From NCBI RefSeq assembly GCF_000002075.1, contig NW_004798385.1:71624-135623 (forward strand): a DNA stretch of 64,000 bases, given 5' to 3'. Below, in pieces: positions 1 through 64,000 of the stretch. Numbering within the stretch: the first letter of the stretch is position 1; every line of letters begins with the position of its first letter. A program made the position numbers and the translations under genes. Under the pieces are notes generated by a model. The model did not search any database. It had not been told where the DNA came from and was given only the letters and a program-made list of their open reading frames with translations. Source of the stretch: Aplysia californica. Its lineage: Eukaryota.

Positions 1-2036
1 GATTTATTAATAATAAGCGAATGGAGTGGCCCATGTGTGAGTATGCGTGTGTGTGTAAGTCAGTGTGTGTGTAAGATGTGACCGGGGGGGAGGGGGGACG
101 TGGAGCAGTTTTGTTTTTCTTTTACATGAAGGATTTTAGTTTTTGCTGGGTGACTAAATGCAAAATAGGTTACTGCCAAGGTCGAGCAATCTTGTTTTCT
201 CGCAGTACCTTTTGAAAATATTTTCAAATGAAGAATAGTCGGGGAGGTTGCCCCAACCACAACTGAAGTATCTGAATATTCAGACATTATAAAAATCTCT
301 AGCTCTAAAAATTGAATTCGAAGCAAAAAATGCTTCCTCACAGAATGCCAGAATGAAATTATGCAAGGATGATGCCTAAATCTCACAAATAACCAAAAAA
401 TCTCGAGATCAGAAACCGTTAAGAGAAATAGAGTTCAACTTCATTTTCCTGGGCGTTCTGAAAAATAGTCACTTCGGTTTTTTTACCCCAGGGGCCCCCC
501 TGAAACCCCCCGATTGGTCCGAAGCGGACAAATTACAAAGCGGTGAGCCATAATATGATATGATAGCTCAATTAAAAAACAATCAAATATTTCAGAAACT
601 ATTAATGTGCGGCGGAAATGAAGTTGATATTCGTGTTCAGCGCTTCAATATTTAACTTAGAAAATGGACAATTGGTAGCTGATTGTGAGACGGGATGGAA
701 AGTAAAAGAATAACTGAAATTATAAGGTGTTAACATCAGATGAGCGTCCATATCCATATTATTGTTGACATTGCACTAAGCCGAAGTTAATGTCATACGT
801 ATGATAGAAATAACTTACCTAGATAATGAATTACATGTCTAATTCCTCCTCCTTCAGGCAGGTGTCAGGCGTGGAGCAGGCACCAACGATCACAAGACCT
901 TAAAAAACAGATAGGATGCCACCTTTGAGCTTCCTAGTCTAGTATACGGTTTTATAAGATGGATCCACAAAAAGCGCTGCGCGATCCATCGATCTAGATT
1001 TACAGAATGCGCAACTATCGATGGATTGTTGCGCATTCCATGGATTCACAAAATGTGTTTTGCAATCCACAGAGATCGCGCTAATTGACATTTAAATTTA
1101 TAACACGCCTATAGTCTATCATCAACATAAGTTCTAGAATTTAACTCGTCTTAGTAAGTTTTTCCGTGGGCTAACCGATGGCAAAAGTTTACTTACCATT
1201 ATCATTGTTCGCAATTTTCTGATGGGTTTTGAGTTTTTAAAAGGAAGGAAGCATCAGAAAGACTGCTAAACAAATCTGCAACTGAAGATGCTCTGCGAAC
1301 TAATTAACTAAAGTTTTAGAAATTGTTGAATCTCAGTCAGTTGAGTCAAAACTAGATCTAGTAAAAACTAATTTACTCAAGTGTAATCTTTTCGGTTTCC
1401 TTCATTTGTATTATTTTACTTTCACTATCTCATGTTCATTTAGACTGTTGTAAACAAATGTATAGGCCTAGCCCTTTTCTTTCTCATTCATTTTTAATGG
1501 ATTTTTTTTACATGAGTCGTTGGCTTTATTTATTATATCCATGGCAAATTAATAGTTTTTGAGGTAGCCTTCTATTATTTTATTCATGGACCTTTTTCAT
1601 GCTAAGATATTCTAAAGCGCTTGTTCCTTTTTATCTGTTTTACACCAATTTTGACTTTCTACCCAGCACTGTTTTGAACTCTGAAATTTGACTCATGCTC
1701 AAAACATGAAGTGAGATCTGATACAGCTAAAACTGAACATGGCAATACCAACCATGTTAAAAGTTGGAATGGGGATAAATTGATAACAAAAATCTTTTCT
1801 TAGACTTGAAAATATTTCATGCGTATTAAGTAATCGAATGACACGCCATTTTAAAAAAAAACCTGAACATCCTTAATGTTTGTCTTGTATTTGCAGCTGA
1901 AATTCAAATCTTACATTGTCTGCTTGCTTTTTTATCTTACAGCTGTGAGCACCAGTCTTCAATTGAATGACTGATTTTTGTTTATGAGGTGCTATGAGGA
2001 GATTAATGTGAGTATCTATCTTTTTTTTCATTTAAG

Positions 2037-5000
2037 GAACCGAAGCAGTGAGGTGCCACTGCCATCCTTGTTACAATTCTGACACAAATGGCACCTGTGA
2101 AACGTTGCCTGGGGGAGCTTGTTACGCTTCCAAGTCTCTGACTCCGCTGACAGACTGGGAGGATCTGGAGACCCGGACATGGGGCTGCCTGGCCCCGGAG
2201 GGAGGGACCTTACTGCAGGTGAGGAAGTGACTCTGGCCTGGCCAGATGGCAGGTGGTACACGGACGGAACAAATACTGAGTTGCAAATAACTTTTACAAG
2301 AGTTGAAAAAGTGTTATTTTTTATTGCGTACCCGCATTTAAAAAAAAAAATTGAAATTGTAAATTCTAGCCACCAGGGTGTATGCTTTGTGGCCTTCTGT
2401 AAAAGTGGTAATCTACGGCCAGCTGAAGACCTTGAGGGCTCTTACATGGATTTCACGGGATGCAACTCAGCTCTTACCCATTGGCTTCTCTTGTTTGTAC
2501 AATGATAAGAGTGGGGTTGGCCTTTTTTTTTTATATCAAATGTGTGTGTGTGGTTTTCTTGAAAGGTAACAGTCGTTTTGGGTGCAAGAGAGAACTAGAG
2601 GCTTCAAAGTGAATATTTACTATGCAACATTGTCACTTTGATTTGATAGGGAGTGGAAACAGTATATGCTGGTTTGTGTAAAGAACAAATGACCATGAAT
2701 GGCCAAACTTTTATAAGACCATTTCGTGTGTCACTGCCGTTACATAATGAAGTGTGGCCCAGCATTGTAGCTGTTATTCTTATTTGTTTTCAGAATGATG
2801 AAAATTATATCTGATTGCCTTGTGACCTGTGTGTTTTGTTTTAGTGTCAGCCATCAGCGGTGCCGCACAGAGAGGTCTCGGCCTGTTGCAAGAACGAAGA
2901 CCTGTGCAATCTGAACCTGAACTTGACTTTCTCGGAGGAAGATTTTCTCCCCGGTGTAGGTGAGTCCCACCAGATACACCATCATACACACGCCACTTTG
3001 TTGTTTCTTTCTTTTGTCCCGGTCTCCTGCTAGAATAATAACTTTTTCATAAGTTATTTTACAGAAGGAAAGGTAGTTAAAAAAGGATACATTTTCCTTG
3101 GTGCTGCATGCATCTTTTTTTTTTCTTAAGAGTGCTCTCTGTTACTGTTTATTTATCTGTGGTTTTTAATAATTTCTTTAAGTGTAAATTTCAACGATTT
3201 TTTTGTTGGGGGGGGGGGGGGGTGGAGGTATATATATATATATATATGATTTTTCAATGCTGCTTCAGTATGCATACTATACAGATAAGGATTTGAGCAC
3301 TTGAAGAATGAAATGGTCTGTGCTTTATGGGTGGTTCTGTTTTCTCCTCCTTTCTTGTCCAACTTCTATTGTCTTTATCTCTCTTCTTTCTTTTCTATGT
3401 TACTCTCTAGTGACACATCTATTTTTGGGGCACTTATTTGATGTTTGTGTTGTAATGGAGGTAAAACTCTTACTGAAGCAAAACAAAATGTTGTGTGTTT
3501 TCAGTGCACCCGTCTGACCCTGAGAAGAGAGCTGAAAACGTCACACAGATAGTTCTCCTCATCTCCGTCACGGTTTTCCTCCTCATCCTCATCGTGGCCA
3601 TCACCATTGTCTACCTCAGGTAACTGGGAGACTTCTTTATCTTTGATGTATGTGCAGACTGGTTTTTAAAAGTAGCAAAAGAGGGGAGTTGCTGCTGCCG
3701 ATGGACGGGAGACTATGCATGCACACTTACAGTCTGAGATATGACTACTCACACTCTCACTTTTACTGACACAAAAACTCTTGGGTGTGGGTGGTTGGCA
3801 GATGCTGGGGTGTGGTTTGCTCCTTCTTTCTTTTCTTATCAAATTTCCATCGTCCTTACTCTCCTCCTTCTTTTATTTACATATATTACAATGAAGTAAC
3901 ACCATGGGTGGTTGGTGGGTGCTCTGGTGTTGTCTGCTCCTTCTTTCCTACCAAACGTCTATCACCCTTATCTCTCTCTTTCATCTTTTTTGTGTTTGCT
4001 ACTCTCTTGTATCACCTCTAATCTTTGTCACTTAAATGGCCTTATTGTGTTGCAAGAGCCGTAAAACTCTTACTAAGTGAAATGAAATAGCACCTCCAAT
4101 CTTCAGCACTTAAATGACTTAATTGTCTTTCAAGTGGTGTAAAGCTCTTGCTAAATCTGAAAAAGAAACCCTCTGAGGTCATTGGGGAAGGGTTTTGTCT
4201 TCCAATAAGAACATTTCCATCTCGGTTTGATTTATTGATTTAAAACTAGTACTGGGTTAATATTGTATTCTTGTATGTGATAGATGTGATTTTCAAAGAG
4301 AAGGGGGTGGTTTGTTTTTTGCTGCTTTTTAAAACGGCAAATAGTGTGAGTCTGCAGTATTGTTGGGCATTAACCAATGAGGGACAAGAAAATTTCTCAC
4401 AGGAATAACCAAAATTTCATTTCCCCTTAATATAATAAGATCTTGCCCATCACATGGTTATTGTAAGTGTCTTATGAGCAGAAAAGACTATACTGTCGTT
4501 CGTCTCCCATCACAGGTTCAAGAGGCAAGAGTTCAGGAGGAAGCAGCTCTTGGTGGACTCTGAGCACGAGACATTTGTTCCGGTGGGTCAGACGTTGCAC
4601 AGTCTGATTGACGAGTCACAGAGCTCTGGCAGCGGCTCCGGCCTGCCTCTCATAGTAAGACAAGCTGCTGGTTTTGTTCTCTCTGTCNNNNNNNNNNNNN
4701 NNNNNNNNNNNNNNNNNNNNNNNNNNNNNNNNNNNNNNNNNNNNNNNNNNNNNNNNNNNNNNNNNNNNNNNNNNNNNNNNNNNNNNNNNNNNNNNNNNNN
4801 NNNNNNNNNNNNNNNNNNNNNNNNNNNNNNNNNNNNNNNNNNNNNNNNNNNNNNNNNNNNNNNNNNNNNNNNNNNNNNNNNNNNNNNNNNNNNNNNNNNN
4901 NNNNNNNNCTTGTCTCAATATTTTCATATTGATCATATTTTCTCCTGTTCCTCACCCCTCTTAGCTGTCTTACCTTCCCAGGACTGGAAATTTTTCCGCT

Positions 5001-8000
5001 AGCCTCACGCTTCCCTCAGTCAAGTTGTACTCAAAATAACCTAGAGGGATACTAAGATTTACAGGGAATTTAAAAGTATTTACACTTCCAGAGGAAGTTG
5101 CTCTTTGAAATATATTTACGACTTCCTTTTATCAACAATGTTCTCAGGCAAAAAAGAGGATGTTACTTCTGCATATTACCTTTTCCTAATTTGTTACAGT
5201 TTTATTTATCTCCCCGTGAAAATTCTTGTTGACTTTCGTCTGTTGTACACAATCATTTCAAACAGGGACAGTCAAAGGTGGCCACCTATTGTCAGTGAGA
5301 AAAGTCTTTGTCTTAGACAGGTGAATGTCTTGAACAGCAAATTTTTTTAATGCGGAGGGGGGGGAGGGGAGTGTATGTGAAATCATTTTAACAGGTGATT
5401 GTCTCGGACAGGTGGCCGTTAGAGCAGGTTTCATTGTATTTCCATTGTTTCCAGTGCGTCTCCGTGCCCAACTGTACTCTCTTTGTTGTCCTCAGGTTCA
5501 GAGAACAATAGCCAAGCAGATCACTCTGGTGCGAAGTATTGGCAAGGGGCGTTTCGGGGAAGTTTGGAAGGCCAAATGGCGTGGGGAGAACGTTGCCGTG
5601 AAAATTTTCTTCACCACGGAAGAACAGAGCTGGTTCAGAGAGACGGAGCTGTATCAAACTGTGCTGCTCAGACACGAGAATATCCTCGGTGAGTGCTGGT
5701 GTATAGTGGAGGGGTGGGAATTGGTAGTTGTTTCTGAGGGTATTGGTTCAAGTCTTTCTTCAGAACACTATGGTCATTTGAGAAGCAGAGGAAAAATGTA
5801 TCTGTATTTTTTTTAAATTCTGCTGGTGAATGTACAAATTTTTTTTAACGTATTTTTTAAAAACATTTTCTTCTGTCTGCCGGAAAGCTCGTTTATATAT
5901 ATGACTTGTTATTGAATGCTTTTGTCGTATCAGGTTTCATTGCGGCAGACATCAAAGGCACGGGCTCGTGGACGCAGCTCTACCTGATCACAGACTACCA
6001 TGAGAACGGTTCGCTCTACGACTACCTACGTCTGCACGCCCTTGACACCTCCGAGATGTTGTACCTGGCACACTCGGCCGCCTGTGGCATCTCACACCTA
6101 CACGTGGAGATTTTTGGCACTAGAGGTTGGTCTTTGAGAAAACGTATGAGTAGTTTTTTGGAATGTCTCTGTGTAGTATCTCTGAGAATACATGCGTGTG
6201 TCTGTGCAAGTTTTCTGAGTAAACTTCCATATGTTGTTTTTATGCGTGTATGTGTATATGTATATGTCTATGTGTAAGATCTCTTGAGAATATATGCCAC
6301 GAGAAAAAACTTGTGTCTTTTCTAGGTTATTTTTTTATATTTTGAAATTTGAATTTCAATAAATTATTTCTCGAGTACGTGCAACCGATACCACAGATTA
6401 AGAAACTGCAGTAAAAATGTTTTTTAAAACTTCTGGGCTTAGTACATCTGAACAGCTGGCAGGCATAATGTAATACGGTGCACTGTTCTTGAATAGAAAA
6501 GTAGTCTCAAAATGCCATTAGCTTTTCCTTTCCAAAGAGGTTTATTTTTTTCCTGTCATTTTGTTACTGGTTGCTTCTTTTATTTAACTCTTGGTATTTA
6601 CTTTTGAAAGTTCTTTTATTAACTTTTGAAAGAACTTTTATTTTCTTGTCGGGACATAATCAGCCATGATTCCTTTATCACGTCTCCATTGTTCTCTCGC
6701 GCAGGCAAACCCGCCATAGCCCACAGAGATGTGAAGAGCAAGAACATTTTGGTTCGGAAGAACGGCACGTGCTGCATCGCTGATCTGGGTCTGGCCGTCA
6801 AATACGTCAGGTGTGTTTGCTTAACCCTATCCCAAGCGCAATTTACTTTATTGTATCATACATAATTAATTCAGCTGAGGTAAAATTAAGTGAGAGGTGG
6901 CATTGCTCAAGTGGGAATATCAAAGAGTTCATAAAGAAAAAGTAGACCTCCTTTTTTGTGTGTGTGTTTGGTGCTCTCTTGTAGCACCTCTAATCTTTTG
7001 CTCTAATATGACCTAATTATGTGATACACCTTTTTTTGTGTGTTTGGTGCTCTCTTGTAGCACCTCTCATCTCAGGCACTTATATGACCTAATTGTGTTA
7101 TAGAGGGCAGGGTTCAAACAACCGGCCTCATAAATATAAAAAAGTGGTGATGTAGCTGTAAAACGTGCATTTGTATAACAACAACAACAACAACAGCAAT
7201 ACCACAACAACGACCACTGTGTCCTCAGTGAGAACAATGAGGTGGACCTGGCCTCCAACACCAGATGTGGGACCAAACGCTACATGGCCCCCGAGGTGCT
7301 GGAAGAGACGCTGAACAAGAACCACTTTGACTCGTACAAGCAGGCGGACATGTACGCCTTTGGCCTGGTCCTTTGGGAGATTGCCCGCCGCTGCGTCATA
7401 CGAGGTGAGATTGTGATACGGTCGTTTCACCCTTTGTGCGGGTGGGGTGAGATTGTGACACCATTGTTTCACCCTTTGTGGGGTGAGATTGTGATACTGT
7501 TGTTTCACCCTTTGTGGGGTTGAGATTGTGATACAATTGTTTCAGCCTTTGTGGGGTGAGATTGTGATACGGTTGTTTCACCCTTTGTGGGGTGGGGTGA
7601 GATTGTGATACTGTTGTTTCACCCTTTGTGGGGTGAGATTGTGATACCATTGTTTTGTCCTTTGTGGGGTGAGATTGTGACACCATTGTTTTGTCCTTTT
7701 GAGGTGAGATTGTGACACCATTGTTTTGTCCTTGTGGGGTGAGATGGTGACACCATTGTTTTGTCCTTTGTTGGTGTGAGATTGTGACACCATTGTTTCA
7801 CCCTTTGTGGGGTGAGATTGTGACACCATTGTTTCACCCTTTGTGGGGTGAGATTGTGACACCATCGTTTCACCCTTTGTGGGGTGAGATTGTGACACCA
7901 TCGTTTCACCCTTTGTGGGGTGAGATTGTGACACCATTGTTTTGTCCCTTGTGGGGTGAGATTGTGACACCATTGTTTTACCCTTTGTGGGATATTGGCG

Positions 8001-8898
8001 GGTGCTCTGGTTTGGTTTGGTTCTTCTTTCCTATCAACAAACATATATCGTCATTATATCCCTTTCTTCTTTTTTTGTGCTTGTTACTCTCTTGTAACGC
8101 CTCTAATCTTCTGGCGCGCATTTGACCTTATGCAGTTGCGAGCGCTGTAAAACCTCTACTAAAACTAAACTAAACAAATGTGCAGTGAACACAGTAATGA
8201 CCTTGTTTGTCTTATCCGCCTGCAGGGTTTGTCCAGGAGGCGGAGCTGCCGTACTATGAGTACGTGGGCCAGGACCCGGGCATCGAGGACATGAGGAAGA
8301 TCGTCAGCGTGGAGAAGTTGAGGCCAACCATCCCGGCCGTGTGGGAGGAGCAGGAGGTTTGTGCAGGACTTGCGCTTGTCTGTCTTGTGGAGAAAGCTGT
8401 TTGATATGGTGGTTGGCTGGCGGGAGCTCTGGTGTGGTCTGCTCCTTCTTTCCTATCAAACATTGATCGTCCTCATCTCTCCTCGTGGGTGGTTGACGGG
8501 TGCTCTGGTGTGGTTTGCTTCTTCTTTCCTATCAAACATCTATCGTCCTTATCTCCCCTTCTTCTTTTTTATGTTTGTTACTCTCTTGTAACACCTCTAC
8601 TGGCGCTCATATGACCTTATGCATTTGCGAGCACCGTAAAACCTCTACTAAAACAAAATGGTAATATTGGTTGGTTTGTGTATTGGTAATGTCGATAAAC
8701 AAGTAAAGTTTGGTCGATGTGTTTACTGGTAATGCTGTGGCTAAATCTGCTCTCGTCTCCTGTCCCCAGTACCTGAAGGTGATGGGCCGACTGATGTGTG
8801 AGTGCTGGCACCCGAGCCCCGCGGCCCGGCTCACCTGTCTGCGTATCAAGAAGACGCTCAGTAAGATGATCGAAACCATCGAGTCTGCACCAAAGTAA
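2037..8898 (+). CDS. BMPR1: BMP type I receptor, ALK3/ALK6 (BMPR1A/B, thickveins) class; 5'-partial
   Basis: Exons 2037-2218, 2845-2959, 3505-3619, 4516-4654, 5496-5688, 5934-6125, 6705-6810, 7229-7404, 8226-8356, 8770-8898, all AG/GT flanked with consistent phases (~491 aa in window). Ectodomain has 10 Cys ending CCKNEDLCN; TM helix [23 protein letters not shown]; GS box [20 protein letters not shown]; [30 protein letters not shown]45 loop [11 protein letters not shown] marks the ALK3/6 class. The first exon found starts in phase 1, so the start/signal-peptide exon lies upstream. Confidence 0.95.
4688..4908. other. Assembly gap
   Basis: Run of N inside a BMPR1 intron. Confidence 1.
7405..7991 (+). 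repeat. 36-bp minisatellite, ~16 copies, starting at the BMPR1 splice donor
   Basis: Unit GTGAGATTGTGACACCATTGTTTCACCCTTTGTGGG; unit starts at about 7405, 7447, 7483, 7519, 7556, 7597, 7633, 7669, 7704, 7739, 7776, 7812, 7848, 7884, 7920, 7956. Confidence 0.95.
7995..8175 (+). mobile_element. ~180-bp headless retroposon copy abutting the donor minisatellite
   Basis: Matches the family consensus. Confidence 0.85.
8487..8658 (+). mobile_element. ~180-bp headless dispersed retroposon (representative copy; >20 copies/fragments in window)
   Basis: Consensus GGGTGGTTGGCGGGTGCTCTGGTGTGGTTTGCTTCTTCTTTCCTATCAAACATCTATCGTCCTTATCTCCCC..TTACTCTCTTGTAACACCTCTAATCTTC..GGCGCTCATATGACCTTATGCAGTTGCGAGCGCCGTAAAACCTCTACTAAAAC(T)AAAA. 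+ copies near 3310, 3783, 3906, 6948, 7995, 8407, 8487, 9945, 14100, 14181, 18117, 25111, 54661, 57845; - copies near 29487, 30001, 30379, 32041, 32620, 35245, 37922, 39126, 40722, 48848, 63915. Confidence 0.9.
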
Positions 8899-8910
8899 AT
8901 AGGGGGCCAC

Positions 8911-9264
8911 AGAAGGAGGTTCAACTTTACGTCTACGAAGTTTCCTTATAACAGGAGACATAAGAGGAGGTGCAACTTTATGTCAAAGAGTTTCCTTATA
9001 ACAAGAGACATTGAAAGAGGTGCAACTTTATGTGTACGAGTTTCCTTATAACAGGAGACATTGAAGGAGATGCATCTTTATGTCCACAAGTTTCCTTATA
9101 ACAGGAGACATTGAAGGAGGTGCAACTTTACTTTGAGAAGTTCGTTACCACAGGAGACAGTAGAGGAGGTGTATCATTTCTTCTTGAAGTTTCCTCGTAG
9201 AATGAGGTACCACATTTCTTCCCAAAGTTTCCTTATAGCTGGAGACAGAAACGGAAGTGCAACT
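8911..9264 (+). repeat. 50-bp minisatellite at the start of the BMPR1 3' UTR
   Basis: TTTCCTTATA recurs at 8941, 8991, 9041, 9091; degenerate copies follow. Confidence 0.9.
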
Positions 9265-10359
9265 GTTCTCCCCAAATGTTACAGGATTTAGAAATTCCAT
9301 GAGCTGTGTTTCTCCAATGGGTCTCCCCCACCCCCAAAACACACAGTCACACACATACACACGCACGCACAGTTACACAAACACACAACAGCTTTTCTGG
9401 AAGCAAAGAAAGAAAGACTGTGGAGTAGCCGGCTTGCCACATGGACTGACCAGGTGTTGACTGGTTGTACTTGAGCCGTGGGGACCTCTGTTTTTTTGTG
9501 CATATGTGTGGTTCCCTGTCATTCTGCGGGACTGACCGTCGGTCCATTTCTCTTCCGGCATGCTTCAAGGGCGCCACGTACGGCTGAATTGACCTGTGTG
9601 GCAGGTTTAGCAGTCTTTTCTACTTGGGTTGGGATCACACAGAAGTGGAGCTTCCAGTGTGTTAAAGTCATCCTTTTGGGGGTTTTTTTGGTTGTTGTTT
9701 GTTTTGGGGTTTTTTTTTGGGGGGTCTGTGTACCCACTTGTCCGCCCTTGCAGGTGTAGATAATCGTAAGTCATGTGATTGGTCTGAAAGTCTGACTTGA
9801 TCATTTGTACACGCATACAATAAATTGTCAACATTTACGCATTATACACAGTATCCCTCAGATTCAAACTTACAAACACCCCAAGCAGGTGACTTCTGTG
9901 ACACCATGCAGGTGACTTCTGTGACACTATGCAGGTGACTTCTATGGTTTGCTCCTTGTTTCCTATCAGACATCTATCGGTCTGATCTCCCCTCCTTTTT
10001 TTTTTTGTTGTGTTTGTTGATCTTGTAATGCCTCTAATCTTCGGCACTTATATGACCTTTTTGTGTTGCAAGTGCTGTAAGACTCTTACTAAAACAAAAC
10101 ACACCATGACTAATGTACACTGTGCAGGGCCCTGTTGTTTGAGATAGGGTTCTCGTTGACACAGCTCTAGTGTGGAGAACGTTACAGCAAGGATTTGCAT
10201 ATCGTCATTTGCAAACCTCCGATGCCAGCTGAGTTTTACCGTTTCATTTTGCAGCAGTGATTTTATACCTTAAAATTACTTTAAGAAAAGCATATGATCA
10301 AAAGCAAATTTGGAGATGTAGTCTAGCATGCACATAGCAAACACACAGCGAAGAGCACC

Positions 10360-10690
10360 CGTAGTGACGTGGCGTAGTGGTTAGGCTATCGGACTCACAA
10401 CCATAATGTTTGTAGCCTTACGTTTTGTCCTTAAGAATGGCACTTTACACAAATTTTCCTCACTTCAGCCAGATGAGAATGGGTACCTGGCTATAGGCTG
10501 CAAAAGATCTTGTCAGTTTGTTAGTGTTTGAGCACTTAATTAACTGCTTGCACTGTTACCCTTCCCAGGAAACTGAGAATGTTTCCAAGAGTTCTGGGAT
10601 CTGTTAGGGTAATAGTATAGTGTAAAGTCCATAGAGTTTGCTGTGGAGTGGGGAAATGTGCTATACAAATGCTATTTCTTATTATTACAT
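10360..10690 (+). mobile_element. tRNA-derived SINE with CORE-like centre and L2-like tail
   Basis: TGGCGTAGTGGTTAG head, GTCCTT..GGCACTTTACAC..CTCACT..AATGGGTACC core, TGTAAAG..AGAG..GCTATACAAATG..TATTATTA tail. A related 5' half lies on - at ~60450-60576. Confidence 0.7.
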
Positions 10691-12233
10691 AGTGAAAAGA
10701 TGTTCAGGTCTTTTGTTCTTATGTATATATAACCTGAAATTCGTACATAATGAAAAGGTTTGAATTTGCTATGTTCCTGCTGGACTGTTCTATATGTCCA
10801 CTTTTTTTGTCTTTAAAGTATCTTTTCAGCTTCTTTCTTGCAGAAGCTTGTTATAAATACAGTCCTTGTGATCAAACTGTCTACAAAACAATTTCCATAC
10901 CCCTGATTGTGTTCTGCCATGTATGTACTTCTCCCTCCGTTTTCCCACAGGATTTTTACATTATTTATAGCAATTATTGGCCTGTTTCTGCTGTACTTAT
11001 CTCGCTGGACACAAGCTGTGATCACAAGCCGGGAATGTGAACAAATTTGGAAAGATTTTATTGTTATTATAATAACTGTACTTAATGGGCCTAGTCTCAC
11101 ACTCGCACTTATTTTTTTTCCTGAAGCGGTGGCACCTCTCGACTGTTTAGTTTTCGCCGAAGCACAAGTTTGAATTACATTTGCCAGGATGAGAATATGT
11201 TGAGCATTTTTTTTACAGCTTGCAGGTTCAAACTGGACAAAGGTCAACATTTTTTTTTTTCCTAAAACATTTTATGTTCTTATCCTGTGGCTATGATAAG
11301 GGCTCCTGATGTATACATATCCACTTTCTATTTCTGTCAGCAGGTTTATGCACCAAACTTTTACACATTTCTGCCTTTCACCTTTCTGGTAACTTGTGTT
11401 TGTTCCTTTCTTTGGTTTCTTGTTTATTTTTAAAAAATTATTTTGGGGGGGGGGGGGGCTTTTATTTGTTTGTTGGGTTTTTTTTACGGGGGTGGGAGGG
11501 ATGATTACTGGATGGCTTTAAATCACAAAGAGAATTGCTGACTTTGTTATTTGTGTGTTTAATCAGCAGCTATGTAATCATGATCTGACGGTCTAATCAA
11601 AAGCATTATCACAGCATTTCCACGTGTTTCTGCGGCTATGTTCTATGTATATATGTATATGTATATATATCAAAATGTATTTAAAGAATTGTACATTACT
11701 TCTATGTATGTGAGTGTGTCTGTGTGTTCATGCAAGCTGTACCGATATCAAGGTGTAGAGTTTAATCATGCCTTTTGTTGTCACTCGTGTCCATAAAATT
11801 TTGAGCATTTCAGCTGCAGCGGAATCATTTTCTTCCTTCAGGAAAACCTTTTGTCTTGGTAAAGTGTCTGAAGTGTAACTGAAAATCGTTTTCTTTTGTG
11901 CATGAGAATTTTAATGTAAGCTCAGTGAAAGTTGGTTTTCTTGGCAATCTCACTTGATGTACAAGTTGCGGATGTCAACTGGTATTTTGATGATGTTGAG
12001 AATAGTGCCTGGGTTTTGGGTTTTTGCCTATTTTTGTTTGTTTTTTAAACTGTGCCCTACATATTTTCAAGTTGTATGTTGAGCTATGCACCTTTGTATC
12101 CATAGCAATGGCATTTCATTTATTTTGTATCATTTTTTTTATTTTTTTTGAGTCTTCAGCATTTTACACAATTTGTTTTGTATTACAAATATATATATTT
12201 ATCATTTTCACCCACTGCTGATTGAGTCTTGGC

Positions 12234-12390
12234 TGTCTTGTTCAAGCTTGTTGTGTGATTGTCTTGTTCAAGCTTAGGTGTGTGATTGTCTTGTTCAAGC
12301 TTAGGTGTGTGATTGTCTTGTTCAAGCTTGTTGTGTGATTGTCTTGTTCAAGCTTGTTGTGTGATTGTCTTGTTCAAGCTTAAGTGTGTG
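12234..12390 (+). repeat. 26-27-bp minisatellite
   Basis: GATTGTCTTGTTCAAGCTT(AGG/GT)TGTGT, about 6 copies. Confidence 0.9.
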
Positions 12391-14180
12391 TTTGTTGAAT
12401 CTTGATCATCTTGATCTAGCTTGTGTGTGTTTTTGTTTGTGTTTGTTGTATTGAAGTGCTTTTCATCGTCAATTTGACCTACCTCACTGCTTGCATCCAA
12501 ATGTGCCCACTTCAGCGTTTTCAATGCCTCGTTTTTCCTGTTTTGGGAGGAACAATGCAATCGGTTTTTTTGTGTGTTTTTTTTAAATAAGTTGTGTTGT
12601 TATTGGAAGTTTCTGGAAGCAATCTGAGGTTTGAGTTACACAAACATAGCTGCCAACCGATATGTTAAAAAAAACACATTTTAAATACTTTTTTAGGGGT
12701 CTGAGTTTGTAAGTGCATTATTGTGTTGAAAAATATGTGTTCTCTGTTTTCTATCAGTACTCCTCGTGGACTTTCCAATGCTACAGAAAAATTGTGTGCT
12801 TTTGAAATGGGGTGGTATGAGAATTATAATTAGAACGAAGCCCATACATCAATTGGAGAGACCTTTACTAATCATTTCTGACATGTGTGAAGAGTTCTGA
12901 AACTGAAAGGGTTACTTGGCCAATGCACACCATCTTGACTTTCTGTTTATGAGTAGTGAAGAGTTTTTGGGGTTTGTTTGGGGGGAAGGGGGGGGGGTGT
13001 TCAAAACAGTTGGCAGCTAGTTTTTGTTTGTGTTTTAAATGCGGAAGTTTATGGAGGCAACCTGAGATTTCTACTTCACACACGTTTTTGTTTGTTTTTG
13101 TTGTAACTGTAAAAGTTTCTGGAAGCAATCTGAGATTTCTGCTTCACAAAGTTTTTGTTTCATGGTGGCCTTTTTTCTATTGATTTGTTAATGTGTGCCT
13201 TTGGACCTACACTTGCTGGTTTCTTTCTGTCTGTTCAAAATAAATTCTAAGTTTTTTTCAAAATTACAAATATAAAACATTAGCTCAGGACTCTAAATTT
13301 GATAAAAATGCATTTGGTACATTTTTTTTAGAGGTTGGGAACATGTGTTGCCTTTCAGTCTGGTCACCACATTAAGAACAAATTTAGATCACAAATCAGT
13401 GTACAAAAGACAGTGTCCAGAGTTTTCTATGTGTTCATGTGTACGACACATACATGTGTGCGTGTGTTCCTGTTGTATTGTAACCTGAGGCTGTGTGTAT
13501 ATATTCCCTGAGGTCTCTGTTCTCCAAAACGGAAACCACTGGTAGGTCCGAATTTCTTGTTGCTTCTTTCTGTCTGTCATGCTTTTCCCAACTGTGAACG
13601 TCATGTTATTGTGTCGATGTGCTTCTCTTTATGAACACATAAAACCAAACCACCCATTGTTTTTGTCCATACTGGAGGGCATAGAACCCGTCACCCCCAT
13701 ATATAGGGTTATTACGTATGTGACTTTTAAATAAATTGGATGTATCAGAGTTTTTCTACCCCCCTCGGGGCAGTGCCACTGAGTGTAGTTCTTTAGCCTA
13801 AAGTTTAGGCCATTCCCAAAGGGGGGACATTTCTCGTTCAAGCATAGTAGAATTGTAAATGGGCTGACTCATGTCACGCTCATAACTGTGCCTGATCTAC
13901 AACAGGGAACTGCTGCTTTTTCTTTCCTGATCCTTACTATTGCCATTTTCCTCTACTTCTTTTGTATGTTTGTCACTCTCTTGTGACCTGCTATTTTGGG
14001 GTGCCTTGATAGTCGAAGCAGACCTTGTGCTGTTGAAGCTAGAGAGGTGAGCAGTCTGTCTGATTCCCTGTAAAGACTTCTCTGTTGACACCCACCCCAT
14101 GGCGCTCATATGACCTTTGTGCAGTTGCGAGGGCCATAAAACCCTCTACTATAAATTTTTTTAAATAAGAGTTTTTCTGT

Positions 14181-14360
14181 GGGGTGATTGGCGGGTGCTC
14201 TGGTGTGGTTTTTGCTCCTTCTTTCCTATCAAACAACTTTCGTCTTTATCTCCCCTCCTTCTTTTTTGTGATTGTTACTCTCTTGTAACACCTCTAATCT
14301 TCGGCACTTATATGACCTTATTGGGTTGCAAGTGCCATAAGATGCTTACTAAAACTAAAA
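14181..14360 (+). mobile_element. ~180-bp headless retroposon copy (GGCACTT subtype)
   Basis: Matches the family consensus. Confidence 0.85.
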
Positions 14361-15444
14361 GAGTTTTTGTGTGGTTAACCCGGGGGGAGGGGGGAAGGTG
14401 GGTGGACTTTTTTTGTCTTCCACCCAATGCTTTTTGTAAATATGTGTGTATGCCGACATTGATTTCTGGAATGTGCTGCTGCTGCTGTTTGTCTAGAGCT
14501 CCACGTTTGTGACATAAGTTTTGACTATTTTTGCCACTGCATTTTCCAATTGTTACATAGGCTAACAAATTGTTGATTCTTGTCATTTGGTACAGTTTGA
14601 ATGTGTGATGTATATGGTATGATCAGATTGTGAGGTTTGTATTGTGTATATGGTATGGTCAGATTGTGAGGTTTATAGTATGTATGTATGTGATATAGTT
14701 GGATTATGAGGTTTTTACATACATGTAGCATGTGTGTTGGTCAGTTTGTAGGTTTCCCTGTGGTAGTTTATGACATTTTGGTCGGTGTGTGAGGTTCATG
14801 AATCATTAATCATTAATCATTAATCAATACAACTGAAAGGAAACAACGTGAAACAAGTCTGTTCTGTTGTCTGAGTTTGGTTGTTCGCTCGTTACATTTT
14901 CATAAATGCTTGGGGTTAGCTGTGAGCTCAGTTTCTGGGATATGGTGCAGATGACCGGTGTTCAAATCCCTAGTGGGGGCATTCTTGAAGAGCAGGATTC
15001 TTAAAAGCTTTCCACCAACTTGGCTTAAATTTTCAAGTTTCTTGAGATTATGGATAAGAAGGGGAATATGTGGAATAAGGGAAGTGACCCTGTAAAAAAA
15101 TCTGGGGTCGTGAGTGTTTTTTAGATGTAGTCAGCAAGTCCACTGAGACATTACACAGTTGTCCTGGCTAACCAGCTTAACTGAAATTAGTGCTGACAGG
15201 AGTAACGCACATTCCCTGGCAACAAAGGGGTTACATTTGGAGGTCCGTACTCTTAAATACCTTTACTGTGTTGATGAGAGTGTCAGACACAAACAGTGAC
15301 CTTTGTTGTTAGAAATACTACTTAAGGGGGGGGGGGGGTTGTTGCTAGTGGTTTTGTTGCTTCTCCTGCATCAAAAGGATGATAAAAGTGACATGGGAAT
15401 AGATTGCATTTTAGTGCTCTATCCAATAGAAGTATAACTAGTAG

Positions 15445-15780
15445 TAGGCTCCGAGCTTGAGGTATATTTCAGTGTTCTGTCCCATAGAAGGATAACTAAT
15501 ACGGGCTCTCTAAGCTTGAGATATATTTTAATGCTTAGTCCTGTTGAAGAATAACTTGTGATGTGTAGGCTCTGAGCTTGAGATATATCGGGGCTGGAAA
15601 TCTTATCTGCTTTTTTGTGGCTCAACAAATGATGACCCAATTTGGGGATTTAATTTTCTATATAGGGCTCAAATGGTGGTCCAACTTTGTGGTTTCTTTG
15701 TTTTTACGGGTTTCAAACAGTGGCCTAATTTGGGGATTTCGTTTTGTAGGGCTCAAACAATGGCCCAAGTTTGGGATTCC
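15445..15780 (+). repeat. Two adjacent degenerate tandem repeats (~60 bp x3; ~42 bp x4)
   Basis: GGCTC..AGCTTGAGATATAT recurs three times, then GGCTCAAA..TGGCCCAA.TTGGGGATT recurs four times. Confidence 0.6.
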
Positions 15781-16270
15781 TTCCGCTCTGGTGTGGCAGC
15801 GACAGTTGTGAGAGACCACAGGTACCAGCTGAGCTGTTCGTGACGCCAGGTTCTTTGTTAGAGTGAAGAAATAAGACGTGGTGCCCATCATCGCCCTGAC
15901 ACTGAGAGTTGTCACAAACTTGGGTTTCCCAAACTGTGCTGACTTGTTGAATGGGGTGAAATTCTTTATAATTTATTGAAACTGCAGCCACCGTTTTTCC
16001 ACAAAGAATTATAATATTTCTGCTTGATATGTTGTTTTCTTTTCTCTTTGAGCCGCTGGGACTCCGATGTATGAGCGAGCAAAAAAGTAACCAAGAGTTG
16101 TCAACTTCGTGTTGTTAGATCAAATGTTTTAGACAAGAACAACCATATTGTTACCCCTGACTATTCCTGTGATGAGGTTTGAGACAAATGCTGTGTTTGA
16201 GTATAGAAATGAACTCCGCTGTGTATACGTAGAATCTTGTCTATAAACAAACAACTTCAAGTCTTATTAA

Positions 16271-16276
16271 AAATAA
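16271..16276 (+). terminator. Candidate distal BMPR1 polyadenylation signal
   Basis: ATTAAAAATAAA followed by TG/T-rich sequence, near where the T-rich + strand bias ends. Other AATAAA sites exist (e.g. 9819, 13239). Confidence 0.3.
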
Positions 16277-19200
16277 ATATTGTTTCTGCCTGATCTGTTT
16301 TTACCGGTAGTTACTCATGTGTTGTTGCCTATTATGTGCTTCCTAGTGTGTCAGAGAGAGAAAGCCCCATTGTTTTAATTAAATAGTGTCAAAAAAGCGT
16401 ATTTCCCAAAAGTGAGACATGGAAAAAACAGCTGATGATAAGGGTCAGAATCTGTTTATTGTTGAAGGAAAAAAAACTAAATCAAAGAAGCAGAAATCTG
16501 AAACCTACTAATTACAGCACATTTTGTGATTAAAAAATTTTACAACGGTGAAGGTGAAAGATTGCGCTCAGGATGCGAAGTGAGCAGTGATGGGGGGAGA
16601 TTGGATCTTGCCTACGGGAGGTGGGCTATTTTGTCATACATAAAGGACCTCTACTTCGTGTGTATTGTACTTGTGCGTGCTTGCGTGCGTTCCAGGGTTA
16701 CATCCGGTGATGTTCTCTTTTTGTCGGTTATGTTGATGTGGGTGATTTTTTAAATTATTTTTTTTTACGTTGAAACCATCAGAATAATAAATGTGATGAG
16801 GAAGCCAAGCTGGCTGTATCCAGTACGTTCGTGTATTGTACATAATTTCTTTCCTCGGATAATTTCAGTCTGTAGTCTTCCATCTTCTTCGAACTGTCCG
16901 AACAGAACTGGGTGATATTTGTATTTCCCAATGTGTAACATCATTGAGAGACTTGAGAGGTTCTGTAAATAACGATCATGACTTGTCTCAAAAACTAGCG
17001 CAGTGAAATGGTCACACGGTCTAGCTACTTGCACGAGGTGGTGCAACTTTAAGTCTGATCATAAAATTAACATTAATTATTTCCATCTGTCATGTATGTA
17101 TGAAGGTCTGCTGTGTTCTGTCACATAATTGATACATTGTGTGACTCAGTGGTCGCTCTGTTTTTATCACAAATGACACATTGTGTTGTTGCATACATGA
17201 ATACTGTGTCCTGCTCAGTGTGTTGGAATGCAGTGTGTTTAGCATGTGTGTTGGTTCCATATCTGAATGCATGTGATCTTATTCTTATGGTCTGAATGCC
17301 ATAAATAACCCAACACCCCCCCCCTCTCATCATATTTTTCCCCGATCCGGTGTCTGTAGTTGGAAGAGAGCGTGGTGTGAATGAATGATACGAACATGAT
17401 ACCTAATATATTTTTTCTGATCTGATACGCCACGGTGTTAAGAGACCTGTGCAGCATTGTTCATTTACACACATAGTAACCCTGACGGAAATTTCGTCTC
17501 ATTTTTGTTGTATGAATTCATTTTCAAACCACAAACTTTTAAGATATGTTTACACATTGTTTTAGCCTTTTAGTACCTTTTGATAATGCTGGGATTTTTA
17601 AGTATGAAAGACTTACCGCAACATTGTGTCCTTAGCCAGTAGTAGTATGTCGACCTAGTTTTGTGTAAAATCTGTGTCCTCAATGTTCTTACACAGACTA
17701 GTAGTTCATGTGCAAACAATAATTTTAGACTCACAAATAAACCACCCTTGTCCCCACCCCCAATCACAGTAATAACGACTCACATATGTACACAACACTG
17801 GCACACTTTATACACATTGACTAGCTCTATGTGGTTCCTCATACCATACATCATGTATACTTATGTCATATGGACTTCATTGAAGAATAAACCAATTACA
17901 TACAGTGATTTCTGAAGTTTATTCATTTTCTTTACCGTGACTTAAAATGCTTTAGTTTGTGCATATAGCCATTACTGTGACCATTCTAGTTTGTTCATTT
18001 CCTTTACTGTGGCTACTCTCAATAGTTTGCTCAATTTGCTCAATTCCTTTAAAGTTAAAGTGATCGTTTTAGTTTATTCAATTTTTTAAACTTCCCTTCC
18101 CATTTTGACCTCCGATGGGTGTTTGGCGGGGTGCTCTGGTGTGATTTGCTCCTCCTTTCCTATTAAACACCTGTCATCCTCATCTCCCCTTCTTCTTTTT
18201 TGTGTTTCTTACTCTTTTGTAACAACTGTAATCTTTGGCAACAATGACCTCATTGTGTAGCAAGTGACGTAAAAGACTTACTAAAACAGTTTGACCTCCC
18301 GAACAAGGCAAGATCTGGAAGCGTGCTCTGTGTTTTTGGTAGGCACTATTCCCGACAGATGCCTCACTCATGCCATCCAAGCTGGAAGAACAGCACACAC
18401 ACACATCTATTGTCAAGTTTCACAACTTTATTCTAGGTAAAAACAACATCCCGTTCTCCCTCCCCTCAGACAAAAATATAAAAAAATATGATGAAACAGT
18501 AACAGTACTAGCAATAAAATACACAATACATATTCTCATTCAAATTGTGAGGACAACATGATACATCTACTCCTTACAGATTGTGACGAAAAATACCGAT
18601 GGTGTGTTCAAACCGCGAAAAAAAAAATTGTCTTCTGATTTAAATGGATAGGGGAGACGAGAGTTGGCCCAGAGTACTAGTAGTGCTTGTGGTCAGTAAA
18701 GGCATCAGAAACACATGGCCACTCACTGTTGTACTTGTCCTCTACAAATGTAACTTAGTATAAGCAAAGTGAGGGGGTGGACACGAGTCTACCCATTTTG
18801 CTTTACGGGAAATCCCAGCCAAACCCTCAAAAACTTTCATCCAACATTCTCAACCTGAAACCCCAAAAAATATATACAGCAGAGCAATCCAAGCTTAAAT
18901 ACACACAACTCAAAAACAATTCCACGCTCGTGTAAAAAATTTGCATCATAATTTCCTGACTATAAATATTTATGTGCATATTCTGTGTATTTCTCATTTC
19001 ATGCAAAATCTGAACCAGCGGTGGTTTGAGAAAAGAGACTGACCTTGACCTATGTGTCTCAAAAGACACAACTATGATGAGCCAAGGCTTTGCGGTAAAA
19101 ATCAACAGAATTCAGTTGCTATGGGCACTATATCAGAGCAAGGTGTATTAATATCTGTACTTAAATCATCACAAACTAAAACCAATAAATATTTACAGAG

Positions 19201-19502
19201 CATTCTCACCGAGTTTAAGTCATCTGTGCTATACAATACAAACACCTCCAGAAATAAAACTAAAAAATTAATTTTCAGCAAGTTATATAAAAACAGCACC
19301 ACAACAAGACATTCATAACAAAAACAACATGTATGTCCCAGAAAGACATATTTATAGCAACAACTTTACATATCACAAGTCAGAAAGAAAAGACAAGATT
19401 GGGACATAGGCTACTGTCACCAGCGTTAGTTTTAAGAGAGTCATCAATCAGCATGTTGATTATCAGAAGTTGGCAGTTTTATACTTTGAGTATAATCATG
19501 TG

Positions 19503-19845
19503 CAGGACTTTGTGACAAAATGGGTTATCTCCAACATTTGACCATTCGCTTTTTCCCCTTTTGATCACTAACAGTAACACTAACGGAATCTTTAATCTTT
19601 CTTGCTTCAAAATACAGTTCAGCCTTCTCTAATGGCCACCTGTCTAAGACAATTACCTGTAAGCTACAAATAACCACTTTTATCCTTGACAATGGGTGGC
19701 CATTTTGGACAAGTTCAACTAATCTTGTCAACAACCAAAAAATGCGTAGTCATCAAAGATTTTCTACTGCTTTTGATTCAGTTTGATTCAATAAACCAAA
19801 TCACCAGTTTCTTCAGTGTTTTTCACTTTTTGTCACAAAGTCCTT
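19503..19845. mobile_element. MITE
   Basis: 17-bp inverted repeat AGGACTTTGTGACAAAA...TTTTGTCACAAAGTCCT; no clear TSD. Confidence 0.6.
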
Positions 19846-21260
19846 GGTGAGCACATCACAGAGTGAGGACCCGTGAACTGATCACAGGACGAGAGATTCA
19901 ACTCATTTCACATTTTGTTTTTGCTGAAGTCAGCAATAATACTGCAGGTTAAAACATTCTGTGAACATAGATCTATGCACACTCATCCGATCATACTGAC
20001 AACGAGAGTGATAACATTGATATGGCAAAACAAAACAAAAAAGTTTCATAATTAACAAAGCAAGTGTAGCTAACTAGAAAAACAACATTAAAACATTTAT
20101 ACACGTCCATCCTCTCCAGCATCGGTTTTACACCCCCATCCATACAATTAAGATAATTTGGGAGACAGGCTGCTACACCCCTGATTGTACAACTCACATT
20201 AGAAGTACAGGCTGCAAACATAAGCCGCAGAACAGGAAAAGTTTAAGTAACCCCCTCTGACCAATTTCGGTCCAGGTGGAAAAACTTTTTTAAAAGACTA
20301 CATAATCACCGGGAATGTGGATCTACCTACATGCATTCATAAGTTCTTCTATCCTCTTTCAATCTTTTTCACCTATTTCCTCACAACACTTTAAATAATA
20401 AATTTGTTACAGACAGTGTTACAACTAATGATGGGTGGCACTGGCAAATAAATAGAGCACTGGTATTTTAGTAGGCTACAACTGGCGCTAAACTTCATTT
20501 ACTGCCAGTACCAGTACTGGAGATAGATGATGTCAGACGCTCTGCGTGCTGTGTGTCACCCATCTCTCCCCTTTTGTCCATCAGTTCTCCCTTCCCCCCC
20601 CCCCCCCCAACCCGGTACTCAAGGCTTTGTGCCAATACTGAGTCTGCCTACCATAAAACCTATGATGGGTAACAGTTTCTGCCCATCTCATCCATGGTTC
20701 AGACTCTCTCTCTCTCTGTTTTGTGTGTGGGTCTCTCTCTCGCTCTCTCTCACTCTCCCTCTCTCTCTTTCATACACACACGCACACATAAGATGCACAC
20801 AATTTTTTTTAAGTAAAACTAAATCAAACCAATATAACAAGTACAAGCAAACAAAATACACAACATTAAACTCACTGAAAACATCCAAGAAAAGGCAACA
20901 AAAAGATCTATGAGCATTGTATCAAAATAAATAGCAACAACAAACATTTCTAGAGGACAGAACCTTCCAACAAAACTACACACCATGTGAGGTGGTCTGA
21001 CAAAATGAGTTACTTCTCACAATCCACTAAAAATGAAGTCATCAGCCCAGGGGTCCAATTTGTAGATTTTCAACTGATACAATTTTCTTCAAGTTTAACA
21101 TGTTTTTTTATCAATTGTTACTAATACACAGTACAATCTCCACCTATAAACTTGGCGTATCTATCTGTGTCCAAAGTGCAAAAACTGGAGAAGAAACAAC
21201 TCAGTCTGTCAGCTCACCTCACAAACTGTCGCTGTGGCAAGAAAAGCAAAAACCTCAAAT

Positions 21261-21591
21261 CAGGGTTCATACTGAACTGTCGATTTTTTTCTCCAAGACT
21301 TCTACAGGAGTTTTCAAAACCAGATTTTTTTTTTCCAAGACAAATAACGGGCCATTTCGGAAGAAAAATGTTCTTTCGGCGTGCAAAAATATATTACAGT
21401 ACACTTCAGAATATATGTGAAGTCGAGGCCTTCTTAACTTCGAGGAAACATTTCTACAATAGATCTAGTTAAAAATTTGTTTTTCCAAGAATTTTGCCAA
21501 TTTCCCAAAGTTCCAAGAGTTTTCCACGTCTTGGAAAATAAAAACAAAATTCCAAGAGTTTTCCAGTTTTCCAAGACCTGTACGAACCCTG
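21261..21591. mobile_element. hAT-like MITE
   Basis: TIR CAGGGTTCATAC...GTACGAACCCTG; internal TTCCAAGA repeats; flanks TCAAAT/TCCAAT. Confidence 0.7.
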
Positions 21592-22168
21592 TCCAATGTT
21601 TTCTCCTGACCCAGTGCAGCAGGAGGCCAGGACGAGGGAAAGTGGAAAGTAAGTAAGTACCCGTGGCCAATATCCTGATCCAAGGGAAAATTTGGGGGGA
21701 GGTTGTTTTTTTATTTTGGTTTTGTTTTTTTCTTTTTACGTAAATGATTATAGGCCCCCATTGACAAATCCATGAAAAGATAAATGAACTTTGTGTGGTT
21801 TTTCAGCTTTCGCTCTATTCAGCAATCAGTGACATCCAGTTAATTTTTCCAGGCCAACACACATTTAGATGGCAGGCTTCTGACCCTGACAGCCAGGCTG
21901 AAAGGGATATATTATAACCTCCCAGCAGAAAGACCGAGCTACGAAATTAAAATTCCCTGCACTCAGGAATCGAAGTTGGGTCTCCTAGGTGCAACAACGA
22001 ATTGCCTCACCGCTACACCACAGAACACCGGTCTAACCCAGGATGAGAAAAGCGATGACGATGATGACAATGTAAAACAGCGCTACACAGGAAGCTTCTA
22101 ACATCTCTCTCGCGACAGCGACCATATTTACAGCCCTTTCTGATATAATATCATCTCTCAACGACGTG

Positions 22169-25100
22169 TCAGGAATTCTGACTGAGATGGTAACGTATAA
22201 GCGCGTTGCGGACCTGCTCGTACAGACAGAAGTTGAGGCCGGCGACGCTGGCAGACTTGAGGAGACTGGGGCTGAGCCCCTTGTACAGACCCCGCAGCCC
22301 TTCCTCCTTGACCACACAGACCAGACAGTTGATCATCCCGCTGTAGTGACGCACCGCACCAAACGGGCGGCGGGCTGCCTCAAAGCCCTGCACCTGCAGA
22401 CGTTTCTTGACCACGTCCAGTGGATAGACCAAAAGTTTGGAGCAAAATCCCGACCCCGTTCCGCATAGCAGACTTTCCAAGGACTCTGGGAGTGAAAAAG
22501 AAAAGGAATAAAAAATAAAAACAGCATTTAAATTTAACTAACTACAAAAAAAAGAGTTGAAAGGTCAATTTTTTACAGCAGAACATACCCCAGCACAGGG
22601 ATAACATTGAGGCACACCTGATTCAGCCTGCCTGACATAACAGTTTTCTGGGGTGTGGCCAGTGCACATAGGCCTACTCATCAAACATTTCAACTTCCAG
22701 TATATTAAGGGCCAAATACAGTGGAGTCTGCTTTAATCAAACACGGTGAATCCGGAACCAGCGATAAACCAAAAGAAGATCAAGGGGTTTTTTTCCTGTG
22801 CAGTTCGAACAATTTCTCTGAACTGAAAACATGGCTAACCCCCGAAAAAATCAAACGGTTTCACAGATTTCGTTTACGCTGACTCCACCGTAGTTTCAAC
22901 TCCAGTCTACCGTTACAGAGAACGTCCATGGATTGTCGAGTGGAAATGTCATAGAATGTTACGTAACACTATAAAAATATGGTTCACATTAACATAATTA
23001 AACACAAAATTTTTAGAAAACCTTTCTCGCTTTGAACGATAATACATGGGAAACTGATCTGCTTTATCCTGATTAATTGATTTGTAACAAGAAACTGATT
23101 AGTCTATCATGCGAATAGCAAAAACACACATAACGAACCACTCATATAGAGAACAGATTTTCAGGTCCAAAATTTTTTCCCGTAATGTGTATATTCTTTG
23201 TATATAAAAACCATGTAGATGTGTTGCAAACTTCCTCCATAACAAAAAGATTTCCGCATCCCACCGTTTCACTATGTGTGTGCTACACTAGCTTTTGCCC
23301 TTAACCCTATCCATACACCCAGGGGTCATTTTGTACCCCCGGGGTTGTATTCTTCACTTTTTCAGAATACTTCTAGTACGAAAATCTCTTTGAAATTTTC
23401 AGTATTTCTCAAAAAATCATTTTGACAGACTGCTATGCAAAGCGTACTGATTGGACTAACGAGTAAATTTCCTCTTTAGAAAGTGGTGGCACAGAGTTCC
23501 CCACGTTGTATGGATACGATATTAAAACACACCGTACGGATAAGGTTAACGTACCTGGTGGACTTCCACCCCACAGTCCCTTTGCCCTGTGCCACAGGTC
23601 GGTGAACAGCGAATACAGGCCGAACTGGAAGCCAATCTGCGGGCCGATGAGGGACATAGCCGGGACGAAGCCCCGGTAGAAACCCCGCACTCCCTCCGTC
23701 CTCACAATGACCCTAAACGCATCAGCAGCACTTTTGTACACCTAGAAGGACAGACGTTGGAAGACAACAGTTTAGTCACACAAGGCACAGAGAGAAACTA
23801 GAATGACAAAGAAGTATTCAATTCAGCATTCTTTCATCCTTTACAATAGCATAACATACAAACATAAATATACACATATATAATAATTCATCAGTGTTAC
23901 ATAACATACCCATGCCCAACTCACCTTTGGTTCTCCCTGAGCCACGAACCGGGTGCGAATCACATCCACCGGATGCACAAAGGCCATGGATAAGCATCCG
24001 CTAATGCCGCCACAGATGGTGTGGTTCACGGAGCGGTACCTCGTGCAGTACCAGGCTGGCAGGACATGCCAGCAACCTTCAGTGAGAACCTCAAAGGACG
24101 CATACTGGGGGTAAATAGTATTTTAGCCCATAAAAAAATATTTAAGAATCAGCACATGTCCAGACTCATGGTAAAAACGTTTTTCATTTTTCTTTCTTTC
24201 ACCAGTTTGCACATTTTCAAGCACCAGTACTAAATTACTGTAAAACTTGTCCATAGTGGTCACACAAGATTACAGAGAAAAGTAAGCATTATTGACAAGG
24301 TCTGAGCCATATGCATAAGTGCAAAAACAGGGTAAGTCACATTCTGAGAGATTCGCTTCTTCTTGTCGCTCTATAAAAACAAGAGCATAATTCTTCACAG
24401 TTCACACGTTGAAAATTACTTGCATGAAGACACTGGCATATGCCTTGAAGTTATTTACAACATTATCTTTATTCTTAATCATACGTCTACCACGAGACTG
24501 TCAAAGGACAAGTTCACACTCAGATCACTGCTTGCAAATCATAGAGATGAACAACGATGCTTTTTCCCCTTGACACTGTAAAGTAAAAATAGGCCCGAAA
24601 AGACAAAAAGTAAATACCTGTACTACACCATAGAGAATGGAGAGAACTTGTGCAGGGATGTGACCTTTCCACAAGGCCTTGACCCCTTCCTCCTTGACGA
24701 TACTGCTCACAGCCTGCGTGATTCCCTGGTACTTGGAACTTTGACTTTTCGTTAAAGGCTCAACCTGTAGCTGTGATTGACAAAAACGACGATCGGTTAC
24801 TTTTACGCATATATATATATAGATATGTTGTTACTTCTATTTCTACACCCATGTTGTTACTTATTAGGTTACTTTCATACCTATATGTTGTTACTTCTTA
24901 GGTTACTTTTACACAGATGTTGTTACTTATCAGATTATTTCTACACCTATGTTGTTGCTTACTTATTTCTACACTTAATAACGGAAACAAAACAAAATTT
25001 GTCTTTAAAACCTCCAGGCTGTAAAAATGAGCACATTTTGATTTTATAAATGACGCTCGTAGGCTGACTTGTTGACCAGGATCACAGATTAATCTCTGCG

Positions 25101-25470
25101 ACCACAATTGTGGATGGTTGGTGGGTGCTCTGGTGAGGTTTGCTTCTTCTTTCCTATGATCTATCGTCCTTATTTCCCCTTTTTCTTTTTTATGTTTGTT
25201 ACTCTCTTGTAACACCTCTAATCTTCTAACGCTCATATGACCTTATGCAGTTGCAAGCGCCGTAAAACCTATACTAAAACTAAAACACGACTGATACCCA
25301 TCACTGTTACCCTACATGACAATTGTCCCAGAATTTCTTACCTGAAATCTTATCTTGAGAACATCAAGGGGCTGACAGCCCGCCCGGGTCACTGCCCCAG
25401 TAACTGCCCCGGCTAGTGCATGCTCTGTGTGGGACAGCTGGACCTTCTCCAGTGGGTTGTAGCCCACCAT
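22169..25470 (-). CDS. SLC25A19: Mitochondrial thiamine pyrophosphate carrier (SLC25 family), 321 aa
   Basis: Exons 25470-25342, 24770-24618, 24104-23925, 23741-23555, 22485-22169 (966 nt). Starts MVGYNP; three carrier signatures [29 protein letters not shown]; family-typical [27 protein letters not shown] and [13 protein letters not shown]. An acceptor at 25502-25503 implies a non-coding exon further upstream. Confidence 0.95.
22719..22890. mobile_element. Tc1/mariner/pogo-like MITE
   Basis: TA|CAGTGGAGTC...GACTCCACCG|TA. Confidence 0.65.
23305..23545. mobile_element. piggyBac-like MITE (TTAA TSD)
   Basis: TTAA|CCCTATCCATAC...GTACGGATAAGG|TTAA; closely similar copy at 53903-54139. Confidence 0.88.
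24790..24980. repeat. Degenerate ~30-bp minisatellite in the first coding-region intron of SLC25A19
   Basis: TATGTTGTTACTT....TTACTTTTACACC recurs. Confidence 0.7.
25111..25285 (+). mobile_element. ~180-bp headless retroposon copy, antisense to SLC25A19
   Basis: Matches the family consensus. Confidence 0.85.
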
Positions 25471-25798
25471 AGTACAACACAACACTCACCAGGCACATTC
25501 ACTGAAATGTTACACAAGAATAAAGAAAAGTTTGGCATATAAAAAGACACAATATTCCTTTAACACTTTGCCGCCTCATCTCGCTAATTGGCGATGTTTA
25601 CCACCCAGTTTCTTTGGATTTTCCCCAAAATATGATGGCAAAGTGTTAATACCAGTCTCTTTTTTAGTGAGGCAATCAAAGATATACGCCATATTTGAAA
25701 ACAAAACTAATCAAAGATTCTAGAAGTAAAAAATGAATCATTGTAACAGTTTAACTGTCAACATTTTTTTGGAACACTACATTCTTAGTCAACTTTAA

Positions 25799-26247
25799 CC
25801 CCTTGACTGCTATATTCTATATCACCCCACATGCTAAGAAAAATTCTTTATGCGCAGATGTCACAGGTAATAATCTGTAATCGACTTGTGTTTGCTTATT
25901 ATACAGATTGGTAAAACTTATTCCAAGAGAAAGAGAAATAAATATGATTTCATCCATTGACAAGACCTGCATGCATAGAACAAGCCATAACAACGTACAC
26001 AACTTAAAAGTAGTACTAAGACTGAACATGCACTCCGGTTCTACACACTGGTTCTGTCCACGCAGTGTGTTTGAAAAAGAAATACACTTTGCTTTGTTTT
26101 ATCGGTAGTAAAGCTTCAAAACTGAGTAGTAGCTGAGATATCAATTAAACAAAACGCAAGTTTCAGTCGCTGTATGGGATTTTACAGAGCTCTGGGCAGA
26201 GGAGTATCAAGACGCATGAAATTTATGTCAACAGCACAGTCAAGGTG
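25799..26247. mobile_element. Different piggyBac-like MITE
   Basis: TTAA|CCCCTTGACTG...CAGTCAAGGTG|TTAA. Confidence 0.6.
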
Positions 26248-26481
26248 TTAATTAGGTGTTGTTACATCCCCATTCAATTGACACTATTATTTAGATCACT
26301 TTACTTAAGAGGCAGGTATCGACTCAGCATGTTAGCATGGATAACCAGGCCTGAGCTAAACCTAGCCCACTATTTAAACTACCTTCCAACTCTGACACCA
26401 GCCCTGCACCCCTAAAATCAAAATTTAGAAGTAAATGGGGCCAAAACCGGAGATTGCCCATGACTATACTACACTAGAAAC

Positions 26482-27238
26482 TACAGTTGGGGCGAGCGGA
26501 CGGACGGTTTTGTTACTTGCGGACTCTGTCAGAGCGAACGGGTAACGGACGGCCATGTGAGCGAACTGCGAACCTCAAGAAAGTTCGTTTTTTGGGTCCG
26601 CTCCACAATTTGACTCTCTCAGCAAGCGGACTGCGGACCTCAAGCCTCAAGTCAGTAAGTTTTTTAGGTCCGCTCCACAATTTTATTCACTGAGGGGGCT
26701 GGCGAACGGACGAACTCTAGCAGACAAGATACTCGACGTGAGGTTAGACCCGTCGTCTATCGTTTGTCAATTAGGCCTAATGTTTCAAACCACTAGCGGT
26801 GCCACAGGGAGTGAAAGAGGCTGGTGACGTAGTACTATGAGTGTAACCTTTCACCTCCTGTGTGGGCACACTGTGTACGGTCCAATTATCACAAAGGCCG
26901 GGGGGGGGTAAGAGAAATTTCTGCCATGAACGCCTAGCTACAATGTGGGGCAGGGTGGTGATTTTTTAATTAATTTTTTTTTTTTGGGGGGGGGGGGGGG
27001 GGCTGTAAGTAGTATGCAATGGAAGGAGTCACTCCCCGTCTGTCCGCTCGCTCGAATGCATGGTGTCTCTTCGTCCGCTCGCTGAACAAACTGTTGTCTC
27101 TGTCTGATGTGTGTGTAGCTAGTAGTGAACTTCTCTTCACAAGCGGATGGCTTGTTACCCTTCCGCTCGTTTGCGGGTAGTGCCAGAGAGTAGTTCGTTA
27201 CTCGCGGACGCTAATTTTGCGAGCCTGACCCAACCCTA
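26482..27238. mobile_element. Degenerate hAT-like non-autonomous element
   Basis: TA(C/G)(A/G)GTTGGG termini, many subterminal GCGGAC/GTCCGC/GAGCGA motifs, flanks CTAGAAAC/CTAGAGCC. Confidence 0.5.
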
Positions 27239-28600
27239 CTAGAGCCTTTTCCCACAGCCTACAAGTACAACCATTGCATCATCATTAGATCAGGATCTAG
27301 ATCAAGTCATTACGATTGTCTAGACTAAAAAGAGTTTAAGAGTCTTAAGACAAGATAAAATTATTGCTGCTTATCGGTCTTCCTGCTCTCTATACTAGTT
27401 ACTAGATCTAAATCTAGAAGATCAATTAGGGGCGATAGTTAAGATTCCTGCGTTTAATTCTGATGTGCGTTTTTCATCTGCAATTTACGCTTTTGTCCCT
27501 TGATCTACAATCTTACCCAAACCCTGACCCTATCCCTAACCCTGAAAAATGCACATCGGAATTATTAACAATCGCCCAATTAGGATCTCTAGTCTAGATT
27601 CTATCTCTAGCCTAGATGCCATGGGTAGATCTATATGTCTGCATGGAATGGACTCTACTAACTAGATCTAGATATCTAGATTCTATACATGATACTCATA
27701 CCATTATAACTGATTTATAATAAATTCAAACAAGGACAGTCTGGTCGAGATCCAACTCCAATAGGCCTAGAATCTAAAACTAACTAGATTCTAGATCTAT
27801 TCTAGAACTAGCAAAACTAAAGTTTAAAGGTAAGATTCTCAAAGTCAAAGCTAAAAGTTAGTTTTGTCAAAAGTCAAAGTCAAAAAAGTCATGAACAGTT
27901 CATTTGTCGAGTGACGCCAACTTTTCTCCCAATATCATACCCAAGAAATACGTGAAATCATTATGTCATTCCTCTAGACACAGTCCACAACATCTTGAAC
28001 ATCATTTAGCTCAATGAGTCTCATTCGCATTTGGAGCTTCGAAAACACTGCTGTTGTCCGTTAGTTTGCCATGATGATGTTGACATTAGACATCGACATA
28101 GACATCGAATGAAATAGAAAGTAAGAATTATATTCTATTTCTTTACACAAAAGAGCATTTGAGTAGTGTCTTCGGCTCTGTTGTATTTAGAGATATTCGA
28201 AGTTTCGTTGCATTTTCTTTTAAAAGTAATACATTTTTCTTTCAGGTTGATGAGTGACAAGTTCTGGAATAAGCATAGAAATATCAATTAATGAAAATAT
28301 TAGTTCAATCGTATTTGTACTGTTTTTAGATTTAGAGACTGCCTTTACAGTGTGCTGTCTAGATGTAACCAATACACGTGTGTTGCCTGTGGTTACTGTA
28401 TTACTGTGAATGAAACGAGCCGACCACGCAGGAACTTGTATTGTATTCTTATCAATGCTTTGTCTTTGTTTTTTTAATTAAATTTGTTTGCTTGTTTTTC
28501 AATTAAAAGGAAGACAAAGTGAGAATATACTTTTTAATGGTATACTATTAAAATAGCCTATCACTAAGCTCCGCTCAGTTTGATTGGGGGGGGAGAGAGA

Positions 28601-29112
28601 NNNNNNNNNNNNNNNNNNNNNNNNNNNNNNNNNNNNNNNNNNNNNNNNNNNNNNNNNNNNNNNNNNNNNNNNNNNNNNNNNNNNNNNNNNNNNNNNNNNN
28701 NNNNNNNNNNNNNNNNNNNNNNNNNNNNNNNNNNNNNNNNNNNNNNNNNNNNNNNNNNNNNNNNNNNNNNNNNNNNNNNNNNNNNNNNNNNNNNNNNNNN
28801 NNNNNNNNNNNNNNNNNNNNNNNNNNNNNNNNNNNNNNNNNNNNNNNNNNNNNNNNNNNNNNNNNNNNNNNNNNNNNNNNNNNNNNNNNNNNNNNNNNNN
28901 NNNNNNNNNNNNNNNNNNNNNNNNNNNNNNNNNNNNNNNNNNNNNNNNNNNNNNNNNNNNNNNNNNNNNNNNNNNNNNNNNNNNNNNNNNNNNNNNNNNN
29001 NNNNNNNNNNNNNNNNNNNNNNNNNNNNNNNNNNNNNNNNNNNNNNNNNNNNNNNNNNNNNNNNNNNNNNNNNNNNNNNNNNNNNNNNNNNNNNNNNNNN
29101 NNNNNNNNNNNN
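28601..29112. other. Assembly gap
   Basis: Run of N after a G/GA tract. Confidence 1.
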
Positions 29113-29264
29113 ATTTAAAGTGTCACAAACCGGAGCTGTTGGTACAAATGTAGTAAAAGAAAGAGCCAAGGGGCTCTCTGTCATTGCCTCGTTCCATCTT
29201 GGGTTTTGGTTTGTTCTTTTGTTTGATTTTGTTTATTTTATTTTTGGGGGGGGGGTCTACATTC

Positions 29265-29485
29265 TAAATGTAGTAGGTGTTTTACGCCCTAATCAACACA
29301 ATTTTAGATCATTCAGTAGGCCTAAGCAGGTGGGCTTCTAACTTCGACCTTGCCTACTGTCAGGGCCAACCCGGACTGAGGGAAACAAAATCCGAACAGA
29401 AAGATGCCTGTACAAATGTACCCAATAAAAATTCTTCCCACTCGGAAACCGAACGCGGCTCTCCTGCATGGAACAGTGAAGCTTT
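29265..29485 (-). mobile_element. Third tRNA-derived SINE family (related copies ~21850-22022 and ~61305-61484, both on -)
   Basis: tRNA-like head with B-box-like GTTCG.TTCC; shared internal motifs (CAGAAAGA, TGTCAGGGCCA, GGCTTCT on +); tail ATGATCT..TGTGTTG..GGCGTAAAAC. Confidence 0.55.
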
Positions 29486-29677
29486 TACTTTAGTTTTAGT
29501 ATGAGTTTTGCAGCACTTGCAACACAATTAAGCTTAAGTCATCTATTAAGAAAATATACAGGCCAAAAATTCGAGGTGTTACTCGGGAGTACAGTAACAG
29601 TATATTATAGAAGCAGAGATAAGGTTTATTTTTTAAATTTATTCTTTAATTTTTTTTTTTAAATTGGGGGGCAAATG

Positions 29678-29832
29678 TTTTACTACGGCGCTCGCAACAG
29701 CAAAAGGGCACATGAGCGCACGAGACGCAGTGAGTATATTAACATTACCGGTAGGCCTATGTATTATCAGTTGGGTAGGAATCAATTTTGAATTTTGCCC
29801 GGGTGACGGCTACTCAATAATCTTATCGATTT
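29678..29832 (-). mobile_element. 3' fragment of the MetaSINE-like element
   Basis: Reverse complement contains CACCCGGGCAAAATTCAAAATT and the TTGCGAGCGCCGTA tail. Confidence 0.7.
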
Positions 29833-30256
29833 CAGTTTTTAGAAATAATAAAACCACCAGCCAAAAGTAATCGCCCGTATCTCATTGCAATAAAGACAGA
29901 TGTCAATAAAAGAAAGATAGGCTCTCACAGTCTCAACTATCAGTGTATCTGTGAGGTAGCCTACATGTAATTTGTAATGATTAGGCCCCTCTTTTAGCTT
30001 TAGTGCTTTGGCTTTAGTAGGGTTTTACGGCACTTGCAACACAATAAGGTCTTATAAGTGCCGAAGATTAGACGTGTTACAAGAGAGTAAAGTTGTTCCC
30101 GCATCAGATCAGGACAGTGGGGATTGCCTTGTGTTAGTGAGACAACTTCCTGGGCCTTCGGCATATTGTAGTAGGGTGGCCAGTTCCTTTCCACACAGCC
30201 TTTACTTCCCCAACTCGAAGTCAGGTAGTCTACCCATTACTGCTGTGTGTGTGTGT

Positions 30257-30378
30257 NNNNNNNNNNNNNNNNNNNNNNNNNNNNNNNNNNNNNNNNNNNN
30301 NNNNNNNNNNNNNNNNNNNNNNNNNNNNNNNNNNNNNNNNNNNNNNNNNNNNNNNNNNNNNNNNNNNNNNNNNNNNNN
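30257..30378. other. Assembly gap
   Basis: Run of N after a (GT)n tract. Confidence 1.
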
Positions 30379-30512
30379 AGGTGTTACCACCAGAGAGTAA
30401 TACAAAGAAAAGAAGAAGGAGAGAGATAAGAACGATAGATGTTTGATAGGAAAGAAGAAGTATTTTTTCGAAAAAATATACGTTTATTAATTATTATTAA
30501 TATTTGAATCAA

Positions 30513-30915
30513 AGGGGCGTAAAACTCTCGTGGTCTAAAGGCTAAGGTGTTCGCTTCTTAATCTAGATCTAATTCAATGCGATTCAACTTCATTAGGTTC
30601 GAATTCGAATTTTCTCCTTTCACTTCCTTTCCTGCTGTATTGATCTAAACAATGTTCTGTCGTCTGCTTTCGTCTCCACTTTCTGCCCTCGCCTACTCAA
30701 CTTCTTTCCCCCACTGCAGCCTTTCTACTGTGACTCTTTACTTACTGTTGTCTTTCAGCCACACCCTTAATCTTATGAAAGGTGAGATCTAACACCTACC
30801 CTTCTCGGATAAGGGTGATCAATCTCGAAGGTCCCGCGTGTAAGTTGCGCACGTTAAAGTTCAAGATCCCTTTGTGTTCCAAAATCGAGAGTAGGCTTCG
30901 AGCGCCGTAAAACGG
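30513..30915 (+). mobile_element. Second MetaSINE-like copy with a 3' internal deletion
   Basis: Collinear with 58223-58620 (e.g. CAATGTTCTGTCGTCTGCTTTCGTCTCC), then jumps to GAGCGCCGTAAAAC. Confidence 0.75.
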
Positions 30916-32040
30916 TTAGGCCTACCCCCCCCAATCAAACACCTACAACAAACAGGTGGTCTAAGCGCAAACGGCTAATTTTGGAGCGCTGATTACGAAC
31001 ATAACGTTCGATTTTCTTCCGAATTGAAAATTGAAATAACGTTCGGTTTTCTTCCGAATTGAAAATCAAAATTTTATTTTAGCACTGGCTAAGTCTTTGT
31101 TGACTTTGGCTGACCACACAGCCTGACGAAAATTAATTACATGTAGTAAAATGCCGCATTCCAACCAACCCATCTTTAGAATTTTGTTTAGAAGACTTGT
31201 GTCGTTTTGGTGGACACGTGGACAACAAATAATCGGGCAGTTTCCGGTGTGGTAGACACGCGGCTTAGTCAGCTTAGTAGAGACTTTCAGAGTGGGCAAT
31301 TCTTGCAGTGAACATCACAGACAAGTGCAAGTCGGCCTACGGCAACACTGAGGAATTCCCACTCACAAATTTTAATCCAAATTACTGCCCATAGCATGAG
31401 AATGAGAAGAAAATTGTGCTAGTTTTTGTAATTGATTAATAATGTACAAGTCCTGTTTCAAATGGGTGCTGCAAAAACACATCCTTTGTCTCTAGTCTCG
31501 GCTGTAATTTGTAAAACCGAATCCTTTCCTCAACAATATTTTTCCAGCCAGTACGAGGTGCGAAAAATACAATGTCAAAAAGTTTGAAGCTGTAAATGAA
31601 ATGCCTCTGGTAAGACTAAGGAAGAAGAATTTTAAAAATCTAAATTAGATAAAGACTTCTATTAATTTGCGTTCATCAATCATTGTAGATTTTGTCCTCA
31701 GAAAAATAAGTCTGTAGCAGACAGTTTCATTCCAGGGATGAAGAAGGACCACATGTGTGTGTTGTGTTCTCCTCAGACCCATTACAAATTTTACAGTTTA
31801 CAGTTTCATTCTTATTCTTAGCAACTTAAACCATGTCTATATTTTGATACAATATGTTGTTTAGTACAGATGACTTCCACCCCTTTGTCAGTTTTAAAAA
31901 CTAGACCATCGAGTTGAGTGAGGGTGCCAACTGCCTCCATCCTAACTAGGCTGCCTGTTCAGGTCAGGGCAAACAGGCGGAGTGGGAAGCAACATCTCAG
32001 CACAGACATGACAATGTGGTCGAACTTGCTCTTTTCCTTT

Positions 32041-32790
32041 AGTTTTAGTAAGAGTTTTATGGCACTTGCAACACAATAAGTTCATATAAGTGCCGAAGAT
32101 TAGAAGTATTAGTATTACAAGAGAGTAACAAACACAAAAAGGAGGAGACATTTAATAAGGATGATAGATGTTTGATAGGAAAGAAGGAACAACCACACCA
32201 GAGCACCCGCCAACCACCCACTTGCTCTAATTTCCAAATCCCACCTGTACTGTGTACAAGACAATCACCTGTACAAATGGCCACTTCTAATTTCTCCCAT
32301 TGAGTGTTTTTTTTTTTTAACATTATAATAATGACACTGTAAGATTCAGATGTCCACCTGCCTAAGGCAACCCCTTTTTCTCCTCGACACACAGGATGGC
32401 CGTCTTGGGCAAGTTCGATTCTACTTGAATCGACTTGATAGCAAATTTCCCAACCCGTTGTGCGACAATGAACAGCCTGACCGTTAGACTTAGAAGTTAG
32501 ACCACAGACGCCACAATCTTCAAATCTTCAGTCATGTGTCCGATCAGTAGTTCCACAAACACTTGACAAGTGATTTAGGGTTAAGTAAACTCTACACAAA
32601 TGTTAGTTTTTAAAAATTTTATAGAGGTTTTACGGCACTCGCAACTGCATAAGGTCATATGAGCGCCAGAAGAAAAGAGGTGTTACAAGAGAGTAACAAA
32701 CATAAAAAAGAAGAAGGGGAGAGATAAGGATGATAGATGTTTGATAGGAAAGAAGAAGCAAACCCCACCAGAGCACCCGCCAACCACCCA
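32041..32790 (-). mobile_element. Two ~180-bp headless retroposon copies (32041-32220, 32620-32790)
   Basis: Reverse complement matches the family consensus. Confidence 0.85.
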
Positions 32791-35541
32791 CACACAAATG
32801 TTAGAGTTCGAGTAAAGAGAAAAGCACACCAACACAATATAATGGTCATTTAGTGCTGGAAAAAAAGTAAGGCAGACAGACAGAAACAACAGAGGTAAAG
32901 TTAAAGTAAAGAGGTAGGATCTTCCATTTGAGCTCTCTAACCATTCGCCCATAAGAACGTATTTATAAAGAAACAAGATTAAAATAGACCAGAAAAGAAC
33001 GCAACTGTTAACACGATAATAATGTTCCAATACAGAAAACAAAACAAATGAAGTCATAATATGTTTTCAAGTTCAAGGCATTTTAATGTTTTGCAAGTGT
33101 GTTCATAGTGCGTCAGATGATCTGTGTAGGATTCTTGTCTGTTTGTCATCAGTCATAAAAGGCACCACAAGGACAGAATGATGAGATTTGGCAAAAGAAT
33201 ATGACACAAAAAAAACAAACCAAAAACAAAAACAACAATGAGATGGATATAGACAGTTTTCCTCTTTCAGACAGACTGAACTACAGAGTTTTTAAAAAAT
33301 CACATAGTTTAATAAAAAAAAATGTAAAAAAAACAACAACAAAAACAGAAAATGGCATGCGCCCATAAGGGCAAAAAATAACTTTCATTCATCATATTTA
33401 CATGCACATAATGTGCACAACAGACAACAGACCACGGTCATATAACGAGCAAATGCAAACAGTAAAATATGTCTGTGTGACAGTTGCAGTGTCTAAATAG
33501 GCTTATTTGAATCATGCGCTGCACTCAAAGCCCTTTACGTTTCATTTCTTCCTGGAAACAGGCACAACAACAAGGGGGGGGGGGGGGGGGGGGGGGGGGA
33601 AGGACAGAAAAACAAAGCAAGAAACACAAAATACAACAAGCAATAATTGTCATATATACATATACACCATTGTTCTCAGAACTTGTGCATTTGTGGGGAG
33701 CTTGTACAGAATGAGTAAGTATTGTGATTTCACCATACAAACAAGATGACAGACAGGATGACCAAGAGGAAAGACACACCCCCACCCCTCCCAAAAACAA
33801 TAAAACACCAAGGCTTACCAGAAGCACACGTATCTCCTTTTGGCTATCATTTGAACAAGGGTTACCAAACTGACCCACGGTCCAGTTAATCTGGTCCACC
33901 ACCATGCCGTAATAAAACTTGGAAAGGAAAAAGTGTTTGTAGTGTGCCTAGGACTATTTCAGAAGAATAATACAATTTCATTGAATTCCGCAGTGCAAAT
34001 TTAACTTTCATAAACTTCTAGCTCAGGTATCACGATCTTGCTCAGCTTTAAAGAGATAATTTTTCACTTCACACATTTCCTACAGAAAAAAAGAGACCCG
34101 TTGCTTAATTTGATGGCTTTTTGGCAAAATACATTGTGTGTTGTCTTAAGTTCTTTGTACATTTAGCATTTTTTGTGTATTGATAATTCAATAAGTTGGC
34201 TGTCTTAGTTCTTTATACAGTGTATTGAATTTTAACAAATAGCCACTGGTATCCGGCTTGAGCTCAGCATTGTCTCAGTTATCCGGCCCACTTGGATAAA
34301 AAAAAGTTTGGTAACCCCTGGACAAAACAAACTTGACACACAAATGCAAGTGCAAATGATAATGCAGCCAAACAAAGCACTACGAGGACTGGTTAATTTG
34401 AAGGTACAAAAGCATGACGGCACGATAACAACCATGTAGAGTGAAGAAACAGCAAGATAGAAACATAAGGGAGGGGGAAAAGAAAGGAGAAAGAATCTAC
34501 AAAAGAATTCCCTCCAAACACCTGCGCAAAAAACTGGAAGAGATTCACTACACAGTATGCACATAATCTTATCATCACAGCTGTTTTATAGCAAACACAT
34601 AATCGAGACGACAACAGGAGACAGAAGTAGAAGTCTGAGAGAAAATAGAGAGGAAAGGTCTTGACAAAACATTCCGTGAGAATGAAATAAAATAATGAAA
34701 CGTGAAATGAAAAGAGATTTTGATTTTCAAGACATTAAACAAAACGGACGTAATTTACAGGCGTGGGAAAACAAAAATCCCACGACAGTCAACGATCACA
34801 ACTCATGACACAAAAACCAAAGGCAGGAGGGCAGAAACGAAGTTGTGAACACAACAATCGATGTGCATGAACATTTACGGGCACAACCAAACGAAAAACA
34901 AATAACACAGCACACAGAGGCAGTGGGAAATAGACAGGGGCTGAGTTGAACCGAAGATGAAAACCAGCCAGCTCAACAACAGCCAAGTTTTGTCAGCGTA
35001 GTCCGGACAGCGAGGTGACAACACAACGAAAGGGAGACAAAGGTAGAAAAGAAATAGAGAGAAGAGATATGAATGAGCATCACACTGAACTTGTCAAGTC
35101 TGATAACCTGGGGTGGGGGATGAGGAGGGAGTGAAAAAAAACAACAAAACAAAACCAAAACAACAACAAAAAAGCAAACAAGACAACAACTTTCTTGAGC
35201 ACTTCAAGACATGACCAAAACAAAGTTCATGTCATTCATAAACATACGGCACTTGCAACACAAATAGGTCATACAAGTGCCAAAGATTAGAGGTGTTACC
35301 ACCAGAGAGTAATACAAAGAAAAGAAGGAGGAGAGATATAAGAACGATAGATGTTTGATAGCAAAGAAGGAGCAAAACAACAGAGCACCAGTCAAGCACC
35401 CATCAATGCACGCTTTCTCTCTCTCTTTGCCTGCACAGGTGTACTCTCAAAGACAAATACTTATCCACCCGTATATCACGTGTACACATTACTTCCATAC
35501 AAAAGACAATTTATCTCCCTTTACCAGGCCCGCACCTTTAT

Positions 35542-38500
35542 TCACAAAATTTCTTTCGGGACCGTTCCCGGTGGCAGGTTGCTTATGTCCAGGTCATCGA
35601 AGTACTTGTGCTTCAGAATTTTCTTGGCTGATATTCTCACAGCAGGATCATAGATCAGCATTTCCTGGGGAAATAAAAAAAAAAAAGTTTGATTAATTCA
35701 CCCGCATGTAAAATTATACAAAACTCAATCCTGGCATATATACAATGGCACATGCCCCACTGCTCATTTAGCTCAGTAATAGCTTTGCAACTTAAGTGTC
35801 CCAGTGTTATATAAGAAATGGGAAAAAGTTATATAGATCTCATTATTAAGCGCAGCCTTTTACATTTACAAGATGACGGTGCTCCATGCATATTACTTTC
35901 CTTCATCCCCACCCGGCGACATAGATACATGTCAAAATCATACCTGCCAACATTGCCTGGGCCAAAATCTGTAGTTGGACGCAAATTTTTGTCCAAAAAT
36001 CTGTAGATGACCTAAAAAATCTGTAGTAGGCTATATTACCTCTTGTCGCATACTTAATTTGGGACCCTTATTCATATTTTATTTTGACCCACATCAAATA
36101 TGCATGATTGTGTTTGCGACTTCAAACAAATGTAGAAAATGACAAAGAAAAAAAAAAGACAAAGATGAAAACTACCAGAGGCATTTACCCTATTAGTAGT
36201 TGGTGCAGTTCCTGTCCTATTCATACCTGCACGAACACACACACAAATGAAACCAAAAAACCACAACCCCCCCCCAAAAAAAACCACACAAAAAACAACA
36301 ACAACAAAAAACCAGAAGCAAAGAAGCAAAGATGAAGAAAAGGTGGGCCTTGGATGACTTAGGACTAGCCTTGGCCTTTTGTCTTTGCAGAGTTTACAAG
36401 GAAAGAGTATGACGGATCCCGAGTCCACACAAGGCCTGCACCAACACGCGTTTTGCAGAGAGTTTTCTAGATCTATAGGTTATCAAAAATTTAGAATACT
36501 AAAATTTGCTTCCAAGTTCAGTTTTTGTCCCCTGGCCTGGTGTTGCCTTCAACCCCCCCCTCCCCCGAGCGTATCTTTAAAAAAACAAACAATCCTCCCC
36601 CCATTCCAGAGTCCTATACTATGCAGCGGTCAGACTTTGAATGAACTTTGATGACCCCTACAAGTGCTGGTGCTCACAATGTGATGGAACGCGCAAGTTC
36701 ATTGACCGGTCACAATGGCGAACCCGACAAGACGCTTGTATAACTATAACTTTCTTTTTTCTTTTTTTTTTTTCCACAAGTGACAGCACAGGACAAATAT
36801 TGATTTATCTTCAAGGCGACACAGCGTTTGCCATGCACAGCCTGCATGTTGTTACAATTAATGTTGCGTTATCAAACTACTATCAGCAAATTTCTGGGTG
36901 GTAACGAAAGTGAAAGTATATGTCTTGATTATCCCGATCAAACGTCGGTATCACATCCGCTTGCCACCATAGCCGCCTGTCTGCATGAAGAAACATACTC
37001 TCGAGGGAGCCGAATGAATCACAATCGCGACCGGCAAAAATGAACTTTCGGGCGTTATCGGATTTGGTTTTCAAATATTTGATAACTTTCTCAAATTCCC
37101 GGGGCCTGGCAGTCACCCTGCTGAATCCCGAAGTCGGTGGCTTCATCTCAAAATCGGTGGATCGGTAGTTTGACCCAAAAGTTGGTGATCTACCGATTTT
37201 TTCTGTAGGGTTGGCAGGTATGCAAAATAACTTCCCACTCAACATAGATACATGTCAAAATAACCCTCCACAAGATACACGATAAAATAACTTCCAACTC
37301 AATATAGATACATGACCAAATAACTTCCAACTCAACATAGATACACGAGAAAATTACTTTCCACTCACCAACATAAATACATAATAAAATAACTTCGCCT
37401 TGTTGACCACCTACAGATACATGATAAAAAGAAATCTACCCACAAGGAAATTAAACTCACATCTTCTGAATGCTTCAGCCTACAGCCTTACCATTACATC
37501 ATAGACTCCACCAATCACTTCTAAAGAACTGTTGCAATAGAACTAAGAGCATTCCGACTCATCAGTAATTTTTTTTTTTACAAAGAAAAACAAGCAAAAA
37601 AACCTGGGAATTTGTTTTGTTTCAGATTATCGCTACGTACAGTATTTTCAAATTAACTAACGGAGTTCAGTCTCAGCAATCTCCACTGCATAAGACCACA
37701 GTCATCCAACCGTTTCACAGTGAGGATAAACTCACCTTAAGCAGTTCAAGACCGTCCTCATCCAACTGTTTGACACTGTTGGCAAGCTGGTTGGGATCTG
37801 TCCACTTGGGGAAGGTGTTCTTGTAGTCCTGTAGCTGAGTCACGCCCTTCCACGTCTCCTCAGTCGGGGTCTGCAGGGTTCTGGAAAGGACATACCAACC
37901 GGGAATTTATAGTCAAATTCGTTTAGTTTCAGCAGGTGTTTTATCGCACTTGCAACACAGTAGGTCACATAAATGCAGAAGATTAGAGGTGTTACAAGAG
38001 AGTAACAAACACAAACAACAAGGAGGAGAGGTAAGGACGATAGATATTTGATAGAAAAGAAGAAGCAAACCCCACTAGAGCACCCAACATCCTTCCACTA
38101 ACAGAATTCTCAACAAAAAACAACAAACCCACAGTAAATCATCATATAATGAAATGCACAGAAAGCATATTAACTGGAGCCAAAATCTCACAGATGATCA
38201 ATTAATTTATTAATACAGTAGGGCCTAGCTTTAAGAGGATCACTGTAATATTCCTGTTATAACAGAATCGATAAAAGAATGAAATCATCACATTACATAG
38301 ATTACCCACTGCAAATACCAATTAATGCTCCTTTCTTTTCTAACAATATCCCCCCCCCCCCCAATCTCTATCTCAGGGATGCCACTCAACTTTGTTTTAA
38401 ATAGCTGAAAATCCAAGCGCCACAGTCTCGCTAACATATCAACATATCAATTTGAAACCCAAAGGGAGTACATAGAGAGAAATGACAAACAAACATAAGC

Positions 38501-41500
38501 AATGGGTGTACATAGAGAGAAATGACAAAGTAACAAAAACAAGTTGTGCGTGGGTTGTTTTTTTTCCAACTATAGATTCTGTCTTGATCTCAATAACGGA
38601 ATAGCGGATCAGGATCAAAATACTGGGGAAAAGCGGAAAAGTGGCATCCCTGCTATCGTTCTTTTTCTTGAATTTTAGTCCCACGGAGGTTGGCGAGACA
38701 TCCATTTAGGTGCACGAGCAATAACAATAATAATTGCATACACAATGCACAACCATGCTCTACAGCACGCTCGTTTCTATGCTAGTTAACAAGCAATACT
38801 GACCTTTTTTAAAAATTTAAAACTTTAGCGTTACTTTCTTGTTACCTGAAAATGCGGAAGAGTTGATCAATTTCTGAATCCCCGTGGAAGAGAGGTCTTT
38901 TGTTGACCATTTCAGCGAAAATACACCCGATGCTCCAGATGTCGGTGGCGATGGAGTACCGTTGTGAGCCCAGCAAGATCTCTGGTGCCCTGTACCACAG
39001 AGTCACAACCTGAGGCACAGACATTCATATAATTTGTTATCAACCACGAGGCGTCAGTTTTGAATCAAACAGAAGCGAATCAACACAATTTAAACAGCCA
39101 TTTAGAACAGGGAAAAGTAGTCTTTCTAGTAGAGGTTTTACGGCGCTCGCAACTGCATAAGGTCATATGAGTGCCAGAAGATTAGAGGTGTTTCAAGAGA
39201 GTAATAAACATAAAAAAGAAGAAGGGGGAGATAAAGACGATAGATGTTTGATGGGAAAGAAGAAGCAAACCACACCAGAGCATCCGCCAACCACCCACTG
39301 AAAAGTAGTCTAATGACAGAAACAAAAGAAATAGTAAAGAAGTAGGGCTTTCAAGTGTTACGCTCCAACCACTCACCCTGAGATGGGATATATACAGACA
39401 ACATACAACACATCAAATTTCCTTCACATACATGTATGAAACAGGAAGACAAAAGATCAAATGGGAAGCTCAAACGATTTTGAACGGTTTACTATTATCA
39501 AACACCCCCACCCAACAAAAACAACACCAAGCCCCAATCAATTTCAAAACCAACCCAATATTCTACATTTCAAATTTCTAGTCCCATCAATTTACTTTTT
39601 TTTAAAAGCCAAATTATTAAGATGAGAACGTATGTATGCCCGACTTGAGTCCTAAGAAGTGATATGCTACATGTTAAAGAAAAGCATCAAATAGAAAGCC
39701 AAAGTACCCTAATCAGAGCTACTTTCTTTTTACTCAAAATGTATGCTGTATCTTTCAAACCTCGTGTGTGTAAACTCTGACAGGGACCCCAAAGGCTCTG
39801 GCCAGTCCAAAGTCTGCCAGTTTGATCACTCCTTTGTCGTCGATGAGCAAGTTCTGTGGCTTCAAGTCGCGGTGAAGGACACGCCTCATGTGGCAAAACA
39901 AAATGCCCGCTGTGATCTGATAAAGGTAGCTCTGCAACAAAAGTGTTTATTTTTATAAAGACTTAGAAGAAAACACACGATGATGCACAAACATGGTAAG
40001 TGAACAATTTTTTAAAAATTGCAAACATATTTTGAACAAACAACGCCGCTAGACAAGATAACAGAATTAACGCTGCTCACTTTCCCCACAATTTTTAGCC
40101 TTGCACTTAGTGCGACTCATCAGCCCTAGGCAGCTTTACAGCTCCTGGTCAAATAATGTAACTTCATGCTAATTTTACATGCCAAACCACTAACCATTCA
40201 GACTGAAAGCTCATTGTTTTTTAAGGTTTATTTAATTCGCGTGGTGGGTGCCCAGTCTAATGTATTTTTAATTCTATGCATTTTAATTTTTCTTTAAATA
40301 CCCCCCCCCCCCCGATCTTTTCAAAGCCTGCATCAAACTGACGATCAATCAATGTTTGTGTCTTTTCATGTATGACACATCTGAGTTCTGTAAGATTTAA
40401 GATGTCTAGCAATAGAGCCAATAAAACATGAAGGGAATTAGGTTGATATGGGGGGGGGTTGGTGAGTGTGTGTGTGTACTTCATTAGGTTATGAAATATA
40501 TGTCAAGTCTATCATCCATGCACTGAAGAATGATATGAACAAATATTATAAAACAAAAGTAATAAGAGGAACTAAATCGAGATACATCTCTCATTTGTTT
40601 AACAGTCACAGACATTTAAAACTGACAGCTATAATAGCTTTTAAAAAGTAATAGGCCTTTTCAAGTGGTAGGAGAACCCCCCCCCCAAAAAAAAAACCCA
40701 CAAACAATCCCAACATACCTTAGTGCCAAAGATTAGAGGTGTATTTAAGAGTAACATACAACAAGAAGATAAGGGTAACAGAAGTTTGGTACCTAAAAGA
40801 AAGAAGAAGGAAGAAGGAAACCACAACAGAGCACCTGCCGAGCACCTGCCAAGCACCCAAAAGCTACCTTCACAAGCTGTGAGTCCAAGAGTCTGTCCTT
40901 GGGCAGACTGTCCATGTATTTCTTGAGGTCCATGGAGAGAAACTCAAACACCAGGTACAGCTTACCCTCCTGCATCAACACATCCTCCAGCCTAAGCACA
41001 AGAAAAAACAAACCCTTGAGATCATAAGTAAGGCAATTGTATTGTTAACATTTGAAATTCAAAAATTGCAAAAATTTACATACAAACAGGTAGGCTACTC
41101 AATTTGATTATGCGTAAATTTTTCGGCAAATCTATCTCTTATTTTTATCCATATTTCTGTATTCAAGATACAATTGTAAAATTGTCACATAAGCCATAAA
41201 AAATCATTTCAACTTCAGTCAGGAATAAATTGTTTCCTTGATTTGCCCTTTCCCCCCCGATTATGTTGGAAGTAAAATCAAGGAAATAAAAATAAAAGCA
41301 TTTCTAACTTTAAAGAAAACAAATGAGCAGTGTAAGTTTTTTAAATAAAAAACCATTCAATGTCCCCATCTTAAAAAAAAAATGATATTAAAAAAAATAT
41401 TCTTTTTTGTTACTCACAACGTGACAACTGATTTGATTTAATTTTTTTTGCATGGTATTGTATACTTATCGGTTTCATGAAAATATTAAGAATCGTTTTA

Positions 41501-42158
41501 GATGTCTTTACTGAAACCAAAATAGCTCTAAATCTAAAACAATACCATGGGAGTAAAAAAATCAACATAAACTGAGCTCAAGTCAACCAATAAAAGAATA
41601 AAGCTCTCGAAACACTGTTTATGAATATATACATCCAGAAAAGTAAAACATTTCTTACTAAATCAAACTTGGAGCACTTTGCACATCATTCACTACAATT
41701 GTCCATTTGATATATTTTTTTTAAAACGTGGCAGCAACTCACATCACAATGTTTGGGTGCTCCAGCTCTTTCAACAGTGAAATCTCTCTGATGGCCGTAG
41801 AAGGGACTCCTTCCTCTTCATTTTCCAAACGAATTTTCTTCAAAGCCACCAAACGATTTGATTTTTTGTGACGGCCCTTGTACACCACACCATAGGTACC
41901 TAGACATCAAGATAAACGATTTTTTTCTATTGTGAAATCGAAAGAAATAAAACATAAAACATTTCTACAATTTGTTCATACAAGGTGCTTGTGTGTGTCA
42001 AGTGTGTGTGTTCAATTGAAATTCAAAATGAGAATGAAACATGTTTGTAATTCCAACTCTGAATTTGCTCAAAATTCCACAGTAAACCCTTTCAGACTCT
42101 GTCTAAAAAGTTTCAACTTACCTTCACCAATCTTTTCGATTTTTGAGTACTCATCCAT
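35542..42158 (-). CDS. CDK1: Cyclin-dependent kinase 1, 306 aa
   Basis: Exons 42158-42122, 41899-41743, 40991-40868, 39931-39761, 39009-38846, 37880-37736, 35664-35542 (921 nt). [21 protein letters not shown] (T14/Y15), [90 protein letters not shown] and LFHGDSE indicate CDK1 rather than CDK2. Confidence 0.96.
35939..37222. mobile_element. 1.28-kb non-autonomous DNA transposon with a 6-bp TSD
   Basis: Perfect 13-bp TIR CATACCTGCCAAC...GTTGGCAGGTATG flanked by CAAAAT on both sides; splits a minisatellite. Confidence 0.8.
37223..37430. repeat. ~33-bp minisatellite in the last CDK1 intron
   Basis: CAAAATAACTTCCAACTCAACATAGATACATG, about 6 copies; one more unit lies at ~35890-35938 on the other side of a transposon. 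Confidence 0.75.
38374..38652. mobile_element. hAT-like MITE
   Basis: TIR CAGGGATGCCACT...AGTGGCATCCCTG; flanks CTATCT/CTATCG. Confidence 0.75.
39126..39296 (-). mobile_element. ~180-bp headless retroposon copy in a CDK1 intron
   Basis: Near-consensus copy. Confidence 0.85.
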
Positions 42159-42841
42159 AATTGGGCCTCCAACTGCTTGGTCTTGAAAGTAATCTGAAAT
42201 ATAAAGATTAGAAAGCAAAAAAATCACACTTGCCATGGTGAGCAATGACAACCAGAATAAGTATATATATATCTGTAGATCTATATGTCTAGATCTAATA
42301 AAAAGAAGAAAGCCAAGGTTTGTCTGAGTTAAGGCTAATAAAAACATGAGTCATCTCAAAGAGAAATGACAAGTCAGTGATTTTATCATTATTTTTTTTT
42401 AGTGGGTGGGATGGGAGGATGAATTTAGATTTGAACCTCAAAATCATTTGAATTTTGGCTCAAAATCTATCTAGAAATCTAGGCCTACGGTTTCAATGGA
42501 TGGGCCTGCCCCACTGGGGTAAAAGAAAATCTCGGGGGGGGGGGGGGGGGGGGGGGGGCGCCCCCGTTTTATCCCATAATTTGATATTTTACAGTTAGAT
42601 TTGAAATTTTTTTGAAAATAATTGATTTGCGACAGTTATAGTGGCATTATGTGTGATTAGCAGCAAACAGTAGATCTACTGCAGTTTGACCCCCGAAGCA
42701 GTGCATCTTTTATTCCCTTTCGAACCCCAGGTCATTCATTACAATAGCGTCTGGAAAGGTTATTCGAATGGGCGTAACTACTCGCAATGTCTTAAATCAG
42801 CTTATATAAATGAGTGGGGGTTATTCATATGTTTGTAACAC

Positions 42842-43436
42842 TTTATAAATGGGAGTGTATACAGACCCGGTAACCGGGAACAAAATCACAAAGTATACAG
42901 ACCCGGTAGGGGAACTCTTTTGTGATTTCGGAAAGTTTCAGCGCCCTCTTGGCTCAGAGACCTAGGTTCTTCTAGATCTATGGCCTAGGTCTAGATCTAG
43001 ACAGACAGACAAATCATTGATCTAATTTCGAGGCTAGCCTAGATCTAGATCTAAATGAAGATTGCGGATCTTTTCGATGAACGATCGTTTTTCCTCCGTT
43101 TCGGAGTTGGAGGAATCACAATTTGAAGAAAAGAACAATGCATAATTTCAATCGAGCAGTGACCCTCTCTATTTCTCTGCCTCTCTCTCTCGCTCCTCTG
43201 TGCATCGCTCGCCTTCTTTTTCTTTGTTTGTCTGTCTTTCTCTCTCCCCATCTATTTCCCACTCTGTCAACTGGGGCATGTCATATTTTGTAAGCACCTC
43301 TCTCTCTCTCACACAAACACACTACCGGGTCTGGGCGCTGAAACTTCCTGAAATCACAAAAGAGTTCCCTTACCGGGTCTGTATACTTCGTGACTTTGTT
43401 CCCGGTTACCGAGTCTGTATACACTTCGTTTATAAA
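42842..43436. mobile_element. Foldback element with ~105-bp terminal inverted repeats
   Basis: 42842-42946 is the reverse complement of 43333-43436 with few mismatches; the arms contain a repeated GTATACAGACCCGGTA motif. Confidence 0.85.
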
Positions 43437-44677
43437 AATAGAAAGCATGAAAGATAGAGCGTCATTTTATAGATTAAAACACTCCCACGGTATTCATGGG
43501 GAAAACACACGTTTCCAGGCGCACACACTCTGTACACCAACAGTACACACTGAGTGACCCTCGGCGGCCTGCCCGGAACGTCCCACTGTGGTGTAAACAT
43601 ATATCTTAAGAATAGAAGGACATGTAGTGTGAACACACCTTAATAATAATTATTGTGACGTAGGCCTAAGGGACGTATAATCACGTGACTGTGATTTCAT
43701 GCAAGCGGCGGGAAATCTGAAGGTCACTCTCTCACTGAAGCCGAAGCGAGTAACATCAACTAACGAAGAACTAGATTCTAGCAGACGACTGGCAGGTGGG
43801 GCCCCACCAACATCAACTAATCTAGATCTACTACTCCAAGACTCAAATAAGTTGTAACATATAACACCCACGTAATCGGTTGCTGATAGATTCGCATCTC
43901 AGCACAGACACAGGACAAGAGTTAATTCCATTCAAATCACACACCACACACACACCCAAAAACAAAATCACAGGATAGAGGCAAAGGAGTGTGAGATAGG
44001 TCAAACAATAGGCTTACTGCAAATTTACAGCAGAAATTCTTCATTCACTCAGTGAGTCAATGCTCACTTTTCGTAAAGTTAAAGCAGACACTTCTACTTC
44101 ATCCTTCACTTCAAGTTCAAAGACAAAGTAGAATCTAGATCTTTAGAGACTCTAGATCTAGACGTCTAGCCTAAAAGTAAGACTGACGACAGTGATTTTA
44201 GTGATGTCCTCTTTCTTTCTTTGTCAGCCTTGTCACGCATTGTGTCTCCCTATTCCCAATCGCAGTCTCAGCATGGCCATCTGTCGCCGTTTGCCCACTT
44301 TTTTTTCTTAATCAGTTCATAGCCTACAGATTTCGAAAACTAAAAAGCTAAGATTCTAGACCTAGAATCTAGATCTTCCCCAAGCAATTCTCTCTTGACT
44401 AAAGTAGAACATCAACCAGTACCAGTAGGGCTACCGTCAGTCGTCAGGCTGTGCCGTATCTATTCTATTCTCACTGGAAAATCAACATTCAACATGGCAC
44501 TCGTGTAAGTGGTTAGCAGACTTATATATTCAAAGAAAATTACGAAAAATAGAACCTTGTGAACTGCAAGACCTGTTCGCTTTCAATGAGACGTGTGAGC
44601 TGTAACAAAATTTGTCTTCAAACCTAGATTCTAGTCTTTTTAGACAGAATCACCGTAGAAATTGTGTTTTCACTTAC

Positions 44678-44800
44678 CGTGTTCAGAGAATCGTTCTGAA
44701 TTCAAGTGAGAGAGAGCGGCTTGTTCGAACTGGCCAATCGGAGGTTCTTCCTCGTTGTTAGTAGTAAACATTCTCAAGGTGGCGTTCGCGTCGAAAAAAA
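44678..44800 (-). promoter_or_regulatory. Putative CDK1 non-coding first exon and cell-cycle promoter (CCAAT plus CHR-like motifs)
   Basis: Consensus donor CG|GTAAGT at 44678/44677. Adjacent CTTGAA on - strand (44701-44706), TTCGAA at 44724-44729, CCAAT at 44734-44738, locally CpG-rich. The ATG-containing exon has an acceptor at 42194-42195. Confidence 0.5.
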
Positions 44801-45299
44801 ATTAACTCTTTAGGCCTAGATCTATTACATGCCGATCCTCAAAAATTAAAAATGGGCCGAGATCGAGTGTCAAACGTAACATGAAACTGAAATTTAAAAA
44901 AACAAACAAACTAGATCTAGATCTAGAATCTATATCACTTCAAAGAATTCCAACAATTGTCTGATTTGTTGTGTTTTCAGTCGCCTGATATGTTTGAACA
45001 ATGTAGAGGTGAAAAAGTTTGTTAAGATTAAGATCGTGTGTGTGTGTGGGGGGGGGGGGGGGGGGGGGGGGGGTAAATTAGAGAAAAACACGAAATTTAG
45101 ACTACTTCATGTATATTATATTATATATATACTATAAAAATATTGTCATTTGGCTGATAAACATAGTCAAAGTTTTTGTCGGTGACTTATCAGAAGGACG
45201 AATGGCAGTAGCGGTTTCTCATCATCTTCATCATTGTAAAAATTAAAGGCAGATGAAGATTATATTATAATATGGTCTTGAGTAATTTTACTTGAGTAC

Positions 45300-45875
45300 A
45301 GTCCCCCAACAGTTTAAGAGCACTGTCTATCACGTTCTGTCCTCGGTATCCATGACGCACCTTACGTATAGGCCTATAATATCCATCTCGAATATTTAAT
45401 GCGTCGCCGTCCTTCAAGTAGGCCTACTTAAGGCTTGCCTATCTTTTTCTTTCCAAATGGATTCCATCTCAAGGCTTGGTATAATGATTTTTAAAAGTTT
45501 TTTCAAGTGTGCCCGACCACTTTCATTTTTTTCTGATTTCTATTCTATCTGTTTTCTGTTGCTTTGTTTGCTAAAAATTAACCTTCGTTTCTCTCATAGT
45601 TGTTCATTTGTTACTGTGTCAGTGCCTTGGATTTTTCTGTTGATCATCGATATCTGCAGCTGTTTAGAAATTTACTTTGTATGTGTCTATATCATGTTTC
45701 TGATCTGCTGATACATTTTTGTATGCTGTTTTTAAAAATATTCATCATGGTTCTTAACTATAATTATCAGGTTCTTCAAAGAAAGAGAGGTTTCCGATTG
45801 TTTCTTAGTTGTGTGAAAGCACTTCTTGCCTTTCCTATTCCTGTCTTGACATTTGCGTCTGTTCCTCCAAGATCT
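45300..45875 (-). mobile_element. Decayed RTE-clade LINE reverse transcriptase C-terminal remnant
   Basis: Minus-strand translation gives GGTDANVKTGIGKARSAFTQL, DTVTNEQL and ALRWNPFGKKKIGKP with stops and frameshifts; these are typical RTE ORF C-terminal motifs. Confidence 0.75.
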
Positions 45876-45945
45876 GAAATTAAAGAAACAATTTAAAAAA
45901 TCATGCCAGTTCCCTTTACTGCTGGTGTAACTCGATCATTTCATT

Positions 45946-46130
45946 TCAATCCTACAAGGAACAGTACAAGGAAAGAGAAAGAGAAGAAGGCAGAGAAGGA
46001 GATGGAAAGACAACATTACAGAGTGGACAGGAAAGACGATGGATGACAATCTGAGGAAAGCAGAGGACAGCGAGAAATGGCGAGAGCTGGTTGTCAAATG
46101 CAGTGGTGCCCCCACGGTTGCCCCGATAGA
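45946..46130 (+). mobile_element. RTE-clade LINE 3' fragment
   Basis: Translates as ILQGTVQGKRKRRRQRRRWKDNITEWTG..AEDSEKWRELV, the characteristic RTE ORF end. Confidence 0.85.
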
Positions 46131-46527
46131 AGTTGATCCTTAATGTCTTGGTTCCATCTGGACGTACTTTAAGGTCTATCGTCTGCAAGATATTTATATG
46201 ATCTTTTGTTGTTGTGTTTTCTTTTCCGTCATCTACATGTATTTGCGCGTTGTGTAATATGAAGTTCATATGCTAGCCTAGCCCATTGCGCGTGATTTGT
46301 ACCGCGGTCATTCAGGTGACTATCTATGGATATAAGGGGTTAACAGTGGCTTTTAATATCGAGAAGAAATAATTATATGAGTATCATAGATGCTATTGGA
46401 GCTATACTGAAAAATCTCAATACATTTTTTGTACTTATTGAAGTGACAAAAAGAATTATTTATCAAATTGCATTGACAGACTAGGACCGCAGTCCATTCA
46501 GTACTGCATTATAATAGCAATTTTCTT

Positions 46528-46539
46528 CAACATGGCGGA
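46528..46539 (+). promoter_or_regulatory. TISU/YY1-like element at the POLDIP3 start codon
   Basis: CAACATGGCGGA matches the TISU consensus SAASATGGCGGC at 11 of 12 positions. Confidence 0.5.
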
Positions 46540-49500
46540 TATATCTCTTGACGATTTCATAAAGACTAAAAATGTGAAAGTGCGATTAAAGTAAGTTGTC
46601 AATTTGATTTCCTCCCCCCAGTGAACACATGCTGAGTTATTTAGATGTTATTATTACAAGTTGATTTCAATTGACTTGTCATAGAATCTGGACTTTTATT
46701 GTTTTCTTTGTCACTGCGTCGCGTCTTTCCATTTCAGCGAAGTTTCGGTTTCTCCCTTACAGTACAGTCAGTGCCTTACTGAAGTGACAAAAAGAATTAT
46801 TTCTCTAATTGCATTGACAGACTAGGACCGCTGTTCATTCAGTACTGCAATATAATAGCAAGTTTGGTAAATTTTTACTTTCGCTTCCGCACACAGATGC
46901 ACTGCTTCAGGGTCAAAAACTGCAGTACTGTTTGCTGCAGATCACAAATAAAGTATTATAAAGTTATAAAGCCACTAAAACTGTCGCAAATCAATTATTT
47001 TCAAGAAAATTTCAAATCTAACGGTAACATATCCCAATATGGGTTAAAACAGGGGGGCAAACTGGTACATTTTTACTTTCACTCCCGCCCACAGAGATGC
47101 ACTGCCTTGCTTGGGGTTGGGGATCCAACTGATCACTGTCACTGTGCTGAGCTGAACCACTAAAACATGAGCCGCGACAAGTGACGAGCAGATAGCTAGA
47201 GCCATTGGCCTATATTGTTTGATGTCATTGAGGGATTCCCACTTTGTCAGTCATGTCATGGTGGCAACACGACCGCACGATGGCAGTCTGCCGACTCGGA
47301 TTATTTTCAATTTTCTTCGAAGTGGCTAGCTGTACTTACCTAGGTTTGGCCCTATCGACTCAAACCTGTTAAGTACACAGGTCTCATTAGATCTAGATCT
47401 AGTAATTATTCAGGTTCAAATACATGCAAGTCAGTAAGGCACCTTTTGGTTTTGTCTGAAATACATTACAAATACTTACTTTAGGCATTGCAAACTAAAA
47501 ATTTCATCTACAATTCAGCCGTCAATATTAAGTACGGCTAGCCTAACAGTCTAGCCGTCCTTAAGTACGGCTAGCCTGGCTGCTACCCGTATTTAAGTGC
47601 GGCTAGACTGACAGTCTAGCGGTACTTAATCTTAGGCCCTATTAACATTAGAAAACAGGAGGTTTAAAATACATGCACTAGGGCACCTGGTTTTGTCTCA
47701 AATACAAATACTTTAGAGGTACTGCAAACTAAAATTTTATATATTTACAATTCAGTAGGCCTATTTTCTTTTTATTGTCAGTCTAGCCGTCATCTAGAAT
47801 AAGTACGGCTAGCCAAGCTGTCTAGCCGTACTTAAGTACGGCTAGACTGCCAGTCTAGCCGTCATTAAGTACGGCTTGCCTCTTCCATTTGCTTTGCTTT
47901 GCAACTTGCAGAACTGTTTGATTCGGTTGTCTGTGATTGTGCAGCGGCCTTCTTCCCGCCCAGATTGATTCTGATGCTGTACACTACATAAACTGAGAAG
48001 AAGAAGACTAAAAGTAGGCCTACGTACGAAAGCAAGTTACAGTTTAAACAAAGTTCAACGATGCAGTGTAAATGATCGGCCATTTTGATCCGGATCGTTT
48101 CTTTTTTAAGGGAAACTGCCAGTGCAAGCCGCACGCTACGCAAAATCATCACGATCAGATGACGCAACGGGCATCCCCCTTGTGAGGTGAAACAAGACGG
48201 CTGTAGTGTTACTATAGGTCTAGATATATCGGCCAATAGCGTTTAGTTGTCGTTTTCTAGCTGTCCGCTCGTCACTAAAACTTTTAAACTGTCACAAATT
48301 AAATTTTTTTGAAGAAAATTTCAAACCTGACTGCAAAACATCAAATTAGGGTCAAAATAGTAATAGGGGGGAATGTTCCCCCCTGCAAACCCCCCCCCCC
48401 CTTCATTGTGCTTTGGACTTGCCTGTACACCAGTATCAACGGGATACATGTTCGGGCTTTTTTTTCTGTCCATCATTCCTCGGGGGGTTTTACTCACATT
48501 TTTACAGCGGAAAATTAAAAACAAATAAAAGATTGATTGTAGATGTAGTCAAGGGATATCTTTGGTGTAGTTTAGGGGGCCGAGTGATCCCAGCGTTGAC
48601 CACTAACTCTAGGGAAAGACATGGAAGATAAAGCTCAGTCGGAAGTGACGTCATGCTGGACTCGATTCAGAGTCTGAATATAGATAATTTTTGTTTTTAA
48701 TCAAACTTAAGTCTGCATAGTCACTTCAACTCTGCTTATTGCATATAAATTAGCCTAATCACACTGTGTGTAATTTGTAATTAAATAAGTCTGTTATAGT
48801 CATAGATTACACTAACTTCACTACTACTACAATACTAAACTACACTTTTAGTTTTAGTAGAGGTTTTACAGGGCTCGCAACTGTATATATGAGCAAAAAA
48901 CTTGACTTCACTGCACTCACTATACACAGTCCACAGATATATATTGGAAGGTAATTGTTGATGTTGGGAATTGGGGCCGTTGTGACTCATCTTGGTTTTT
49001 GGCCTTTTTAAATGTCAGTGAATTGTTTTAGCCTCATTGGTTGAAATTGAGCTTGATTGAAACGTAATACAGTCTAATGTTGTCTGCTCTAACAGCACCT
49101 GTACAAGACAACTACCTGTACTAATGATCATTTGTTATTTCCCCCTTTTGGTTTTTAGAAAAAAGTATAAAGACACTAAGATGTCCACTTGTTTAAGACA
49201 GCTACTTTTCTTTTTGACAATGGATGGCTGTCTTTAGACAATTTCGGAATTTCAACTGTATTTGTCCACTTTGGTTTTGACTGTCCCTCCTTGTTTTCTC
49301 CCAGTAATCCTCAAGCTGGACAGAGACGGAAACCCCAACAGAGAACCAGTGCTGGCGTCGGCCAGAATGTTCCTCCTCAGAAACTACAAATAAGGAAGAC
49401 ATTTGATGCGAGGTCAAAGTTGGGCCCGAAGGCCGTGGTTGATGCCAGAGACAAAATAGTTGTCATAAAGAAAGGTGGTGGTGGAGATGCACGGAACAAA

Positions 49501-52500
49501 ATTGTCCAGAAACAAGTTCAGAAGGGCACGTTTGACGCTCGGTCCTTGCTGCAGAGACAGGCTCAGAAGGCAGTGCGGAAGAAGGGGCCGGGCGGCCCGG
49601 GCAGTGGTCCTCCTCCCCCTGCCTTTGTGAGTGTTACTTTTATACTTCTTTCTGTGTGTGTATGTGAGGGAATATTCTCAAAGGCTTCTGATTGTTTGCA
49701 TGAGATGATTGAGTGTCTCAGAAAAGTCCAGTCATAAAGTACACTATATGACACAATAAAAGCTATATATATATATGTATAATGATCCACAATACAGAGT
49801 GATCAACAATCCTGTTCAGTAGAGTAGACAAAAAGTTTGATGCAGGAGAACAATTCAGTGGGGGTTGTTTGCTTTGCAAGCAATGTTAGTGGGTTTGTTT
49901 GTTTTGGTGTTTGGTGAATACATGGAATTTTAATAATTTAAGTGAGCGAAAAAGAAACAGAGGCTTCTTCTTTTAATGAGTCAGAGTGTTTTTTGAGTCC
50001 GAAATCAGTGACTTAGTTTCATTGTAAGTGTGTATGCACTCCCATAGGTGTGTCCCATTTAGATTATATTTTAATGTGCAAAAGACACTGATTTAAAAAA
50101 TAAATCGGAGAAAAAATGAACACTGCCATGAATATTTTCAGTCCAGTCATGTAATAGATTGGAATGGTCTTGGATGATGTTATATGAAAACCAAATTGTA
50201 TTGTGGTTTGACTTGTTCATCTGAGTGTATGCTCTGTTCATCTTTCAGAAACCCACCCCCGTGACAGCCCCAGGACCACTCACAAGGACGGTAAGATATC
50301 TCAGCAATCTTTTGGAATTTGACATGCAGTTGCTGTTGTTGTTTTAGCCGAAAAGAATTTTGTGTCTTTTGAGAGCATGATTAAAATACTATATAACAAA
50401 GTAATCTGGAAGCGACGTTGGTGAATATTGTGTAATTCTAAGCCCTGGCAAGTCCGGAATCTCAATGGTCTCCCAGTACTAGTCATTTTCACGCATTTAA
50501 AAAAAATTCTCAGGAATGTAAAAATTGAAATACCGGCTTTTTTTTGGCTTATGTAATGATACATTTCTCCCTCATTATAATATTTGACACTTTACAACAT
50601 TAAAATCTGTTTTAAAAAATTTTACCCAAATTTTCTAATGTCCCATTATTTTCAATTCTGGAAAATTTATCTCCTCACTGAATGTAACAGAAAGTAACAG
50701 AAAAATAAATTATTGTAACCAAAAATATAAGGACTAGTTTTAGATATATATCTATATTTTTCCTAATTATTCTAATACTGCTTTGCTATGTCCTCAAACG
50801 TTCCTCGATCTGGTATTTTTTTATGATAGAGAAGTTAAAAGATAAAATCAGGTGTTTAGGCCTCTACAGTGTCACCAATGTGAAAGGTGTTTTTTTATCT
50901 AAACTACTCCCGTATTTGAGAAATCTTCATTTCTGGTTAGGAAAATGATTAAACTTAAGTTTGGTACAAGAACTATATTATATTGCATTATCAGATGGCC
51001 TTCTTGGAAAAAATGTGAAAATCTGATCCTGTCTGTGTTTGGGGATCAGAGGTTAGTGAGTTAAATAAAGTCAGAAGAGTATGGAAAATGATAGCTATAT
51101 AATCAAATTAGATTAGTGTGGATGAGAAGCAATGACTGATCTTTATGCTTATTGTTGCTGTACTTTCATATTGTTATAGTATCAATAGTAATCCTTTTAT
51201 GTGATAAAGATATGTTGAATGGATGTGTAATAAAGTGTTTTGTATCAATTTAATCAAAGCGCTGTGGTGTGTGTCGAAGCGTTGGTTGATAAAATGCTGT
51301 ATTTGTATCCCGTACATTGCCCAGTTGTCCAACCCAAATGCCAAGAGCCGTGGCCAGGTACGAGCGACCCCCGGGGGTCTACAGGTGACCCGGCCCGTCC
51401 CCAGCACAGAAGTCTCCTTCACTGGCTCGTCCCTGCAGGTCACAAAACGTAACAAGGTGCGGGACTAGTGCAGTTGTTACTTAAGAGACAGGATTTTGGT
51501 TGTTTGATTTGTTGTTGTTGTCTTTTGTCTTTGACTCTTTTTCCTGTCTTTGCCCTTTGCCCTCTGACATGGTTTCCAAGTGAAAGGAGCATTTTCCAGA
51601 GGTTTGCTGCAGACTCATTAGTTAAATATATTGCTGTGAAATATAAAAAAATTTTGAACCCAAAAAATACTGTAGATGTGGTTTCACATATGCGCAACTT
51701 TCTTGTAGCTGTAGAAAACACTGTCATTTACTTAGGTATACATCTCTGTGTTGCTTAGCTTTTTCCTTTCTTGACAACTCTTTTTCAGGAAAGATTTGTT
51801 TTTCGTACTTACGTTTTGTATTATATTTGTTCGCTTCCCCTATGTGACTCTTACACTATAACTGTATGCAGTATTGAAAAAGGCTTAACTTGTTTTTTCC
51901 AGATAGGCTATTGTTGTTGTTTTGAGACTTTATTGTCCCACATCAATCTTTTGCACAAGGGTCATAAGGGAAAAATTAAATGGTTTTACAATTTTTAAAC
52001 GTGTTTGTAGTGATGTGTACAAATTCACTCTCACTGCTGTAAGAAATTTGTATGAAAGCCGACTTCAATATTTGAGTGTGTCAAGTTTGTTTGGTAATAA
52101 GTTGGAAAGTCTTGGTACTTTGCAAGTTTTCTGAATTTTGAAACTGGAAGAATGATGGAAATGTTTATCCCTTGTTGTGTCATTTTGTCGACAGCCTGTT
52201 CCAGGCATGACGCCACAAATAGCCGATGCTGTCCCCATCATCCAAATCCGCAACGACCGCTACAGGAACCCGGCCGCCCCTCCCCAGCCCACGCTTTCCC
52301 GCGGTGGTCACCCGCACCCTCCAGCCCCCCAGTACCCACAGCCCACGGCGTACCGGGAGCCCGGCTACGGGGAGTACCAAGAGGAAGCGGCGTACTTTGA
52401 GCCTCCGCCCTTCCCCCAATCGCGCGGCTACAAAGACTGGGATAACCCGCAGTACAATCCTTCCTCCATCTCTGTCCCCGAGATCCCCAAGGTGCACATG

Positions 52501-55500
52501 TCCAGTTTGAAGACGGTGGAGGCGGCAGGCATGCGGCCGGTGTCCTACTCGGGAGGTTTCTCCCAACACCCCCCGCGTGCGCCCCCTGGTGCTGCCTCCG
52601 TCTCTCAGCCCAGCAGACAACTCGCCACAAAAACTGTGACCCCGTCGATCAAGATCTCCCCCGCTGGCCTCAAGAGGAAGCCGGTGGCAGCTCCCGATGT
52701 GTCGGGGCCGCTGAGGTTAGGCCGAGGTGGTGGGCCAGGTATCGACCTTGACCCCTCCCCAAACAAGAAGTCAAAGGCGGCTGTTGCGGAGGACTTGGAG
52801 ATTATTGACTTGGTAAGACGTTGGAAATCTTTGGTGAAAAAACATTAACAATCAGCAATACGGTATAGAATTTCTGCTTTGTTTTTTCCCTTTTTATTAC
52901 TCTCTTTGTATGCTTACTGTTTTGTTAACATTTCTATGTCCAGGTCCCATATTTTAAAGTTTTTTTTGTATCGTTTCAGTTGTGCATGGATATTTCAGAA
53001 ATCATGACAGACATGTGTAATACATTGGTTGTAAAATGCGCCTGCAACGAGTTATTACCAACGATTTTTTATGATGTCACAGAGCACCTAGGGTTGGTTG
53101 CTTGCATTTTGATATGTGCAGACTGAGGCCTGTGAAAATATGAAACGTGTGTAATGTCATGTTGTGTCAAGTAGCATCGTTTGTAGATGAGTGATTATTG
53201 TGGTGTATCCTTGAAACAGTTCTCATTTTCTTATTCCCCACTCTATACAATTTTCTTCCTGTAATAGTATGGTGCTTTATGACGAAATGTTACATGTACT
53301 CTTTTTTTGGTCCTCAGTCTTTGTGAAAGTCTGAACTTTTTACAACAAAATATCCTTTATTCTTTCCTCATGCTGATGCTATGTATAATAATTATAATAC
53401 CTGTATGACCAAGTGTTGGTTTTTTAAAAATTCTTGGTCTTTGTAATGGTCTAGTATATTACCAGTAAAAACACTACAGCAAATTGTGTTTGTTTTCCCA
53501 GGAGAGTGACGGCGCGGTGATCAGCCCCCTACAGGGTTACCGTGTGATGGTGACAAACTTGTTCAATGGAGTCACACAAGACGACATCATTGTGAGTTCT
53601 GTGATTTAAGAAAAACTTAGTGGGAGTCAGTGCATTGAGAGAAGTTTGGATAACCTTCCTGGTCTAAGATGGGCATAGATGGCCCTTTGTGCATTTGGTT
53701 GTACCTGTGCGTTGTTTATTTGGTTGGTTGTATGTCAGTTTTATTTGTTAAGTACTGTGTGTAATGGAAAGTTACGCTGACCTGGTTGTGCAGAGATACG
53801 GCCAATGGTTTATGAACAAAATTCTCTTGCAGCTACTGGGTACCTGGTTTCTGCAGATATTTTATAAAGCAGCAGTTCTTCATATAAGAGAAAGAGACTT
53901 AACCCTATCCATACGCCCTGGGGTCATTTTGTACCCCTGGTTTTATTCTTCACATTTTAAAATACTTCTAGTATGAAGATCTCTTTGACACTTTCAGTAT
54001 ATGTCATAAAATCATTTTGACAGACAGCTATGCAAAGCGTACGGATCGGATTAACGAGTAAATTTCCTCTTTGAAAGTGGTGGCACAGAATTCCCCACGT
54101 GGTATGGATACGATAGTAAAACACGACATACGGATAGGGTTAATGAAATGTTAACATAGGTTTCACCTGCCAAAATCAGAGTGGATTTCCTTTGCCTTAT
54201 GTTGCGTTATATATTGGTGCTTGTGTTGTTTGTTTCTTTAGAACCGAGACCAAAGCACATCATGAAGCCTCTATCATCTATGAACTGACTATATGCCTAT
54301 TTCTGTGAAGACAAAGAGTTGTTTATGAAAAAATATTGTTTTCTGCTTTCCATGTGGTCCTGCAGCACTTTCCGCTAAGCTAAGGCTTATTACTGGCTGA
54401 GTGAAGTGTTGTAACTATGAAAAATATAGGGATTTTGTCAGGTACACATGTATATTGTTCGTTCCGTAATTAGTTTCTGTTGTGTGGTTAATTAGTTTCT
54501 GTTGTGTGGCGAATGTTTTCAGGAACTGTTTGGTGCTGTGGGTCCCCTGAAGAAGGCCAAACTGCTCAAGCCCGGCTCAGCAGAAGTTGTGTACATCAGC
54601 AAGCCGGATGCCGTCAGTGCCGTGCAGAAGTACCACAGTCGAGAGTTGGACGGTGAGTGCGGGTGGTTGGTGGGTGCTCGGAAATGTTTTGCTCCTTCTT
54701 CTCTCCTAACAAACATCTGTCGTCCTTATCTCTCCTTCCTTTCTTTGTATGTTTCTCTCTAAAAACACTTATAATCTTCGGGACTTATATGACCTCTATT
54801 TGTGTTTTCAAGTGCCATAAAACTTTTACTAAAATTAAAACTAAGATAATGAGTGACTTAGAACATTTGTGTGTCAGTATGCTGATTTACTTTAAATATC
54901 CAGGTGATTATTTTTCATGTAAAACTGAAGACAGTGAGAGATGTCTTAGGTAGACCTGCCAAATACTCTGATAAAATATGGACCCCTCTAATTTTTTCCC
55001 CCCTAGAAGAACCCTGATAGGATATGCATAAAATCTTTTTTTTTTCTTGAATTATGTTTCCACTGGTCGAATGCAACTTTTCGTAAATGATGTGAAGATA
55101 CACAGGGGTTTTTTTTTTTGCTGTATGTACATGAGTTGTGATTTGCGTTACATTTTTATTTGGCATGATCAGTTTGTAATGTAATCTGAATATACTGGGG
55201 TTCCGGAGGCACTGATGTTTTTCCACAACTCAGATTTTTAGGAAAGGATTTGGAGCAAAACTGTTATTTTTGGTCATGGAAGATATTTCAAATATTTGAC
55301 TGTCAGTGCATGGGGAGGATTTAGATTATACATATATAGGTGGATACATTTCATGTAAAAGTTATGGCACGCAGAGACGGTGAGTGTCTTAAAACTTTGA
55401 CTTTCTTCTGTTTACTCCCAATACGTAAAAAGAGCAATAAATCTGTAACTTAAAATTATAATTCTGTGACTTGCATCTTTCTTCCAGGTCAGCCGATGTA

Positions 55501-56403
55501 TGTGAAGATGACGACACCGGTCGCGGCCGTGGTGAAGAAAGCAGCTGGAGACGTGGACCCAGACATCACAGGGGAAGCGCTCAGGTAGGTCTAATAGTGT
55601 ACAGATAACTTCACTGTTGAATGTGGCAGAAAAACTCTTCACAGTAAACTACTTCATAAGATCAAAGTCACTGCAGAACTTTTTGGTACAGGGTCATTTC
55701 AGTCAGAAAGTTTTAGGTGATGATGTAAATCTCATTTGGGCAGTGTGTGTGATGACACGCTTTCTTTCATCTTATGTCATTAACAACATTTGTGGATGGT
55801 AGTGCTGGTTTTCATCACCTCATCTTCAGCGGCCTCTTTTTTTGGCATTAAAAATTATTTTTTTAAATAAAAAAAAATAATTTTAAGTGCTGTTGAAATT
55901 GACGAAGTGACCTTTTTAGACAAGTGGACGTCTTGCACAGTGTCACTATAATGTTTTTTAAAAAATGCAAGAGGGGAAATGGGAAGTGGTTGTTCGTACT
56001 GGTGATTGTCTTGTCTTATACAGGTGGCTGTTAGAGCAGATTTGTTGTGATTTTTAAGATTGATCTGCTGAGAGTTGAGGGTGTCAACTGATACCGATAC
56101 TGAAAATTTGATTATACTTCTTTTTTTAACCTCAATTCTCTCTGTCTGTCCATCTTGCTTTATCAGTGTTCTAAATGACTGTTAACTTTTCTGTTGATGT
56201 CCACCTCTTTTTCAAAACTGATCTGCTGACTGTTGAGGAATGTTTGACGACCTGTTCGCTCTCTCACCTCCAGGTTATACAAGAAAAGTGGCATTGGTTC
56301 CCTGCCCGAAGCACCAATCGAGATCCCCACAATCCATCGAGCGCTGTTCAAGGCAGGACCTCCGGGACCAAACAAATCTGTCAAGTTCACTGTGAAAATT
56401 TAA
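46532..56403 (+). CDS. POLDIP3: Polymerase delta-interacting protein 3 / SKAR (RRM protein), 539 aa
   Basis: Exons 46532-46590, 49305-49626, 50249-50290, 51325-51456, 52195-52812, 53502-53591, 54523-54652, 55488-55584, 56274-56403 (1620 nt, frame closes). N-terminus MADISLDDFIK; repeated DAR motifs (DARSKL, DARDKI, DARNKI, DARSLL); RRM ISPLQGYRVMVTNL..TQDDIIELFGAVGPLKKAKLLKPGSAEVVY..LDGQPM; C-terminus IHRALFK..VKFTVKI. The two middle low-complexity exons (50249-50290, 51325-51456) are less certain. Confidence 0.9.
47410..47880. repeat. ~250-bp duplication carrying palindromic TAGCCGTACTTAAGTACGGCTA arrays
   Basis: 47411-47518 resembles 47660-47756; each is followed by CTAGCCGTAC/GTACGGCTAG arrays. 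Perfect 26-bp palindrome at 47821-47846. Confidence 0.8.
53903..54139. mobile_element. piggyBac-like MITE (TTAA TSD), second copy
   Basis: TTAA|CCCTATCCATAC...ATACGGATAGGG|TTAA. Confidence 0.88.
54661..54843 (+). mobile_element. ~180-bp headless retroposon copy 8 nt after a POLDIP3 donor
   Basis: GTGAGTGC is followed directly by GGGTGGTTGGTGGGTGCTC and the rest of the consensus. Confidence 0.85.
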
Positions 56404-56569
56404 GCTCCCCGTCATTTCCTTTTGTAAACCACCACCGGGTATCTGTTTGTTCTCAAGACACGTTTTGTTCCTAGGTCCCCTGGTGACCAGGCCCGGTCAG
56501 ACGTTTGACCACGCCCAGTGTTTTATAGCATTTAACTGACAGTTGTATAGTCTGAGATGTCAGTTCTAC

Positions 56570-57330
56570 TAATTCTGTCTTGACAAACTTTCCCAAATCT
56601 GTCTTGATAAGACTTTTCCCTTTGGGTTGAGAGAGAGTGAATGTAGGGTAAATCTGTCTGAACAAACTTTGCCATTGTGTTGAGGGTGAATGTAGGGTAA
56701 GTCTGTTTTGACAGACTTTGCCATTGTATTGAGAATGAATGTTGAGTAAATCTATCTTCACAAGACTTTACCTTTGTGTTGAAAATGAATGTAGAGTGGA
56801 AAAAAAACCCCTGTCTTGACAGACTTTCCCATTGTGTTGAGAGTGAATCTGTTTTGACAAGACTTTCCCATTGTGTTAAGAGTGAATCTGTTTTGACAAG
56901 ACTTTCCCATTGTGTTAAGAGTGAATCTGTTTTGACAAGACTTTCCCATTGTGTTAAGAGTGAATCTGTTTTGACAAGACTTTCCCATTGTGTTGAGAGT
57001 GAATCTGTTTTGACAAGACTTTCCCATTGTGTTGAGAGTGAATCTGTTTTGACAAGACTTTCCCATTGTGTTGAGAGTGAATCTGTTTTGACAAGACTTT
57101 CCCATTGTGTTGAGAGTGAATCTGTTTTGACAAGACTTTCCCATTGCTTTGAAAGTGAATCCGTTCTGTCTTGACAGACTTTCCCATTGTGTTGAGAGTG
57201 AATCTGTTTTGACAAGACTTTCCCATTGTGTTGAGAGTGAATCTGTTTTGACAAGACTTTCCCATTGCTTTGAAAGTGAATCTGTTCTGTCTTGACAGAC
57301 TTTCCCATTGTGTTGAGAGTGAATGTAGAG
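56570..57330 (+). repeat. 39-bp minisatellite in the POLDIP3 3' UTR
   Basis: GACAAGACTTTCCCATTGTGTTGAGAGTGAATCTGTTTT near-perfect from ~56817 to 57325; degenerate longer copies upstream. Confidence 0.95.
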
Positions 57331-57709
57331 TGACCTCTGTTAGTGGACCAAAAAAAGTATTTCTCAATTTGTGTGGAAAGATTTTAGAAGGCGCTTTTTC
57401 GTTATTTATATCGTGGGATGACTTGATTACTTTATAGAAAATGATTTTCTGTCTGGGTGTATGTTTACGATCACTACAAGTACAAGTGAAAGAATATAAT
57501 CACTGCTCGACAGAAAGATGTGTTCAGTTCAGTTCTTGATTTTACTATGCCTATATTAAGTTATATTTACTGCCACATGATGAATGAATGCATCTCATTG
57601 TCAGTGTAGAAACACATGCCATCTTCCCCATGGTCTATTCTTCATTTGACGACTTAATTTTAATGTTAAATTGAACGCATTTTCTGCTTGCTGCTGCTCT
57701 TTGAAATGC

Positions 57710-57715
57710 AATAAA
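57710..57715 (+). terminator. Candidate POLDIP3 polyadenylation signal
   Basis: AATAAA followed by a GT/T-rich tract, ~1.3 kb after the stop. Confidence 0.45.
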
Positions 57716-58222
57716 TGCCGAGATGATTTGATGCCATTTGTTTGATGTCCTGTTTCTTGTCACAGTTGTTGAGTAAGGTTGAAAAGTTATCTGATTTCTA
57801 TATATGGTACCCGCACGCACTCACAAAACATATGCATTGCTGTGTTGTGGATTGTTCCTTCTTTCCTATCAAACATCTATCATCCTTATCTCTCCTCCTC
57901 CTTTTTTGTGTTTGTTACTCTTATAAAACCTCTAATCTTTGGCACTTATATAACCTTTTTGTGTTGCAAGTGCCGTATAACTCTTACTAAAACAAAACAA
58001 AACTTTGAAGGACATTTTAACAATAGGACGAATGGATGAGCTATTGCTGCAGACCATACGGTTTATGGCTCTATACTCATGGCATTGCGCCTTATTTGAC
58101 TAAATCAATTTTTAAAAGTTTTAATTTATTCGTTATACTTGTCTTGTCCATATTCTTCATGTATCAAAACAGGACAATGTATCAACATCCGAAATACTGG
58201 CAGTAGTTTTCAAAGTGGTAAA

Positions 58223-58727
58223 GGGGGGCTTTCATGGCCTAGAGGTTAAGGTGTTCGCCTCTCATTCAAGGGTCCCAGGTTCGAATCTAGGTAGCGGCCG
58301 AAAAATTTCCTTCTCTAAAATTGTCTCCTTTCACCTCCTTTCCTGCTCTCTAGCAATGTTCTGTCGTCTGCTTTCGTCTCCTCTATCTTCCCCCACCCCC
58401 TCACCTCCTTTGCCCTCTCCTCTGGGCTCTTGACTCCTGCAGTCTTTCTACCGCTACTCCTTGGCTCCTTCTTACTGCTGTCTTTCTGATCTTCTGGTAG
58501 GAGGAAAGATCTACACTTAGCCTTCTCAGACAAGGGCGAAAAATCCCAGAGGGCCCGTGTGCATGTTAAAGTTAAAGTAAAGATCCCTTGGTGGTCTAAA
58601 ATCGATAAGAGTAGGCTTCGGCTGCCACCCGGGCAAAATTCAAAATTTCCCACCTACTGAAAAAGTTTTATGTACCCTGCGCACTCAAATGACTTTATGC
58701 AGTTGCGAGCGCCGGAAAACACAACCC
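58223..58727 (+). mobile_element. Full-length tRNA-derived SINE, MetaSINE-like
   Basis: A box TGGCCTAGAGG, B box GGTTCGAATC, pyrimidine-rich body, core CCTTCTC.GA.AAGG..GG.CCCGTGT..GCA.GTTAAAG..GATCCC resembling the Meta domain (family assignment from memory), tail ATGAC.TTATGCAGTTGCGAGCGCC. Confidence 0.75.
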
Positions 58728-58928
58728 CAAAAAAAGCGATAAAGCAATGTTAAATGGCAGATCTTATGCTCAGTGTCGATGGCAGAGCGACATATCTACT
58801 TTTCCAGATAACTATGTTTAGAAAAACATTCATAAATTCAGATAGGCCACGAGTCAAAAGTTAAAATTTTTTTTGGTGAAAATCATAAAATGTGCAGTGA
58901 CATCGCTTTGTCTGTGGACAGCTGTATA

Positions 58929-59445
58929 CAGTAGAGCATGGCTACAGCGGGACTACTAGTTCAAGAAGAAAAATTCCGCTGTAGGCAAGTTCCCGCTATA
59001 GGAACGCAAAGGGGAATTGCCGAAAAATCACACACGACACGCTCTCCTCGTCTTTAACTTGTCTTTTTTGGCCTAGCCAAGGCCTTGGGCTATGGCACAT
59101 CACTTTAAGAGTGGCTTACACGAAAAGCATTTCTCTACACCATCTCTGTCTGCCACCTGCCTCCCCTCACCCATCACTGGACTGGCCAGTTACAACGCCA
59201 CACCACTGACTGCCTGTTTGGAGCCTGCCTACAGGCCCCCCACCCCCAAGCCCCTTCCCCCAGCTGGAGCTCGCTTGATCTCTCTTGCAGTACCGGTATC
59301 CCAAGTTCGGGCCTTTCCTTGTCCCGCTAAACCCAAGCACAGTTAGATCTAATTGATTTTATCTAGAGACAAAAAGGGGATTCTGGTGTAAAGTCCCGCT
59401 GTAGGGATGGTCCCGCTGCAGCGGGTGCCGCTGTATGTTCTACTG
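58929..59445. mobile_element. Tc1/mariner/pogo-like MITE
   Basis: TA|CAGTAGA...TCTACTG|TA with repeated subterminal CCGCTGTAG motifs at both ends. Confidence 0.7.
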
Positions 59446-62400
59446 TAGTAGTCTGTCTCGGCTGTCTGAACTTTGAAGTGGTAAAATGGACTGAAGGGGG
59501 CGGGGTGAGATGCTGAGTGGACCTGTTCACAGTGTCAACATATCTCGTATGCAGTAACTAACCAGGACAACATTGGAAACATTCATTCTTCAAACATTGA
59601 TGATAGCTTTTTAGAATTCAGAGAAGGAAATGAGGGTAAGAAAACACAAGAAAGTAAATTTGAACTAAAATAGATTTATTAGAACTTCTATGATTGCAGA
59701 GCAGGTATATAACAGAAATGTATGGGTTCACTTCAGAAAAAAACTGACGAAGAGACAAACCAAATATTTCTGGTTTGTGAACAGAACAGAAAGAATCGAC
59801 ATTTAAGACTAGATAAAGTAAAAAGATAAGACTTGCATCGGGAGATGACAGTTCAAATCAAGTACTTGGTGAGCGACACAACAAGGGAAATGGTATTATA
59901 TCTATGCACAAGGAATGTGATATTTATGATAGTGAAGATCATTGTTCATACAAAGTGTGGGAGATCAAAAGTATTCAGTCAAAATTTTATAGATTTGCGT
60001 ATTGCATAAAACCATGGTTTAGGAGAAGGGAAAAAAATCTACCAAATTCTAGTCTAGGATTTGAGCTGAAGCAGGCAGGGATCATCGTCACATCATGTAA
60101 TGTACATTCATCAAAATACAAACTGACCAGTGGAATGGACGATACAAGATCCAACAAGACAGCAGTGTGGTAGTACAGGAACTGCCTGGTATTGTTACTG
60201 ATACTTCTGTACTGATCACTCATTTTAAGCAAAAGTTGTAATTTATATCACCCTTTAAACTACTTTAAGTTTCAGTTAACAAATTATAATTTGTCCTTTG
60301 GCAACAATCATTATAAATTATTACCATGGTCTTGCAGAAGTGAAAAAATATGAGAAATTGTAGGTGTTGTTGAATATCCCTTGCAACACTGTATGTAATA
60401 AATTTAAGAGATAGGACCTCTGGATTTTCGTTCCTCTCTAAAAACACCAAGCCAAATGGGGAAAATTTGTGTATAGAGCTTTTCCAGAGACACAATGTTG
60501 GCCTGAGGTGAGGCTCAAACCCCGGAACCTACAATCTCATGATAACAAGTCTGGAAGCCTAACCACTAGACCATCGACATTCTAAGAGAAGTTAACGAAA
60601 TAAACCGGGGAGAACATGCAATTCTGTTGTGGTGTCCTCAGATAAAAATTTTGCACAACATCACTGGTCCCATGGACTCTGTTCTTCCATGTTTTTTAAC
60701 AAACATTAACAAAACTGTGCTCCTTGCACATTCACCTCAAGTTCAGATCAATGCAATGTTTGATTGCAGGACAAAATTCACGTACTTTGAAGAATATCTT
60801 TTAAGACCACACAGCAACAAGACAAAAATGTCAAATTTCTGCAATAAAGTACAAAATCTCTGACTGTAACTGCAGTATCAGTAACTAATATGTCCACAGC
60901 ACAGACGTAAGTCATCACTGGTTTCACTTGTACCACAGCACAAGAGTAATATTATATATTATTATTATTATTATGTAGACCTACTGATACATTTTAAGTA
61001 CCAAATGTAACAAGATTTAAAAAAAAAAATCAAACCTTCACTTCGGTCTTCAGGATCTAGACAAGACTTCTATCTAGATTTCTGTGTGCTATTCCAAAAA
61101 TCTACGGGGGTCCCTTTGAGCTCAGCTCCTCCCAGCAACCATCCAAGGAGTAATGAACCAATGAGTACTCTCGTACTTGTACATTGTACTAGTTGTACAA
61201 AACATCATCAAGGAGTAATTACTGTATTTAACCAACGAGTACCCTCGTACAAAACATTATGATCAATTGCTCATGGTTTATGCCCTCATTGACAAAGTTA
61301 ACACCATTTGGGAGGTGAGCCACTTCCACTCAGACGGTTACAGTTGTTAGTGTCAGGGCCATCCAAGGGTAAGTGGGATACAACATTCCCGCAGACAGAG
61401 ATGCTTGACGAAATCACTGCCCCGTGAGGGAATCAAACTCCTGTGCTCCTCCTGCAACAGCTAAGAGCTCTGCCATGACACCATAAACACCAATACGAAA
61501 GAACAGAATATGCACCAACAAAGAAGGAACTAGACAAAGTCAAACAGTAAAATGAAGAAAATTCTTCACAAAAACTTCTTACAAGTACAAGTACAAGCGG
61601 TTTCTTCCTGAGACTCAAACTTGCAAATTAAAAAAAAAATCTTGTAACCTTTTATGCAGGTCGCTCTGTTATAAATGTTGAAGTACGCTGACAGTGTACA
61701 CGCATATGTATATATAACAAAAAATGTTGAATTATTTTTGTTTAGATTGTCAATAAAGGAATATAAAATAACTATTTTCCTCTTTTAAAAAACCCCACTT
61801 ATATGCATTCTGTAAACTAAATGTTCAACTCCTAATATTTCACATGTAACATAACTAACACAACCATTGAGGAACAACTCGATCTATGGACAGAGATAAT
61901 ATGACGACTCTAACTTATTCAATAACACAACCTCACAACAATAGTATAGCAGACCTGCCAACCACTCCATGCTAGAACCAAAAAAACCCAAAAACAAAAA
62001 CAAAACAAAAACCAAAAAAAAAAACAACCTTTCCCTCAAAATCCCCCCCCGCCACCACCACAAAAAAGGAGTTAAGGGGGAAAAATACCAGGTCGCTTTT
62101 AAGCACAAGGGGGCTATCCCGAAAAATGCTGTTTTGAGAAAATCGAAGTTAAGTTTTTGGACCTTTGTTCAGTATAGAGTCTCTGACATTCCAGTAGATT
62201 AAAATTACTTAACAAATCAACAGTCGCAAATAAATGTGTATTGCAAATAGGCCTACAATACACTGTGCATGAAAAAAAACCGGTATAGCAACTGCTCAGT
62301 GTCTGAAGACTCCGTCACACGTCCCTTTTCAAAATGGCATTATATGGCAGAGACTTATACTTACACTAAGCAGTGGGGATATTCACGTCATTTACAATAA

Positions 62401-62774
62401 ACCGCATATGACCTAACGGTAATGGAAGTCAAGAAAAAGTCTGACTTTATCAATGCACTTTTGCAAATCCAATCAGGCTTTCTCCCCAATGGCTAAAAGA
62501 AAACTGAAGGGCTCTGTTTTTAATTAATCGGAGTACTTGAGAGGTCTGCAATAGCAAGCTTAAGCACATCTCTGTGTCATCAACAGGATTGATGGGGAAC
62601 ATAAACACATCATCATACAGCACTTCTTCTACTAGCTACACACTACTCAAATGTTTGGCCTACATTTCTATGCCAAGGAACAAAATCATACAATAAACTA
62701 CACAGCATGCTCTCTACAATTATTCTTTTAAAAACATACCAAAAAATGTACAGCAAAGCAGATTCAAAATGTTA

Positions 62775-63060
62775 ATTGTTGTTATCAGAATACTGTCAGT
62801 GTCATAATCAGAATACTGTCAGTGTCATAATCAGAATACTGTCAGTGTCATAATCAGAATACTGTCAGTGTCATTATCATAATACTGTCAGTGTCATTAT
62901 TGTCAGCGTCATTATTATCATTAGAATATTTTCATTGTCCTTATCAGAATATTGTCTGTGTCATTATCATCAGAATATTTTCATTGTCCTTATCAGAATA
63001 TTGTCTGTGTCATTATCATCAGAATATTTTCATTGTCATTATCAGAATATTGTCAGTGTC
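62775..63060. repeat. 23-bp minisatellite with derived variants
   Basis: TCAGAATACTGTCAGTGTCATAA repeats, grading into TCAGAATATTTTCATTGTCCTTA variants. Confidence 0.85.
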
Positions 63061-64000
63061 ACAAGAAAGACCAGTAACTCTGTCTGACCTGCTGGCTGAG
63101 AAAGTTAAGTAAAAATGATCAGAGTTACTTGTTGTTCTTGCGATAGCGACGATAAGCCAAAGAACGTTGTGGAGAATAATGTGTCAAATCAAAAAAGTAT
63201 TCACAACTGGGAACCACGCTGGTCTGGCAGGTTGAAGCGACTGCGCAGGAAAGGGGAGAGCACCACTGGGGGGACAACTTATAAAGCGGAACATTGTCGG
63301 TAAAATATACAACAGCTGTGTCCAAACTGAAAGCACAGTGATTAGACTTTGATTATCTGACAGAAGAAGAGGTAATCAATATAATATGCAATTCGTTAAG
63401 TGTATTGTGCAGCAGAGAGAGATATATATGGCAACCAAAGGACTAAAATTGAGATAAATGTAAAAAAAGCAAACATTGGCAAAAGGTAAGGAAGCATCAT
63501 GGCTTGCATTCGCTTAAAAACAAGAGAGATTATGGCAGGCGCAGAACAAATTACGTGACGTGAAACAGAAACACAGGGTGAGAAGGTACACTGGGATAGA
63601 TGGCGAGAGTCCACAGCGCTGTGCTATTTATAGTATAGCCTCTGGGACCTGGTTAACAGGAGAGCCACTGGGATTGTGTGAAAGTTCCTGAACATTTACA
63701 AAGTTGCATTTGCAAATGAAAAGACAGTTCATAGACACAACTGAATATAGCATTAAGCAAAAAAGAACAAATGCTTAGAATTATAAGTGTTCTTCTGATG
63801 AAAGGGAAAAACCGGCATCCCTGACTGAATAAGGATTTCATGCGTAGCGATTGTTCTGAACTTTCACTTCAAACATTGTACAGCCCTCACACAGCACGGC
63901 TCTGATTTTTAAAAAAAGTTTTAGTGTAAGTGTTTGACAGCACTTGCAACACAATAAGGTTATATAAGTGCTGAACATTAAAGGTGTTACAAGAGAGTAA

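Follow-up and report, generated by a model that had tools for sequence, protein, structure and literature searches.

Does a minisatellite that begins exactly at a 5' splice site, and repeats this site unit after unit, change the splicing of the gene in which it lies, or is it simply carried along in the intron? The question is raised by an array in a receptor gene of Aplysia californica, located in a window of 64,000 nucleotides (the whole stretch of DNA analysed here; contig NW_004798385.1, 71,624 to 135,623), from whose first nucleotide positions are counted below unless another locus is named. A preliminary description of the window had proposed that the reiterated donors form a copy-number-variable set of decoy U1 sites able to tune receptor isoforms or dosage through nonsense-mediated decay (NMD), the process by which transcripts carrying a premature stop codon are degraded.

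Host gene and structure of the array

The host gene, a BMP type I receptor, occupies positions 2037-8898 of the forward strand. Ten coding exons in one open frame were found, encoding the ligand-binding, transmembrane, GS and kinase parts of the protein; they do not include the first coding exon. The first of the exons found contains an Activin_recp domain (E = 9.7e-5). BMPR1B was the best solved-structure match for both of the two kinase exons tested, and a receptor kinase exon matched BMPR1B with an E-value of 6.5e-26, versus 2.5e-18 for TGFBR1. As judged from sequence comparison, the receptor therefore belongs to the BMPR1A/B (ALK3/6) group, its kinase exons resembling BMPR1 more than other type I receptors and its ligand-binding domain being of type I.

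The exon preceding the array (7229-7404, forward strand) runs from the activation segment to what we take to be kinase subdomain IX (Pfam Pkinase, E = 1.2e-7; BMPR1B, E = 2.4e-24). It is spliced at both ends in the contigs of run X8 and terminates at the true donor GAG/GTGAGA, the slash marking the exon/intron boundary. The next kinase exon (8226-8356, forward strand) has an acceptor that is joined to position 7404 in X8, with an open joined frame; the acceptor at 8226 is confirmed by spliced contigs and the end at 8356 follows from sequence and frame. Both exons and the 7404-8226 junction had been anticipated in the preliminary description.

The intron between them (7405-8225) starts with the minisatellite, which covers 7405-7991 on the forward strand. 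Cutting it at each GTGAGA yields 16 units, which range in length from 35 to 42 nt around a consensus of 36 and have a mean pairwise identity of 0.855, the first unit beginning at the true donor (7405). Tandem Repeats Finder (TRF) reported the tract 7442-7991, with a period of 36, 15.1 copies, 90% matches and a score of 778. An array of about 16 units starting exactly at the authentic donor of a BMPR1 kinase exon, as originally described, was thus recovered. The array was sized and aligned from one assembly, and the copy-number variability named in the preliminary description was an assumption.

GTGAGA opens 15 of the 16 units, giving 14 copies downstream of the true donor, one in each of 14 of the 15 downstream units. 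The remaining unit, the fourth, reads GGG/GTTGAG and has an extra T near its start. Twelve of the 14 copies stand in the context GGG/, one in GAG/ (unit 9, 7704) and one in GGT/ (unit 11, 7776); 13 are thus preceded by G, and the exact nine bases of the true site occur in one copy only. The earlier statement that nearly every unit repeats G/GTGAGA holds for 13 of the 15 downstream units, but the exon bases at -3 and -2 are absent from the copies. What was copied is the intronic half of the splice site together with the G at -1, and relative to the true site 13 of the 14 donor copies have a weaker base at -2 or -1.

A search of the 927-Mb assembly with the unit pattern gave 14 matches, all of them at the array locus, and all four matches of a DNA search fell there likewise. 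We had considered whether the unit could be a dispersed satellite or a repeat internal to a transposon, and rejected this since every genome match falls at one locus. The confinement of the pattern to this locus indicates that the array grew in place. Units are more alike when adjacent (identity 0.89) than when distant (0.85 at a lag of five or more) and share variants in blocks, a pattern which, at the sequence level, fits the normal turnover of an array. The arm of a predicted hairpin, described below, has been lost in five units and the donor context is altered in three.

Reading frames opened by the donor copies

The second and third donors (both GGG/GTGAGA, forward strand) lie at 7447-7452 and 7483-7488, that is 42 and 78 nt beyond the true site. 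Computation of the frame bore out the proposal that both are in frame and would add 14 and 26 amino acids, respectively; after either one the frame stays open to the natural stop. The extra T of unit 4 creates an in-frame TGA at 7521-7523 (forward strand), upstream of donors 5-16, and a premature stop is predicted for all 12 donors of units 5-16, whereas units 2-4 are without such a stop. The claim that this insertion condemns every later donor is therefore correct for units 5-16; it should be added that the weak GT of unit 4 itself (7519) is in frame and would add 38 amino acids. The stop of unit 4 probably arose by commonplace slippage beside a run of G, in sequence that is never translated.

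Splicing of the true donor

Four runs were aligned to 5480-7490. Three of them, consisting of raw reads (X21-X23), gave only 2, 4 and 6 reads. The contigs of the fourth, X8, a run tentatively labelled as RNA, skip the three GT..AG introns of this interval at a depth of 367.1, and because these introns are skipped the contigs represent spliced RNA. One X8 contig, with a depth of 290.9, passes from the exon end at 7404 directly into the exon at 8226. The true donor is thus used in RNA, and 7404-8226 is the sole junction seen, in contigs of this one run. The bin 7384-7451, which straddles the exon end and the start of the array, showed a depth of 110.3, wholly accounted for by two exon contigs (computed value, 110.31). 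No X8 contig lies on 7406-7490, and in this single run, whose contigs drop rare forms, depth is 0 over 7452-7490.

Use of any donor from 2 to 16 would leave 7406-7446 in the transcript, so that the empty interval 7406-7490 bears on all copies. It argues weakly against their use, since rare forms are dropped from contigs, some records are removed by a filter, and the sequence comes from one animal, whose array allele may differ; minor isoforms are possible.

The X8 contigs fork within the exon, at 7359-7386, with depth falling from 367 to 291, and do not show the second branch. The fork could reflect an allele, or a related receptor that shares this stretch.

Strength and predicted folding of the donors

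We used as a measure of donor strength the energy of the duplex formed with the U1 5' end encoded in this genome, a measure which overrates G-U-rich sites. The copies pair with U1 at -9.3 kcal/mol, against -9.7 kcal/mol for the true donor, and outdo by this measure five of the nine real donors of the receptor gene. As pairing is nearly equal, sequence alone does not silence the copies. Calling them decoy U1 sites is in this respect a fair description; the tuning role attached to the term is unsupported, 7404-8226 being the only junction seen.

The element GGGGTGAGAT recurs wherever two units meet, and folding predicts that it pairs with TTTCACCC further on in the same unit. Hairpin z-scores were -2.3 for units 2 and 12 and -2.6 for unit 3, compared with -0.9 for unit 1 and 0.0 for unit 8, in which the arm is lost. 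Opening the donor is predicted to require 3.5-4.3 kcal/mol for the true site, compared with 9.9-12.2 kcal/mol for copies 2 and 3; the 15 downstream sites together span 5.6-15.9 kcal/mol. Predicted net binding of U1 would accordingly be favourable at the true donor (-6.2/-5.4 kcal/mol) and unfavourable at copies 2 and 3 (+0.6 to +2.9 kcal/mol). Unit 9, which carries the exact nine bases of the true site, is predicted to be less buried (5.6-7.4 kcal/mol). Most copies have G at -2, and the folding model predicts that they are buried in a hairpin. A search of Rfam over 7200-8700 returned four miRNA-like matches far below the cut-offs, which we took as chance hairpin matches.

We propose several reasons for which the copies would be silent. 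The true donor comes first and may be set by exon definition, as in the human F7 gene discussed below; in addition, the G that replaces A at -2 in most copies and the GGGGTGAGAT/TTTCACCC hairpin may hinder recognition of the downstream sites. By analogy with F7, position probably matters as much as the hairpin, an inference that carries a result obtained in mammalian cells over to the receptor of Aplysia californica.

Origin of the unit

The array ends at a copy of a high-copy interspersed repeat of about 175 bp (7987-8170, forward strand), which has 28 matches in the window and whose first 24 bases have 11,612 exact matches in the genome. Mapping of 152 copies showed that the repeat has a sharp start, GTGGGTGG, 8 nt ahead of its core, which places the start of the present copy at 7987. 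Its first five bases, GTGGG, are also the last five of unit 16. Each unit accordingly closes with the opening five bases of the repeat, and in units 1 and 5 the piece of the repeat start is longer. The sharp 5' end and the short, repeated A-rich tail are SINE-like, a class assignment deduced from sequence features.

These observations suggest how the unit may have formed. The repeat would initially have lain about 31 nt inside the intron, so that GGTG was common to the exon/intron junction (GAG/GTG) and to the repeat start (GTGG/GTG). Slippage or unequal exchange at these two short matches could then have duplicated the intervening 36 nt, and later turnover would have enlarged the array. On this model, the copies have G at -2 because this base derives from the repeat and not from the exon.

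We also asked whether the repeat has a general tendency to produce such structures. Targeting of the repeat to donors was rejected, as GTRAG occurs 5-35 nt upstream of 514 of the 11,612 exact matches to the repeat start, compared with 535 for the control GARTG. Among 30 GTRAG-flanked repeat loci checked, in most of which the GTRAG is probably not a real donor, none had an array running from donor to repeat. A general role of the repeat in producing arrays at its flanks was likewise rejected: of 68 arrays, 4 lay within 30 nt of a copy, versus 3.25 after shuffling (p = 0.41), and in a preset test on fresh regions 1 of 45 arrays lay within 10 nt, versus 0.95 (p = 0.63).

Samples of the genome contained about 360 pieces of the repeat per Mb, with a (CTAAA)-like tail. 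All 12 of its matches within three gene spans of the window (2037-8898, forward; 37718-41044, reverse; 49180-56500, forward) are in the sense orientation relative to the gene. This set includes local duplicates, and the copy beside another array, L101, is antisense.

Similar arrays in the same genome

To place the receptor array among the minisatellites of the genome, 1.36 Mb of unmasked sequence were sampled, consisting of the window and 160 stretches of 10 kb, a non-random set in which several stretches come from contigs with repeat matches. This sample contained 113 minisatellites of at least three units, 112 besides the receptor array. A kinase-family search meant to supply sets of exons yielded mainly long single-exon matches and was set aside. 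Eight other arrays were flagged by a screen that required an open, GC3-rich frame to end at a repeated donor. Pfam was searched with six of these (all except L121 and L146): L101 gave a match below the cut-off, one match was attributed to chance and four gave none. We retained one supported boundary array among the 112 (L101) and two probable ones (L217 and L198).

L101 (41 bp x 7; L101:3678-3970, G000:C1115:33678-33970), on the same contig as the receptor array, is at the end of an exon for a fibrinogen domain, the Pfam match of which (E = 4e-4) is below the curated cut-off. Each of its units comprises 24 exon bases and CAG/GTACGC. The array stops 5 nt short of a reversed copy of the 175-bp repeat. 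L217 (41 bp x 6; L217:1857-2099, reverse strand) repeats CAG/GTGGGT behind a GC3-rich frame, and L198 (63 bp x 4; L198:4339-4575) repeats GTG/GTGAGT; both are at probable exon ends, judged by eye, and the Pfam search gave no match for either exon. The frequency of boundary arrays thus appears to be some 1-2 per Mb, as a rough figure, and their recurrence at unrelated exons means that no story specific to the receptor gene is needed.

We looked for a sign of selection in the distribution of variants along the unit. Of the 18 variant letters, 2 fall in the first 12 positions (p = 0.03); manual merging of linked changes makes this 3 of 15 (p = 0.21). This low variation at the donor end is not enough to claim, from the alignment of units, that the donors are being kept.

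Comparison with known boundary minisatellites

The receptor array is made of head-to-tail units within the 10-100 bp range, starts at a used splice boundary and repeats the donor, the most upstream donor being the main one used in the X8 contigs. It joins a kind of minisatellite of which human and lancelet genes have already provided examples (F7, CBS, 6-16, ABCA7 and the amphioxus mirages).

The closest parallel is intron 7 of F7 (Borensztajn et al. 2006, PMC1557585), in which a 37-bp VNTR of nearly equal unit length also starts at the boundary and repeats the donor, the most upstream one being used. In minigenes, identical or even stronger downstream donors of F7 were reported to be uncompetitive unless they were of perfect consensus, and the authors found no structure to account for their silence (PMC1557585). 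The F7 copies contain four exon bases, are identical to the true site, number 5-9 units and vary in length, as has been proven (PMC1557585). In contrast, the receptor array has 16 units, retains only the -1 G from the exon, mostly has a different base at -2 and is predicted to be masked by hairpins.

Like the receptor array, intron 2 of 6-16, intron 13 of CBS, LMNB2 and PDGF have reiterated donors behind the true one, 10-25 in number as reported. Among the five human genes listed in that report, the true donor alone is used in three (F7, LMNB2 and PDGF), while two further donors are also used in the other two, 6-16 and CBS (PMC1557585). The 25-bp VNTR in intron 18 of ABCA7 likewise begins with the GT of a donor, and there retention of one unit is reported to lead to a premature stop, cryptic donor use and an effect of array length having been measured (De Roeck et al. 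2018, PMC5954066). The ABCA7 mechanism is the one put forward in the preliminary description. Donors 5-16 of the receptor array would similarly give a premature stop; in the X8 contigs, unlike in ABCA7, no later donor is seen in use, and the first two copies of the receptor array keep the frame.

Among invertebrates, the amphioxus mirages are also tandem duplications of exon/intron boundaries, with several per genome (PMC3087553). Those of Adh3 and of the globins BflGb6 and BflGb9 apparently leave splicing undisturbed; they contain exon sequence and vary between haplotypes (Ebner et al. 2010, PMC3087553). The receptor unit, unlike these, consists nearly entirely of intron and closes with the opening bases of an interspersed repeat. 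In humans, splicing-linked repeats are described as common (PMC10078293); judging by titles and the openings of abstracts, none of the papers retrieved on minisatellites and splicing in BMPR1 introns concerns such an array.

Passenger array or splicing dial

Taken together, these results make it probable that the array is a single-locus intronic minisatellite whose host RNA uses the true donor, and whose further copies are probably neutral passengers, silent or almost so. A leaky version of the same situation, without selection, is unlikely but keeps some weight: donors 2 and 3 would be used at a low level, inserting 14 or 26 residues after subdomain IX, and the later donors would produce a trickle of NMD substrates, all of it tolerated noise. 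The open frame behind donors 2 and 3 and their U1 pairing of -9.3 kcal/mol would permit such leakage, for which 6-16 and CBS, with two further donors in use (PMC1557585), and ABCA7, which keeps one unit (PMC5954066), are reported precedents. Against it, X8 contigs are absent from 7406-7490 at a gene depth of about 300, a weak objection as contigs drop rare forms, and the folding prediction places copies 2 and 3 inside hairpins. It is also conceivable that the assembly is at fault and that the true number of units is much smaller. Tandem arrays are indeed frequently mis-sized, but the differences between units are ordered (0.89 for neighbours versus 0.85 at a lag of five or more, with blocks of shared variants), unlike the product of collapse or stutter, and we hold this explanation to be barely credible.

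The proposal that a length-variable array is kept by selection as a dial of receptor isoforms or dose acting through NMD appears very improbable to us. The layout permits it, with two in-frame donors followed by a stop ahead of 12 more; length-linked splicing at a VNTR starting with a donor has been reported for ABCA7 (PMC5954066), and the unit varies slightly less at its donor end than elsewhere (p from 0.03 to 0.21). However, no additional isoform was seen in the X8 contigs, 13 of the 14 copies have a base at -2 or -1 that makes them weaker than the true donor, and chance microhomology with a repeat present in over 11,000 copies accounts for the unit. Arrays of like build lie at unrelated exons of the same genome, and the five units without a hairpin arm and three with altered donor contexts are as expected under drift. 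We give equally little credence to a dial gated by structure, in which the opening of hairpin-locked donors would yield receptors with 14 or 26 more residues, or a drain through NMD, in proportion to array length.

On the passenger interpretation the receptor array matters little as it stands, being a further natural case of repeated donors of which the first is used. The origin of its unit is nevertheless legible in the sequence, which leads from the donor by way of the GGTG match to the point where an interspersed repeat begins. The predicted self-masking of its donors by hairpins, unlike the situation in F7, makes it suitable for an invertebrate test of position versus structure in the silencing of donors. 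Should use of the copies prove to be linked to array length, the locus would represent a splicing variant of the ABCA7 type in a receptor central to development.

Other features of the window

Two other minisatellites of the window, at 56595-57324 (units of 49/39 bp) and 62784-63061 (units of 23 bp), are without a donor at their start. A third, of five 50-bp units (8912-9171), begins 14 nt past the receptor stop codon and is likely in the 3' untranslated region. The neighbouring genes encode a mitochondrial carrier (22172-24122, reverse strand), a protein kinase, presumably CDK1-like (37718-41044, reverse strand), and an RRM protein (49180-56500, forward strand).
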